Below, piece by piece: positions 1 through 64,000 of a DNA stretch of 64,000 nucleotides; position 1 is the first letter of the stretch, and each line of letters opens with the position of its first letter. The stretch comes from Leucoraja erinacea. Lineage: Eukaryota. Both the position numbers and the translations under genes were made by a program. The notes under the pieces were generated by a model that made no database searches, had not been told where the DNA came from, and was given only the letters and a program-made list of their open reading frames with translations. Where the stretch lies: assembly GCF_028641065.1 (NCBI RefSeq), contig NC_073386.1, forward strand, positions 21,328,001-21,392,000. Direction: 5' to 3'.

Positions 1-407
1 GACGATGTACTTTACTAACTTTTACTAACTCCCAAGTTAGTATCCCAATTGTATTAAACGTTATAGAACAATTTGGTGCCTTTTCAGGTTATATAATAAA
101 TTGGAATAAAAATGAAATTATGCCAATAAAAGCTCAAGATCCTTCTCAACTCCAAAAATTTCCTTTCAGAATTGTTACCGAAAAATTTAGATACCTCAGA
201 GTTTACGTGATTAAAAAATACACCTCCCTATTTAAAACAAATTTATCACCACTAATTACTAAACTAAATGCCCACATTCATTTCTGGAAAACACTCTCCA
301 TTTCCCTTATAGGTAGAGTAAATGCCATAAAGATGATCTTCCTTCCACAACTCCTATATTTATTTCAATCAATACCGGTATATCTCCCCAAAAGTTTTTT
401 TAAAAAA
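1..407 (+). mobile_element. L1/Tx1-clade LINE ORF2 reverse-transcriptase fragment
   Basis: Reads DDVL...FGAFSGYIINWNKNEIMP...FRYLRVY...WKTLSISLIGRVNAIKMIFLPQLLYLFQSIP, typical of the fish L1 RT and post-RT region; ends abruptly at ~407. Confidence 0.85.
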
Positions 408-760
408 CGGACTCACAGAGGGAGACGAGGCGGAGGGCGGCTGTGGCCGGACAGCGCTGACCCCGGGGGTGCTGTCCCGATGGATGCGCTCCTTCGGCCG
501 CTTACACCTTGCTCGGGTTCAAAGCAAAGATACTAGAGCATTTGGTTCAGAGCGCTCGGTCACCCTCCACAATTATTTACAGCGCAAAAATTGATCATTT
601 TGGCGGTTTTTAACAGGTAAGAAAGTACTCATTTCGTGTGTTCAGTGTATGCGGGAGGTTGCCATGTCCTCCAGACGGATTGAGCTACTCCGTGCGTCAC
701 GCCCTTTGACCCGATGACCTTACGTGCAACCACCCTATATGCATTTTTACTTGCATTCGG
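408..760. mobile_element. CpG-rich terminal fragment of an unclassified (probably DNA) transposon
   Basis: Abrupt GC/CpG-rich block interrupting the L1 fragment and ending GTGCAACCACCCTATA; no partner TIR seen. Confidence 0.3.
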
Positions 761-1113
761 CAACACATACTCAATTTTATTTTGAGAATGTTTTACCTTT
801 CACTTTCTCTTCCCATCAAATTGCAACAATGCATAACTTCTCTAAAGTTCGCACCACAAAATTAAGATGAGTGTGTGATCTTTTGATAATTTGAAAGGAA
901 GAAAATATTCAATGTAATCATTTCAAAAAGGTCCATAAACTGTCAATATAATCCAGCAGACTGGAATAAGGGGTAAAATAGCATTGCAATGCAGCTTTTC
1001 AGCCACAGGAGGCTGCTATAATTCTAAAGTTCAGCCTTATTTTTTAGTATAACCATAAAACTATATAAAGTGAGCAATGATATAAGCATGAAAGTTAATT
1101 TGCTTTAACTTAC

Positions 1114-1205
1114 TTTTTGTCAGAATAAAGTAGAGCATAAACTTCTCTGTGCATTCCCTCTGGTCTCTTAAAAGTGAGCGCTTCTGCTGATTTCTTTGAC
1201 TTTTT
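1114..1205 (-). CDS. DMAP1: DMAP1 coding exon 2 (92 nt)
   Basis: tttag|KKSKKSAEALTFKRPEGMHREVYALLYSDK+AA|gtaagt; near-identical to the human DMAP1 N-terminus and in phase with the 5313-5411 exon. Confidence 0.96.
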
Positions 1206-2475
1206 CTAAACATAAAGAGTTAGTGTTATCTGTTATCTTTAGCATTATGGAACGCAGTGATAGAAAAAAGTTGATGTATTTAAAAGTGTACAAAAGTGAG
1301 ATAATCACAAAGTATAAAATATAACTAGAGGAAGAAAATTGGTTCATTATATATACACCTACAAATTTTATTCAGTACGTTAGCATCTTTAGAGGGACTC
1401 AGAATATTGTGGCGAGAATGCTGGAAACACTCACCAAGCTAACTCTTTCCACAAATACTGCCTGACCTGCTGAGTATCTCTGCATTTCCAATACTTGCAG
1501 ATGTTTTGGTTTATCTTTCAACGTTCATTCTGGCTCGCAAAACTCTTTTTCTATCATCTCAATTAAAAAATATATATATTTAACTAAAACGTTAAAATAT
1601 TCTTGCAATTTTCATTTCTGCTGAAGTTGAAAAGTTACTTAATTTTAACTTAAGGAACACCTCAATTATCTTTGTGAAGGATCTGTGAATTTATATATTA
1701 ATTAGCCATACCTTTAATACTCACTCCATGGCAAATTAGCTGACCTGAGGCATAAAGGAATAATAACTGGCATAACAACCCCCAAATATGAGAGCGAATA
1801 AGTAATATTCATTAATATCTCTTGAACATGTGCATGAAATTAATAAATACAGGATTTGACATGACTGTGATATCACATGAGAGTTTGCAAATGAAAACAT
1901 TGTCTGAGCATCAGCACCCTGCAACAGAGCTTGATTCCAACTTGGTCTTGCCACTCAACACCTTGCCCTTGTGGGAGCTGCTGTGCAAAACCACCACACA
2001 TTAAAATAATCTAAGCTGTAACCTTAAGACACAATATAAATTTGCCTCATAGAATGTTAGGGATATCATAAACAATGCCAACAGTTATAGATTTGAAAAC
2101 TGCCCTGCAATCATAGCTTAAGATGCTTTGACACTGACATCACTACTCTTGAGTGAGAAATGAGAGGCAGGAGATGCCAAATGGAGGTGGATACACCTTC
2201 TGAACAAGACAATTTGAAGTGCAATACCATCTAAACAATATAACCTCACCATCTTAATGAGCTAACTGGAGCATCATCTCAATAGCTTCCCTTGCAGAAA
2301 TATCAGATACATTCAGCTCAGCCTAATATTGAAGGATCACACTTTGGTCATCAGTGCATCTGTGCCAATCCAAGAAGCCTTAGATAAGCCCAAGGAGGAC
2401 TTCTACATTCAGCTTAGAAAAATAAAATCTGATCCTCATCCTAAAGGGAGACAATCTGATCCTCTGGAGCAACAG

Positions 2476-3150
2476 TCTGTCGATCCCTTCCTTTTTTATT
2501 GTTGCGTTAGTATGTGTTTAATGTATGTTTTAGTGTTCTTTAGCTTGTTTAATGTGGGGGTTGGGGGAAACTTTTTAAAATCTCTTACGTCTACGGAGAT
2601 GCGATTTTTTTCTGTATCATATCTCCGTCCGCACTGCGGCCTAACATCGTGGAGCTGGCGGCCTCTTGCTGGAGACTGACTTCGGGAGCTGCAACCGCGG
2701 GAGCCTGCAGACTTACCATCGCGGAGCTTGTGATCCCTGTCGGGGATCGACCTCGGAGCTCCAACTGCGGGAGCCTGCGGACTTTAACATCATGGAGCTC
2801 GCGATCCCTGGTTAGAGACCGACTTCGGAAGCTCCAAGCCGCAGGAGCTTCGACCGCGCCGATCGCGGGAGCTTCGATCGCGCCGACATGGGAGTTTCGC
2901 CCGCCGGCTGCGGGAGCTTCAATCTCCCTGATGTTTCGACTGCCCCGACCGCGGGAGAATAAAGAGGAAGAAGATTGGACTTTATTGCCTTCCATCACAG
3001 TGAGGGATGTGGGTAATCTGCTGTGGTGGATGTTTATGTTTACTTATGTAGTTGTGTGTCTTGTTGCTTTTTTTTTAGTATGGCTGTATGGTAATTCGAG
3101 TTTCACTGTACCTTAATTGGTAAACGACAATAAACTGACCTTTGAACTTC
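2476..3150 (+). mobile_element. GC-rich non-autonomous retroelement (hairpin family), copy 1
   Basis: Similar to the copies at 26678, 45205, 52473 and 59433; 3' hairpin at 2991-3030 and a GACAATAAA tail. Confidence 0.7.
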
Positions 3151-4431
3151 AATAGGAGGACGGGAAGAAATGCAACTCTCCAGCAAGAAGGGGCCAATTC
3201 CAGCCAAATGGTCCGTGCCATGGCTTTACTCCCATTTCTTCAAATGGATAAGCACAAAACCACAAGGCAACAACCCCAGTTCAAATTCTGGCCCCCGTTA
3301 CATTTTGTCAGTGTCCAAGTGAAGGCTCGTGAAGATGTCCGCACTATATGTACCAATGATTATGAACTGACTGCAGCCTAATATTCCCTAATATCTCCAT
3401 CAATAATACTCCAAAACATCTATGTCAAAGAAAGTATTCCCCAAAAGGGTTAATACAAAGCTCAAAGATAAACGCACAATATCAATCCCACAATAGCATA
3501 TTCTTTACAGCCTAGAAGCTAGAGTGCCCACAGGTTATATGCTGCCTTGAAGTCGATCATATAAAGAGACACTTGGTTGATCTAGTTTGATAACAATAGG
3601 AAGAGGAAATCAAGTGAGCTCACCACAAACATAAGAGCAAATTAATCCTAAGCATATGCATTCCCAGACTGGAAGTTCCACTTATACTCAAGGGAAAAAT
3701 CTCTACAGGCACCCAAAACTGGTGGCTTGGCAAAAAAAAACATGATTTTTTTTAAAAACAGACGATGAATAGAGAAAGCACAAGAAGCTTGGCAATTCAA
3801 TGACAGCCAATTGTACCGATTCTTCAGTCCAATCAAAACCATCTGCAGCAAAACACCTATAGCAAAACCCTGAGAAACATGGACCACTTTTCATATCTCA
3901 GGATATGAAATTTACCACACTGAGAGCCATGATGAGGACAATTTTCTCAGAGATTGAGAAACAGTCTGAATCCCTGCTGAAGTTCTAAAGCTTGGAGGTA
4001 AATAGTCACAAATTCACAATCTTACTATCCACATCTCGAAGATGCCATAATTAGGATCAACTTCAAGACCAACCGTTTTGTCCTATTGGCTGAAAATCAG
4101 TGGGGGTACTGTTCTTCTTGAGCAGTGCACATGAACTTCATTGCATGATATCTCCAAGGAAAATTCACTAACCGTGTCATCCAGTGCTCATTCCCAAAAC
4201 TCATTAACGCCTCTGACTATCTATTGAAAGGAGAGTTGTGCAATCTCCAGCAGAAATTATTTTCCACTTCACGCTTGCTCCTTGCTGCCATTTTACTGCA
4301 AGCCACAATCATGATGAAAAAGTCTTTATCAGAGCTAATATCAGTGAAGACCAGAGTCAAACAAGACTGCATCATTGGCCCTACACTTTCTCTTCATTCG
4401 TTTTCATTGCAAAGTTGTCCCTCACCTCCAA

Positions 4432-4935
4432 TAAATAGACAATACACAATAGGTGCAGGAGTAGGCCATTCGGCCCTTTGAGCCAGCATCACCATCCCCC
4501 AATCAGTACCCCGTTCCTGCCTTCTCCCCATATCTCTTGAAAGTATCCAGAGAACCGGCCTCCACCACCCTCTGAGGTAGAGAATTCCACAGAATCGCAA
4601 CTCTCTGTGAGAAAAAGTGTTTCCTCGTCTCCGTTCTAAATGGCATACCCCTTAGTTCTTAAACTGTGGCCCCTGGTTCTGGACTCCTCCAACATCAGGA
4701 ACATGTCTCCTGCCTCCAACTTGTCCAAACCCTTGATAATCTTACACGTTTCAATTATACCCTCTCATCCTTCCAAACTCCAGAGTATACAAGCCCAGCC
4801 ACTCCATTCTCTCAGCATTTGACAGTCCTGCCATCCCATACTTCCCATTTTCCCAACTTGCCACCATTTAGATAGTAATCTGCCTTCCTGTTTTTGCTAC
4901 CAAAGCGGATAACCTCACATTTATCCTGTGATTAC
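4432..4935 (-). mobile_element. CR1 LINE 3' fragment
   Basis: Reverse complement of the CR1 3' UTR and ORF2 end also seen at 32400-32750 (GAATGGCCTACTCCTGCACCTA). Confidence 0.85.
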
Positions 4936-5312
4936 CACAAAAATTACCACACATAAACTTCTCTGTGGTAGTGCAGTGATCTGCAGAACTGATGGGAAAC
5001 GCTTTAACCTACAGCAACCACACTCCAGAAAATTATAGGGACAGTTCCAATTGTAAGGGAGATGGAAATGCAAAAGTGCAGGTTTATTTACCAAACCAAT
5101 TATTTGATTCAAGCTGACAGGGATTTTGATCTTTAAAGTTAGCATTTTCTTGTTAGTTTTTTCTCCTTTTCACATTTTGTCGTTTGGCTCCTTGTTATTT
5201 ATACAAAGATATATGAATCAATAGTCAGTCAACGGTCAATCAGCAGTTGATAATATGGAGAATAAACATCAGTCAAGTATAAATATTAAAGTTTAAACAA
5301 AGCTAATTGTAC

Positions 5313-5411
5313 CTTATCTGAGTTAATAATATCCTTTTTACTGATGGGCGTGTTTTCAGAATCACCACCTCCCAGCTCCAGGATATCACGAACATCTGCC
5401 CCGGTAGACAT
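5313..5411 (-). CDS. DMAP1: DMAP1 first coding exon (exon 5313-5421, ATG at 5411)
   Basis: ctacag|GTACACAAAA ATG: MSTGADVRDILELGGGDSENTPISKKDIINSDK|gtacaa, matching human MATGADVRDILELGG...ISKKDIINPDK. Confidence 0.96.
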
Positions 5412-6236
5412 TTTTGTGTACCTGTAGAAATTCCAAGAGTAAATTTACGAACAACACTAACAAGTACAACCATTAGTAATTACAATTATAATTTTGTCAC
5501 TTGAACATGAGATCTAAATTTTATAACTGACAAACATTTGATTTTCGCAACTCTAAATCAAACCCAAAAATACCCTTTAATAAAATCTGACAATGTGCAC
5601 TTTAACCACATGTGATTTTTTTTCTATTACAAATCTCAAATTGTGTAGTACAGAGGCAAATAGATAAATGGTGGGTCTTTGTCCCAAACATTATGGAGGG
5701 CACTGTATGTTTCATGACTCTTGCCTGCTATGCATCACCACTGTGGAATCTCTTTTATGAATCCTCTACCTATTCATCACTGACCCATGCATGACCCACA
5801 CAAACTTCATTCTGACTTTCCTCATCCAGCACAGCCCTCTGCTCCTTTGATTTTCACATGCATTTTAGTGGAAGCCAAATTGCATGCATTTTAGTGGAAG
5901 CCAAATCGGTTAACTTTTCACCTCCACTACTCGTGGTTGCAAGTATTTCATTCTCACAACATTTGGAAAAATTCCTGGTAATTGTCTTACATTGATTGGG
6001 AATAAGAGCTCCAAAAGGTTGAGTGTAGGGACCAGATGCAGTCTGCAGCACTGAACCAATTAACAACAAATCTGTTGACTCTGTATACTTTCACAGCGTA
6101 CTACTGCTGTACACTTGGACTGTATCCGAGATGCTCATCTAAGATGCATCTTAATGTGCATATATAGTGATACCTGCAGTGAACTGGAAATAAAAATGAA
6201 TTTTACTATACCTCAGTGCATGTGACAAATAAAGTA

Positions 6237-7950
6237 CAGGTGCACAACCTTTTATCCGAAGATCCAAATAACGAAAACCTCCGAATAGCGGACATTTTTT
6301 CAGTCCTTGAAGAAAGGTCCTTGAAAACGTTCACCGAGGGCGGCCCGCAGAGGTGACAGCGGAACCTCCGGTCGGTCCTCGAAAAAAGGGGAACTAAATC
6401 CCCATTCATAAAAGAGAAGGTGAGGGTATATTGCGCGGGAGGGTTAATAATTGACAATATGCTGCTGTCTGCCCGCTGAGTTAAAAAGTTCCCACGGTAG
6501 ACTGACGATACACAGTGTATCGTGAGTCTTGCGTGGAAACTTTTTAACTCAGCGGGCAGGGAGCAGCAGATTGTTGCTCCCTTCAGTTTCACCCCACCTA
6601 CACCCCTCTGCTTCCCGGCCATGTGTGTGACCCCTTCCCTCCCCTCTCCAGCTCCCCGCCCATTGCACCGGCGTGGGGGCTTTGCACTGTCATACAATGC
6701 CAGTCACCGGAGACGTCAGGACCAACGGGACACCGACCCCCAGGCCCACTGCAAGCACGGAGATCCCAGAGACCCACAGCCAGCAGCAGCCCAGCCCCGT
6801 TCCAACTGCAGAGGAAAACTGCAAACTAGCGGGAGACATCAGGACCACCAGAAGCCGCTCCCTGATGGGCCGCTTTGGCAACAAGTGGCAGTTCGCCCAC
6901 AGCCCGAGCTGTGCCCCCTCATCGGGACACCGACCCCCAGGCCCACTGCAAGCACGGAGATCCCAGATCAGCAACCCCAGCCCAGCCCCGCTCCAACTCC
7001 AGAGGAACACGCTCCCCGTAGGGGCAGAAGCTGATGGTGTGCAAGGTAAGGTACGTCTTGGTCTTGGGGTCGCGCAGCTCGGGCTATGGGCGAACTGCAT
7101 CTTGTCGCCGTAGCGGCCCATCGGGGAGCGGATTCCTCTGGAGTTGGAGGGGGAGAGGGGTATTGTGCTGTTTGATCGCCCCCTGCTATTCTAGGGACAG
7201 GGAGACAGGACGTTCACCGAGGGAGGCCCGCAGAGGTGACAGCGGAACCTCCGGTCGGTCCTCGACGAAGGGGGAACTAAATCCCCATTCATAAAAGAGA
7301 AGGTGAGGGTACATTGCACGGGAGAGTAGGAATCCCAAGACAAAGTTGAGTGAGCGTTCACTGAGGGTGGCCCGCAGAGGTGACAGCGGAACCTGGAAGA
7401 AAGGGGAACTAAATCCCCTTCATAAAAGAGAAGTGGAGGGTATATTGCCCGGGAGGGTATATCGCCTACCTGGAATAAACCGGACATTTTTTCCAGGATG
7501 TCGTCTGCACACCAAAGCTCACGTTTGGCGCCAAACGCACGTCGCCTCTGCTGCATACGGATATAAGAGTGTGAAAATGTCGCCTTAGGCCGCCTAAGGG
7601 CATGTAGCCCCGCTAGGGTGACATGAGTGCGAGAGGTGATTCAATGCTGCGGTCACATTTACAAATTCAGGAATTCATTCAACACACTGCATTTCATACA
7701 GACATTTATTCTGCAAGAAAAAACTACATTGAAGACTCAAACTCGTGACCGAGGAACTGGCGGGATCAAGGCGCAAACTCGCGACCGAGGAACTACCAAA
7801 CTCGCGACCTTGCGGATATGAGCCGAGCACTCTACCACTGAGCCAGCCATTAAAATCTACGCCAAAAAATTTCCATTCCGAAGACCGACAAATTCCGAAT
7901 TACGAAAAGTGTCTGGTCCCAAGGCTGTCGGATAAAAGGTAGTGCACCTG
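6237..7950. mobile_element. Non-autonomous Tc1/mariner-pogo-type element (MITE), 1.7 kb
   Basis: TIRs CAGGTGCACAACCTTTTATCCGA / TCGGATAAAAGGTAGTGCACCTG, TA on both sides (6235-6236, 7951-7952), internal direct and inverted repeats, no transposase. Confidence 0.85.
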
Positions 7951-8027
7951 TACCATTGAACCAATGAGACTGCATTATGCCTGTAGTGAAAACAATAACT
8001 TTGCAGCCTGTGAGCTCGATAACAGAA

Positions 8028-8370
8028 ACATAGTCATACTGTGCAGGAAAAGCCACAGTCAGCCATGTAACACAGAAACATGCCATTGGCCCAACTTATA
8101 CATGCCGATCAAAATGTCCACCTGTATTAGTCACATTTACCTGTATTTGACCCATCTCCCTCTAGCCTTTCCTATCCATGTACTTGTCCAGTTCTTTTTA
8201 ATGTGGTTGTTATACTTTCTCTGGCAGCTCATTCTGTATACATACCACCCTCTCTGTGAATAGTTTTGTGCACGTTGCTATTAGATCTATCCCTTCTCAC
8301 CTTAAACCTATGTCCTTCAAGTTCCTCAACCTTGGGAAAAAAGTCTGTATGTATTCATTCTATCTATACC
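8028..8370 (-). mobile_element. Old CR1/SINE 3' fragment
   Basis: CATAG...GGCCCAAC...CATGCCGA...CCTATCCATGTAC...CCCTTCTCACCTTAAACC, a CR1-type 3' end. Confidence 0.6.
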
Positions 8371-8557
8371 CTTTGGCCTATGACAACACTGTAAGTTTCT
8401 CAAAAGAACAATTCATTTAATCTCATTTCCCTGTTCTCTATGTTGGTAAAATGCATTTTTTCAACATTGCTATCTAATTTCCCCAGTGCCAGTTTCTAAT
8501 GAATTTGTTTTTAACACGCTCACATGCAGTACATTTTGATCACGACAACTGATTGTG

Positions 8558-8769
8558 TAAGGTACACAAAAATGCTGGAGAAACTCAGCGGGTGCAGCAG
8601 CATCTATGGAGCGAAGGAAATGGGCAACGTTTCGGGCCAAAACCCTTCTTCAGACGTTGCCCGAAATGTTGCCTATTTCCTTCACTCCTTAGATCCTGCT
8701 GCACCCGCTGAGTTTCTCCAGCTTTTTTGTGTATCTTCGATTTTCCAGCATCTGCAGTTCCTTCTTAAA
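8558..8769. mobile_element. Palindromic mini Penelope-like element (inverted pLTR pair) with 11-bp TSD
   Basis: Arms ~8559-8636 and ~8659-8738 are reverse complements; flanked by AACTGATTGTG at 8547-8557 and 8770-8780. Confidence 0.85.
8624..8654 (-). ncRNA. Minimal hammerhead ribozyme motif in Penelope pLTR
   Basis: Minus strand reads CUGAAGA-A-GGGU(UUUG)GCCC-GAAAC-GUU. Confidence 0.55.
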
Positions 8770-9769
8770 AACTGATTGTGCAATGCCAATTCAATGTATC
8801 CTCCTCCTGAGGATCTTTGCTAATCACCCAAAATTGATGATTTCTGGTTATTGATACACCATTCAACATACTTTATCAAAACCTTCAATAACATGGAGAG
8901 ATATTAAAACTCCCATATTCCTCTTTGCTCTAAAGAAACCTATGTTTCATAATATCAGTAACCTCAATGTGATTTAGCACCATGCAGTACTTTTGAAATG
9001 TAGTTATCGTTCTAATGTAGGAAAAAAACAGCCAATTTGTATTCAGCAAAATACTGGCGACAAAATACCAAATAATCCCCCTGCAAAATGATTTCTTCTT
9101 TCTGGGATTTGCTTTAATATCATATGAAAAGATGGTACCTCCAATATTATAGTACTCCCTCAATACTACACTGAAGAGTTGGGTGGTCATGTGAGGACAT
9201 AGATTTATTTGTATGGCCCAGCGAGGAAAACGTCCAGACATAACCACCTCGTAGCTAACAAAAGTCACTTATCCTTAACCTAATTCTAACAAATGTCTTC
9301 TGTCCTTTCAGTAATAATTAAAGCTTAGTGCCACCATTGGACAAAATACAACAGAAACGATCCAAACACCATTTTTTCAAATAAAGGTTCTTTACTATTT
9401 TCTTGCTTTCATAATCTATGCCTTTTGCAGCGCTCATGATTTTCTTTGATCTTTTAATAACTTTATCAACTGAACTCCCATTTTCAATCACCTGTGTACA
9501 CACAGCTTAGGGATCTTGTATACCCCTTTATTATTTTCTCCACTTGGTTTATTTATCTTTCTTCATTCTTTGTTCCAATTATTTCATGTCGCATTTCAGT
9601 GCAGTATATTTGCTCTGCCTTGTGACCACTCATTTCAAAATGTCTATATTCTTCCATGGTTATAAAGGGCCACTTTAAATTTAGAAAGAGGTTCAAAGAA
9701 GATTAACAATTGCTAAGTATTAGGTAGTACAATTAGCAAACGTGAGCATTTTTTAAAATATAAGTTTTA

Positions 9770-10600
9770 TCTTTTCATTCTCAGCCCCATTCTCCCTGGG
9801 GATATGATATTGGGCCATCTCCTTGAACTGTTGCAATCCTTCTAATATTTGATGTTTCTTCAATATTGTTAGGTACAAATTTTCTGGATATTATAAGTAC
9901 ATTTGTACTAAAGGGATAGGGAAAGAAGGGGTGGGACAACCAAGAGATTAAGGATACAGGCTTATAGAGTTTATTGAAGAATTGACATATTTCTAAGTAA
10001 TTTGCTTCAGATTTCACAGTTCGTAGATTTTGGGATTGCAGAACCATTAGAAGGAGTTATTATTAGTAAACCACAAAGGTATTCCATTTCCTATTTTTAA
10101 AACTAGATTTGTGTAAAGCTTAGTTTAATTAGAAGTCTTCCATGTGGAACTAAGCTTTCAAGTGCCAGCTACTTAATCTATATCGTCTTCAAAAGAAGTC
10201 AAGGTGGGTTTTTTTGTTAGAAAGGATCCCTTCCTTTCATATCCATGGTACATAGTTCTTATTAAATTAATGTTACACAGATGTTCAGGATAATTCATTT
10301 TTGATGGAATATTATGCAAAACCTTGGAAGGTGTACACTACCAATTTTATCTCCATTACTTATTAAGTCTTAGCAGTTTACACAACTTTCCCATTTAAAA
10401 TTAAATCTTATTTCCATTCTTAGTTTCCATTTATACAATAAACCACTTTAAAAGCCATTCACTTATATCCAAAAATAAGTTAAGTACTCAATTCCAATCG
10501 TAACTGATTGTTGAAAATATAGTAACTGGAGCTCAAATCTCTTATCATTGAAGCGTAACTTCTTCATTCTTGTAAACTCTTGTAAGAATACATCAAAAAT
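9770..10600 (-). mobile_element. Degenerate L1-like ORF2 fragment
   Basis: AT-rich decayed reading frames with LINE-like composition; boundaries uncertain. Confidence 0.35.
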
Positions 10601-10639
10601 GCAGATATACAGTAACAGGGACAGTTACTGGTCCTTTTA

Positions 10640-11626
10640 CAGTAAACCCTCATTATAACAGACCATAACGGAGGTATTTGTTATTGTCGATGACTGCAGA
10701 TGATGTTTAATTGTCAAAAGGATACAATGCTGGAGTAATTCAGTGGGTCAGGATCTCTAGAGAACATGGATAGATGACATTGGGACCCTTCTTTGGACTA
10801 ATTCAGTTGGCTGAGTTACTTCAACACTTTATGTGGTTTCACTTTAAAACTAGGCGCCAATACCACTGGTCTGCACGTGAGCCCTTCTTCACCAGTTCAC
10901 ACAGCAGTTGTGGTGGCTCACATTGTAGCCCCCGCCCCACAGGGCACTCTTTCTTCAGGCCACTACCAACAACAGGACGTGCTCGGTCACCAGGGCGCTT
11001 CCTCCCCTCTCACCAGTGAGCCCTTATTCACCGGTTCATGTGGCTGTTGTTGCAGCTCACATTGTAGCCCAACAGGACGCGTTTCCTTCAGGCCACTGCT
11101 ACCGACAGGACATGCTCGGTCACCGTGGGGCTCCCTCCCCTCTCACCCGTCACTTTGTCCTCTCTCCCTCCTTCTCCCCCGCAGTCGCCAACTTCTTCCA
11201 AGGTGGAGCATGTCGGCGACTCCGGGTGAGGAGGTGGTAGTGGAAGGAGGAAGAGACTGGCTGGGCACAGTGATGTGAGGAGAATGGGGAGGTGGTAGAG
11301 GGGATGAAAGGCCGATTGGACAAAGCACTGGCCAACAGAATGAAGGGGCAGCTGGTGAGAGGGGAGAGAGCTCCACAGTGACTGAGCACGTCCTGTCGTT
11401 GGCAGCGGAAGAAAGCTCTGTACCGTCCCAGAGACTACAACATGAGCCGCAACAACTAGACCGTGCTGTGAATGAAGAAGCTCTCGCTGATGCACCTTGC
11501 ATGCTGCGGGTTGTGTCGGAGGTTGGCGCTAGGGGGGGGGCAGTGCGAGACAGGGATGGGTCGGCAGATCTGTCCGCTATAACCAAAATCCGTTACAAAG
11601 GAGTCTGTTAAAATGAGGGTTTACAG
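10640..11626. mobile_element. Tigger/pogo-like MITE with internal direct and inverted repeats
   Basis: TIRs CAGTAAACCCTCATT / AATGAGGGTTTACAG, TA flanks (10638-10639, 11627-11628); ~140-bp unit duplicated at 10878-11150 and inverted at ~11350-11480; nested pLTR remnant at 10718-10835. Confidence 0.75.
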
Positions 11627-11889
11627 TATTTCAATTAGTTTCATATCGGGAACAAAAATTGTATCATGTTATCTTAATTGATATATTGTCTAAAAGATAA
11701 ACGTAATTATACCTCAGAATGTGTTAAATTATTTTATTGCTTTTTATATTGCTTCCCCACTCACCCCCTACACTACCACCACCCTCTCCCCATAACAATC
11801 AGAAATTGTCAGTCAATCGACACACAAGTAAGTGCCCACAAAAGAACATGACTTGGGTTGGATTTTTCTGGTCCTTACCTTTAGCATTT

Positions 11890-12100
11890 CCCACAGACTC
11901 CTCTGTCAAGCTTCTCAAAAGTTTGCAGACAACACAACCCTGATTGGGCTGATGCAGGATAGGGAGGAATTTGCCTACAGACAGGAAGTGACACAGCTGG
12001 CATCCTGGTGCCATCGCAACAACCTGGAGCTCAATGCTCTTAAGACGGTGGAATTTATTGTATACTTTAGGAGAGCTCCCCCTCCCCATCACCGCATTCA
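11890..12100 (+). mobile_element. Rex1/Babar LINE RT fragment
   Basis: TDSSVKLL / FADNTTLIGLMQDREEFAYRQEVTQLASWCHRNNLELNALKTVE. Confidence 0.8.
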
Positions 12101-12520
12101 CATCTGTGGAGTCATTACTTGTGGCTTCACTGACACCCTATCCAGCTGTAACATAACATCCCAACTTCTATGCTCAATACTCTGACTAGCGAAGGCCAAT
12201 GTGCAAAAATGTATTTGATCGCCCTTATGTACCTGTGACACCACTTTCATGGAACTATGTACTTGCACTCCTAAGTCTCTCTGCCCCACAACACTCCCCA
12301 CAGCCCTGGCATTTACTGGGAAGGACCTGCCCTGGTTTAACTTTGCAAAATACAACTCATATTTATATGCATTGAACATTTATCATTCCTCCACCCACTT
12401 GCCCAACTGATGAAGATCCAGCTGTAATCTTTGATAACATCTTCACTATCTACAATACCACTCACTTTAGTGTCATCTGCAAATTTACTAATCCTACCTT
12501 GTATGTTCTCATCCAAAACA
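12101..12520 (-). mobile_element. CR1 LINE RT fragment
   Basis: ISKFADDTKVSGIVDSED...QRDLGVQVHSSMKV. Confidence 0.8.
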
Positions 12521-12756
12521 TTAATAAAAATGTAAACCAACCCAGATATTAAATGATGACAAAAGGAAATGTAAATACGTGTTTACAAACTGCTGGGGTA
12601 ACTCAACGGGACAGGATTGGCGACGTTTCTGGGATGAGAAGTTTAAAAAGTGACCAAGTGGCGAATTGCAACCACGTGAAACTAATTTATTTGTTATAAT
12701 TAAGTCTCCAAATGTCACACCTTGGTTTTGCCTGACTTATGTCTATATGCTTCAAT

Positions 12757-12855
12757 CGAAGGTAGACACAAAATGCTGGAGTAACTCAGCGGGACAGACA
12801 GCACCTCTGGAGAGAAAGAATGGGTGACGTTTCGGGTCGAGACCCTTCTTCAGAA
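12757..12855 (-). mobile_element. Penelope-like pLTR fragment
   Basis: GTAGACACAAAATGCTGGAGTAACTCAGCGGG...GACGTTTCGGGTCGAGACCCTTCTTCAG. Confidence 0.8.
12823..12854 (-). ncRNA. Minimal hammerhead ribozyme motif (intact core, GUC cleavage triplet)
   Basis: Minus strand reads CUGAAGA-A-GGGU(CUCG)ACCC-GAAAC-GUC. Confidence 0.65.
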
Positions 12856-13197
12856 AATCCTTCAATTGGTTGCATCACCATGAACATTTTTAAAATTCTG
12901 GCATTTTATTGCGTACACATGAAATTATTTTGAAAAAGACTGGTATCGCAATGTTTTTACTTGGGACTCGGGACTTAGTTGAGGTCTGAAATCTGCTTCC
13001 ACCTACTGGACATTTCATTTCAACACCAGAGTCCGGGCAGTCACCAGGAACCTGATGTTACACACAGGGCTTCCCTTCACGCCTAGGCCCAAACTCTTCA
13101 TTCTAACGTTTGTATCAGTAATGAATACGAACAATACATAATTACGAAGAGGACGTTCTCCAATTATTGATGCAAAACACGTGTTCCTAGTACTCAC

Positions 13198-13265
13198 CCC
13201 AAAAACGAGCTGAGTTTTTTTCCCTTTAATTTTCCGACTGCGCTTTCCGCAGAACAGTGTGTGTA
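13198..13265 (-). other. DMAP1: Putative DMAP1 non-coding first exon
   Basis: Strong donor GGG|gtgagt at 13197-13192 directly downstream of a housekeeping promoter cluster; the 5' end is approximate. Confidence 0.5.
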
Positions 13266-13269
13266 GGCC

Positions 13270-13352
13270 GAGGTGCATTGTGGGAGATGGCTCTGCGCAT
13301 GTGCGGATTACGCGGCACGTCGGGAATTGTAGTTCGAAACGTGGGGCGGGAA
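13270..13352 (-). promoter_or_regulatory. DMAP1 promoter: ZNF143/THAP11 (ACTACAATTCCC), NRF1-like site and GC box
   Basis: GGGAATTGTAGT 13322-13333, GCATTGTGGGA 13275-13285, TGCGCATGTGCG ~13294-13305, GGGGCGGG ~13343-13350, all in CpG-rich sequence. Confidence 0.7.
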
Positions 13353-13371
13353 TTAATTTGCAGCAAATAAA

Positions 13372-13678
13372 CACAAAATTGCGGAATAATTCAGTGGGTC
13401 AGGCAGCACCTCTGGAGAATAGGATAGACTGAATGTGGGGTTCGATCTGAAATGCCGCCCATTCCTTCTTGTTCTCTCCAGAGATGCTGAATGTCCCGAA
13501 ACCAGAAGGGTTTCGGCCCGAAACGTCGCCTATTTCCTTCGCTCCATAGATGCTGCTGCACCCGCTGAGTTTCTCCAGCTTTTCTGTGTAACCTTCGATT
13601 CTCCAGCATCTGCAGTTCCCTCTTAAAAACTAAATGCTGAATGTCCCGCTGAGTTTCTACAGCAATTTGTGTCTAGTG
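13372..13678. mobile_element. Nested Penelope pLTR fragments
   Basis: A younger copy at 13499-13633 sits inside an older palindromic copy, with a 15-bp TSD ATGCTGAATGTCCCG (13484-13498, 13634-13648). Confidence 0.75.
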
Positions 13679-14091
13679 TAAATTTACAGAAATGTGAGGC
13701 GGCACCGGTGGAAAGAGAACCAAAGTTAATGTTTCGTGTGTAGGACCATTCATCAAACGGATTTTAATGTGATAGGTTTCGAAACCAAAATGACCAGCTC
13801 TGTTTCTAATCCTACAGGTATTGTATTGATATACTGAGTTTTTTCCAGCAATTTCTGTTTTTATTTTAAAATAGCTAGTATTTTTTCCACCGTTATTTTC
13901 AGTGTTTTAGAGGAGTTGATGGATTCGCCAATACTGGAAACGTTTCACAGATCATGTATCTAAACTGTAAAAGGCTCGATTGCTAACTAGATAGTACGCA
14001 ACAAAAACTTTTCACTGTACTTCGGTACACGTGATATAAAGTAAATTGAGAAGCCGTTGAAAGCAGCGGCTGAGATGATCAGTGAAACATT

Positions 14092-14262
14092 AAGCGCTGA
14101 AATAACTCAACGCGTCGGGCGCATCTGGGGAGAGACTGGACAGACGACGTTTCGGGACGGGATCCATCGTCAATCTGAAGCTGACCCCCGAGACGTCGTC
14201 TGTCCATTCTCTCCACTGATGTGCACGTGCTGCCTGATCCGGTGAGTTACTCCAGCATATAT
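14092..14262. mobile_element. Palindromic Penelope pLTR remnant at the edge of the HORMAD CpG island
   Basis: GGACAGACGACGTTTCGGG ... CCCGAGACGTCGTCTGTCC inverted arms; GAGTTACTCCAGCA end. Confidence 0.65.
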
Positions 14263-14279
14263 GTCCAGTGTCCGCAATC

Positions 14280-14720
14280 ACCACTTGCACGAAGTGTTTC
14301 TGCGAGGAAACAACCGCGGGTGGGGTGGGCGCGCGCACTGGGGAGGGAGAGCGCGCGAAGGTGCTCGAGCCAGACGTTGAGTGAAAAAGGCGCGGGAACT
14401 GGCGAAGGAGCGCTCGAGGCGGGCGTGAGAGCAGATGCGGGAGGATCGAGGCGGGTGCGGTCGCGCGGGAGCAGGTGAAGGCTCGAGGCGGGCATCGCGC
14501 GATGGGAGTAGGTGAGGGAACGAGGGGAGCGTGAGGCGGACATGGGTGTAGGAGTAAATGGGGGGAGCGTGAGGCGGATATGGGATGTAGGAGTAAATGA
14601 GGGGAGCTGGAGGAGGGGGAGCTTGGGAGTAAATGAGGGGAGCGTGAGGCGGACGCGCGGGAGTAAATGGGGGAGCGTGGGGCGGGAAGGTGAGGTGAGG
14701 ACGGGTGAACGAACAGATAG
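14280..14720 (+). promoter_or_regulatory. CpG island: promoter and non-coding first exon of the HORMAD-like gene
   Basis: Very CpG-dense, five GCGGGA motifs, candidate donors CAG|gtgaag (14475) and TAG|gtgagg (14512), and a G-rich minisatellite at 14520-14700; lies upstream of the acceptor at 18912. Confidence 0.6.
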
Positions 14721-15114
14721 AGAGGGGCAGTCCACTTAAGAGAGTCGGTATTAGACCGCGAGGGCAATCGTGTAGGAGATGGACCTACCACACAGGGTGT
14801 AGATAGTAATTAGTCAAACAGGACTTGTCATATCTCCGGTGAATTTCACCTTTGACAGTAAATTCCATGGTTGTTATTTCATTAAGTTCTGGACCTTTGT
14901 GAAATCTTTGCCATTTACTTGTCCACCACTACTATGCATGACCAGATGTTGCAGATCTTTGATTGAAATCCATCGTTTTCCTAACATAGAGTAAGAATAC
15001 AAATTAAACAGTACTTGGAAGGGACAGGCTCCATACAGTCTGAGAATGTCTGAAAAGCTAGCTTCTTCCAGCTTTGGACGATAGCTAAAATAAAACAATT
15101 CCTCCAGTTTGATG

Positions 15115-15720
15115 ACCTCGAAAATATCCACACGTTTATCTCCTCCCGCCTAGATTACGGCAACTCCCTCTACACTGGCATCAGCCAATCTTCCCTGTCC
15201 TGCCTGCAACTGGTCCAAAACGCCGCAGCGAGACTCCTGACGGGCAGCCGAAAAAGGGACCACATCATCCCGATTCTGGCCTCTCCACTGGCTCCCTGTG
15301 CGGTTCCGAATATATTTCAAGATCCTCCTTTATGTCTACAAAGCCCTTAACGGGCTTGCCACACCTACATCAAAAGTCTGCTTACCCACCTCCAGGTCCC
15401 TCAGATCGGCCGACTTGGGGTTACTGAACATCCCGCGTTCTAGGCATTAGCTCAGGGGCGACCGTGCCTTTGCTATTGCAGCTCCTAGACTGAGGAACAG
15501 CAGCCCTCTTCTCTTCGGAACTGCCTCCTCCATCGACTACTTTAAGTTGAGACTTTAGTAGTCTTTACTCTCAAGCCTTTCTTGACATCCTCTGAGGGAG
15601 GGCTATATGTATGTACTTAATCTATGAACCAATGTTGTATAACGTTAGTACCTCCACCAATGTAAAGCACTGTGGCCAACGAGAGTTGTTTAAATGGGCT
15701 ATAGAAATAAGTGACTTGAA
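15115..15720 (+). mobile_element. L2 LINE 3' fragment
   Basis: FISSRLDYGNSLYTGI...LQLVQNAAARLLT...DHIIPILA; 3' end GGGCTATAGAAATAAGTGACTTGA. Confidence 0.85.
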
Positions 15721-15974
15721 TATGAGAGAAAAGCCGGAAAATATGAAATAGGTTAAATATGTAAATAGAAAGAGAAAAATAATATTCGAAGAGCATGAAA
15801 TAAGAGTATGAAAGTGAATTTGGCAGTACATACTGAAGGGTATAGAATGAAAGATCAATGGTCCGAGAAAACAAGCAATAGACTGAAAATAAAAGACAGG
15901 ATTTAATGGTGACAGAGAGAATGACCGGACGGGTGTGGGAGTGGCACGGTTGGTTTTAATAATAATTGGGATAA

Positions 15975-17775
15975 TCTATATTACTAAAACCCTTCTCTTG
16001 TTTGTTTGTATGTATATGTGTGTGTCATCTGGGCACAATCTGGTTTCTTCCAAACGCTAGGCCACAGCCTTCACACATTTTACTCACATTTTTCCCATTG
16101 AGGCGATAACCATCTTCCCGTCGTATTCCCACCTATATTTCTGAACTTTAAATTGTTTAAAGTTTTAAAAACAGCCTGAAGACTCACCCATTTTGGAAAA
16201 AAACCCCGAATGAAGTCACAATGCACTCGCAAGGCAGAACAGGACACTCCGGGAGGGAGGGGCACTCCAGCGCTCGCTGTGGTGGTAGATGCCGACGCCC
16301 GACGGGGATGGAAGAGCTGGAGTGAGGGCTGAGCCCGGGGCTTGGGATGGGGCAGTGACCGGGACGAACCCGTAGATGAAATCGTAGCCTGCACTATAGC
16401 CCAGGCGGCGGCCGAGCTGACGGCTGGAGTCTACAGCCAGGGCCAGGCCGAGTACGAGAACCAGGCTGAGTTCCAGGCACTGGCACTGCTCTATGACCTG
16501 GGTAGGTCCCGGGGCAGGGAATGGAAGGGAGGAGGATGAGGGAAATGAGCAGGGAGATGGCAAAGGGAGTGGGGTGGGGGATAGGAGGGGGGGGGGGGGG
16601 GGGGGAGGAGGGGGAGGGAGGAGGGAGATGGGGGAGATGGGGCCCTATCTCCCAGAGGGAGATCTACCCTTACTCCCCCTCTCTCCCCCCCCCCCCCCCC
16701 CCCCCTCTCTACCCCCCCCTGTGTCTACCCCTATCTCTCTATCACCTCCCACTCTCTACCTCTCTCTCTCTCCCTCCCTCTTCTCCCTCCCCTCCCTCCC
16801 CCCCCCCCTCCCTCTACCCCCCCCCCTCCCCCCCCCCCTCTCTCTATCCCTCCCCCTCTCTCTATCCCCTCCCCCTCTCTCTATCCCCCCTCCCTCTTCT
16901 CTATCCCTCCCCTATCCTCTCCCCCCCCTCTATCCCCCCCCCCCCCTCTATCCCCTCCCCTCTATCCCTCTCCCACCCTCCCTCCGTATCTACCCCTTAC
17001 TCCCACCCCCTCCTCTACCCCCCCCCGCCCTCTCTACCTCCCTCCCTCCCCCCCTCTCTACCCCCTCCCCCCCTCTCCCCCCCCTCCCTATCTATCCCCC
17101 ACTCCCCCCCCCTCCTCTCCCCCCCTCTCCCCTCCCCCCCCTCTCCCCCCTCCCCCCCCCCCCCCTCTCCCCCCCTCCCCCCCTCCCCCCCCCTCCCCCC
17201 CTCCCCCCCCCCCCCCCCTATCCCCCCCCCCCCCCCTCTCNNNNNNNNNNNNNNNNNNNNNNNNNNNNNNNNNNNNNNNNNNNNNNNNNNNNNNNNNNNN
17301 NNNNNNNNNNNNNNNNNNNNNNNNNNNNNNNNNNNNNNNNNNNNNNNNNNNNNNNNNNNNNNNNNNNNNNNNNNNNNNNNNNNNNNNNNNNNNNNNNNNN
17401 NNNNNNNNNNNNNNNNNNNNNNNNNNNNNCCCCCTCTCTACCATCCCCCCCCCTCTCTATCCCCCCCTCTCTCCCCCCCCCCTCTCCCCCCTCCCCCCCA
17501 CTCTACCCTCCCTCCCTCTCTACCATCCCTCCCTCTCTCTACCATTCCTCCCCCTCCACCCCCCCTCTCTCTCCCCCCCCCCCCCCCCCCCCCTCTCTAG
17601 GGATTGAAGAGGGAGGGTGAAGAAGAGATGGGGAGAAATGAGCCGCGCCTGTGCAGTTGGGGGCTATGCGAGTGGTGGAGTATTGCGTTGGGGGAACTGC
17701 TTGCATTGGGGGAACGGATGAGTGGTGGAATCTTGCGTTGGGGGAGAAGACCCAACGGGTCTGCACTTGGTCTTG
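15975..17775 (+). mobile_element. Non-autonomous Helitron-like element containing a C-rich satellite and an assembly gap
   Basis: A|TCTATATTACTAAAA 5' end; subterminal hairpin AGACCC-AAC-GGGTCT (17748-17762) then CTTG|T (degenerate CTAG); no TSD. Confidence 0.6.
16670..17600. repeat. C/T-rich low-complexity tandem repeat spanning an N gap (17241-17429)
   Basis: Runs of CCCCCTCTCTA(T/C)CCC units and 189 N's. Confidence 0.95.
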
Positions 17776-17834
17776 TGGTTAATAAAGAGCAGTCGCTCGC
17801 TGCTCAGAGTTCCAAGCACTGGTCTGCACGGCTA

Positions 17835-18005
17835 CGTTTGGAGATTCAGCAGGGAAACAGGCCCTTCAGGCCATCGAGTCCACACTGATCACCTGTTCAC
17901 ACTGTGTTATCCTACTTTCACATTCGTCCATATTAGGGGCAATTTTACAGATGCCGATAAACCCACAAACTGCATGTCTTTGGGATGTGGAAGGAAACAC
18001 GTGGT
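17835..18005 (-). mobile_element. HE1/V-SINE fragment
   Basis: GGAAACAGGCCCTTC...GGGCAATTTTACAG...TCTTTGGGATGTGG. Confidence 0.7.
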
Positions 18006-18955
18006 CACATGGAGTGCAAGTGAACAAGAGTATAAAGAAATAATACACATATAACAACAGGAAACAAGGTGAAGCCTCCAAGGGCAGAATTTTTTAAAAG
18101 AAGCACGAAAGGTGAAAGATAAAGTATACTGAAAAGATAATAAAAACCTTAAGAGTACGTATGGATAATAAAGCAGGGGAGAACCCGACATGTTAAACCA
18201 CACACAAAATGGGGCAGCATAAGAAAATGAGAGGAAGGGAAAAGATCACTGAGATAGATGGGGGACCAGAGTTGCCAACAAGGTTGTTCACTACAATTTG
18301 GAATAATTGTACTACCAAACATTTCTCACTATTTAAAATTAGATATTTTACACAAACATTGTGTATACTTTAAAACTAAGTAATATTTTTATCAAAAATA
18401 GGGAAACATTTAATTCAGAATGCAGTAATTAAGACATCAATAAATTCTTTGTTACTATGTGATGATGTTATAGCCTAACATTTGCAGAATGAATTGCTGA
18501 AGCAAGGTCTATATCACCATTTAAGAATAAGCAATTTTATTAGGTGACGGAAAAGGGATATAACAAATAGAATACATGTAGGATTAGAGCTGATAATAAA
18601 CAATTGTGGAACGAAAGGCAAAATGCTGAAGTAAAAACCAATTGGGGGGAAAAAAATGTTTTCTCTTTTCACAGATTCTGCATAACCTGATCAATATGTG
18701 TTTTGGTTGGCCCAAATTCCTATTTTTATGTAGTAATTTCTATGTTAATCCTTTTTTGTATTGTGAATAGTAAAATGTTGTAGTACAGGAGTATAAATAA
18801 TGCAGGTACGTTTGCTTTGTTCATACTGAATTTACTATTGACGAAAAAGAACAATGTTTCTTACTTATTTTAATTTCTGACTTTGAATCTATCATATATC
18901 TTTCTGCTACAGGGTTACAATTCATTAGAAATACCAAAAAAGCCTTCCTGTTTCT

Positions 18956-19003
18956 ATGGCAACCGCACAACAAATGCGAGTCTCTGAAAAGCAAAAATCT
19001 GGG
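18956..19003 (+). CDS. zte38: HORMAD1-like (probable zte38) coding exon 1 (exon starts 18913)
   Basis: ctacag|...ATG MATAQQMRVSEKQKSG|gtaaat; MATAQ start is shared with HORMAD1 and HORMAD2. Confidence 0.85.
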
Positions 19004-19650
19004 GTAAATATTTTCATTCAGTTGAAGAATAGATTTTGCAACAAAGTTTCTCTACAATCTACAACAGGATGTTAGATGTTGAAAATAAATTGTTAAATAA
19101 TGTGGATTAAGAGCTCTGTTATTGTGATTGCCATTTTGCTTGAACCTCAGTTTCTCTCTAAGATAAAAAACTAATTCAACTAAAAAATAATTTATGAGCA
19201 GTAGAACTTCAGAGAAATAAAAAGCAGTACTACTGTGTTGACTCCCATACGGGCAAATTTTTCTACCTAACCTTGCTTTAAAATATTTGTAGTTGCATAT
19301 AGAGTAACTGGTCATATGCTATGGTTCTTAAAGGGGTACACGTCCAATATTATATTAGCCACTTGCATCATATCTTTCTTAAATTGGAGGAAAGAAAACA
19401 AAAGGACAAAAAATGTTCAATTGTCCAATCCCTTTGTGTTTTAATTTTGTACTATGTCTTCCAGGTTTGGTACGAACTACCGCCAGGCTTTAATATTTTC
19501 ATTCTGGAGAGTTATAATGCATCCTCTGGTATCTATGTTAAGCATGTCTGTTTGCTTTTCTTGATGATAGGGTGCCTGTTTCTCTGATGTGGGACTCCCA
19601 TCACCATTTGATGCTGTATGACTTTGTGTGTAAGGACTGAAGGTTTAGGA

Positions 19651-20000
19651 CAGGGGTGGGGAACCTGCGGCCTTGCAGGCCATTAAGTGCAGCCTTTTGA
19701 ATGAATCCAAATTTTGTAGAACAAATCCTTTAATTTTTATTAATATGTTTTTGTTCGTCTTTTATTAGTTTTTTATTTTAATCTTAAAATGAACGTATTT
19801 AAAATACCAAAGAGTAAAAGAAGATTCAATGAAATAATCCTCCCCGACTGACGGCCACAATTAAAACATTAGTAAGTCATGAGGGCTATTTTAACAAAAT
19901 AATGTATATTTTGAAGTATTTCTAATTGAAGTTTCTTGGTTGCGGCTTTATTAGATTACAGCTAACTTAATGCGGCATTCCAACATAAAAAGGCTCCCCA
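19651..20000. mobile_element. hAT (Charlie-type) MITE
   Basis: Starts CAGGGGTGGGGAACCTGCGGCC and ends AAAAAGGCTCCCCA (degenerate TIR). Confidence 0.6.
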
Positions 20001-20033
20001 TTTTGTGTTAAAGTGATTGATCTATTCCTGTTA

Positions 20034-21041
20034 CAGGGCTCTCACAACTTTTTTTTCTATGTTTCCAGCCGGGCAGCTGTTTAGGTTGCCAAATGACAGT
20101 TTAGATGGTCATTTAAGACAGCTTGCATGACGCGTGCGATAATTTGCTCGGACGAAGTGCGTAGTTACCAATCGGAATTATGCTCAATGAAGCATTCACA
20201 TTATTTCTGCTTCAGATAAAGTCACAAACTAAACATATTCACCAATCAAGACATGATATATACCACAATGACGTGCAGCAAAATTATAATACAGTATCTC
20301 AACTCTTCTTACACATTGCAATGAAGGCAATTTCTATTATTTCTTTCCACTTCCAAACAAAAATGTGGTTGGATTATTCAGCTTAAGATAAACCTCGGTG
20401 AGACAAAGCGCAGGGCAAGCCATTGCAGTTTCAAGCGCAGGGCAAGCCAAGCCAAACAGCTCATTGCATTTTCATTCCATTGCCATTACAGTTTCATGGG
20501 CAGGCCAAGCGAAACAGCTCATTGCAGTTTCAAGCACTGGGCAGGCCAAGCCAAACAGCTCATTGCATTTTAATTTCCATTGCCATTGCAGTTTCAAGCA
20601 CATGGCAGGTCAAGCCAAACAGCTCATTGCATTTTCATTAAGGGCTAACAAATCATTTATTGCAAGTACATTGCAGACTCACAGTTCAGTTGATTCACAG
20701 CTTAGAATGAGATTCGTAGCCTCTCCCTCGCGATCTTGCAGAGTGACTGAATCATGTCCAGGTATCCGGGGTTTTATATTCCTGTTTCCCCCTCCCCCCA
20801 CCCCCGGAAGGGGCGTTAGCTTCATTGCGGAGATTGACAGGCGAGAGGATCTCACGGTTTTTTAAACACTCATAACTTTTTTATTTTTAATCAATGGGAA
20901 AAATCCTCGGGGCCTGCTCAGCTGAGGAGGACTGTGAGTAAGACGGCCAAAAATCATAGCGATATATAGTAGCGTTTTTTTCTAAAATCAATATACAGCG
21001 CCGACAGGAAGTGGTCAACTTGAGGCTTTTAATTATATAGA
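20034..21041. mobile_element. Composite DNA-transposon remnant (hAT-like left end, minisatellite 20409-20635, Helitron-like 5' end on - strand at 21041)
   Basis: CAGGGCTCTCAC start; tandem GGGCAGGCCAAGCCAAACAGCTCATTGCA units; minus-strand A|TCTATATAATTAAAA at 21041. Confidence 0.45.
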
Positions 21042-22091
21042 TTTTTGTCATTGCAGGATAACAATGTGTCTTATGAGTAGCACAAGATCTGTGAGAGGTG
21101 CAGTTGTATGTTCATCATCAACTTTGTGTAAATTTACCAATCTTCCACAATATGTACAGTGTTGCCAAAATGCAGTTTTTATTTACAGTAATTCCCGTAT
21201 TTACAAACATTTAACATATGGTTTTTCTTTTTACTTCTTGTTCTTCGCGGTACATATCTTCTGTTTACAAAGCTATTTTCCACCATAATGTATAATGTGC
21301 TGTTCTCATTTCAAAGGAATGCCCAAAATGCATTTCACCCAGTTTTCTGATTTATAAAATGTCACTAAACAAATTATTTTCCAGGACATGTCCCTTTCAT
21401 AAATCAAGGAAATCAAGTATTGTATTTAATTATTTCAAGGATGTGGACATCCGTGGCAAGACCAGCATTCATTACTCATCTTTTATTGCCCTTGAGAAAG
21501 TTTTGATGAGCCACCTTTTTGAACCATTGTAGTCTTTCTGGTAAATGCACTCTCACAGTGCTGTTGGATAGGGAGTTCCAGAATTTAGACAGGGATGATA
21601 ATGGAATGGTAAAATTTTTCAACATCAGGATAGTATGTAACTTGTGGCAGAGGAACCCACATTTGGTTGTGTATTTATCAATGTTGTGTATATGTATCAA
21701 TGTCCTCTCCTTGAAGAAAATCCATCTGTGGCACATTTAAGTGGCTTGATTGGGCAAACCACATCAGTTGCATGCTCCACATCAGAATCATGAAACAGGC
21801 ATTCCATTTGGAGCTCCATCACAGAAAGGAATTATTAAGCAAGCATGGGAAATGATTCAAGGATCTGCTCAAAACATCACTGAAATTATGCAACATCCTC
21901 TCATAATCCTGGGAATCCCTAGCCTATGATTGCTTAAAGCAGAGATGGAACATTTTGTATTGTATTAATAATGCATCAGACGCACACAGAAATCAACTGT
22001 AAACATTGGAAGGAACACACAAATAAAAAATGTAATAATCCGTCTTCCTCATCGAGTACTTCCTGCTCCATCAATGGAAGAATAGCCACAT

Positions 22092-23015
22092 TAATAATAA
22101 TAATAATAATAATAAATTTTATTTATGGGCGCCTTTCAAGAGTCTCAAGGACACCTTACAAAAATTTAGCAGGTAGAGGAAAAACATGTAAGGGGAATGA
22201 AATAAATAGTAGAGACATGACTAGTACACAAAGTAAAGACAGAATTCAATACAAAACACAATATGAGGCAATTAATGCACAGATGAAAAGGGAAGGGGAC
22301 GTGGGGCTAAGGATAGGCAGAGGTGAAGAGATGGGTCTTGAGGCGGGACTGGAAGACGGTGAGGGACACGGAATTGCGGATCAGTTGGGGGAGGGAGTTC
22401 CAGAGCCTGGGAGCTGCCCTGGAGAAGGCTCTGTCCCCAAAACTGCGGAGGTTGGACTTGTGGATGGAGAGGAAACCGGCTGATGTGGATCTGAGGGACC
22501 TTGAGGGTTGGTAGGGGGAGAGGAGGTCAGTGAGATATGGGGGGGGGCAGATGGTGGAGGGCTTTGTAGGTGAGGATCAGGACTTTGTAGTTGATCCGGT
22601 GGGAGATGGGAAGCCAGTGAAGTTGTTTGAGGACTGGAGTGATGTGATGCCAGGATTTGGTGTGGGTGATAGTCAGGTGGCTGCGTTCTGGACCAGTTGG
22701 AGTCGGTTGATGTAGGTGGAGCTGATGCCAAGGAGAAGTGAGTTGCAGTAGTCCAGTCGGGAGGAGATGAAGGCATGGATGAGTCTTTCAGCAGCGGGAG
22801 GTGTGAGAGAGGGTCTGAGTTTGGCGATGTTGCGGAGATGAAAGAAGGAGGTTTTAATGACATGGCGGATGTGAGGCTCAAGGGAGAGGGTGGAATCAAA
22901 GATCACGCCAGGGATGCGGGCCTGGGGAGATGGGGAGATGGTGGTGCCGTCGATGGTGAGAGTGGGGTTATTGATTTTGCTGAGTGGCTTTGGAGCCTAT
23001 GAGGAGGAATTCTGT
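22092..23015 (-). mobile_element. L2 LINE 3' fragment with (TAA)n tail
   Basis: IFDSTLSLEPHIRHVIKTSFFHLRNIAKLRPSLT...AFISSRLDYCNSLL...LQLVQNAA. Confidence 0.9.
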
Positions 23016-23302
23016 CTTACCGCTGTTGCGTTTAATCACTTAAGAACCCAGACTACTGAAATGGAAACAAATCATCCTTGATGCTGAGAAAATAAAAGAT
23101 AACTCTTCACCGTCTTAGTATAACAAGAGTGTTTCTCATCTTTATGCCATTTATAATTTCAAATTCCAGCATTTTGCTATCCTGGAAAACTACTTTTCCC
23201 ATTGAATCAGACCGAAGAAATGCTTTGATTATATATGAAGTCACTTGAGATTAGGTGTAGCCATGATCATCTTTGTAGCTGTGAAATGTGTCACAGATGA
23301 TG

Positions 23303-23518
23303 TCTGTACAGAGTTTGTACATTTTCCCCGTGACCTGCATGGATTTTCTCCTGGATCTCTGGTTTCCTCCCACACTCTAAAGACGTACAGATTTGTAGGT
23401 TAATTGGCTTGGTATAATTGGGTGTAGGATAGTGTTAGTGTGCAGGGATCGTTGGTCTGCGTGGGCCAAAGGGCCTGTTTCCACATCTTGGCTGTATCTC
23501 TAAAACTAAAAACTAAAG
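23303..23518 (+). mobile_element. HE1/V-SINE
   Basis: V-domain GGTTTCCTCCCACACTCTAAAGACGTACAG...GGGCCAAAGGGCCTGTTTCC and a (CTAAAA)n tail. Confidence 0.8.
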
Positions 23519-24438
23519 ATGCACTGAGCATTAGCATAGAATTAAGTATGTATTCTTGATATTGGATAATGTGCACATATTAGTTTAATTAGATTATCTG
23601 TGAGAACCTATTGGCTATTTGGGTGTTGTGCAGTTATGAAGTAAGAAAATGTAAGTGGTGTTGCAAAGAAATTGCATATGATCAAAATATCAACAGCAAG
23701 GTTCATTTGGATGGTGTGCATTTTCACTATTGTGAAATTGACAGCAACTGCATAAACATTTGGTTATCGTTGTCACCTGTGTAACCTGTTTTGTCCTAAT
23801 ATTTGTGATTAATTATCTATAATTGCCATTGACTTCGACGTAAACATGGCTGTTTTCTCCTTATTGCCATACCAGAGATATTGGACATGCTCAGACGACA
23901 CATCACTTTCTTGATGGGGTCAGGATGTAGAACAGTACAGCTCAAAAATAGGCCCTTCAATCCACAGTGTCTATGCTGAACGTGATGCCAAGACCAACTC
24001 TATTGCTATTAGATCCATGCTTGCTTGGGTTTATATGTCTTTCAGAAAGGTATAAACATCTGTTTTCTGCAAGTGAATATTAGTGTGCATTGTGGCAATG
24101 AATGTAGGAGGAATGTTGTGGGAATCCTCAAAATGTTTTCAACAATCTGGGGTTGCATTGATGAAGAGGCATCCTATTTTTTCCCCAACCAATCCTTTGG
24201 AGTTTTTAGGTATTTTGAAGGGAAAAATGAATGATAGAAATCAATTTTCGTCCAATTTTCAGGCAGTCAATTCTTATGTCTATAAATATATACATACTGC
24301 ATTACTGTAAATATAGAGCTAAAAATGGAATGCCTAATTTATTCGGTTGAGAAATAGACGTTTGTGAGGATTTTCTCATCTTGACGTGATTTTCAAATGG
24401 TTCACTTTATTTTCCTAATGTTTTTCTTGAACTGCCAG

Positions 24439-24583
24439 TGGAATGCAATATTTCCTAACGATGTAACAACACAACACCAATCCCTTGTATTTATAAAAAG
24501 AATGATGGCTGTAGGAGTATCTTGCATCACATACCTGCGTGGGATATTTCCAGAAGACGCCTATAGAACACGATACTTAGAAG
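24439..24583 (+). CDS. zte38: HORMAD1-like coding exon 2 (145 nt, start of HORMA domain)
   Basis: WNAIFPNDVTTQHQSLVFIKRMMAVGVSCITYLRGIFPEDAYRTRYLE+G|gtaaac. Confidence 0.95.
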
Positions 24584-25536
24584 GTAAACATATTTTTGGT
24601 TTGACATGTAGTTCAGTTATCTCAGGAAAGTCTTGACAGACATGTACAATCATGGCTTTATTTTATTCCAAATAACTAAACTAATATTTATATATAATGA
24701 AAGTGATGTCCTAAAAAACATGAAGTTAAAGTAGAAATTAAAATTGAAAAGAAGTTACACACTTACTATAAGGCCAGAGATTTATTTCTTAACCCAATGT
24801 GGAGCACTGTAAAGTAATTTAGTTTAATAGACCTTGTTAAAAGTGTTTTTTATTTGTTTAATTGGTCAAGTTCTACAAAGTTGCCAATGAATCTTTTTCT
24901 TGCTATTTCATAAGGATCAGTGTAATTTACCATTAACTTACTTGAGTTGTCCTCCTTGATTTATAATAGTTGTGACATTTTTCCATAAGCCATTTAAATA
25001 AATATGTTTCCAATTTTTCTCTACCTTTTTCCCAAATACTGTAGATGCATTGCAATGAAAACCTTGTGTTTCGCCACTGAGTGGAACAAGATCTTGTTAT
25101 TTATTTTCTAGTGAATCCACGTTACAACAATACAACTTTCATTCAAATAGATTTCAACTCAGATTACAGCATCATTTGTAGATCAAGGGCAGACCAATTT
25201 AGACTGGACCATATCATCTTTTCCTTTGATCAGCTGTTCAACTGTGATCTTGCAATGGAACATACCATGCTGATACTGACTATGAGCTGAAAACATTGAT
25301 CCTTATGTGCCTAACAATGCAGTTTTAATGTCGTTGGCAGGTAGTAAAACAATTTCTAGAGTTAGAAATTATGTTGATAGTGTAAGAAATTGGCTGGTAT
25401 AAATGTGAATTTGAACAATTTGTGCAGTTGGATTCTGAGATGATTTCAATGGCTGACTTTTTCCTGTTTCATAATATATTATGAGCACGAGTTTTAAAGT
25501 AGTGAAATATTGATGAATGTCACCATCATTTCCAAG

Positions 25537-25600
25537 GCATGTGTGTAAAAATATTGCGTGAAGACAGTCGGTTTCCTGGAGCAAGCAAAGTAGTAAAATG
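25537..25600 (+). CDS. zte38: HORMAD1-like coding exon 3 (64 nt)
   Basis: (G)MCVKILREDSRFPGASKVVK(W)|gtaagt versus HORMAD1 DLCVKILREDKNCPGSTQLVKW. Confidence 0.93.
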
Positions 25601-25879
25601 GTAAGTATGACTTTTATCTTCTTTGCACGGAATTTAACAATAAAATACATAATTAAATTACATTTCCACAGGCAATAGAATGGTTGTGGCAAGAAAAACA
25701 AACATATTTTGGTAATTTTGAATAAAATCAGGTGAACCTTCTAGTAACAACACTATCATCCATAGAGTTTAGGTAAGTGGATGGAAGCAGATGTGGCATT
25801 TGAATGAACTCGTAGCAAATGGTAACAGCAAAAAAAGTGGATTTGCTCATAAAACATGTACCAAACATGATGTTGTTAA

Positions 25880-26630
25880 ACCAATGTCCTCTGCCAGCAT
25901 GTAATCCTTATCCTCGCAAATCCATCTAAAAGTATTTTAAATGTCACAATCACATCTGCCTCTACCATCTCCCCTTGCGCTGTATTCTAGGCACCCTTTA
26001 TCCACTGTGTAAACAAAAATTTGCCCCACATATCTCCTTTAAATCTTGCCCCACGTGTCTCCTTTAAATCTTGCCCCATGCATCTTCTTTAAATTTGCCC
26101 AACTCACCCTAAAGTTATGCCCTCTCATCCTTGACATTTCTGCTGTGGGAAAAAGGTTCTAACTGTCTACACTATTTATACCTCATGATTCTATATACTT
26201 TTATCAAGTCTCCTCTCAACCTCCGATGCTCCAGAGAAAACAATCCAAGTTTGTCCATCCTCTTCATGTACCTAATACTCTCTAATCCTGGTAACATCCT
26301 CTGCAGACTCCAAAGCCTCCACATCCTTCCTGTAATGGGGCAACCACAATTGCACATCATACTCGAAATACTGTAATGTGCTATAAAGCTGGTATATGAC
26401 CTCCTGACTCTTGTATTCAAATCACCAACCAAGGAAGGCAAGCATACCATATGCCTCCTTTACCACTGTCCACTTGTGTTGCCAATTTCAGAGAGCAATG
26501 GACATTGACTCCAAGATCCTTTTGTACATCAGTGTTGTCAATGGCCTCGCCATTAAATGTATACTTTCCCCTTACATGCAACTCCCCAAATGCAGCACCT
26601 CACGCTTGGTCGGATTAAATGCCATCTGTT
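25880..26630 (-). mobile_element. CR1 LINE ORF2 fragment
   Basis: RMLPGLESIRYMKRMDKLGLFSLEHRRLRGDLIKVYRIM. Confidence 0.8.
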
Positions 26631-26677
26631 GTTTCCGTAGATGATCTATATCCCTCTGTATGTTTTAACAGCCCTAA

Positions 26678-27380
26678 GTGGTGGTGCCTCGCGGCAGCGG
26701 CCTCTGCAGTCTGTCTTTTTTTTCTTTTTGTCCTGATAAGTGCATGTTTTGGTTGTAGTTTATATATTATTTCTAGCTGTGTATATGTGGGGGAAACTTT
26801 TAAATCTCTTCCCTGTACGGGGACCCGACCTTTCCCTGTCGGGTCTCCGTTGTCGTTGGGGCCTAGCACCTTGGAGCGGCCTCCAACCGGAATCGACCTG
26901 GGGCTCCAGTCGCAGAGCCTGCGGATTCACCATCTTCGGAGCATGGAGAGCTGTGGTGACGCGCGGTTGATACCCGACTTCGGAGGCTCCAGCTGCAGGC
27001 CTGTGAACGGTAACATCAGGAGCTCGCAGGTCCCTGGTGGGAGACCGCTTTTCAGAGCTCCTGCAATGGCAACTTCTCCCACCCGAATCGCGGGGTTAAA
27101 AATGAACTGGAGCAGGGCCTTGCATCACACGGCGCGGCCTTAACGGCCGCAGGACTTACCATCGTCCGCCGGGGGCTTTAACATTGGCAGAAGAATAAAG
27201 AACAGGGGAGAGACAAGACTTTGCCTTCCAACACAGTGAGGAGGTGTTGGAGATTCACTGTGATGGATGTTTATGTAAATTGTGTGTCTTGGGTTTTTTC
27301 TTGTTTGTATGACCGCAGAAACGTAAATTTTGTTTGAACTTAGGTTCAAATGACAATAAACGTTATTCTATTCTATTCAA
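26678..27380 (+). mobile_element. GC-rich non-autonomous retroelement (hairpin family), copy 2
   Basis: GGTGGTGCCTCGCGGCAGCGGCCTCTGCAG head, hairpin at 27227-27267, TGACAATAAA plus (TTCTA)n tail. Confidence 0.75.
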
Positions 27381-27399
27381 ACCACCTAACCGACCCATC

Positions 27400-27830
27400 T
27401 ACATTTGCGTCCATCAACTCTTCATTATAACATCCACTGTCCTATTTACCGTTAAACTTTTTTTTTAAAGTCGCCTTTAAAAAAAAAAAAACCCAGCCAA
27501 GCTTTTAAGACAATCGGCCAAAGCCATGATAATTAATCCTAAGTAGCCCATGCTCTTCCAAATGCAAGTAAATCCCATCCCAAATAGTCCTCTCCAATAT
27601 CTTCCCTACCACTGACGTGAAACTTACTTCCCTCCTCAAACAAAGGAAAAGCATTGGTTACTCTCCAGTTCTCTGGACCTTGCCTGTGATTAGCGAAGAT
27701 ACAAAGATTGTTGTCAAGGCCCCTACAATCTGCACTCATGCCTCTCATTAACCTGGGGTAGATCCCAACAAGCCCTGTGGATTTATCCACCTTAATGCTA
27801 CCACCATCTTGACATCAAAGTGCCCTAACA
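27400..27830 (-). mobile_element. CR1 LINE RT N-terminal fragment
   Basis: DKSTGLVGIYPRLM...PENWRVTNAFPLF. Confidence 0.65.
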
Positions 27831-28331
27831 TATCAGTCTTCCCCACACTAATATCATTTTACTTCATTAACTTCTTCCAATAAAGCCAGTGCAATATCTC
27901 CAGTAAAATGCAGTGAGAGAGGATAGTTACATGCATCATAGGTGCACCATGTTTATAGATGTAAATGTAGTTATTTTGTGTGGTAATTTCAACACAAAGT
28001 AATTCCACTAGTGTCATCCTTATATTTCACCCCATCTCTTTCTTTAAAATCTGCATATTGTAACGTGGAAGTTGGAAACCAGTTTGGGAACCTGAATTCC
28101 CATTTTGTGACTGATCTCAACACAGTTCAGGAGTACAACACAATCATCCTGAGCTCAAAGAGTATTTTAGGACATTTAAGTGAAAAAATATTTATTTTTA
28201 AACAAGGTAAAATCTATTTATTGAAACAACTAGGCAGAAACTTTCTATACTGCGTGGAGCATTGATATGCTAAGTTCAAATCTTTTTAAATTCCTCACTC
28301 ATTTTGCTGATTTAAATGTTCTATTTTCCAG

Positions 28332-28368
28332 GATGATGGGGTGTTTTGATGCCTTGGAGAAAGGATTT
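28332..28368 (+). CDS. zte38: HORMAD1-like coding exon 4 (37 nt)
   Basis: ttccag|MMGCFDALEKGF|gtaagt. Confidence 0.93.
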
Positions 28369-28600
28369 GTAAGTCAATTTTGTGTCAAATAGATGATTAT
28401 CTTCCAATATTCTATTTTATACATTCCAAGTTCTCTTAATTGTATAAAATTATGAACATTTTCATTTTGATGAGTAAAAGTAAAAGTTAAAAAGTTATTT
28501 TTTGTATGTACTTCTAGATTGTAAATTAATTTTAGTGTATTTTATTTCCTTGTGCAATAAATACATGTTCATATAAACCATGTCTTTCTTCTCTCAATAG

Positions 28601-28621
28601 CTACGAACAATTATTTTAGGA
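28601..28621 (+). CDS. zte38: HORMAD1-like coding exon 5 (21-nt microexon)
   Basis: caatag|LRTIILG|gtaagt versus HORMAD1 LRMVVLA. Confidence 0.88.
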
Positions 28622-29025
28622 GTAAGTACATTCCAAAAATTTACACGTTTATTATTGGATGTAAGATTTTGAAACCAACAATTTATTAGATTTCTATGAT
28701 ATATTCTTGGATTTAATACAATTATACTACACTCCTGTACTTAATACAAACATTTCAAGATAAGTATGAACATAAAAATAAATGTACGTTTGAAATGAAG
28801 TATGAATAGAAATAATTTGAATTGTACAGGATTGTTAATTACTGTAGACAAAAGATTGCTTAAAATGTAGATTCTATTAAAATTAATACATCTGTATCAA
28901 CTGAGTTGGCGACCAGAGCTCTCATCATCCTTCTTAGATTACTTAAAATCTCTTGATATTATTCAAAAAGCACCGAGTTCTAATGAAGTCAAGCATTCTG
29001 TATGCTTTCTTCACTGCTCTATATA

Positions 29026-30635
29026 CAGTGGCTTGCAAAGGTTTTCATACCCCTTGAACTTTTCCACATTGTGTCAAGTTACAACCACAGACGTAAATGT
29101 ATTTTATTGGGATTTTATGTGATAGACCAACACAAAGTGGTGCATAATGGTGAAGTGGAAGGAAAATGATATATGGTTTGCAAATTGTTTTACAAATAAA
29201 AAACTGAAAAGTGTGGCGTGCAAAAGTATTCAGCCCCCCTGAGTCAATACTTTGTAGAACCACCTTTCGCTGTAATTACAGTTGCAAGTCTTTTGGGGTA
29301 TGTCTCTACCAGTTTTGCACATCTAGAGACTGAAATTTTTGCCCATTCTTTGCAAAATAGCTCAAGCTCAGTCAGATTGGATGGAGAGCGTCTGAACAGC
29401 AATTTTCAAGTCTTGCCAGAGATTCTCAATTGGATTTAGGTCTGGACTTTGACTGGGCCATTCTAACACATGAATGTGCTTTGATCTAAACCATTCCATT
29501 GTAGCTCTGGCTGTATGTTTAGGGTCGTTGTCCTGCTGGAAGGTGAACCTTCGCCCCAGTCTCAAGTCTTTTGCAGACTGTAACAGGTTTTCTTCCAAGA
29601 TTGCCCTGTATTTGGCGCCATCCATCTTCCCATCAACTGACCAGCTTCCCTGTTCCTGCTGAAGAAAAGCATCCCCACAGCATGATGCTGCCACCACCAT
29701 GTTTCACAGTGGGGATGGTGTGTTCAGGGTGATGTGCAGTGTTAGTTTTCCGCCACACATAGCGTTTTGCATTTAGGCCAAAAACGTCAATTTTGGTCTC
29801 ATCTGACCAGAGCACCTTCCTCCACATGTTTGCTGTGTCCCCCGCATGGCTTGTGGCAAACTGCAAATGGGACTTCTTATGGCTTTTTTTCAACAATGGC
29901 TTTCTTCTTGCCACTCTTCCATAAAGGCCCGATTTGTGGAGTGCACGACTAATAGTTGTCCTGTGGACAGATTCTCCCACCTGAGCTGTGGATCTCTGCA
30001 GCTCCTCCAGAGTTACCATGGGCCACTTGGCTGCTTCTCTGATCAATGCTCTCCTTGCCCGGCCTATCAGTTTAGGTGGATGTCCATGTCTTGGTAGGTT
30101 TGCAGTTGTGCCATACTCTTTCCATTTTCGGATGATGGATTAAACAGTGCTCCGTGAGATGTTCAAAGTTTGGGATATTTTTTTATAACCTAACCCTGCT
30201 TTAAACTTTTTTACAACTTTATCCCTGACCTGTCTGATGTGTTCCTTGGGCTTCATGATGCTGTTTGTTCACTAATATTCTCTAACAAACCTCCGAGGCC
30301 TTCACAGAACAGCTGTATTTATACTGAGATTAGATTACACACAAGTTGACTCTATTTACTAATTAGGTAACTTCTGAAGGCAATTGGTTGCACTGGATTT
30401 TATTTAGGGGTATCAGAGTAAAGGGGGCTGAATATTTTTGCACACCACACTTTTCAGTATTTTATTTGTTTAAAAAATTGAAAACCATGTATCATTTTCC
30501 TTCCACTTCACAATTATGTGCCAATTTGTGTTGGTCTATCACATAAAATCCCAATAAAATACATTTACGTTTGTGGTTGTAACGTGACAAAATGTGGAAA
30601 AGTTCAAGGGGTATGATTACTTTTGCAAGCCACTG
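29026..30635 (-). mobile_element. Full-length Tc1 (DD34E) DNA transposon, disabled
   Basis: ~210-bp TIRs CAGTGGCTTGCAAA.../...TTTGCAAGCCACTG, TA TSD (29024-29025, 30636-30637); inserted into a minus-strand CR1 fragment. Confidence 0.96.
29244..30256 (-). pseudogene. Tc1 transposase pseudogene
   Basis: MKPKEH...GYKKISQTLNISRSTV* (premature stop); [14 protein letters not shown] and [11 protein letters not shown] motifs with D-34-E spacing; frameshifts near 29640 and 29390. Confidence 0.92.
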
Positions 30636-31203
30636 TACCTCTGCTGCCGATTTCAGGGATCTTTGTTTCTCATTATTCCCTATTGCCCTACCATTGGTAT
30701 ATATATTGCCCTTACTTAATCCCACAAAATGCATCACTTCACTCTTATCAGGATTAAATTCCATTTGCCATTGCTCAGCCCAAGTTGCTGGCTAATCAAT
30801 ATCCTTCTACAGTCTAAACAACACTACCAACAATACCACAAATGATGGAGCTGGAATCAATCAGTCAACAAACTTGGGAGCTCCAGGCTTGGAAGAACAT
30901 GTGCCAAAGTCACAAACTTGATTTCTTTCTCAGTGGTAATTCCAATTGCCAACATTTATGAGTAGTATCTGGCCCAGCACCGTGGCCTCCATAAAGGGTG
31001 ATTATTTGGATATAGTGTGGAAAGTGTGGCAGTGCTGTCAAAATCTTCATCTTGGCTTAAGTTATGTGTTCAGGAGAGAGGGAAAAGTATTGTGAGAAAA
31101 AGAGAAACCACATTAATTTAAGTCGCATAGGATGATAGAAGAAAAACTTGCATATTAAATGAAAATATGTTGAAATTTTGAAAATTTAATTTTTTTTTTT
31201 TAG

Positions 31204-31230
31204 GTTCATAGAGATCCTGAGGATCCAAAT
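31204..31230 (+). CDS. zte38: HORMAD1-like coding exon 6 (27-nt microexon)
   Basis: (t)n-tag|VHRDPEDPN|gtaagt versus HORMAD1 VYTNPEDPQ. Confidence 0.92.
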
Positions 31231-31534
31231 GTAAGTATTTATACATGGTAAAATTTCATAGAGCCATACAGCATATAAACAGGCCCTTAGCCCAACCTGC
31301 CTACTCCAACCAACATGTTCCATCTACACTTATCCCACCTGCCTGTGTTTGGCCCATATCCCTTTAATCCTATCCATGTACCTGTCCAAATGTTTCTTAA
31401 ATGTTGTGATTTTAAATGTTCTAATATTTAAATATATTTATCTATTAAGATATTAAATGTCTAGATAATTTTTTAATCTATGAATATAAATTAAAGTTAA
31501 TTATACCAATACTTATTCATATGTTTACCTACAG

Positions 31535-31602
31535 AGCATAATTGAGTCTTACCAGTTTAAATTCAAGTATACTGCAGCGGGACCAAAGTTGGATATTTTA
31601 AG
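31535..31602 (+). CDS. zte38: HORMAD1-like coding exon 7 (68 nt)
   Basis: SIIESYQFKFKYTAAGPKLDIL(S)|gtaata. Confidence 0.93.
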
Positions 31603-31667
31603 GTAATAAACTAGGCTCTATCAGAGGAAATAACCTCTTTTCACTGTTGAATCATCTTGACCCTTCC

Positions 31668-32750
31668 AGCAAAGAGTAGGAGTAAACGGGTCCTTTTCAC
31701 AATGGCTGGCAGTGACTAGTGGGGTACCGCAAGGCTCAGTGCTGTGACCCCAGCTATTTACAATATATATTAATGATCTGGATGAGGGAATTGAAGGCAA
31801 TATCTCCAAGTTTGCGGATGACACTAAGCTGGGGGGCAGTGTTAGCTGTGAGGAGGATGCTAGGAGACTGCAAGGTGACTTGGATAGGCTGGGTGACTGG
31901 GCAAATGTTTGGCAGATGCAGTATAATGTGGATAAATGTGAGGTTATCCATTTTGGTGGCAAAAACGGGAAAGCAGACTATTATCTAAATGGTGGTCGAT
32001 TGGGAAAGGGGGAGATGCAGCGAGACCTGGGTGTCATGGTACACCAGTCATTGAAGGTAGGCATGCAGGTGCAGAAGGCAGTAAAGAAAGCAAATGGTAT
32101 GTTAGCTTTCATTGCAAAAGGATTTGAGTATAGGAGCAGGGAGGTTCTACTGCAGTTGTACAGGGTCTTGGTGAGACCACACCTGGAGTATTGCGTACAG
32201 GAGTTTTGGTCTCCAAATCTGAGGAAGGACATTATTGCCATAGAGGGAGTGCAGAGACGGTTCACCAGACTGATTCCTGGGATGTCAGGACTGTCTTATG
32301 AAGAAAGACTGGATAGACTTGGTTTATACTCTCTAGAATTTAGGGGATTGAGAGGGGATCTTATAGAAACGTACAAAATTCTTAAGGGGTTGGACAGGCT
32401 AGATGCAGGAAGATTGTTCCCGATGTTAGGGAAGTCCAGGACAAGGGGTCACAGCTTAAGGATAAGGGGGAAATCCTTTAAAACCGAGATGAGAAGAACT
32501 TTTTTCACACAGAGAGTGGTGAATCTCTGGAACTCTCTGCCACAGACGGTAGTTGAGGCCAGTTCATTGGCTATATTTAAGAGGGAGTTAGATGTGACCC
32601 TTGTGGCTAAGGGGATCAGGTGGTATGGAGAGAAGGCAGGTACGGGATACTGAGTTGGATGATCAGCCATGATCATATTGAATGGCGGTGCAGGCTCGAA
32701 GGGCTGAATGGCCTACTCCTGCACCTAATTTCTATGTTTCTATGTTTCTT
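31668..32750 (+). mobile_element. Young 5'-truncated CR1 LINE (RT C-terminus and 3' UTR)
   Basis: VTSGVPQGSVL*..ISKFADDTKLGG; ORF 31880-32653 (KCEVIHFG...LYRVLVRPHLEYC...FFTQRVVNLWNSLP); (TTCTATGT)n tail. Confidence 0.95.
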
Positions 32751-33349
32751 CTATTACATTATCTCTTCATCGATACTCAAGGAAATGACGAGCCCTGACT
32801 GCAATTTGTCCTCACAACTTTAGCTCTGGTATCATTCTGATAAATCTGCACTGTATCCATTTTGTGCCCGGTATATATTCTCTGAAATGCTGTGCCCAAA
32901 ACAAAATGCAACTTTCAACCAGTCGAATGGTGGCATACTGTAACTACACTCCTTTGTTTTACTGCCACCAGCCCAGAATACAGAGTTGCAGGTGTTCACA
33001 TTTGAGGATGGAGCGAGTTTGTGGCCTTAGAGTAACATCTAATACTTGAGCTTTTTGTGAATAGAGTTACTCACACCCAAAGTGTGAGCTTTTAAACCCA
33101 TTAATTATTTTAAGACAAGGTTATAAATGTATTTAAGTAAAAATTAAAACTCCAGATCTGTATGGTTAAATGAATTTTCAGGAAAAGCCAAACGCGCAAT
33201 GTAACTTGATGGGAGGTGATCTTTGAGTTCGTGGTAAGGAATAAGCAGCAAAGTCTTCTGGCTATTTTTGAATTCACAAAATATCAATTACCTAAAACAA
33301 ATACCAAAGGTACAAAGAAATCTTGTCATATGTAATTAAATTCACACAG

Positions 33350-33501
33350 CAAAAACAAGCATATTGGAACAGAAGTAAACTTTCAAGATACAAAAAAAGC
33401 TTCCGTACTGCTCATCCGTAAGCTGTTTGTCTTGATGCAGAGCCTGGAAATTCTTCCTAATGATGTGTCTCTGACAATGAAACTTTTCTATTACGATGAA
33501 G
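33350..33501 (+). CDS. zte38: HORMAD1-like coding exon 8 (152 nt)
   Basis: KNKHIGTEVNFQDTKKASVLLIRKLFVLMQSLEILPNDVSLTMKLFYYDE|gtaaat. Confidence 0.95.
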
Positions 33502-33789
33502 GTAAATGCAGTTTACTGGTATCAGAATTGTTTTATTCCATTCTATATTCCTATATATTAGCTGCTTTGGATACGTATGTAACTAAGTTCTAGTATGGAG
33601 GCTTACAACAATGCTTTGCTTGCAGAATTTTTGATTATTTTGAGTTTTATTTTTGCAACCCCTGCACTTGCAAACAAACCCATAGGATAGACCAGCAGAT
33701 CAGATAATATTGGTGAATAAAAAAACATTTACAAATGGATAACTTCGAGCATAACTACAGCAAATGCCAGACAAACCTGAATTTGTTGA

Positions 33790-34290
33790 TAACTAACGCC
33801 CCCCCACCCAACATCTGTATTCACCTATCACTTGCCAACCTTTGTCCCGCCCCCACCTCTTTTCCAACTTCTCCAACCCCACTCCTGTCATTCTGAGGAA
33901 GCCCAAATCGTAATGTCTGTCATCCATCCATCCATTCCTCCACAGATAGTGCTTGACGCACAGTTCCTCCAGTACTTGTTTAACTCGAGGTTCCAGCATT
34001 TACTGTTTCCTGTGTCTTAATTTGTTGAATTTAATATTAAGTCTGGAAGGCTGCAATATACACAGAAGGAAGATGAGGTGCTGATGCTTAAGACCATTAT
34101 AAAGCAAAAACAAATTAGTCAGAATGAGAGTGGGAAGAATTAAATGGCATAACTAGAAGCTCAGTATTGCTCTCCTGCTGACTGAATGCAAATGCTTAGT
34201 AAAGCAGGCACCTAATCTGCATTTGGTTTCTCAGATGTAGGGAAGACCAAATTGTGAATTTCAAATGCAATACTCTGGAAGAAGTGCAGG
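33790..34290. mobile_element. Degenerate Penelope-like fragments
   Basis: CACCTATCACTTGCCA...CTGAGGAAG...TTCCAGCAT pLTR on +, followed by a decayed endonuclease region on -. Confidence 0.5.
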
Positions 34291-35997
34291 TGAATTATGT
34301 GGTTAAAAATGCAGTAATTTTAGATTGGATCCAAATACATTTATTGTAATATGCTCGGGTGCAATGAAATTATTTGTTTACATCAACTTAATTGCGTACA
34401 CAGTATACATGATAACGATAGATACAACAACAATAAATACAATAAATTATCGAGCAATCTGAAGTAGTGTAAAAAATAATTAAATTGCAATAAAAACCAG
34501 CTGAATGAAGTAGACTACCAGTAAGTAATATGCAGACATCTGGAATTGGATGTGAAAGAGGTGATCCGTTCAGGGATCGGATAGCAATGCAAAGAAGCTG
34601 TTCTTAAGTTTGGACTCCCGGGCTATCAAGCTCCTGTAACTTCTTCCATAAGATAGAAGAGAGCAACCATGACACAAAGTTCCTAATCTCTTTCCACACC
34701 TGCTTCTTTCAAGTGCATCATTTATTTAAAGCATTGGGCATGTACATCGATTCCAGCAATGACTATTGATCTTTTATTGCTATTGACGAAATGGTAGTGA
34801 GATGCCTTCTTTAACTACTTCAGTTCACAGTGTAGTCAGGCAGGAAGTTTCAGGATTTAGACCCAGTGACAATCTTATATTTCTTAAATAGTGTGATAGA
34901 GGAAAACTTACAGCTGGGTATTTTGCATGCATTTGCTTCCCATGTCTTCTTTCATGGTGAATGTTTGGGGTTTTGGAGTGCTATTGGATTCTATCCATTC
35001 CAGTTACTGGGTGTAGATGATTGAGTAAATGGTTAGGTGGTATGGCAGTTGAGTGGCTGCTTTGTCTTGGATTGTGTTGCTTTCAGAATGTTGATGGAGC
35101 TTTTACATCCAGTCAAATGCAAAGTAGTCCATCGCATTCCCAATATTGTTTGTAGATAATGGAAATGTTTGGGACAGCAGACATGAACCACTCACCATGC
35201 ACATACTCGGGCTCTGATCTGCTATTGTAGCCATGGTTTTCATATGGTCCAGTTTCTTGTCTTGGGGATGCAGTTTTTTTCCACCCAGGATGATCATGGT
35301 GAGGAACTCCGTAATGGTAATGTGTTTGAATGCCAAAGGTAGTTTGTCACACTGTCTCGTGTTGGAGATGATCTATGCTGGCTTGTAGGGCATGAATATT
35401 TCATTTTTGAAGGGGTATAAATGGAATTAAACTAGCCCATCATAGAAACCTTTAAAATATGACATGATGATTTTAAAGATGCATGGATTTTTAAAAGTAG
35501 TGTATTTGAAAATTAGCTGACTGACAACAAAAAGTGATTTTGAATAAAGAATGTGTGCATGTAATTTCAATTGCTGCTTTTAGTACTCTGGCACTATGGA
35601 TACTGTATATTGATGCTAGGTATTTAATTATTTTGGCCACCCCAATAGGGACTTCAATCCCTAAAAATAACCCAGAGTACAATCGGTGATCATTCTTTTC
35701 AATGTATCTAGTACATATCAGTGGTTCAGTTCTTCTCAATGTATACATCTAAAACATAATAATTTGTGGCATTTATGATATTACTGATTACTATGTGCTT
35801 GTCCGCAGTTTTTGTTTTATTTTAGATCTCTATACTACCAATTTTCCCCTAAATTTCCAGCCTTTTTCCTGAAGATTTAAAGGGAAACACCCATTGGCCC
35901 TAATTCTCTTTCTGTTTTAATTAACTGTCCAAGCAGTTTATAAAACATATTCCCACTTCATATCAGTTTTCCTGATTCATATATTTTTAAATAACAG

Positions 35998-36233
35998 TGA
36001 CTCCTCCTGACTATCAGCCACCAGGGTTTAAAAAAGGTGAGTGTGATGCTCTGTGGTTTGAAGGAACTCCCGTCCATTTTAAAGTTGGTGATGTGCCCAC
36101 TCCATTCCATATGATGAAAGTACGGGTCACCACAGAGAAAGACACAATGGAACAGCTGGAGAAAGAAAACATGTTACAAAAGGAAAATGAATCTTCACAA
36201 CAGAAAATGGAGGAAGTCAAATCTCCCAAAAGT
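35998..36233 (+). CDS. zte38: HORMAD1-like coding exon 9 (236 nt; safety-belt end of HORMA domain)
   Basis: [48 protein letters not shown]...KSPKS|gtaagt. Confidence 0.95.
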
Positions 36234-36505
36234 GTAAGTTCCTATTATTTTTTAAAACTGCTTTTGGAATATTAGATATTTAAAACAGCAAGTTCAATAA
36301 GAAACTAACGTGACATGGATAAAAAATTCATAAAATACTGTTGATTCTGAGCAGTAAAAACGTGGGGATATTTATGATGCAACATCAAAAGTAACTTTCT
36401 AATGGCTTACGGAGATTGTGTTCAAAATTTCACAACCATGTATTCCAGCTATCATATTGATTTTCCAATTAGTGTGTTAATCAAGTTTGATTTCATTTGG
36501 CATAG

Positions 36506-36554
36506 GGCATAAATTATGTAAAGACATGCAATCCAGGCCACCAAAATACCACAG
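36506..36554 (+). CDS. zte38: HORMAD1-like coding exon 10 (49 nt, linker)
   Basis: catag|GINYVKTCNPGHQNTT+G|gtatga; supplies the phase 0->1 change the next exon needs. Confidence 0.65.
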
Positions 36555-37314
36555 GTATGAATATTTCTGTTAAGTTGAATGAATATATGAAGAATGATAA
36601 CAGTGATAGATTGATTGAGTTACAAAATGATATAAATTAGGTCCTTACTCCACACAAAGCTTTGCAGAAACGATTTCCACTATGTGATTGATGAATGTAG
36701 TAAATAATGAAATTTGAGTGCTAATGGTTATGGCCAAGTAATACAATGACAATGCATCTTTCTTGCAGGGGTCAAACAGACCCCTAATACTGTCATATAT
36801 CAAGAGTAAAGCGCAACCTCGTGAGGTGAAAGTGAACAACCTGATTTATTTGATAAGCTACTTCATAAATATCCAAACTGGATTCCAGAATGAAAAAAAT
36901 ATGCTTATGAGAGTTAGATTGAATCCTGGTGTATCTTCAAGAAAGCTGGGCTTCTAGTGACGGAGGTGTTGTCACATCCTTGTTTAAACAACAAGCGTAA
37001 ATTTTAACATGAAATACAGTACATGTTTGGTGAAACCATTCTTAATTTATTATGCATAGCGCATGATGTACAATTTGCTGATACAGGCGACCCCGATGTT
37101 ACGTGGGTCTTGCGTTCCTAAAAACCTGTTCTAACCGTAATTTTCCATAATGATACCTCATGGCATTGAACCTCCTGTTGTAAATGGGGATGATTTGCTT
37201 CTGAATCTTTTTCCCTCAATAGTGATAACCCCTTGGCTGTGTGGTCTACTGTTATGGGAATTTTGAAATGCAATTATTTTGTTTCCTTGCTAAGGGGCAT
37301 GTTCACCCAAGAGA

Positions 37315-37570
37315 ATAGACACATAGAAAATAGGTGCAGGAGTAGGCCATTCGGCCCTTCGAGCCTGCACCACCATTCAATATGATCATGGTTGATCATC
37401 CAACTCCGTATCCTGTACCTGCCTTCTCTCCATACCCCCTGATCCCTTTAGCCAAAAGGGCCACATCTAACTCCCTCTTAAATATAGCCAATGAACTGGC
37501 CTCAACTACTTTCTGTGGCAGAGAATTCCACAGATTCACCACTCTCCATGTTTTTTTCACACAGAGCGTT
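37315..37570 (-). mobile_element. CR1 3' fragment with a small 5' inversion
   Basis: RVVNLWNSLPQKVVEASSLAIFKRELDVAL; TTTTTCACACAGAG at ~37551 is in the opposite orientation. Confidence 0.85.
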
Positions 37571-37597
37571 ACATAGACTGCTTTGTCCACGATAGTA

Positions 37598-38610
37598 CTG
37601 TAAACCCTCTTTGTAACAGGCCATGGGCGGGGAATAGTGTCCATTATTGCCGGTAGTTTGCTATAACTAAGGGATTCGCACCAATTACCTAGTACAACGA
37701 GTAGTTTTCAAAAAGAAAGTTATTTTTAACAACACAAAATGTACTGCTAAAAATACTAAAGGTTGTTTGTTACTTTGTTTAATAGTTAAGTGCGGATCGA
37801 AGGGATTGCCTGTAAATTTCAATAGCCTCCGCAGTGTAAAGAGGCTGTCCCACTGCGGCGACCTAATCTGCGAGTTCAGACGAGTTTGCCCTCGACTCAA
37901 ACTCGCATCATGGTCGCCACGAGGTCCTAGGAGGTCACTGGAACTCTCCTTCATGCTCGAGGGAACTTCCCGAATACTCGTGGCCTCAGCTAGGCCACGG
38001 AAAAATTTTCAGCATGTTGAAATTTTTTCCGCAAGTAAAATTAGGTCGGCATGGTTCTTTTTCTACTCGTAGTGCAGTGGAGTGCGGTCGCTATTTAGTT
38101 ACAGGCAGTTGAGGGCAGCCGTAGGCAATCTCCTTCACTGACCGGGCATTTTGATTGGCACATTGGAATTTTCAGGACCAGGGAAAACCGATCGGCAGGT
38201 AAAATGCCCGCTAAACTTTATTATACTCTTTAAAAGTGTCTCCACTCCTTTACCCCCCCCCCCCTTCTCTCCCCCTCTCTCTACCCCCCGCTCCACGCCA
38301 CGCTCTAAAGGACTTACCGTACTGTGGCAGTCATTCCTCCTCATTGCAGGTGTGTATATCAGACAGCGCTCCCCCTCTTTCCCTGGCCCCGGCCTTTGTG
38401 ATGGGGTCGGTCGATCCAGCTCGCGGTTTCAATGCGGACGGTCGATCCAGCTCGAAGTTTTCCAGGCGAGTGCCCTCTGGCTTGAAAGTCGAAGGCACTC
38501 TTCTTAACTCGCGGATTAGGTCATCGCAGTGGGACAGTTCTTTAACTAGCAGCCCGTGGTGTTAATGGGACAGTCCCCAGTAACAAAAATCCATTATAAA
38601 GAGGTTACTG
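37598..38610. mobile_element. Tigger/pogo-like MITE hosting a nested Harbinger-type MITE
   Basis: TA|CTGTAAACCCTCTTT ... AAAGAGGTTACTG|TA, with the same termini as 10640-11626. Confidence 0.6.
37840..38542. mobile_element. PIF/Harbinger-type MITE
   Basis: TIRs GGCTGTCCCACTGCGGCGACCTAATCTGCGAGTT / AACTCGCGGATTAGGTCATCGCAGTGGGACAG, TAA flanks. Confidence 0.75.
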
Positions 38611-40020
38611 TATTGTTATGGTTAAGATTTTTTTTTTGGAGCTTCATATTCCTTGTATGCTTTGTAGGAAGGCTTTGTAGAGTTGAGAGGCACAAAGGAA
38701 ACAAAGAACATTTATTACACATACACCAATTGGTGTAGTGAAATTTGACTTGCCATTGCAGCACGCAAATAAAGATAAAACACAACATTAAAGAATTTAA
38801 CAATAAACATAAAAACATCCCCCCACAATGATTCCCACTGTGAGGGAAGGCACAAAGTCCAGTCCCCATCCCCTAGTCCACCCATAGTAACTCGCTTGTC
38901 AGAGAATGCCCAGTCTTTAATCTACAGTTGTACCACTGAAATTATGTGGCTGCTCCAGTTTTGGTCAATGGAGAGCCGCAGGATCTTGATAATGAATATA
39001 GTAATAGGAAACCATAAAATGAAAAGAGGTGTTCAGATTCTGTACTATTGAAGATGGACATTTTCTGACATTTGTGTTTCTGACTGCTAGCCACTTATCG
39101 CAAGCCTGAATGTTGTCTGGGTCTTACTGCATGTGGAAATGACTTATTATTTGAGAAGTAATCTAACTACACTATATGTTTATCATGCATACCCATGTTT
39201 GACCTTGTGATTGAGGAAAGCTCGCTGAAGATGGTTGGACCTTGAACATATCCCTAAAAAATTCCTATAGTATTGTTCTGGTGCTGAGATGGTTGGCCTT
39301 CAATAACTACAACTATTTTCATTTGTGCTACATATCACTCCAGCCAATTGAGTTTTTTGTTCCCAGTGAATCGAATTACTTAAGTGTAACGAGTCTGCCC
39401 TGGTATCAAAATTGTTCAAATTTGTCCCATTGTCACATTCACCCCAATGGTGGAATTCTGCTTTTTTATCTTGTACAAAGACTATATTAAGTTCTGGTGA
39501 CAAAGGTCCTGGTGGAACCAAACCAAACATTGCTGAGCATCGCGTAAATCTCCCTTGCAGGTATTAAGGCGCAAGATGAGTTATCTTTGTTGTGTCCCCT
39601 AACCAGATGACAAGATCATATGTCCATATGAATCTGTCCTTCTTCATTGTTGGATTAGCTTTGGCAGTTATCCCAATCTATCTCAGAAACATTTAAGGAT
39701 TGACCATATTGCTCTGCATCTGAAATCACAAAAGATTTGAGCAGATAGAAATGCCAAAGGATTCTTATGGCATTCCATTAGTTACATGATTACTGTTTTT
39801 GATTCCAGCTTTGATTTTTTTCAGATTTATTTACAGGATAATCTAACTTCTGTGAATAAGAGATTGTGGAGTAGAATTTTGCTCAAAACTTTTGATTATA
39901 ATTTTGAATTAAGAGACATAAATATTGACAGATAAAATGTAATATTTTATACATCATATACATTTATATACTAATTAGTTGAAAAAGATGCAATCATTTA
40001 ATGTTTTTCATTTTTGACAG

Positions 40021-40082
40021 ATCAACCAAAATTTCAGAATTGCATGTTTAACGAGCAACCAATTGGTACATCAGAGAAAGAG
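40021..40082 (+). CDS. zte38: HORMAD1-like coding exon 11 (62 nt)
   Basis: tttttgacag|(D)QPKFQNCMFNEQPIGTSEKE|gtattg; phase 1->0. Confidence 0.7.
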
Positions 40083-41109
40083 GTATTGATACTTTTGACA
40101 AAACAAGTATTTCATATTTAGGCTATTTACAAAATAATGTGTACAGTGATCACATGTTAGATTCATTGAAGTATTTGTACTAGATATCAAAGTGTCATTC
40201 CAATTATTGGAGTCTACATCTAGATTATTCGCACAAAAGTAATTATATTTTCCAGTCATGGTAAATGTTACTTTGTCAAGCAATACAATCATAGGACATA
40301 TGGTTACTGTATTAGTTTGCACGGAAAGTCACATTTTAATATAATTTACTGCTTGTAGTATGTTTAAGCTCATCTAAATAATTAAAAATCCTTAAATTGG
40401 TGGTTATCTACATGGTCATTAGTACATTTTATCTGTGACCTGATGATCAAAATTACCTCTAATTTGTATTAGGATTAAAAAGTCCAATTTTGTATATAGA
40501 GCAATTTCATTCTTGGCACATCAGTATTTTGCAAAATTATGATATGGTTGCATTTCATTTGTACCACCATACTTAAATCTTTGTCATTTTCTTGGATTTT
40601 GCTATGATAATATTAATTGCAGAATAAATCTGACAACCAATATGTTATGCAGTTTAATAACACAGACTTGTAGTACTATGCCCACTCCCACACACAGTTT
40701 TGGTTCATACAGGCACATTTTATGTCACATTATCAGTCTGGTTGTGTGATGAGAAAAGGTACAAGAAGGTTTTGGACAGTGTTGCTAATAAATTGTTAAT
40801 ATTTCCTGAGTGAACTGCATTCATTTGGGTGTGTTGATTTACATTTTTTTCTAAGGCTATCGGATACCTTTAGTATTATCTACTTCATTATAAATTGATT
40901 TTGCTTTATGCTCTTGGAATCCAGTTAATTATTTTTGAGATGGTGCTTCCTCCAATAAAGATAGTTGCAAAAAATTGAAGACAGCTTGGAGTTTTACAAT
41001 TATCTTGGCCATGTTCCTTCTTCCACCAAAAATAGATGATTCAGTCAGTTAGTTCATTTCAAGTCCAATTTCTGAGGGACCTTGTTGTGTTCAAATTGTT
41101 TGTAGTTCA

Positions 41110-41640
41110 AAGTGTTGCATATTGTGAAATCTAACCAGGGCAGGAGACCTACACAGCGAATGTCAGGGCTCTGAGGAGGTTTATAGAGTAGAGGAATCTA
41201 GGAGTGCACATACACAGGACACTGAAAATGGCGTCACAGGTAGATAGGGAAGTCAAAATTGGACTGCATCAGTCAGAGTATTGAGTATAGAAGATGGGAG
41301 GTCAGGTTACAGTTAGCACAAGACATTGGTGAGGCCACATTTAGAGTATTGTATTTAGTTTTGGGCACCCTATTATAGGAAAGATTTTGTTTAGCTGGAA
41401 AGGCTGCAAAGAAGATTTACAAGGATGTTGCCAGGACTCGAAGGCCCGAGCTATAAGGTGAGGTTGAGCAGGCTAGGACTTTATTCCTTGGAGTGCAGGA
41501 GGATGAGGGATGATCTTATAGAGGTGTATAAGAACATGAGGTATAGGTAGGGTAAATTCACAGATTATTTTACCCAGAATAGGGGAATTGAGAGCCAAAG
41601 GGCATGGGTTTAAGGTGAGGGGGGAAAGATTTAATAGGGA
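41110..41640 (+). mobile_element. CR1 LINE ORF2 fragment
   Basis: Decayed LVRPHLEYC...RRFTRMLPGL...DLIEVYK region. Confidence 0.8.
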
Positions 41641-41739
41641 GCTTTAAAATGATTACTGTAAGATGGCTAAAATATTAAAATTTCCTTTTTAAATTTTTTG
41701 ATTTATAATTTGTGTGCTTCTGGATGTATTTCAGTCTGA

Positions 41740-41944
41740 AGATAGACACAAAATGCTGGAGTAACAGGACAAGCAGCATCTTTGGAGAGAAAGAATGGGT
41801 GATGCTTCGGGTCTGTAGAAGACTCGATCTGAAACATCAGCCATTCCTTCTTTCCAGAGATGTTGCCTGCTGCGCTGAGTTACAGCAACATTTTGTGTCT
41901 AGGTTGTAAACCAGCATCTGCAGTTCCTTCCTACACATCCTAGA
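41740..41944. mobile_element. Palindromic mini Penelope-like element with 13-bp TSD
   Basis: AGACACAAAATGCTGGAGTAAC ... GTTACAGCAACATTTTGTGTCT arms; TATTTCAGTCTGA at 41727-41739 and 41945-41957. Confidence 0.8.
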
Positions 41945-42126
41945 TATTTCAGTCTGACAGGTTGAAGAACTGTTATGGTTTTATCAACTTGGATCACTCA
42001 CAGGAAGCCGGGGTAACTGCAAATGTGTTCAGTGAAATCCATTATTTCATGGCCAGGACACATATCAGAACCATTTTTATAATAATATCAATTTTGCAAT
42101 TGTCTTATAGATGTCTTCTCTTTTAG

Positions 42127-42198
42127 ATAAAGCAGTTGGTAGCAAAGGCAGCAGAGCTGAACGTATCTGGCAACAAGACAAAATTTGGAAAAGAGCAG
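42127..42198 (+). CDS. zte38: HORMAD1-like coding exon 12 (72 nt)
   Basis: ttttag|IKQLVAKAAELNVSGNKTKFGKEQ|gtcagt versus HORMAD1 VEQLVNKTSELDMSESKTRSGKVFQ. Confidence 0.85.
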
Positions 42199-42872
42199 GT
42201 CAGTCGTGAGTGCTATCTCAATTGATCTATTTCCCAGCATTGATATTTAGCACGTCACTACCAAGCATTGCGGGTCAATCTGAGGACCTAAAAGTATAAC
42301 ATCATCAGATCATCCATAGATAGATCTTCTGAAGTTGTTCCTGGTTCACCTAATGGAAATTTCTTGTTACAATTCTGTCTTTTCTGGCTCGTTTGAATCG
42401 GAATGCTTTATTTTTGGATGACATCTCTTCCATTCTCCTTGACAGGATTTATACGTGCCTGACAAGCCAGAACTTTAATAGTTAACTGCTTTTCCTACAC
42501 TGTAAAGATGTAAAATAAGTTTCCCATCTGTTAAGTTTTAAAGCAGTTTTTTTGGTGAGCAGTTACGCCTGTTGACATTCTTTTGCCGAGATGCAACAAA
42601 ACCTAAGACAAATACAGGGAAGTAGATGTGTGATTTCAGTTCTATCTGAGTGATAGACAGGTCAATTTTAACTTGCAGAACTGGAAGAAAAACTTGCTGA
42701 TTTTTAGAACGTTAGTTCTTTTTTAACTATAATTTGAAAAATAACTTTCTCCAGAAAAATTGGATGTACAATATTATGATTGCTTGATATAAAAATATTT
42801 TTGTTTGATTATTGTTATAGTGTTCAAATACTTGGTGTATGTTTCGCTAAAGTATTTGACTTTTGCTGTTAG

Positions 42873-42989
42873 GTACAAAGGTCTCATTGCCCGCAAAGTG
42901 GAGAAATGCATGAAGAACCACAAAAGTTGAGTACTACGCAAACCATTAAAGCAGTTCGACCTAAAAAGACGATCTCTCAACTTGACCCT
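42873..42989 (+). CDS. zte38: HORMAD1-like coding exon 13 (117 nt)
   Basis: gttag|VQRSHCPQSGEMHEEPQKLSTTQTIKAVRPKKTISQLDP|gtaagt; open frame, phase 0-0. Confidence 0.75.
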
Positions 42990-43656
42990 GTAAGTGATTT
43001 TTTTTTGTAATGAGCACTTTAGTTTATCTTTGTTTATGTGGTCGAATGCAATAGACCAGCAGTTGCTTGGAAATGCTGTTACTGCCTCACTAAACGAATG
43101 TCATAAAGTTTAGGACACGCAAGTTAATGCGAGCCAACGTCTTCTGCCAAAATACTGTTAACAATTTTTAATTTTGTTTGATAGCTTGAATGCGTCTGAT
43201 TATTAGAACATTACAAGCATTCATAGTCTTTGGCCAATTGATTCTGTTGAGACCTGGTGATACCAGTTGTGTACATTTCTTACTGCTGTTTCACAGACGT
43301 GTTTTTTTGCAATTTCACATGACAGTGGAAACAAGTTCTGGGATGCATTTTCTTGCCAATTCTAGATATAGTCATCTAGAATAATGCCATCAATCATAAT
43401 GAGCACACTATATGTACCAGCAGGTTGGCTGGCTGAATTATTTCCATTGAATGGGCACAGGTTAATTGCCTATCACCTCAACCTACCTTGTTATGCTGAG
43501 AAAAAACAATATCCATAGTGCAGCCTTTTTAATATTGGAACAGAGAAAGTGAATTATACCCATTTTACAGGAAAAAAAGATTTCTTGAAAAACTAAAGCA
43601 TGTAACATATTGTGGTTTTACAAAAAAAAACCATTGTGTTCTCTATTTCTTAACAG

Positions 43657-43716
43657 GCAGCTCCTAATACTGCGGTACTTCAAGAGAAGATCACGAAGAG
43701 AAGGAGAAAAAATTGA
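43657..43716 (+). CDS. zte38: HORMAD1-like terminal coding exon
   Basis: taacag|AAPNTAVLQEKITKRRRKN*; basic closure-motif-like end (see finding on the alternative stop at 43738). Confidence 0.8.
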   Translation, partial: AAPNTAVLQEKITKRRRKN

Positions 43717-43888
43717 AGATTATTCAGATCATATTTGACAACCTCATGACTAATAAGCTAATTGTTAAATTAGATTACTTTTAATATTGGATTGTTTACT
43801 CACACATATTAATACCATTATTTCAAATATTAGTCATTGTTATTAGATCAGAAAATGTATAAAATATATTTCTGGTAAACTACAACGA

Positions 43889-43894
43889 AATAAA
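43889..43894 (+). terminator. Polyadenylation signal of the HORMAD-like gene
   Basis: AATAAA ~170 nt after the stop codon. Confidence 0.55.
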
Positions 43895-44639
43895 ACATGG
43901 TCACGTGTGCTTTATCACATGAAATCAACTTTTTAAAGTCTGTTTTTCCGTAGTACACTTCTTAAGCTAGGTACATTTTCATACATGTAATGGAACAGAT
44001 TTAATGAAAATGGATAGCAGCCAACTTGGATCTAAAATTAGCTAGTAGCTTACGTAGGTTTTAATTGTAGTTTACTAGTAGTTTCAGTCTATCAAGATGT
44101 GGAGGGATAAACCTTTTCAAAAGTGTTATAAATAACATTTGAAAGTATATTTATTGTACAGCAACATGAGATTAATTTTCCTTTACAGATGTTAAGCAAA
44201 CATTCAAAGGGATTTTAATGTGAGCTTCAGATCCTCAATGTGCAAAGATGACAAGATCTTTCAACCAAGTTTCGACCACATTCCACAGCATGATGTCCTG
44301 GGCTTTGGAATGTACTATTCTGTAACATACACAGTTCCTTACATTGGCAGATCAGTAGGTATCAACCAAACTCCTGTCTCTCACCAAGCTGATAATGCGC
44401 CAGTAGCAATTGGTGCTTGTTTCAGTGTGTATACCTAGAAACAGTCTGTAGGGAACAGAGTCCTTTTGCACAAATGTCATGGACGTTTGAGAGATTCATT
44501 AAGGAATCTCTCACGATGTGAGAGATTCATTAAGGAAGCGTTCCCTTTCCCCTCTCTGAGCACAATTTGGAGAATGTGTAGATGATATTCTACCAGAATG
44601 CGTCTGCTGTCCAAGCAATTATCCACAACCTTTTCCTGA

Positions 44640-45186
44640 ATGACCCGCTAAGTCTGCCTAAACCTACCTAACCTCCCGGTTGCTAATCACTTTAACTCCC
44701 CCTCCCATTCCCACACTGACCTTTCTGTCCTGGGCCTTCTCCATTGTCAGAGTGAGGCCCAGCGCAAATTAGGAGGAACAGCACGTCATATTTTGCTTGG
44801 GCTGCTTACACCCCAGCAGTATGAACATTGACTTCCTTAATTTCAAGTAATCCTTGCTTTTCCTCTCTATCCATCTTTCCCCCTTCGCAGATCTCCGACC
44901 AGTCTGACTCTTCGACTATATTTTATCTCTGCTTTGTTGTTATCTCCTCCTAGCTAACAATGATCTATTCTACATTTTCCTTGATCTGCATTCCCTTTGT
45001 CCTATTTTCACACCCCACACACCCATATCTATGTACCTCCTCCTCCCTGACATTAGCCTGCAGAAGTGTCTCGACTCGAAACGTTACCCATTCCTTCACT
45101 CCAGGTATGCTGTCTGTCCCGCTAAGTTACTCCAGTATTTTGTGTGTATCTTTGGTTTAAACCACCATCTGCAGTTCCTTCCTACC
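44640..45186 (+). mobile_element. Penelope-like element 3' part (GIY-YIG C-terminus and pLTR)
   Basis: LPVANHFNSP.HSHTDLSVLGLLHCQSEAQRKL.EEQH.IF.LG.LHP..MNIDF. Confidence 0.85.
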
Positions 45187-45204
45187 CTTTCCTGAATGTT
45201 GGTG

Positions 45205-45860
45205 ATTCAAGGTTCTAGGTCAGTTTATTGTCACATGTACCAATTAAGGTACAGTGAAATTTGAGTTACCATACAGCCATACTAAGTGAAAAACAAGATA
45301 CACAACCACATAAAAGTTAACATAAACATCCATCACAGTAGATTCCTCAATGTGATGGAAGGCAATAAAGTTCAATCTTCTTCCTCTTCTCCCAGTCAGG
45401 GCAGCCAACGATCGAAGCTCCCATCGGGGTGATCGAAACTCCCACTTCGGGGCGGTTGAAACTCTCTCCGCAGCATGGAGCTGCCGAGTCGGCTTCTTAC
45501 CAGAGACTGCGGGCTTCACAATGTTAAAGTCCACAGGCCCTGCGGTTGGAGCTTCAACCCCCGGCAAAGGGATTGCAAGCTCCGCGATGTTAAAGTCCCG
45601 CAGACTCCTGCAGCTTGAAGCGCCCGTCGGCCTCCAGGAAAGGCCGCCAACTCCACAATGTTAGGCCGCAGCGGGGACGGAGATACGATATGGAAACAAA
45701 TTGCATCTCCGTCGAGGTAAGAGATTGAAAAAAGTTTCCCATTTCCCACATAAAACAAAATAAGGAACACTAAAACATACTTTTTAACACATACTAAAAA
45801 TAACAAAATGAAGAAAGGACAGACTATTGGTGAGACAGCTACTGCTGGAGGCGCCACCAG
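45205..45860 (-). mobile_element. GC-rich non-autonomous retroelement (hairpin family), copy 3
   Basis: Reverse complement of the 2476-3150 type; hairpin at 45329-45359. Confidence 0.75.
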
Positions 45861-46539
45861 GTGTATCCCTGCTAAGAAAACAACTTAGCAATCATCCTGC
45901 TTGGTATGGGAAAGGGTGTGAATGACTGCCCCCAAAATATACTTGACTACATTGGCAGCAATCTTTTTTTGCAAACCAGCACCTGTAGTTGCTTGTTTTA
46001 ATGTTTCAACAGTTAAACACATTGGTACCTCATTTAACACTCAAGATGTATTCCCAGTGAAGACACCAGTGAAATTAGCATAAAAGGTCATTATAGATTG
46101 ATGATGCATTGCTGACAATACTGTAATGCTGGGAACTGAGTGCAAGGAACCCTTGTCCTCTGCTGACACTCCCAGAGCAAGTTGCCCGCAAGGAGGTGTT
46201 GGATGAATAAGAAACAGTGACAAGTGTAGGCCATTGTTCAGGACTGGCAGGGCCAACACCACCTACCTTGTGTGTTGACAAATTGCTTGGATCCAACAGT
46301 CTCTCCAATCAACAGTTGAAAATGAAGGAAGCTGCACATTGGTACCTCAGGGATTTCTCTACAGTACATTTGAACTCAAGATATTCCCAGTGAAGACACC
46401 AGTGAAATTTTATCCGGTGTTCCAGAAACAAAAGCTCCGAAAAGGTCATTTTTTCCAGATTGATGCGCACCAAAGCTCGCATTGCTGACCCAAAATACCC
46501 ACGGTCAACCCAGGTCTGTACTACTGTAGCGGCTGCCTC

Positions 46540-47065
46540 CTCCCTGGAAAACATCTGTAAATCTGGTTAGTCAAGTTTGGAGGGCATGTGAAGGAAGGGG
46601 GTAAACTTTAATTCTTAGTCCCCTGCTGGTCGGACACTCAATGCCTTAGAGCAAGTGCAGTAAGTTCCCACAAGGAGGTGTTGGATGAAGCTAAGAAACA
46701 GTGGCTGACAAGCGTAGGCCATTGTTCAGGACTGGCAGGGGCCAACACCACCTACCGGGTGTGTGCGGCACAAAGCGCTGTGGCCGCCAACAGTCGCTCC
46801 AATCCGCGCAGCCAGGGGTCCTGTTCGAAAATGAAGGAACGGAGCCCCAGCTGCGAGGTTGGGAGTCGCCGACCAGGTTTAAGGGACTAAGAATTAAAGT
46901 TTCCAACCCCTAATTAAAATCCCTCCAAACTAACTCATTTATGCATTTCTCCCGGTCTACAGGAGGCAGCTCCATGGAAAGCAAGCGTGAACTTAATCTA
47001 CGCTAAAAATTTCCATTCTGATATTTGTCCGAAATCCGACTTTTTCTGGTCCCAAGGTTTCGGAT
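46540..47065. mobile_element. MITE fragment related to 6237-7950
   Basis: CTACGCTAAAAATTTCCATTC...CTGGTCCCAAGG..TCGGAT matches 7857-7935; internal IR at 46570-46625 / 46880-46935. Confidence 0.55.
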
Positions 47066-47254
47066 TATTATGTATATATTTTATAATATTTTTTAAAATT
47101 AAGATCATTTATTGTTTAGTACAACTTTGTAATTTTTAGGTATCTTGGACGGTCTCAGCTTTTGTAGGCAATTAAGATATAACTTAAAAAAATCCTGCAG
47201 CCACTCACATCCTTGTCTGGATGCTTCACCCAGCAAGATCAAACCCCCATGATC

Positions 47255-48020
47255 AAACATTGATTGTTAGGTGAGCTCCCCTTCCCCTCCCCCCACTCAC
47301 CTTCAACAACACCACAGTCAGATCTGTGGAGTCATTTAAGTTCCTTGGAACCATCATCTCCAAGGACCTTAAATGGGAGGCCACCATCGACTCCAGTCAA
47401 AAAGGCCCAACAGAGGATGTACTTCCTGCGACAGCTGATCAAACACAATCCGCGACACGCCCTCCCCCTTCCCAGTTCTCCCACCTGTCTTAATTAACTT
47501 CAAATAGCCCTTGCTTTCCCTCTCTCTCCTTCCCCTTCCCAGTTCTCCCACCAGTCTTACTGTCTTCGACTACATTCTATCTGTCCTGCCCACTCGCCTG
47601 ACATCAGTCTGAAGAAGGGTCTCGACCCGAAACGTCACCCATTCCTTCTCTCAGGAGATGCTGCCTAACCTGCTAAGTTACTCCAGCATTTTGTGTCTAC
47701 CTGCCACAGGCAATTATGGTCATCTCCGACCCCTCTCACCCTGGCCACAAACTCTTTAAAGTACCTCCGGACTGTCAAAGCCGCCACAGCCAGACATAAA
47801 AACAGCTTTTTTCCATGAGTAGTAGCTCCATTCAACAGCCAAAAGTCTGTAGCCTCCTTTTGCTCGGGTATTTTATTTTATTCTTCACATGTTTAAATTA
47901 TAATGTTTTATTTTTAATTGTCTACTGTATATCATGCTGTTATCCTTGTGTGCAAAGTACCAAGGCAAATTCCTTGTATGTATACATACTTAGCTAATAA
48001 AATGTATTCAATTCAATTCA
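47255..48020 (+). mobile_element. Rex1/Babar LINE 3' fragment interrupted by a Penelope pLTR (~47458-47700)
   Basis: VESFKFLGTIISKDLKWEATID / VKKAQQRMYFLRQL; tail AATAAAATGT(ATTCA)n. Confidence 0.8.
47605..47640 (+). ncRNA. Minimal hammerhead ribozyme motif (intact core, GUC)
   Basis: agU-CUGAAGA-A-GGGU(CUCG)ACCC-GAAAC-GUC^-ACc; predicted cut after 47636. Confidence 0.65.
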
Positions 48021-48464
48021 CATTCAGATCTGGTAATTGTACGCTTAAGGGGACCATGGGTAACAATTCTGGGCAGATGCATCAGGCTACCAAGATCTGG
48101 CCCAGTGATTCTCATGCAGTGGTCCCAAGGTCAGCCTATCCTGGATTAATGGATTGCAGCAAAGGCAGGCTTAAGGGGGAAAAATATCCTCTGTTTTTCC
48201 TAACTTTGGGGAAAATACATCCCTTGACTGTTTGAACTTAGATAGTGTCCTAACAACTGATGCACACAGATTAATTCAGGCTTTACTTGAAGAAGAGGCA
48301 TGGGAAGCTGCCATGGTAATTAAGGTAAATAATTATGCTGTAAACTATTTTGCCTAAATACCAGACCACAAAACACTCATATTTTAATAATAAGGAATCA
48401 GGTTTATTGAGATATACACTCACATCATAATTTCTGTGCTGCTGTGCAGCGTGAAACAAAGTTA

Positions 48465-48735
48465 GTCATACAGCTTGCAATAGGCCTTTCAGCCCAATTT
48501 GCCCATACCGGCCAACATGTCCCATCTACATTAGTCCCACCTGCCTGCATTTGCCCCATATGCCTCTAAACCTCTCCTACCCACGTACCTGTCCAAATGT
48601 CTTTTAAACATTGTGATTGAACCCGCCTTGTGTACCTCATCCAGCAGCTCGATTTATACACCCACCACCACCCTTTGCGTGAAAAAATTACCCCTCAGGT
48701 TCCTATTAATTCTTTCCCCCCCGCACCTTAAACCT
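48465..48735 (-). mobile_element. CR1/SINE 3' fragment
   Basis: GGCCTTTCAGCCCAA...CCCATCTACATTAGTCCCACCTGCCTGCATTTG...CACCTTAAACC. Confidence 0.7.
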
Positions 48736-50665
48736 GAAATTACTTTAATTTTCATCAGAATCCTGAATTCAATAAAATTAATCAAATGCATTTACCACTT
48801 GGGTTATATTGCCGACAAAACATTCCCAACTGTTGTTTCTCTCTGGTTCTGTGAAAAAGCATTTACTTTACCAAACTGATATCCTCTGCCATACCCTACC
48901 ATACTACTCAGCTCAATCACTCACAGGCTGTTTTAACTCATTGTGTACTGGTTCGACATGACAATAACATTTTTTGGCCTAGAGTAAGCTTATTCCTACA
49001 TAACCCGACAGAAGACAATGACTCTGGGGGGGGGGACCAAAACAATTCCTTATAGAATGCAATTTCATTTAAAAATTATCAATTCTGATTTCAAAGGTAA
49101 ATTTATTTTGATATAATCTACAATTTAAATGTAGATTAGAATGTACAGCTGCAATCATGAATATAATCCATGAATGTCTTTCAAATTTTAAACAGTGGTT
49201 TGAATTTTATCTGGAATAAATAAATCTTTGCATATGTCAAAATTGAAGCATATAAAACTAGAAACCAGTCATTAGTCTTCATTATTTCAGATCTCTTCAT
49301 CTTGTTTTTAAAAAAATTATTATATATATTATATATATTTGTTAAACTCAATTGTGATAAAGTTGACCATGCCATAAATCATTTTGCGCATCTCCAAATC
49401 TACTTAATGTGTTTGCAAATGGCTATATTTCAAAAATATGTATAATGTATGAGGCAGTGATGTGTACATTTCTTCCTTTTGCTCTTAGTAAGGAGTAAAA
49501 ATCATTAATTTGCCAACAATTTATTAAAATGTATTACTTCGCAGGTTCTCAGCATATTTCTTACTTTGTTCATATCCATCCAAGAGACATGTAGTATTCT
49601 CCAACTCCTGTTTCCATAAGCCTGTGAAGGAGCATAATCTTGAACTTTCCATGAATAATGCCAATGGAAATTTACTACTATTGTTAATAAAAAAGGACTA
49701 TAGCAATGTGTTTTGTATTTTATTGTGATACATGAGATGTGTTAAGAAATGGATACAGCCTCTTTAATGCAAAAATCTATAAAAATGCATTTTATCAAGT
49801 CATAGCCTATATTGCTTATTACAATTTAAATTCTTCCAGATCAATAATGACAGATTGCAACGGATGAAATTGAAAAGACTGAAATCAAATTTAATTCAAA
49901 TGTTACACGTAGGAATAGATGGAATTGGATTGATCTAATATAGACCAATTTTCAACAACGCATATGGTTGCAATGACATTTTTGTTCATTTTCAGATTTT
50001 ATCCCTGCCTATGATGTCACATTTACTTGTTACACTGTGTTTAATACATGTGCAGGGGATTGAAACAGTTTGATGGAACTGCTCTAACAGACTGAAAATT
50101 CAAAAACGGGTATTAACATTGGAATCCCATCCACATTCCATCAGTAATCTGGAAAAGAAACCATGCAAAATGCCAAAAGTTATCAGACAAGCCTGCAAAG
50201 AAACCAATTGTGTGCCAGATAGAATAAAATTAACCGGCAGAGTTATATCTGATATGACAATCATTATACTATTAATTTATTGTTATCACTGACCTCAATT
50301 CCATTTTTTTCCTTGATGATAACTTGAACAAGCATTTGAAAATAATGAAATTGTGATTGGATTCAGAAGTGAATTTCTAGCAAATTGCAATTTTTGACTC
50401 AACTCTTCTCGTTTATTCAATGTTAGTAGTTGATGAGAAGTGAGAAACCCAAAGGTTTAGCTGCAATGTGTAACAAGTCTGATCAGAAATTCAGGTGGAC
50501 CTAAAAATGTTACAAACAAAACGACCATTGTGTGTTGGGCAGCCTTCCCTCCTACTTTGTTTAATATTTTTTTTTGCATGGACCGAAATAAAATGTACAT
50601 ACCGTTCCTATTTCTGCGTTGATGGACTGGGAGGAACAGGTGTTCTTGTGGTTATAGTTTCCCAG

Positions 50666-51146
50666 GTAGACAAAAATGCTGGAGAAACTCAGCGGGTGCG
50701 GCAGCATCAATGGAGCGAAGGAAATAGGCAATGTTTCGGGCCGAAACCCTTCTTCAGACTGATGCAGGGTGGGGGGTGGGGGGGGACGAAAAGAAGAAAG
50801 GAAGAGGAGGAGCCGGAGGGAAGAGGGAGAGCTGAGAAGGGTAGGAGACAGCAAGGGTTGCCAGAAATTGTAGAAGTCACTGTTCAGGCTCCTGGAATGC
50901 AGACTGCCCAAGCAGAATATGAGGTGCTGCTCCTCCAGTTTCCGGTGGTGCTCATTCTGGCCATGGAGGAGGCCCAGGACAGAAAGCTCGGAATGGGAGG
51001 GGTAGTTGAAGTGCTAAGCCACAGGGAGATCAGGTTGGTTAATGCGGACTGAGCGGAGGTGTTCGGCGAAACGATCGGCAAGCCTACGCTTGGTCTCACG
51101 GATGTAGATCAGCTGACATCTAGAGCAGCGGATGCAATAGATGAGG
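50666..51146 (-). mobile_element. 5'-truncated Penelope-like element (GIY-YIG endonuclease and pLTR) with 13-bp TSD
   Basis: LIYCIRCSRCQLIYIRETKRRLADRFAEHLRSVR; hammerhead-like core at 50730-50757; TSD TATAGTTTCCCAG at 50653-50665 and 51147-51159. Confidence 0.92.
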
Positions 51147-51667
51147 TATAGTTTCCCAGAATGAGATCAAACATAGTAAAGTGATTAGTAGTGACTTTTA
51201 GTGACTGATGCTGCATTTAATGTATATTTCAATTAAAAGACCAAGCAAAATGACAGACTTAAAGAACAACATCTCATATTCTGCTTGGGTATCTTACAAC
51301 TTAACTGAATTAATACTGAATACTCCGATTTCAGGTAATTCCCCCTTATGCTCCCTCTTGTCCCTGCCTTTCTACCCGAGTGCCAAATTTCCCTTTCACC
51401 TTCCTCTCTTTGCCCGTTTCCTGTTCCCTCCCACCCTTACCCAGCCTTCCAGCTTTACATTTCACTCACCATTGACCAGAAACTGAACTGGACCAGCCAC
51501 ATCAAACTGATCACAAAACAAATTAATGACTGCATATACCATCGAGAGCATCCTACTTTATAACAACCCCCAACAAAAACATTTCCACAATCTTTAAAAT
51601 ATAATCAGAAGCACAAAAATACTAATTTCCACTTGGCTGAATGAGGGCCATGCCAACAATACCCAAC

Positions 51668-51753
51668 AAGGTTTTGGCCCGAAACGTTGCCTATTTCCTT
51701 CGCTCCACAGATGCTGCTGCACCCGCTGAGTTTCTCCAGCACTTTTGTCTACC
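51668..51753 (+). mobile_element. Penelope pLTR fragment
   Basis: GGTTTTGGCCCGAAACGTTGCCTATTTCCTTCGCTCC...TTTTGTCTACC. Confidence 0.75.
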
Positions 51754-52171
51754 CGTCATGCTTGACACCATCCAGGGTAAAAGCAGGCAAAGATAATCAC
51801 TTCTTCTACCAGCACCAGCGCTATGACTGAGACAGGCAGGTCTACTAAATGTACCAAATCACATATTCTGGCTTGGAAATGCATCACCCTTTTTAATTAT
51901 CCACATTTAGACCCTGTGACACTCAACTAACACTGGGAGTACCTTCATCAAAAGACTGGTGATTCAAGAAGGCACCACCACCCTCTTCAAGGACGAAAGG
52001 TATGAATAATAAACATTTGTCTCACTAGTGATGCCCACAACTCACAAATGAATTTATAAACGTACAAGATTAGGAATGGTAGAAAGCTGACATGGACTGA
52101 TTAGGTTAAGTGTCCTGCTTCTATGATATGGGCTATTTTGCATTATTACTTCCAATTACTGTTCAGAATGA

Positions 52172-52345
52172 ACGACAATAGACAATAGCTGCAGGAGTAG
52201 GCCATTTGGCCCTTCGAGCCAGCACCACCATTCAATGTGATCATGGCTGATCATCCCCAATCAGTACCCCGTTCCTGCCTTCTCCCCATATCCCCTGACT
52301 CCACTATTTTTAAGAGCCCTATCTAACTCTCTTTTGAAAGCATCA
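52172..52345 (-). mobile_element. CR1 3' end
   Basis: GACAATAGACAATAG..GCAGGAGTAGGCCATT. Confidence 0.8.
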
Positions 52346-52472
52346 AAACGACCTTCAAAAGCAATCCAGAATATAAACAGACTGGACTTAATCTCACTGA
52401 AAATCAAAAATATTAACTTTCACATCATTTGCTCTGCAATATTTTATAACACATTTATTTTCACAATTGAGA

Positions 52473-53330
52473 AATATTCAATTCAATTCAATTCAATTTA
52501 TTTGTCATTTGAGCCTCATTGAGGTTCAAACAAAATGTTGTTTCTGCAGTCATACACACAAGAAAGTACCAAGACACAACACAATTTACACAAACATCCA
52601 TCACAGCGCATCTCCTCCTCGCTGTGATGGAAGACAAAGACTTCTCTCCCCTGCACTGCCCATTCCCCTCCCGATGTCAGAGTCAAAGCCCCCGGCGGGC
52701 GATGGTAATTGTCCCGCAGCCATTAACGCCGCGCCGGGTGATGCAAGGCCGCGCTCCGGGTCTTGTTGTTGGAGCCCCCGGCGGGCGCTAGCAAAGTCCC
52801 ACAGCCATTCCAAGCTGCGCCGGGCGATGATGCAAGCCCCCGCTCCAGGTACTCTTCAACCCCGCAACTCGGGCGGGTGAAGTCGCCGTTGCGGAAGCCC
52901 CAAAAAGCGGTCTCCCAGCAGGGACCCGCGGGCTCCCGGTGTCACTGTCCACCAGACCTGCGGTAAGCCTCCGAATCTCCGGGGTCAGGTCGCAGCCGAG
53001 CGCCACCACAGCTCCACCCGCTCCGAACTCGGCCAGCTCCATGATGGTGAGTAGGTCCGCAGCTCCGCGACTAGAGCCCCAGGTCGTTCCGGTTGGAGGT
53101 CGCTCCACAGTGCTAGGCCCCAACGACAACGGAGACCAAACAGAGAAAAGGTCAGGTTCTCCGTGCAGGGGATAGATTTTATAAGTTTCTCCCCCCCCCA
53201 CCCCCCCGCCCCCCACACACATACCCAGTCAAAATAAAATAAAAACTAAATTCAAACGAGACAAAAAAATAATAAAAAGACAGACGGACTGCAGAGGCCG
53301 CTGCGACGTGAGTCGCGCCGCCCACCGATC
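52473..53330 (-). mobile_element. GC-rich non-autonomous retroelement (hairpin family), copy 4
   Basis: (ATTCA)n tail; perfect 12-bp stem at 52597-52631; head matches the 59433 copy. Confidence 0.8.
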
Positions 53331-54129
53331 AAACAGATGTCTAATAGAGAAGATAAAAGTATAAGCATGAAGAAATCAAAAGTGATAGAGAACCAACATT
53401 TTTGTTTATATAAATTATTACATTTTACACCATAACATTAAAGCATTAAACCACTGATTGAAAACACAAACAGAAGATTGATTCTCTTCCACCTAAAATG
53501 AAAAGTCTCTATTTTGTCACTTTCTTTGACCTGAAACTTCAGCTCTGTTCCTCTCTTCACAGATGCAGCCTGGTCTGCTGAGTGTTTCTAGTATTTTCTT
53601 TTTATTTTACATTTTCATCATCTGCAGTTTTTCTTTACATTCAGTCTCTATTTTGTTCTCACACACCAATAATTGGATTCATAGTCTTGACTATCTCCTG
53701 ATCTCTATGTAAACTACATCTCTTAGAAAATCTGACAAACATATCTTGACCCCATTGACCATGTCTTCAACCATTAGTTTGGCAGAGAATCAAATTGAAA
53801 ATACAGGCAATTTTCTCCAACACCAGTCCCATTAAAAATGTAACCTTTTCTAAATCTACTCATTCCTATGTACATGGCAAATTTCTGGTGGGCCACCACA
53901 CCACATTCAACTTGCTGTCCCGTCACTCATTAAATGTTGCTAAATAGATTTACTTCATTCCACGTGCACCTCTCTAGACATCCTGCACTGGATGTCACAT
54001 CTCCATGAAATTATGAATCCAAATTCTTGAGGTGTAGCATTTGTTCAGGTGTTCAAAAATATTCACTTTGTCACCCTAGGTAAGAGTTCCATGCCCTGTG
54101 CTTTGTTGCTATCTAGATATCATTAACAA

Positions 54130-54417
54130 TCATTTTGTCAGTCCAAGCAGTTTAAATCTTTCAGCAGGAGGTGTAGCAAAGTACTGCATTTGCTCTTCAG
54201 AGTATCTTTCCTCTACATCAATGATATCTCTGTAGGTCCAATCCTGCCAGTGGAAATTAAACCTATTGAGAAGTTGGATCTTTTTTTCATCGGTTGACAC
54301 GCAGTCCACAGGCAGCTTTTGCTCGAGGGATGGGACCTGGACATCAGGAAATATCAGGACTCCTCGTATGGCAAACCAGCCTCCGTAACGTGGATGAATG
54401 CAGACTCCATACAATTT
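54130..54417 (-). CDS. MMACHC: MMACHC exon 4 (terminal)
   Basis: gatag|[24 protein letters not shown]...[12 protein letters not shown]...[17 protein letters not shown]. Confidence 0.97.
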
Positions 54418-54797
54418 CTATCAGGAAAATAATTATTTTTGTTAAGTTGATAATATGCATGTTCCTACTCTGACCTCTTTTGAAACTCTCTCACAGAGAT
54501 GCCCTAGTCTCAAAGACCATTAAAAGATAGTCACGAAATACAAATTAAAGGAGTTCAATAGTTCACAATATTACGCTCAGCTACTTCTCTTCTTTTGAGG
54601 GCATAACTTGCTTATAATTGTCTACCACTATGGCATAACAGATGTAAGCACAAATCATTTCCACTTTGCACCACATGTTGAAACTCTATGCTGTGCCACA
54701 ATACTGTTCTTCTATCATGTTGGATCCTTTATATATTTATTTCTAATTGCAGAATGTTTCCCTTCAAATATCAAGTATGATCAATTGGTAGAAGTCT

Positions 54798-55092
54798 TTA
54801 GAAATACAGCATGGAAACAGGCTTTCAGCCCACTGATCCGCGCTGATCAGCGATCACCCCGTACACTAGCACTATCCTACACACGGGATAATTTACAATT
54901 TTACCGAGGCCAATTAACCTACAAACTTGTACGTCTTTGGAATGTGGGAGGAAACCCGAGCACCCAGAGAAAACTCATGCAGTCACAGGGGGAATGTACA
55001 AAGTCCATACAGACAGCACCCAGGATCAGGATCGAACATGGGTCTCTGGAGCTGTAAAACAGCAACTCTACTGCTGCATCACTGTGCTGCCC
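54798..55092 (-). mobile_element. HE1/V-SINE (tRNA-derived)
   Basis: Minus-strand head GGGCAGCACAGTGATGCAGCAGTAGAG...GTTCGATCCTG, then V-domain and CR1-like tail. Confidence 0.85.
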
Positions 55093-55629
55093 CTGTTTTT
55101 GAATCTGCCCAACCGGAAAGGGGAGAAGAGGGAACGACCAGGGTGCGAGTTGTCCTTGAATATATGGGCTGCTTTATCAAGGCAGCGTAGTTTAGATAGA
55201 GTCATTGGGGGCAGGGAGGTGGTGGCGGGTTAAAGCCAGTTAGCGAGACGGTCTTGACTGCGTCACAACACCCCACATTGTTGCGCAGTCTTGAGCTGAG
55301 CAATTGCAATGCTTTCTATGGGCATCGGTGGAAATTGTAGATCAGAGTTCTAGACCAGAGTGCTAGATCAGAGTTCTATAGGCTTGAACACTGCCATGGT
55401 GCTATGAGTATCATAGAATAATCCACTCAATTTCTCTCATGCTGAGAGGCAACCAAATCTTTCATCATCGCTAGGTCTAAGAGTGGCAACTTAACATGTA
55501 CAAGGCATCACATACTTAAACTTTGTACCTTTTAAACAACATATTTTCCAACTTTAGAAATAATATATCATGATTAGATGGGATTAGATGGAATGAGAAC
55601 TATTTTCGGTGCTGGCTACAAGTTGAGCA

Positions 55630-56165
55630 GTGTGAACACGTCAATGAGTCTTACCAATTTCTACAGATTAACCATGAAAAGCATCCTATTCGGATGCAGC
55701 ACAGCTTGGCATTGCAACTGCTGCCCAAGACTGCGAGAAATTGTGGAGTGTTGTGAATGCAATCAAGATCATCTTGCAAACTAGCATTCCTCCCCATTGA
55801 CTCTATCTAAACTACGCTGCCTACATATTCAAAGGCCACACATCCTGCTTGTTCCCTCTTCTCTCCTCTCCTGTTGGACAGGAGGTGTATAAGCTTGAAA
55901 GCATAGATCATCAGATTAGAAATAACTTCTTCCCTGCTGTTATTAATCTCCAACAGATCTCGCATGCTAAGGATAAATTCCCATCTGCCAATCTACCTCA
56001 TTCTGGCTTTTGCATTTTTTACCTGCAATTTCTCTGCAGCTGCAACACTTAATTCTGCATTCTTTCCTTTCCCTTTTTGCACCAATTATCATTCTCATGT
56101 ACAGTATGATTTACCTGGATAAGACAAAACAAAGTTTTGCCACTGCTTCAGTATACGACAATAAT
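55630..56165 (+). mobile_element. Old Rex1-like LINE 3' fragment
   Basis: LTNFYRLTMKSILFGCSTAW...RNNFFPAVI; GACAATAA tail. Confidence 0.55.
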
Positions 56166-56494
56166 ATATCAAAGCAATTTTTGTGACTGGTTAAGATAGA
56201 ACACATGTATCTGCTTTAATTAATCCACTCAATGACTGGATGATATTCCTGCATTGGAAAGAACTTGCTTTTATAATCTCACATTATTCCATTGCAGTTC
56301 ACTGCCAATTCACATGTTGTCATCATTGTAATCTAAGGTAACAAAATAATCAACACATGTGGAACAGGATCTTTAAAAATATAATGAATAATCAATTTGC
56401 CTAAATATTATAGAGCTAAAGGTTGGCCAAACTGCAATGTAGCAAAATATCCCTCTGCCCCTAAACCAAAAGCAGAAATTTATTTAATTCTTAC

Positions 56495-56647
56495 TTTTTC
56501 TCCCCAGGGGTTTTTCTGCACATCTTTCATTTGGTAATAATAGGCCGCTCCAGCCTCATGTGCAGCTGTTTGTACCAAAACCTTTGGCCTTCGATTAGGA
56601 AGCAACTCAAAGTCATGGATGGTTTCAATCCTGTGATCAGGGAAATT
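56495..56647 (-). CDS. MMACHC: MMACHC exon 3 (153 nt)
   Basis: [51 protein letters not shown]|gtaaga. Confidence 0.96.
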
Positions 56648-56884
56648 CTAAAGCAAGTAAATTAAAAAAGTTACTGTTTTCTTAATGCCAGATAACCAAC
56701 ATCTATAATAATAAATATAGAAAGGGAAAAGATGCATTGAATAATTCACACTTCTGTTACTTTAACCGATACTTAACACTTGAACAATGGAGATTAATGT
56801 TGTCCCCTGCCAATCAAATGTGTTATCATAGTTGATTCTGCCACTTTTCACCATTTTCCATGAAATCAAACTATCACTTATCTT

Positions 56885-57550
56885 AAGTAAAGAAACATAG
56901 TGCTGAAGTAACTAAGTGGGACAAGATCGGGACCTTTCCGGCTGAAAGGAAATGGCCAGTATAAAAAAAATTGATGGAGGAGAGGTGAGCAAAGTAGCAA
57001 GTGATAAGTGGAGCCAGTGAGATGGGGTTGATTGGCGTGTGTGTGGTGTGTGTGTGTGTGTGTGTGTGTGTGTTAGGTGAAAATAGTAACAGAGACTGGG
57101 AGTTGATAAGTAGAGGCAATAAATGGCTGCAGATTGTGGAATCAGATGGGAAAGGAAGGTGAAGTGTGGAAACAGATAAAGGAGGTAGAGTGGGCAGATG
57201 CGGACAGTGGAGGAGTGTGGACCCAATGGGAGGAATATGTTGGCAATGAACAGGTGGAGTGGATAATGGAGGGGAAAGACTGGGTTATATGTGCCTGGGA
57301 AGATTGAAAAGGGAGTGTGTGAGAGAACAAGGCTAGATCAGAATTCGAGGAGGTAGAAATGGATAGAGGAGGCGTAGGTTACCCAAAATTAGATAATTCA
57401 ATGTTCATGCCTTTGGTGTGTGGACTATGATGATATGCTGTTCCTCTACTTTGCCTGTGGCCTCACCCTTGCAGTAGAGACGTCCAAAGACAGACAGGTC
57501 AGTGTGGGAATGGGAAGAGGAATTAAAATAGCTGGCAATGAGGAGTTCCA
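56885..57550 (-). mobile_element. Degenerate Penelope-like fragment with a (TG)n microsatellite (57037-57072)
   Basis: AATTCAATGTTCATGCC...TGCTGTTCCTC region matches the other PLE copies. Confidence 0.6.
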
Positions 57551-57755
57551 GATGGTCATGTTGACCTATTTCTAATCTCATTTTTGTAATATAGTCATTG
57601 TTAATATCAAAATTTAACAGTCAAATTCCATAAACCAAATCCCAAGAAATACCAGTGGCTCACAACAAGTTTCAACCTTGGCATTATTTGTTCTACCAAC
57701 ATCAACATATTTCCACTTCAATGTCAACATAAATTTAATGCAGAAAATTCTTTAC

Positions 57756-57950
57756 TTTCCCCACTAGAGAGAAATAATGAGCAACACACTCATCAATAGG
57801 ATCCCGAACTGTAGATAATTGCATGACTCCAATGAACGGTTTGAAGGCTTTCTCAAACATCTGGGGTGTGCTGAGAACAACAAAGGCCAAAGTGTCATCT
57901 GGATATTGTAGATGAAAGCAAGGTTGTACAACTGCATTGTACCAACTAAT
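57756..57950 (-). CDS. MMACHC: MMACHC exon 2 (195 nt)
   Basis: ISWYNAVVQPCFHLQYPDDTLAFVVLSTPQMFEKAFKPF...DPIDECVAHYFSLVGK|gtaaag. Confidence 0.96.
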
Positions 57951-58369
57951 CTGTTAAAAAGAAAATATAGCAATCATAAATCAACCCAGAGAAACAAGGC
58001 AAAGGAAACCAATCCAAATACACACAAAATACCTTTAAAATGTCTTGGTACCACTTGATCGTGTTGAACAGTTAACATGCCCAGTTCAACCCCTCCCCAT
58101 CACCAATAGCAAAATGCACACGTCACATGGTCAATTTCTCATCAAGTCCGCACTTCACTTTTATAATTCACATTGATAAATTCCATCTCCTCCCGATCAA
58201 AGACTTAAACATAAATTATATCATGTAGCAAGACTAGAATAAAAACGTTGAAGAAATTACTGAAAACAATCACAGTCATTAAGAGTCAGTGATAAAAAAA
58301 TGTAATGTTTCCAAAGTAATTATATTTTAATTCATCAAAAAGTTACCCAAACTTACACATTCTCCCTTA

Positions 58370-59040
58370 TTGCCATTTGAATTATTGAACTGAAGGGTGT
58401 CACTAGGCCTAACGTGGCAGAGGTTCAACAAGTGGTGCTGGAAGAGAGACAGCGTTGGAAGGTCTTCACAAGAGGTATTACAAGCAGAGTGTAGCCAGCT
58501 AAATCCCAGGGGAACTACCATCAGGAAGTTTGGGACTTCCAGAAGGAAAAAGTCCTCCACATGTCTGCTTCTGCCATACAAGGTAATCAAGATCCATGAT
58601 GAGTATGGAAAATGTGGATTAATATCTTGAAAGGTGCCTATCAGCAAAGGCACAATGCATTGAAATTCACCATATCCAGCATGCCCAGATGACTGAAGAA
58701 TACATACTCAACATGGAAATCTGCTCCAAGCTCATGGTCTACCCAGCAGTAGTCATCACCAACCTCCTAAAAACTTCAAATATATGGAAGCACGGTTGGC
58801 ATCTCAAGGCTCTAGAGAAGTGTTAGCTGCTTCTGTAAAACTCCCCAAATTGGCTAAGATGTTTGACAACCTAGCATCAGTATCCATACAATGGGCAAAG
58901 TCTACGGCATTTAAACTGTTTTCATTTTCAATCATCTCTGCTGAGCGTGCCATATCTCGTTGTTGCCGTCTTGAAAGAAAGTTCTCTTTCAAGCTCTCTC
59001 ACTGAGTTTAGAGAAAACATTTCAAGGATGTTTTCAAAAT
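58370..59040 (-). mobile_element. Degenerate RTE-like LINE fragment
   Basis: Decayed frames (FPYLGS-like HFPYSSW; ENFLSRRQQ...) without splice context. Confidence 0.4.
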
Positions 59041-59432
59041 ATCTTTGCAAAAATGTCGCATCGTCACCGGTCCTGACCCAAATTGTCGCCTATCCATGTT
59101 CTCCAGAGATGCTACCTGAGTCACTCCACCACTTTGCGTCTGTTTTTTTGGCAGAAAGGTCAGTATGGGAATAAGAAGGAGAATTCAAACGGCTAACATA
59201 TAGGAAGTGGAGTTAAAATGGTTAGCAATGAGAAAGGAAATTTTCTCCTCTGCCAAAGAGTTATCTCCCTCCACTCCCATCTGAAGTCCTCCATTTCCCT
59301 TTTATTCTCCCCTCTCTCTCCACCCTGTAACCTTCCACCCACATCCCTCTCTCCTTCACATTTCATTTATCTTCTTACGTCTTGTTTGTCACACATTGGT
59401 CTCCTTTCCACCTTTAGCTTTCGTCACTTACG

Positions 59433-60257
59433 TGATCCGGTAGGCGGCGCGACTCACGTCAGCAGCGGCCTCTGCAGCCCGTCCGCGTTTTTATTATTTT
59501 TGTCTATGTTTTTATGTAGTTTTTGTTATTTTTTGTTGGGGTGTGTGTGTGTGGGGAGGGAGTGGGTAACTTTTAAATCTCTCCCTGCACGGTTGGGGCT
59601 GCAACGGGGAGCGGCCTCCAACAGGAGAAGACCGGGGACTCTGGTGCTGACTCACCTCGTCGCGGAGCTGGCTGAGTCTGGAGCGGGTGGAGCGGTGGTG
59701 GAGCGCTGCTGCTGCTGCTGCTGCTGCGGCCCGACCTCCGGAGATTCAGAGGCTGCAACTGCGGGTTGGCGGACGGCACTGGAGGGAGACCCTTTTTTTC
59801 CCTGCAACGGCGACTTCTCCCCCGCCCGAGTTGCGGGGTTGAAGAGCTCCTGGAGCGGGGCCTGACATCACCGCCCCGCGCGGCTTGGAATGGCCGCGGG
59901 ACTCTGCGAGCGCCCGCCGGGGTCTCTAACACCAAGACCCGGTGTGCGACCTTGCATCACCCGGCGTGGCTTTAATGGCCGCGGGACAATCGCCATCGCC
60001 AGCCGGGGGCTTTGACTTTGACTCTGACATGGGGGGGGGGGGGGGGGGGGGGGGGAGAGTGCAGTGGAGAGATACGTTTTTTTGGCCTTCCATCACAGCG
60101 ATGTGATGGATGTTTATGTAAAATGTAAATTATGTTGTGTCTTGGGTCTATTTGTTTGTAATGTATGGCTGCAGAAACGGAATTTCGTTTGGACCTCAAG
60201 GGGTCCAAATGACAATTAAATTGAATTAAATTGAATTAAATTGAATTAAAATTAAAT
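59433..60257 (+). mobile_element. GC-rich non-autonomous retroelement (hairpin family), copy 5, inside a Penelope remnant
   Basis: GGTAGGCGGCGCGACTCACGTC head; hairpin at 60089-60110; TGACAATTAAA plus (TTGAATTAAA)n tail. Confidence 0.8.
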
Positions 60258-61060
60258 TACTCCATCCACCTGCCAATCACACCCACTCCCTAACTCTAAC
60301 CGCCTATCATTAACTTTACCACTGTCTTTCCCACTGCCATCAGGTTCACTTGGACTGTCTCTTACACCGTGCTCTCCTTTCTTGATCTCTCTGTCTCAGT
60401 CACAGGGGGTAGACTATCGACTGACTTCTCCTACAAACCCACCGGCTTCCAGTTATCTGGACTACACCTCCTCTCATTCTGCCTCATGAAAAGATGCTAT
60501 CGCCTACTCTCATTTTCCATCTCTGCTGCATCTGCTTCTGAGTTTCTATTCTAGGATATTCGAGATATAAATGTAGATTCCCCCTGCTGTTGTAGATGGA
60601 ACCCTAACCAGCATCTTCTCTATACTCTTGCACCCCCTCCCCAAGACTGAACATCGATTAAGTTCGTCTGGTCCTTACTGTTCAGCCCACCAGTCTTCGC
60701 ATCATTCTCCGACATTTCCACCACCTTCAACGTGATCCCACCACAAATTACATCTCCCCTCTCCACTCCACCACAATCAGTTTGAAGTAGGGTTCCGATC
60801 CAGAATGTCACCTATCCTTATTCTTCAGAGATCCTGCCTGACACTCTTACTCCAGCACGGTGTGTTTTTGTAAACCAGTATCTCCAGTTACTTGTGTCGC
60901 AACCTATCACCTGGCAGGCTTTGCACAGCCAACTTCTCTCCTGCAGCTTCATTCCTCTCCCCCATCAGCCAGAGGGTTCCGACCTGAAACGTCGTCTGCC
61001 CACTATCGCCACAGATACAGCACTTTCAGTTTTGTTCAAGATTCTGCAGTTCCTTATGTC
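60258..61060 (+). mobile_element. Penelope-like RT/pLTR fragments
   Basis: LSFLDLSVSVTGGRLSTDFSYKPT (PLE RT C-terminus); degenerate pLTR and hammerhead remnants at ~60780 and ~60970. Confidence 0.7.
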
Positions 61061-61201
61061 TCCGAGGTGCCAATTGAACAAGCCTGTCACCTGCAGCAGT
61101 GTTTGTCAACGCCGCATGGAAGCCCCAGAGATGAGGAGGGAACAAGTCAATGGCGAGGAAGCAAGCAGAACTTCAATAATATCATGTTTCTAAAGACATA
61201 C

Positions 61202-61273
61202 CTTGAAGGGATCGCATTGGAAACCCAATGGGCTCAACAGCTCATCCAAGCGCCGCTGTATTGGAACAGACAT
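61202..61273 (-). CDS. MMACHC: MMACHC exon 1
   Basis: MSVPIQRRLDELLSPLGFQCDPFK|gtatgt versus human ...IEDTLCPFGFEVYPFQ; in-frame TAG upstream of the ATG. Confidence 0.9.
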
Positions 61274-61299
61274 GTCCACACACCCCTATCACGCAATAT

Positions 61300-61440
61300 C
61301 CGGTACCTGTGGGTAAACCGGAGTGGGAACTACAGTTCCCAGAATGCTCCTTGGTGCGCGCAATGACGTCGAGCAAGCGACGCATTTTTAAACTGGGTGA
61401 AGCGGCGGCGGCGGTGAGTGATGGCGCCGGCCTTTAACTG
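61300..61440. promoter_or_regulatory. MMACHC (probably bidirectional) promoter with ZNF143/THAP11 motif, CRE and YY1-like site
   Basis: ACTACAGTTCCCAGAATGC 61329-61347, TGACGTC 61364-61370, ATGGCG 61421-61426, in CpG-rich sequence. Confidence 0.75.
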
Positions 61441-61602
61441 TCCGTTTATAATAGTAGATAACAGCGTGGGCAGCTGGTCCGGTTGGTGTTGACCCTCCCA
61501 GCCGCTGGGGAAGGGTCGAGCTGCAAAATTCCCGTTTGTTTCCCATTTAGTATAAAACTAAAAACGCGCTGTACCCGTTAAAAACGGCGGTTGCCGGGGC
61601 TG

Positions 61603-61662
61603 GTGGTGGAGGTGGAGGTGGAGGTGGAGGTGGAGGTGGAGGTGGAGGTGGAGGTGGAGGTT
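61603..61662. repeat. (GGAGGT)n microsatellite
   Basis: About 9 perfect hexamer units. Confidence 0.95.
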
Positions 61663-62204
61663 GTGGTTGTCCCCTCGGGTCTATATGCCTCCGCTCTCCT
61701 TCCCTAAAGCAAGTTCTCGACCTCCCCCTTCCTTGGTTTTCTTTCTAAGTGTTTCCCACTTTTGCAAAGTGTATTTACTAACAGTACATGTTACACTGTT
61801 CCTTTCCCAGATGTTAAAACATAGCCGATGAATTTCCAGTGATGATTTCTTGTTCCACTACTTCACTACCACGTCCGTTGTAACATAATATGTAGACTTG
61901 GGATAAGTTTCACGATTATGCCTGGATATTCAGCACTCCAGTCGTAGCATCATTGAAACCGGTAGCATAAAACTTAAAAGCAAGCTATTGAGTCTATCGT
62001 CTCCATGCCGACCAACCGTCTCAGTCTCATTGTTATTAAATCTTCTGTGAAAAACATTTTTTTCTTGCCCAGTATTGGAAATAGGATAATCGTCATACAA
62101 CAGGCCCTTCAGCCCAACTTGTCCATGCCCACCAAGATGACCATCTAAGCTAATTCCATATCGACCTTGACCCATATCGCTTTAATTTTTTCCTATCTAT
62201 CATG

Positions 62205-63400
62205 TATCTGACCAAGTGAGACAAAAGCATTGATAGGTTGTGAATTGTGAAACTAATGGAATGTAGATGGAAGGGGAGATTAAAACAAGTGTAACTCCAT
62301 GTGTGACACAGGGGAGAGAGGGGGTGGAGAAGAAGTGGGGGGCGGGGGGTGTTGTGGGTGATGAAGGGAGTGGAGGTAGGGCTTTGGAGTTACCTAAAAT
62401 TGGACAATTCAATGTTCATATTGTTGGGTTGTAAGCTTCCCATGCAGAATATGAGATGCTTTTCCTTCAGTTTGCACGTATGTATGCTCTGGCAATGGAG
62501 AAGGAACAAGACTGAAAGGTCATAATGGTTAGCAAGTGTTCAGTGAAATGATTGCCGGGTCTATGCTTGATCTCACTGATGTACAGGAGGGCACATTGGG
62601 AACACTGGATGCAGTAGATGAGGTTGGAGGAGGTGCATGTGAACCTCTGTTACACCCGGAAGGGCTGCTGTGGTCCCTGAATGGAGGTGAGGGAGGAGCT
62701 ATAAGGACAGGTGTTACACCTTGTGTGGTTGTAGGGGAAAGATGTTATAGGGGTGGTTTGGTGGGAAGGGTTGCATGAACCAAGGAGTTGTGGAGGAAGC
62801 GGTCTCTGTGGAAAGGGGTGAGGATGAGTTGATGTGACTGGTAGTGAGATCTTGTTGAGGGTGATGGCAATGTTCGACGTTGATGTGTTGAATGCATTGA
62901 ATGTGTTGAATGTGGAGTGAAAGATGAGGACGATGGAAGTTAGTGGTAAAGGTCCGTAGAAGGCCAGAAGAGGAATGTTGGAGATGGGAGAAGAGGCCGT
63001 CACTGGGAGGTGAGGACTCCTTCCCATAGAAAAAGGTCTGTAGGCGGAGGTGACAGATGAAAGGATCTGCATCATAGCAGTCCCGGAATTTGTCGAGGTG
63101 GGGCAGAGGAATACAAAGCTAAGGCCTCTATTGAGGACTGGTCATTCTGTATCAGAAAGTGGGAGGTTAGGGGGGATTGTGAAAACACAACGGGGGTGAG
63201 AGCCACGATCAGAGGGGTGGAAGATGACTGGCAAGGTACTATGGGAGGACAATGGGGGTTCAGAGAAGAGGGTGGTGCGAGTAGTGGTGTACAGGTGGGG
63301 AGTAGTAGAAATAGTGTGATACGGGTGGGAGGGTAGTAGAAGTAACATGGTATGGGGGGGGGGGAAGTAATAATGGCAATAAAGGGGGCTTTTTTGGGGG
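62205..63400 (-). mobile_element. Degenerate Penelope-like element (Cys-rich linker and GIY-YIG)
   Basis: ...NHTRCNTCPYSSSLTSIQGPQQPFRV followed by an NLIYCIQCSQC-like region. Confidence 0.7.
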
Positions 63401-63414
63401 TGGCTGCTAGTGAC

Positions 63415-64000
63415 TAATGGCTGCCAGTGACTAGCAGTGCTCGGTGCTGGGGCTGCTGCTCTTCATGCTGTATATTAATGATTTGGATGAGAGGATTGGA
63501 GGCGTTGTGGCCAAATTTGCAGATGATATGAAAATAGGTGGAGGGGCAGGTAGTGCAGGGACTCTGCAGAAGGACTTGGATAGGTGGGGAGAATGGCAGA
63601 TGGAATATACTGTGGCAAAGTGTGTAGTCAGGCATTTTGGTAGTAGCAATTCAGGCATAGATTATTTTCTAAATGGAAGGAGAATCCAGAAATCGTAGGT
63701 GCAGGATTCCCAAAAAGTTAATCTGCAAGTCGAATCAATCACAAAGAAAGCAAACGCAATACTAGCATATATTTCAAGATCGTACCAGCGTCACACCCCT
63801 GGTCTACAAAAGCAGGGATGTGATGCTGAGGCTCTATAAGGCACTGGTCAGGCCGCATTTGGAATATTGCAAGCAATTTTGGGCACCATATCTAAGGAAG
63901 CATGTACTGGCTCTAGTGTGGGTCCAGAGGAGGTTTACAAGAATTATCGCAGGAATGAGTAGGTTAACATATGATAAGCATTTGACGGCACTGGGTGTAT
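63415..64000 (+). mobile_element. CR1 LINE RT fragment (runs off the window)
   Basis: LLFMLYINDLDERIGGVVAKFADDMKIGG...LYKALVRPHLEYC. Confidence 0.9.

Follow-up and report, generated by a model that had tools for sequence, protein, structure and literature searches.

The short motif that recurs through this stretch of the Leucoraja erinacea genome is, most probably, a minimal type I hammerhead ribozyme that heads a Penelope-like element (PLE) of Neptune type, and its dispersed copies were likely made from uncleaved RNA and would be inert in host transcripts. The stretch, which we call the window, is 64,000 nucleotides long (contig NC_073386.1, positions 21,328,001 to 21,392,000). This class of ribozyme is already known; what the skate adds is scale and a fossil record.

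The focal copy, at 47609-47636 on the forward strand, equals the consensus of Fig S3 in Cervera and De la Pena 2014 (PMC4209133). C3 to A9 occupy 47609-47615, followed by an extra A at 47616, stem II at 47617-47628, G12 to A15.1 at 47629-47632, positions 15.2 and 16.2 at 47633-47634, U16.1 at 47635 and C17 at 47636. The predicted cut falls at 47636/47637. A 2-bp stem I (47607..47638, +) pairs 47607-47608 with 47637-47638, and a conserved TCAGT (47604-47608, +) lies just 5' of the core. The initial annotation named the core, the extra A, a 4-bp stem II, GAAA, AC/GU and UH, and all of these parts are there. They are also what the consensus in PMC4209133 gives for metazoan PLE minimal hammerheads: CUGANGA with one extra base after A9, a G10.1-C11.1 pair, GAAA, a loopless palindromic 15.2/16.2 and UH. 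The extra A had been likened to the CChMVd hammerhead, but this analogy is superfluous: minimal hammerheads of PLEs regularly have an unpaired base between 9 and 10.1. In the skate it is present in 95% of 198 copies.

A pattern search of the 64-kb window with up to 3 mismatches matched 5 places where 0.01 would be expected by chance, and a profile search found 23 family fragments. The string first reported at 47609-47636 (+) is an exact match. Its minus-strand relative at 12823-12853 is exact as well, but its true limits are 12826-12853; the one given as 8624-8653 (-) is present, but it spans 8626-8653, its loop II is UUUG and not UUCG, and its triplet is GUU. The mutated copy at 50730-50757 (-) exists and has A for G16.2, so its stem III palindrome is broken. 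Truncated copies had been placed at 13505 and around 51668; we see them at 13504 (+) and 51669 (+), both 5'-truncated and without CUGA. To these can be added a degenerate copy at 45058-45085 (+) that the initial annotation lacked. An Rfam scan returned 74 matches at E up to 5, none of them a hammerhead, and such a scan is uninformative for minimal motifs.

The focal copy belongs to a 5'-truncated PLE end (47495..47702, +) in which a 3' UTR rich in pyrimidines is followed by the hammerhead and some 65 nt of the pLTR beyond it. Loci L019 and L014, both of which have an endonuclease C-terminus upstream, match this piece at 87% identity over 216 nt. The broken-palindrome hammerhead (50757-50730) is part of a PLE 3' end at 50664..51147 (-) that retains a GIY-YIG remnant and UTR and is 83% identical over 491 nt to the L061 RT-EN element. 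An older 3' end at 44645..45184 (+) contains an endonuclease remnant, UTR, the degenerate hammerhead at 45058-45085 and a full tail. By contrast with these PLE 3' ends, the copy at 12751..12854 (-), which is sense to DMAP1, is a solo pLTR; its core is at 12853-12826, it begins at -1, its stem I is 1 bp, and it has a possible 7-bp target duplication. The copy at 8653 is one half of a head-to-head inverted pair (8559..8773, both strands) with an 11-bp target duplication on its flanks; its members are 8657-8555 (-), with the core at 8653-8626, and 8660-8773 (+), which starts within stem II. Two further head-to-head pairs, each on both strands, are degenerate (41727..41937) or old and degenerate (14080..14275). 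The 5'-truncated copies are at 13504..13632 (+), with a 15-bp target duplication, and at 51669..51776 (+), beginning at stem II. The former sits within an older inverted pair at 13362-13498, and at 13362-13691 three nested PLE pieces lie no more than about 400 bp 5' of the putative first exon of DMAP1. The one with the 15-bp duplication, placed inside the older pair, is the youngest of them. Finally, a decayed, internally deleted PLE ORF remnant at 62397..63188 (-) keeps the N-terminal part, linker and endonuclease at 67-79% identity to L061, L014 and L211, and no hammerhead was detected in it. Other mobile elements share the window. A Tc1/Sleeping Beauty-like transposon at 29024-30637 has inverted ends of about 215 bp that are 91% alike and transposase remnants matching PF01498 and PF25787, and LINE-like reverse transcriptase frame fragments occur at 31748-32653 (+, 301 codons), 22673-22996 (-, 107) and 11832-12185 (+, 117).

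The carrier appears to be a Neptune-type PLE of cartilaginous fish, with the clade judged by linker motif. The motif lies 130-400 nt downstream of the C-terminus of a GIY-YIG endonuclease, a domain with 101,987 first-look candidates in the genome. Locus L061 has a 601-codon frame consisting of reverse transcriptase (RT), a C-x4-C-x2-C cysteine-rich linker and endonuclease. Its Pfam matches, RVT_1 at E 1.4e-4 and GIY-YIG at E 0.008, are both under Pfam cut-offs, and the relatives P0016 and P0015 reach the GIY-YIG or RVT_1 cut-off. There are 615 protein relatives at E below 1e-20, with best identities of 62-67% in sharks and rays. A non-exhaustive search found no intact full-length PLE ORF. A cysteine-rich linker marks Neptune or Nematis. 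The domain order of RT, cysteine-rich linker and C-terminal GIY-YIG is that of the Neptune PLEs in Craig et al. 2021 (bioRxiv 2021.04.23.441226) and Arkhipova et al. 2013 (PMC3846280), and so are the 5' truncation, partial tandems, inverted pLTRs, optional 30-40 nt tail and target duplications of about 10 bp. Those accounts attribute solo pLTRs to recombination or deletion, whereas many solos here have target duplications of their own and a common 5' boundary.

A 5' walk along the ORF places the so-called 3' repeat at the front of the unit. Counting from C3 as position 0, the unit runs from TCAGT through the hammerhead (0 to +29), about 100 nt of pLTR and an optional tail, which is seen as two 3'-end peaks among copies, to an ATG near +165. 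The ORF then encodes RT, the cysteine-rich linker and GIY-YIG; after it comes a UTR rich in pyrimidines, and read-through of this UTR leads to the next hammerhead. The claim of a PLE minimal type I hammerhead within a pLTR is supported: the motif lies behind the endonuclease end and before the ORF start and matches the PMC4209133 consensus. We chose 30 loci by the DNA of the ORF N-terminus, and in 25 of them the pLTR is immediately upstream. Setting aside a duplicate and a chimera leaves 23 loci, in which the repeat starts at -8 to +5 in 5, starts at +17 to +59 in 9, and forms a partial tandem in 9 (five of these on small contigs and possibly not independent). Two details of the carrier deserve mention. 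At L229-L246 the ORF ATG, about +160 from C3, overlaps a donor-like AAG/GTATG, so a PLE intron or alternative splice is possible. Loci L188, L197, L200, L204, L206, L208 and L209 have in common an unrelated upstream segment that ends in a palindromic stretch, which suggests a chimeric or non-autonomous subfamily.

The family is very large. Exact matches to a degenerate pattern demanding the core and stems I-III give 44,594 intact copies genome-wide, and one exact 31-mer has 10,833 genome matches against 0 for its control. We sampled the 15 largest contigs with 112 evenly spaced 10-kb regions; this 1.12 Mb holds 416 fragments (reversed control 0), which extrapolates to roughly 8e5 genome-wide. 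For comparison, PMC4209133 gives about 4,000 for coelacanth and about 9,000 for Xenopus with its own descriptor. Its vertebrate examples come from Xena, Poseidon and Neptune, and its table and alignment are without cartilaginous fish. We found no paper describing the motif in sharks or skates in a search outside Repbase and subscription journals. As in the PLE minimal hammerheads described in PMC4209133, the motifs are mostly single and dispersed, with opposite-strand pairs; 47 of 214 in our sample are in inverted arrangement. The animal non-LTR retrozymes of Li et al. 2026 (bioRxiv 10.64898/2026.07.22.740005), reported there in one chondrichthyan genome, are similar in being non-coding, dispersed monomers with a type I hammerhead derived from PLE pLTRs. 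However, retrozymes as described there are tandem arrays with a ribozyme per unit, and the window copies are solos, inverted pairs and PLE 3' ends. We reject a retrozyme identity, since the window has no tandem array with a complete ribozyme per unit and, among 107 same-strand pairs in the sample, only 7 are within 160 nt of each other.

Every feature assessed by sequence makes the motif a member of the PLE minimal hammerheads. It is this fit to a known consensus, not covariation among the copies, that supports the hammerhead structure. The two pairs of helix I are kept in 83% and 89% of copies with no two-sided covariation, and a third pair is matched in 15% of 196 copies, which is chance level. 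Stems I and II, at 2 and 4 bp, are at the short end of the PLE range in PMC4209133 but within it. The pair at G10.1-C11.1 is G-C in 171 and G.U in 37 of 259 copies. The palindromic 15.2/16.2, with no loop III, is CG in 164 of 332, and CpG decay to CA (77) and TG (50) accounts for most of the remainder. Stem II had been said to keep its pairing between subfamilies; the pairs do stay compatible, but the changes are one-sided (U-A 205, U.G 44, C-G 2; n=275). Across the stems pair changes are one-sided, and paired bases are just as frequent as they would be if the two sides varied independently, as counted among copies of one genome. CUGANGA...GAAA...UH is present in the 47609, 12853 and 8653 copies. 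Of 177 sampled full-span copies without insertions, 81 keep the core and 33 are fully intact.

In the majority sequences of the subfamilies the core is constant and loop II, position 17, N7 and the flanks vary; three clusters, each small or old, provide exceptions to the constant core. The decay of single copies is close to neutral. The initial annotation proposed comparing core with flank across copies, and when this is done the core has 113 mismatches in 1,980 (5.7%) and the flank 403 in 5,315 (7.6%), which is nearly equal base by base. The difference has p = 0.006 overall and is confounded by the A-rich core and the choice of flank positions; by site, decay is 12% at N7 and 28% at CpG sites. 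The comparison is ill-posed because a dead copy accumulates changes almost neutrally even if the ribozyme of its source element works.

In predicted folds the core pairs with pyrimidines behind it, stem II has a probability no higher than 0.05 in contexts of 103 and 133 nt, and the active dimer, at -6.1 kcal/mol, lies about 19 above the best dimer fold at -25.3, in calculations that ignore tertiary contacts and protein. From these models and the 2-bp stems I and III we infer a ribozyme that would be off by default. One could go further and argue that the hammerhead is vestigial, a signal kept for a promoter or protein-binding role that does not cut even in source elements. The 2-bp stem I with no two-sided covariation, the active fold far above the predicted minimum, downstream pLTR positions about as conserved as the core, and the GUU triplet of the youngest subfamily (6.8% from its own majority) could all be read in this way. 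We consider it quite improbable, however: every catalytic position fits the hammerhead consensus across subfamilies, PMC4209133 gives PLEs of Culex, Oikopleura and Drosophila a helix I of 2 bp as well, and the motif of the anole element PAc cuts once protein is added (Frangieh et al. 2024, PMC11167929). A second small hairpin lies 3' of the hammerhead, at 47672-47687 in the window and +63 to +78 from C3 in sampled copies. Its pairing is kept in 75-92%, one loop base varies and there is no covariation; it is a candidate protein-binding or priming signal.

We also mapped where the insertions begin, using 396 copies anchored downstream. The largest group, 176, start between -14 and +2 next to flank that is either foreign or inverted; another 51 extend into UTR, 96 start within the motif, 11 start at +25 to +31 and 62 farther 3'. 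In 115 solos the consensus base is kept at 0.78 for G at -2, 0.66 for A at -3 and 0.45 for C at -4, against 0.93, 0.93 and 0.91 at the same positions in UTR-linked copies. The 5' boundary is spread over 0 to -8, and the ends of local alignments are imprecise. Target duplications of 9-14 bp are found in 20 of 89 solos (1 in the shifted control), and the 3' ends have two peaks, one at +96 to +105 and one at +128 to +130. Starts at +26 to +30 are rare, 8 of 396, under neighbouring rates, and just 1 of 141 among young copies. Because starts cluster 5' of the core and rarely at the cut, the insertions likely copy uncleaved RNA that starts a few bases 5' of the core.

The opposing reading is that the ribozyme is active in vivo and that tandem transcripts yield unit-length or circular RNA templates, as Cervera and De la Pena have proposed. 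It would take the boundary near -3 as RT stalling or template switching at the base of the ribozyme, or as exonuclease trimming, and the boundary does fall on the 5' arm of stem I. The 9 partial tandems in 23 loci speak for it, as do stems I and II that shift to compatible pairs only and a core that is the same in the majorities of the three large subfamilies, which differ at N7, in loop II and in the flanks. There is also a modest excess of boundaries at +28. Genome-wide raw counts are 171 at +26, 334 at +28, 516 at +30 and 178 at +32, the +30 count being inflated by single-base deletions in a C run, to go by the listed rows. After correction the +28 excess over +26 and +32 is about 1.4-1.6, in about 2% of 43,320 anchored copies. 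We inspected 30 of these +28 loci. By our reading 11 are junctions of inverted copies, 7 have a motif that is present apart from a small deletion or insertion, 3 are head-to-tail joins with ACC in common, and 9, including two duplicates, have foreign flank; none has a target duplication. As a cleavage footprint the excess is rejected; it is largely junction microhomology, inversions and deletions. There may still be a small footprint at +28, below 1% of copies, because of the 1.4-1.6-fold excess. The active-ribozyme reading also has to face the near absence of young copies starting at the cut, and copies with UTR, hammerhead and tail, which require an uncut 3' ribozyme or a religated circle. 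We judge it unlikely.

Splicing finds no support as the source of the boundary. For a donor in the endonuclease stop region, an intron ending just 5' of the motif, as in D. virilis, is rejected since a pattern joining that region to the core has 0 genome matches, and the solos have no upstream exon in common. PMC2377424 describes an internal promoter with a start 46 bp upstream of the intron.

With copying from uncleaved RNA as the preferred reading, the following mechanism can be proposed. The element protein would prime reverse transcription inside the RNA at two 3'-end points, as in the anole PAc. Priming in the 3' repeat would give ORF-bearing, 5'-truncated copies; priming in the first repeat would run off at the RNA 5' end and leave solos of 100-130 nt, and the run-off product after fold-back would give the head-to-head pairs. 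The RNA 5' end would likely be a transcription start in TCAGT, 2-8 nt 5' of the core, a sequence that in our view resembles an initiator. The ribozyme, off by default, would require the element protein together with a second copy. Cleavage would take off a leader of about 30 nt or split tandem units, and cut RNA would rarely be copied. The solos, hundreds of thousands of them at 100-130 nt, would then be strong-stop copies that map the capped start and the priming sites, and the ribozyme a protein-gated switch. This fuller claim, of strong-stop solos and a gated switch, we put forward tentatively, leaning somewhat towards doubt.

The anole element PAc (Anolis carolinensis Poseidon; PMC11167929) is a close parallel to our scheme. 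Its ribozyme cuts only with protein, and uncut RNA is the dominant template. Both elements have the hammerhead at the junction of pLTR and ORF, copies that retain an uncut ribozyme, and two alternative 3' ends about 30 nt apart (the tail), which in PAc are internal priming sites; in both, RNA-seq ends are absent at the cut site. The differences are that the PAc ORF starts within stem II whereas the skate ATG is about 165 nt downstream, that PAc is of the Poseidon clade whereas the skate element has the cysteine-rich linker, and that cleavage is known in PAc whereas in the skate it is predicted from sequence.

It was also suggested that the host DMAP1 pre-mRNA carries potential self-cleavage sites. 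The DMAP1 ATG exon follows a splice acceptor at 5312..5421 (-), and downstream exons outside the window match PF16282 (E 1e-21) and include SANT domain exons. A candidate non-coding first exon at 13198..13297 (-) ends at a GTGAGT donor. Poly(A) reads from a related organism span 13190-13297, and there are none at 13163-13189. The placement of the 8653 and 12853 copies in intron 1 therefore becomes probable from read coverage ending past the donor, with a putative junction to the ATG exon; that they are sense and upstream of the ATG exon is plain. The focal 47609 copy lies elsewhere, between HORMA-domain exons (+) and MMACHC (-). The former are two exons at 33336-36272 with HORMA matches (E 8.5e-11 and 1.1e-6), presumably of a HORMAD1-like gene, which may span 47609, in which case the focal copy would be sense and intronic. 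The MMACHC exons are at 54133-56647 (-; PF16690, E 1.8e-46 and 2.6e-20).

Cleavage of host pre-mRNAs such as DMAP1 by intact sense copies, in cis or through trans-dimers, has in its favor the 44,594 intact copies, the two that are sense to DMAP1, and abundant family RNA in poly(A) libraries (18,000-19,000 reads per 1.6-1.9 billion letters). The copies themselves argue otherwise. The 12853 copy lacks half of stem I, with 1 of 2 pairs, and has a predicted stem II probability of 0.004. For the 8653 copy, 4.2 kb away, folding predicts a hairpin of -143 kcal/mol in which it is held by its inverted twin, with a stem II probability of 0, and its GUU triplet is of a kind that is cleaved weakly. Intact copies are equally common on each strand (22,217 and 22,377, not gene-resolved). 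Published minimal hammerheads cleave weakly even as dimers, and 8 of 9 Xenopus retrozyme dimers were uncut. Three raw-read runs have no RNA ends at the predicted cut, no many-end site appears in 4 of 4 runs, and depth is continuous; these reads are weak evidence, being from a related organism, apparently unstranded, from fragmented libraries and pooled over all copies. Adapter ends at 12818 in run X21 were considered as a cleavage mark and rejected, as they are antisense to the ribozyme and fit an ATGGG priming artefact if, as we assume, the adapter is a template-switch adapter. The self-cleavage claim is therefore not supported for these copies: cutting of the DMAP1 transcript by them is unlikely, a host-regulatory role at DMAP1 is likewise unlikely, and for host pre-mRNAs in general we regard the idea as very improbable indeed.

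The fossil record matters alongside the scale. With roughly 8e5 fragments, insertion boundaries become readable as a map of RNA start, priming sites and the cut state of the ribozyme. The boundaries left in vivo agree with the in vitro result from the anole that the template is uncut RNA. If the fuller reading is true, the gated ribozyme would remove the capped leader and withdraw RNA from the template or mRNA pool, and this would give the PLE hammerheads a testable function.
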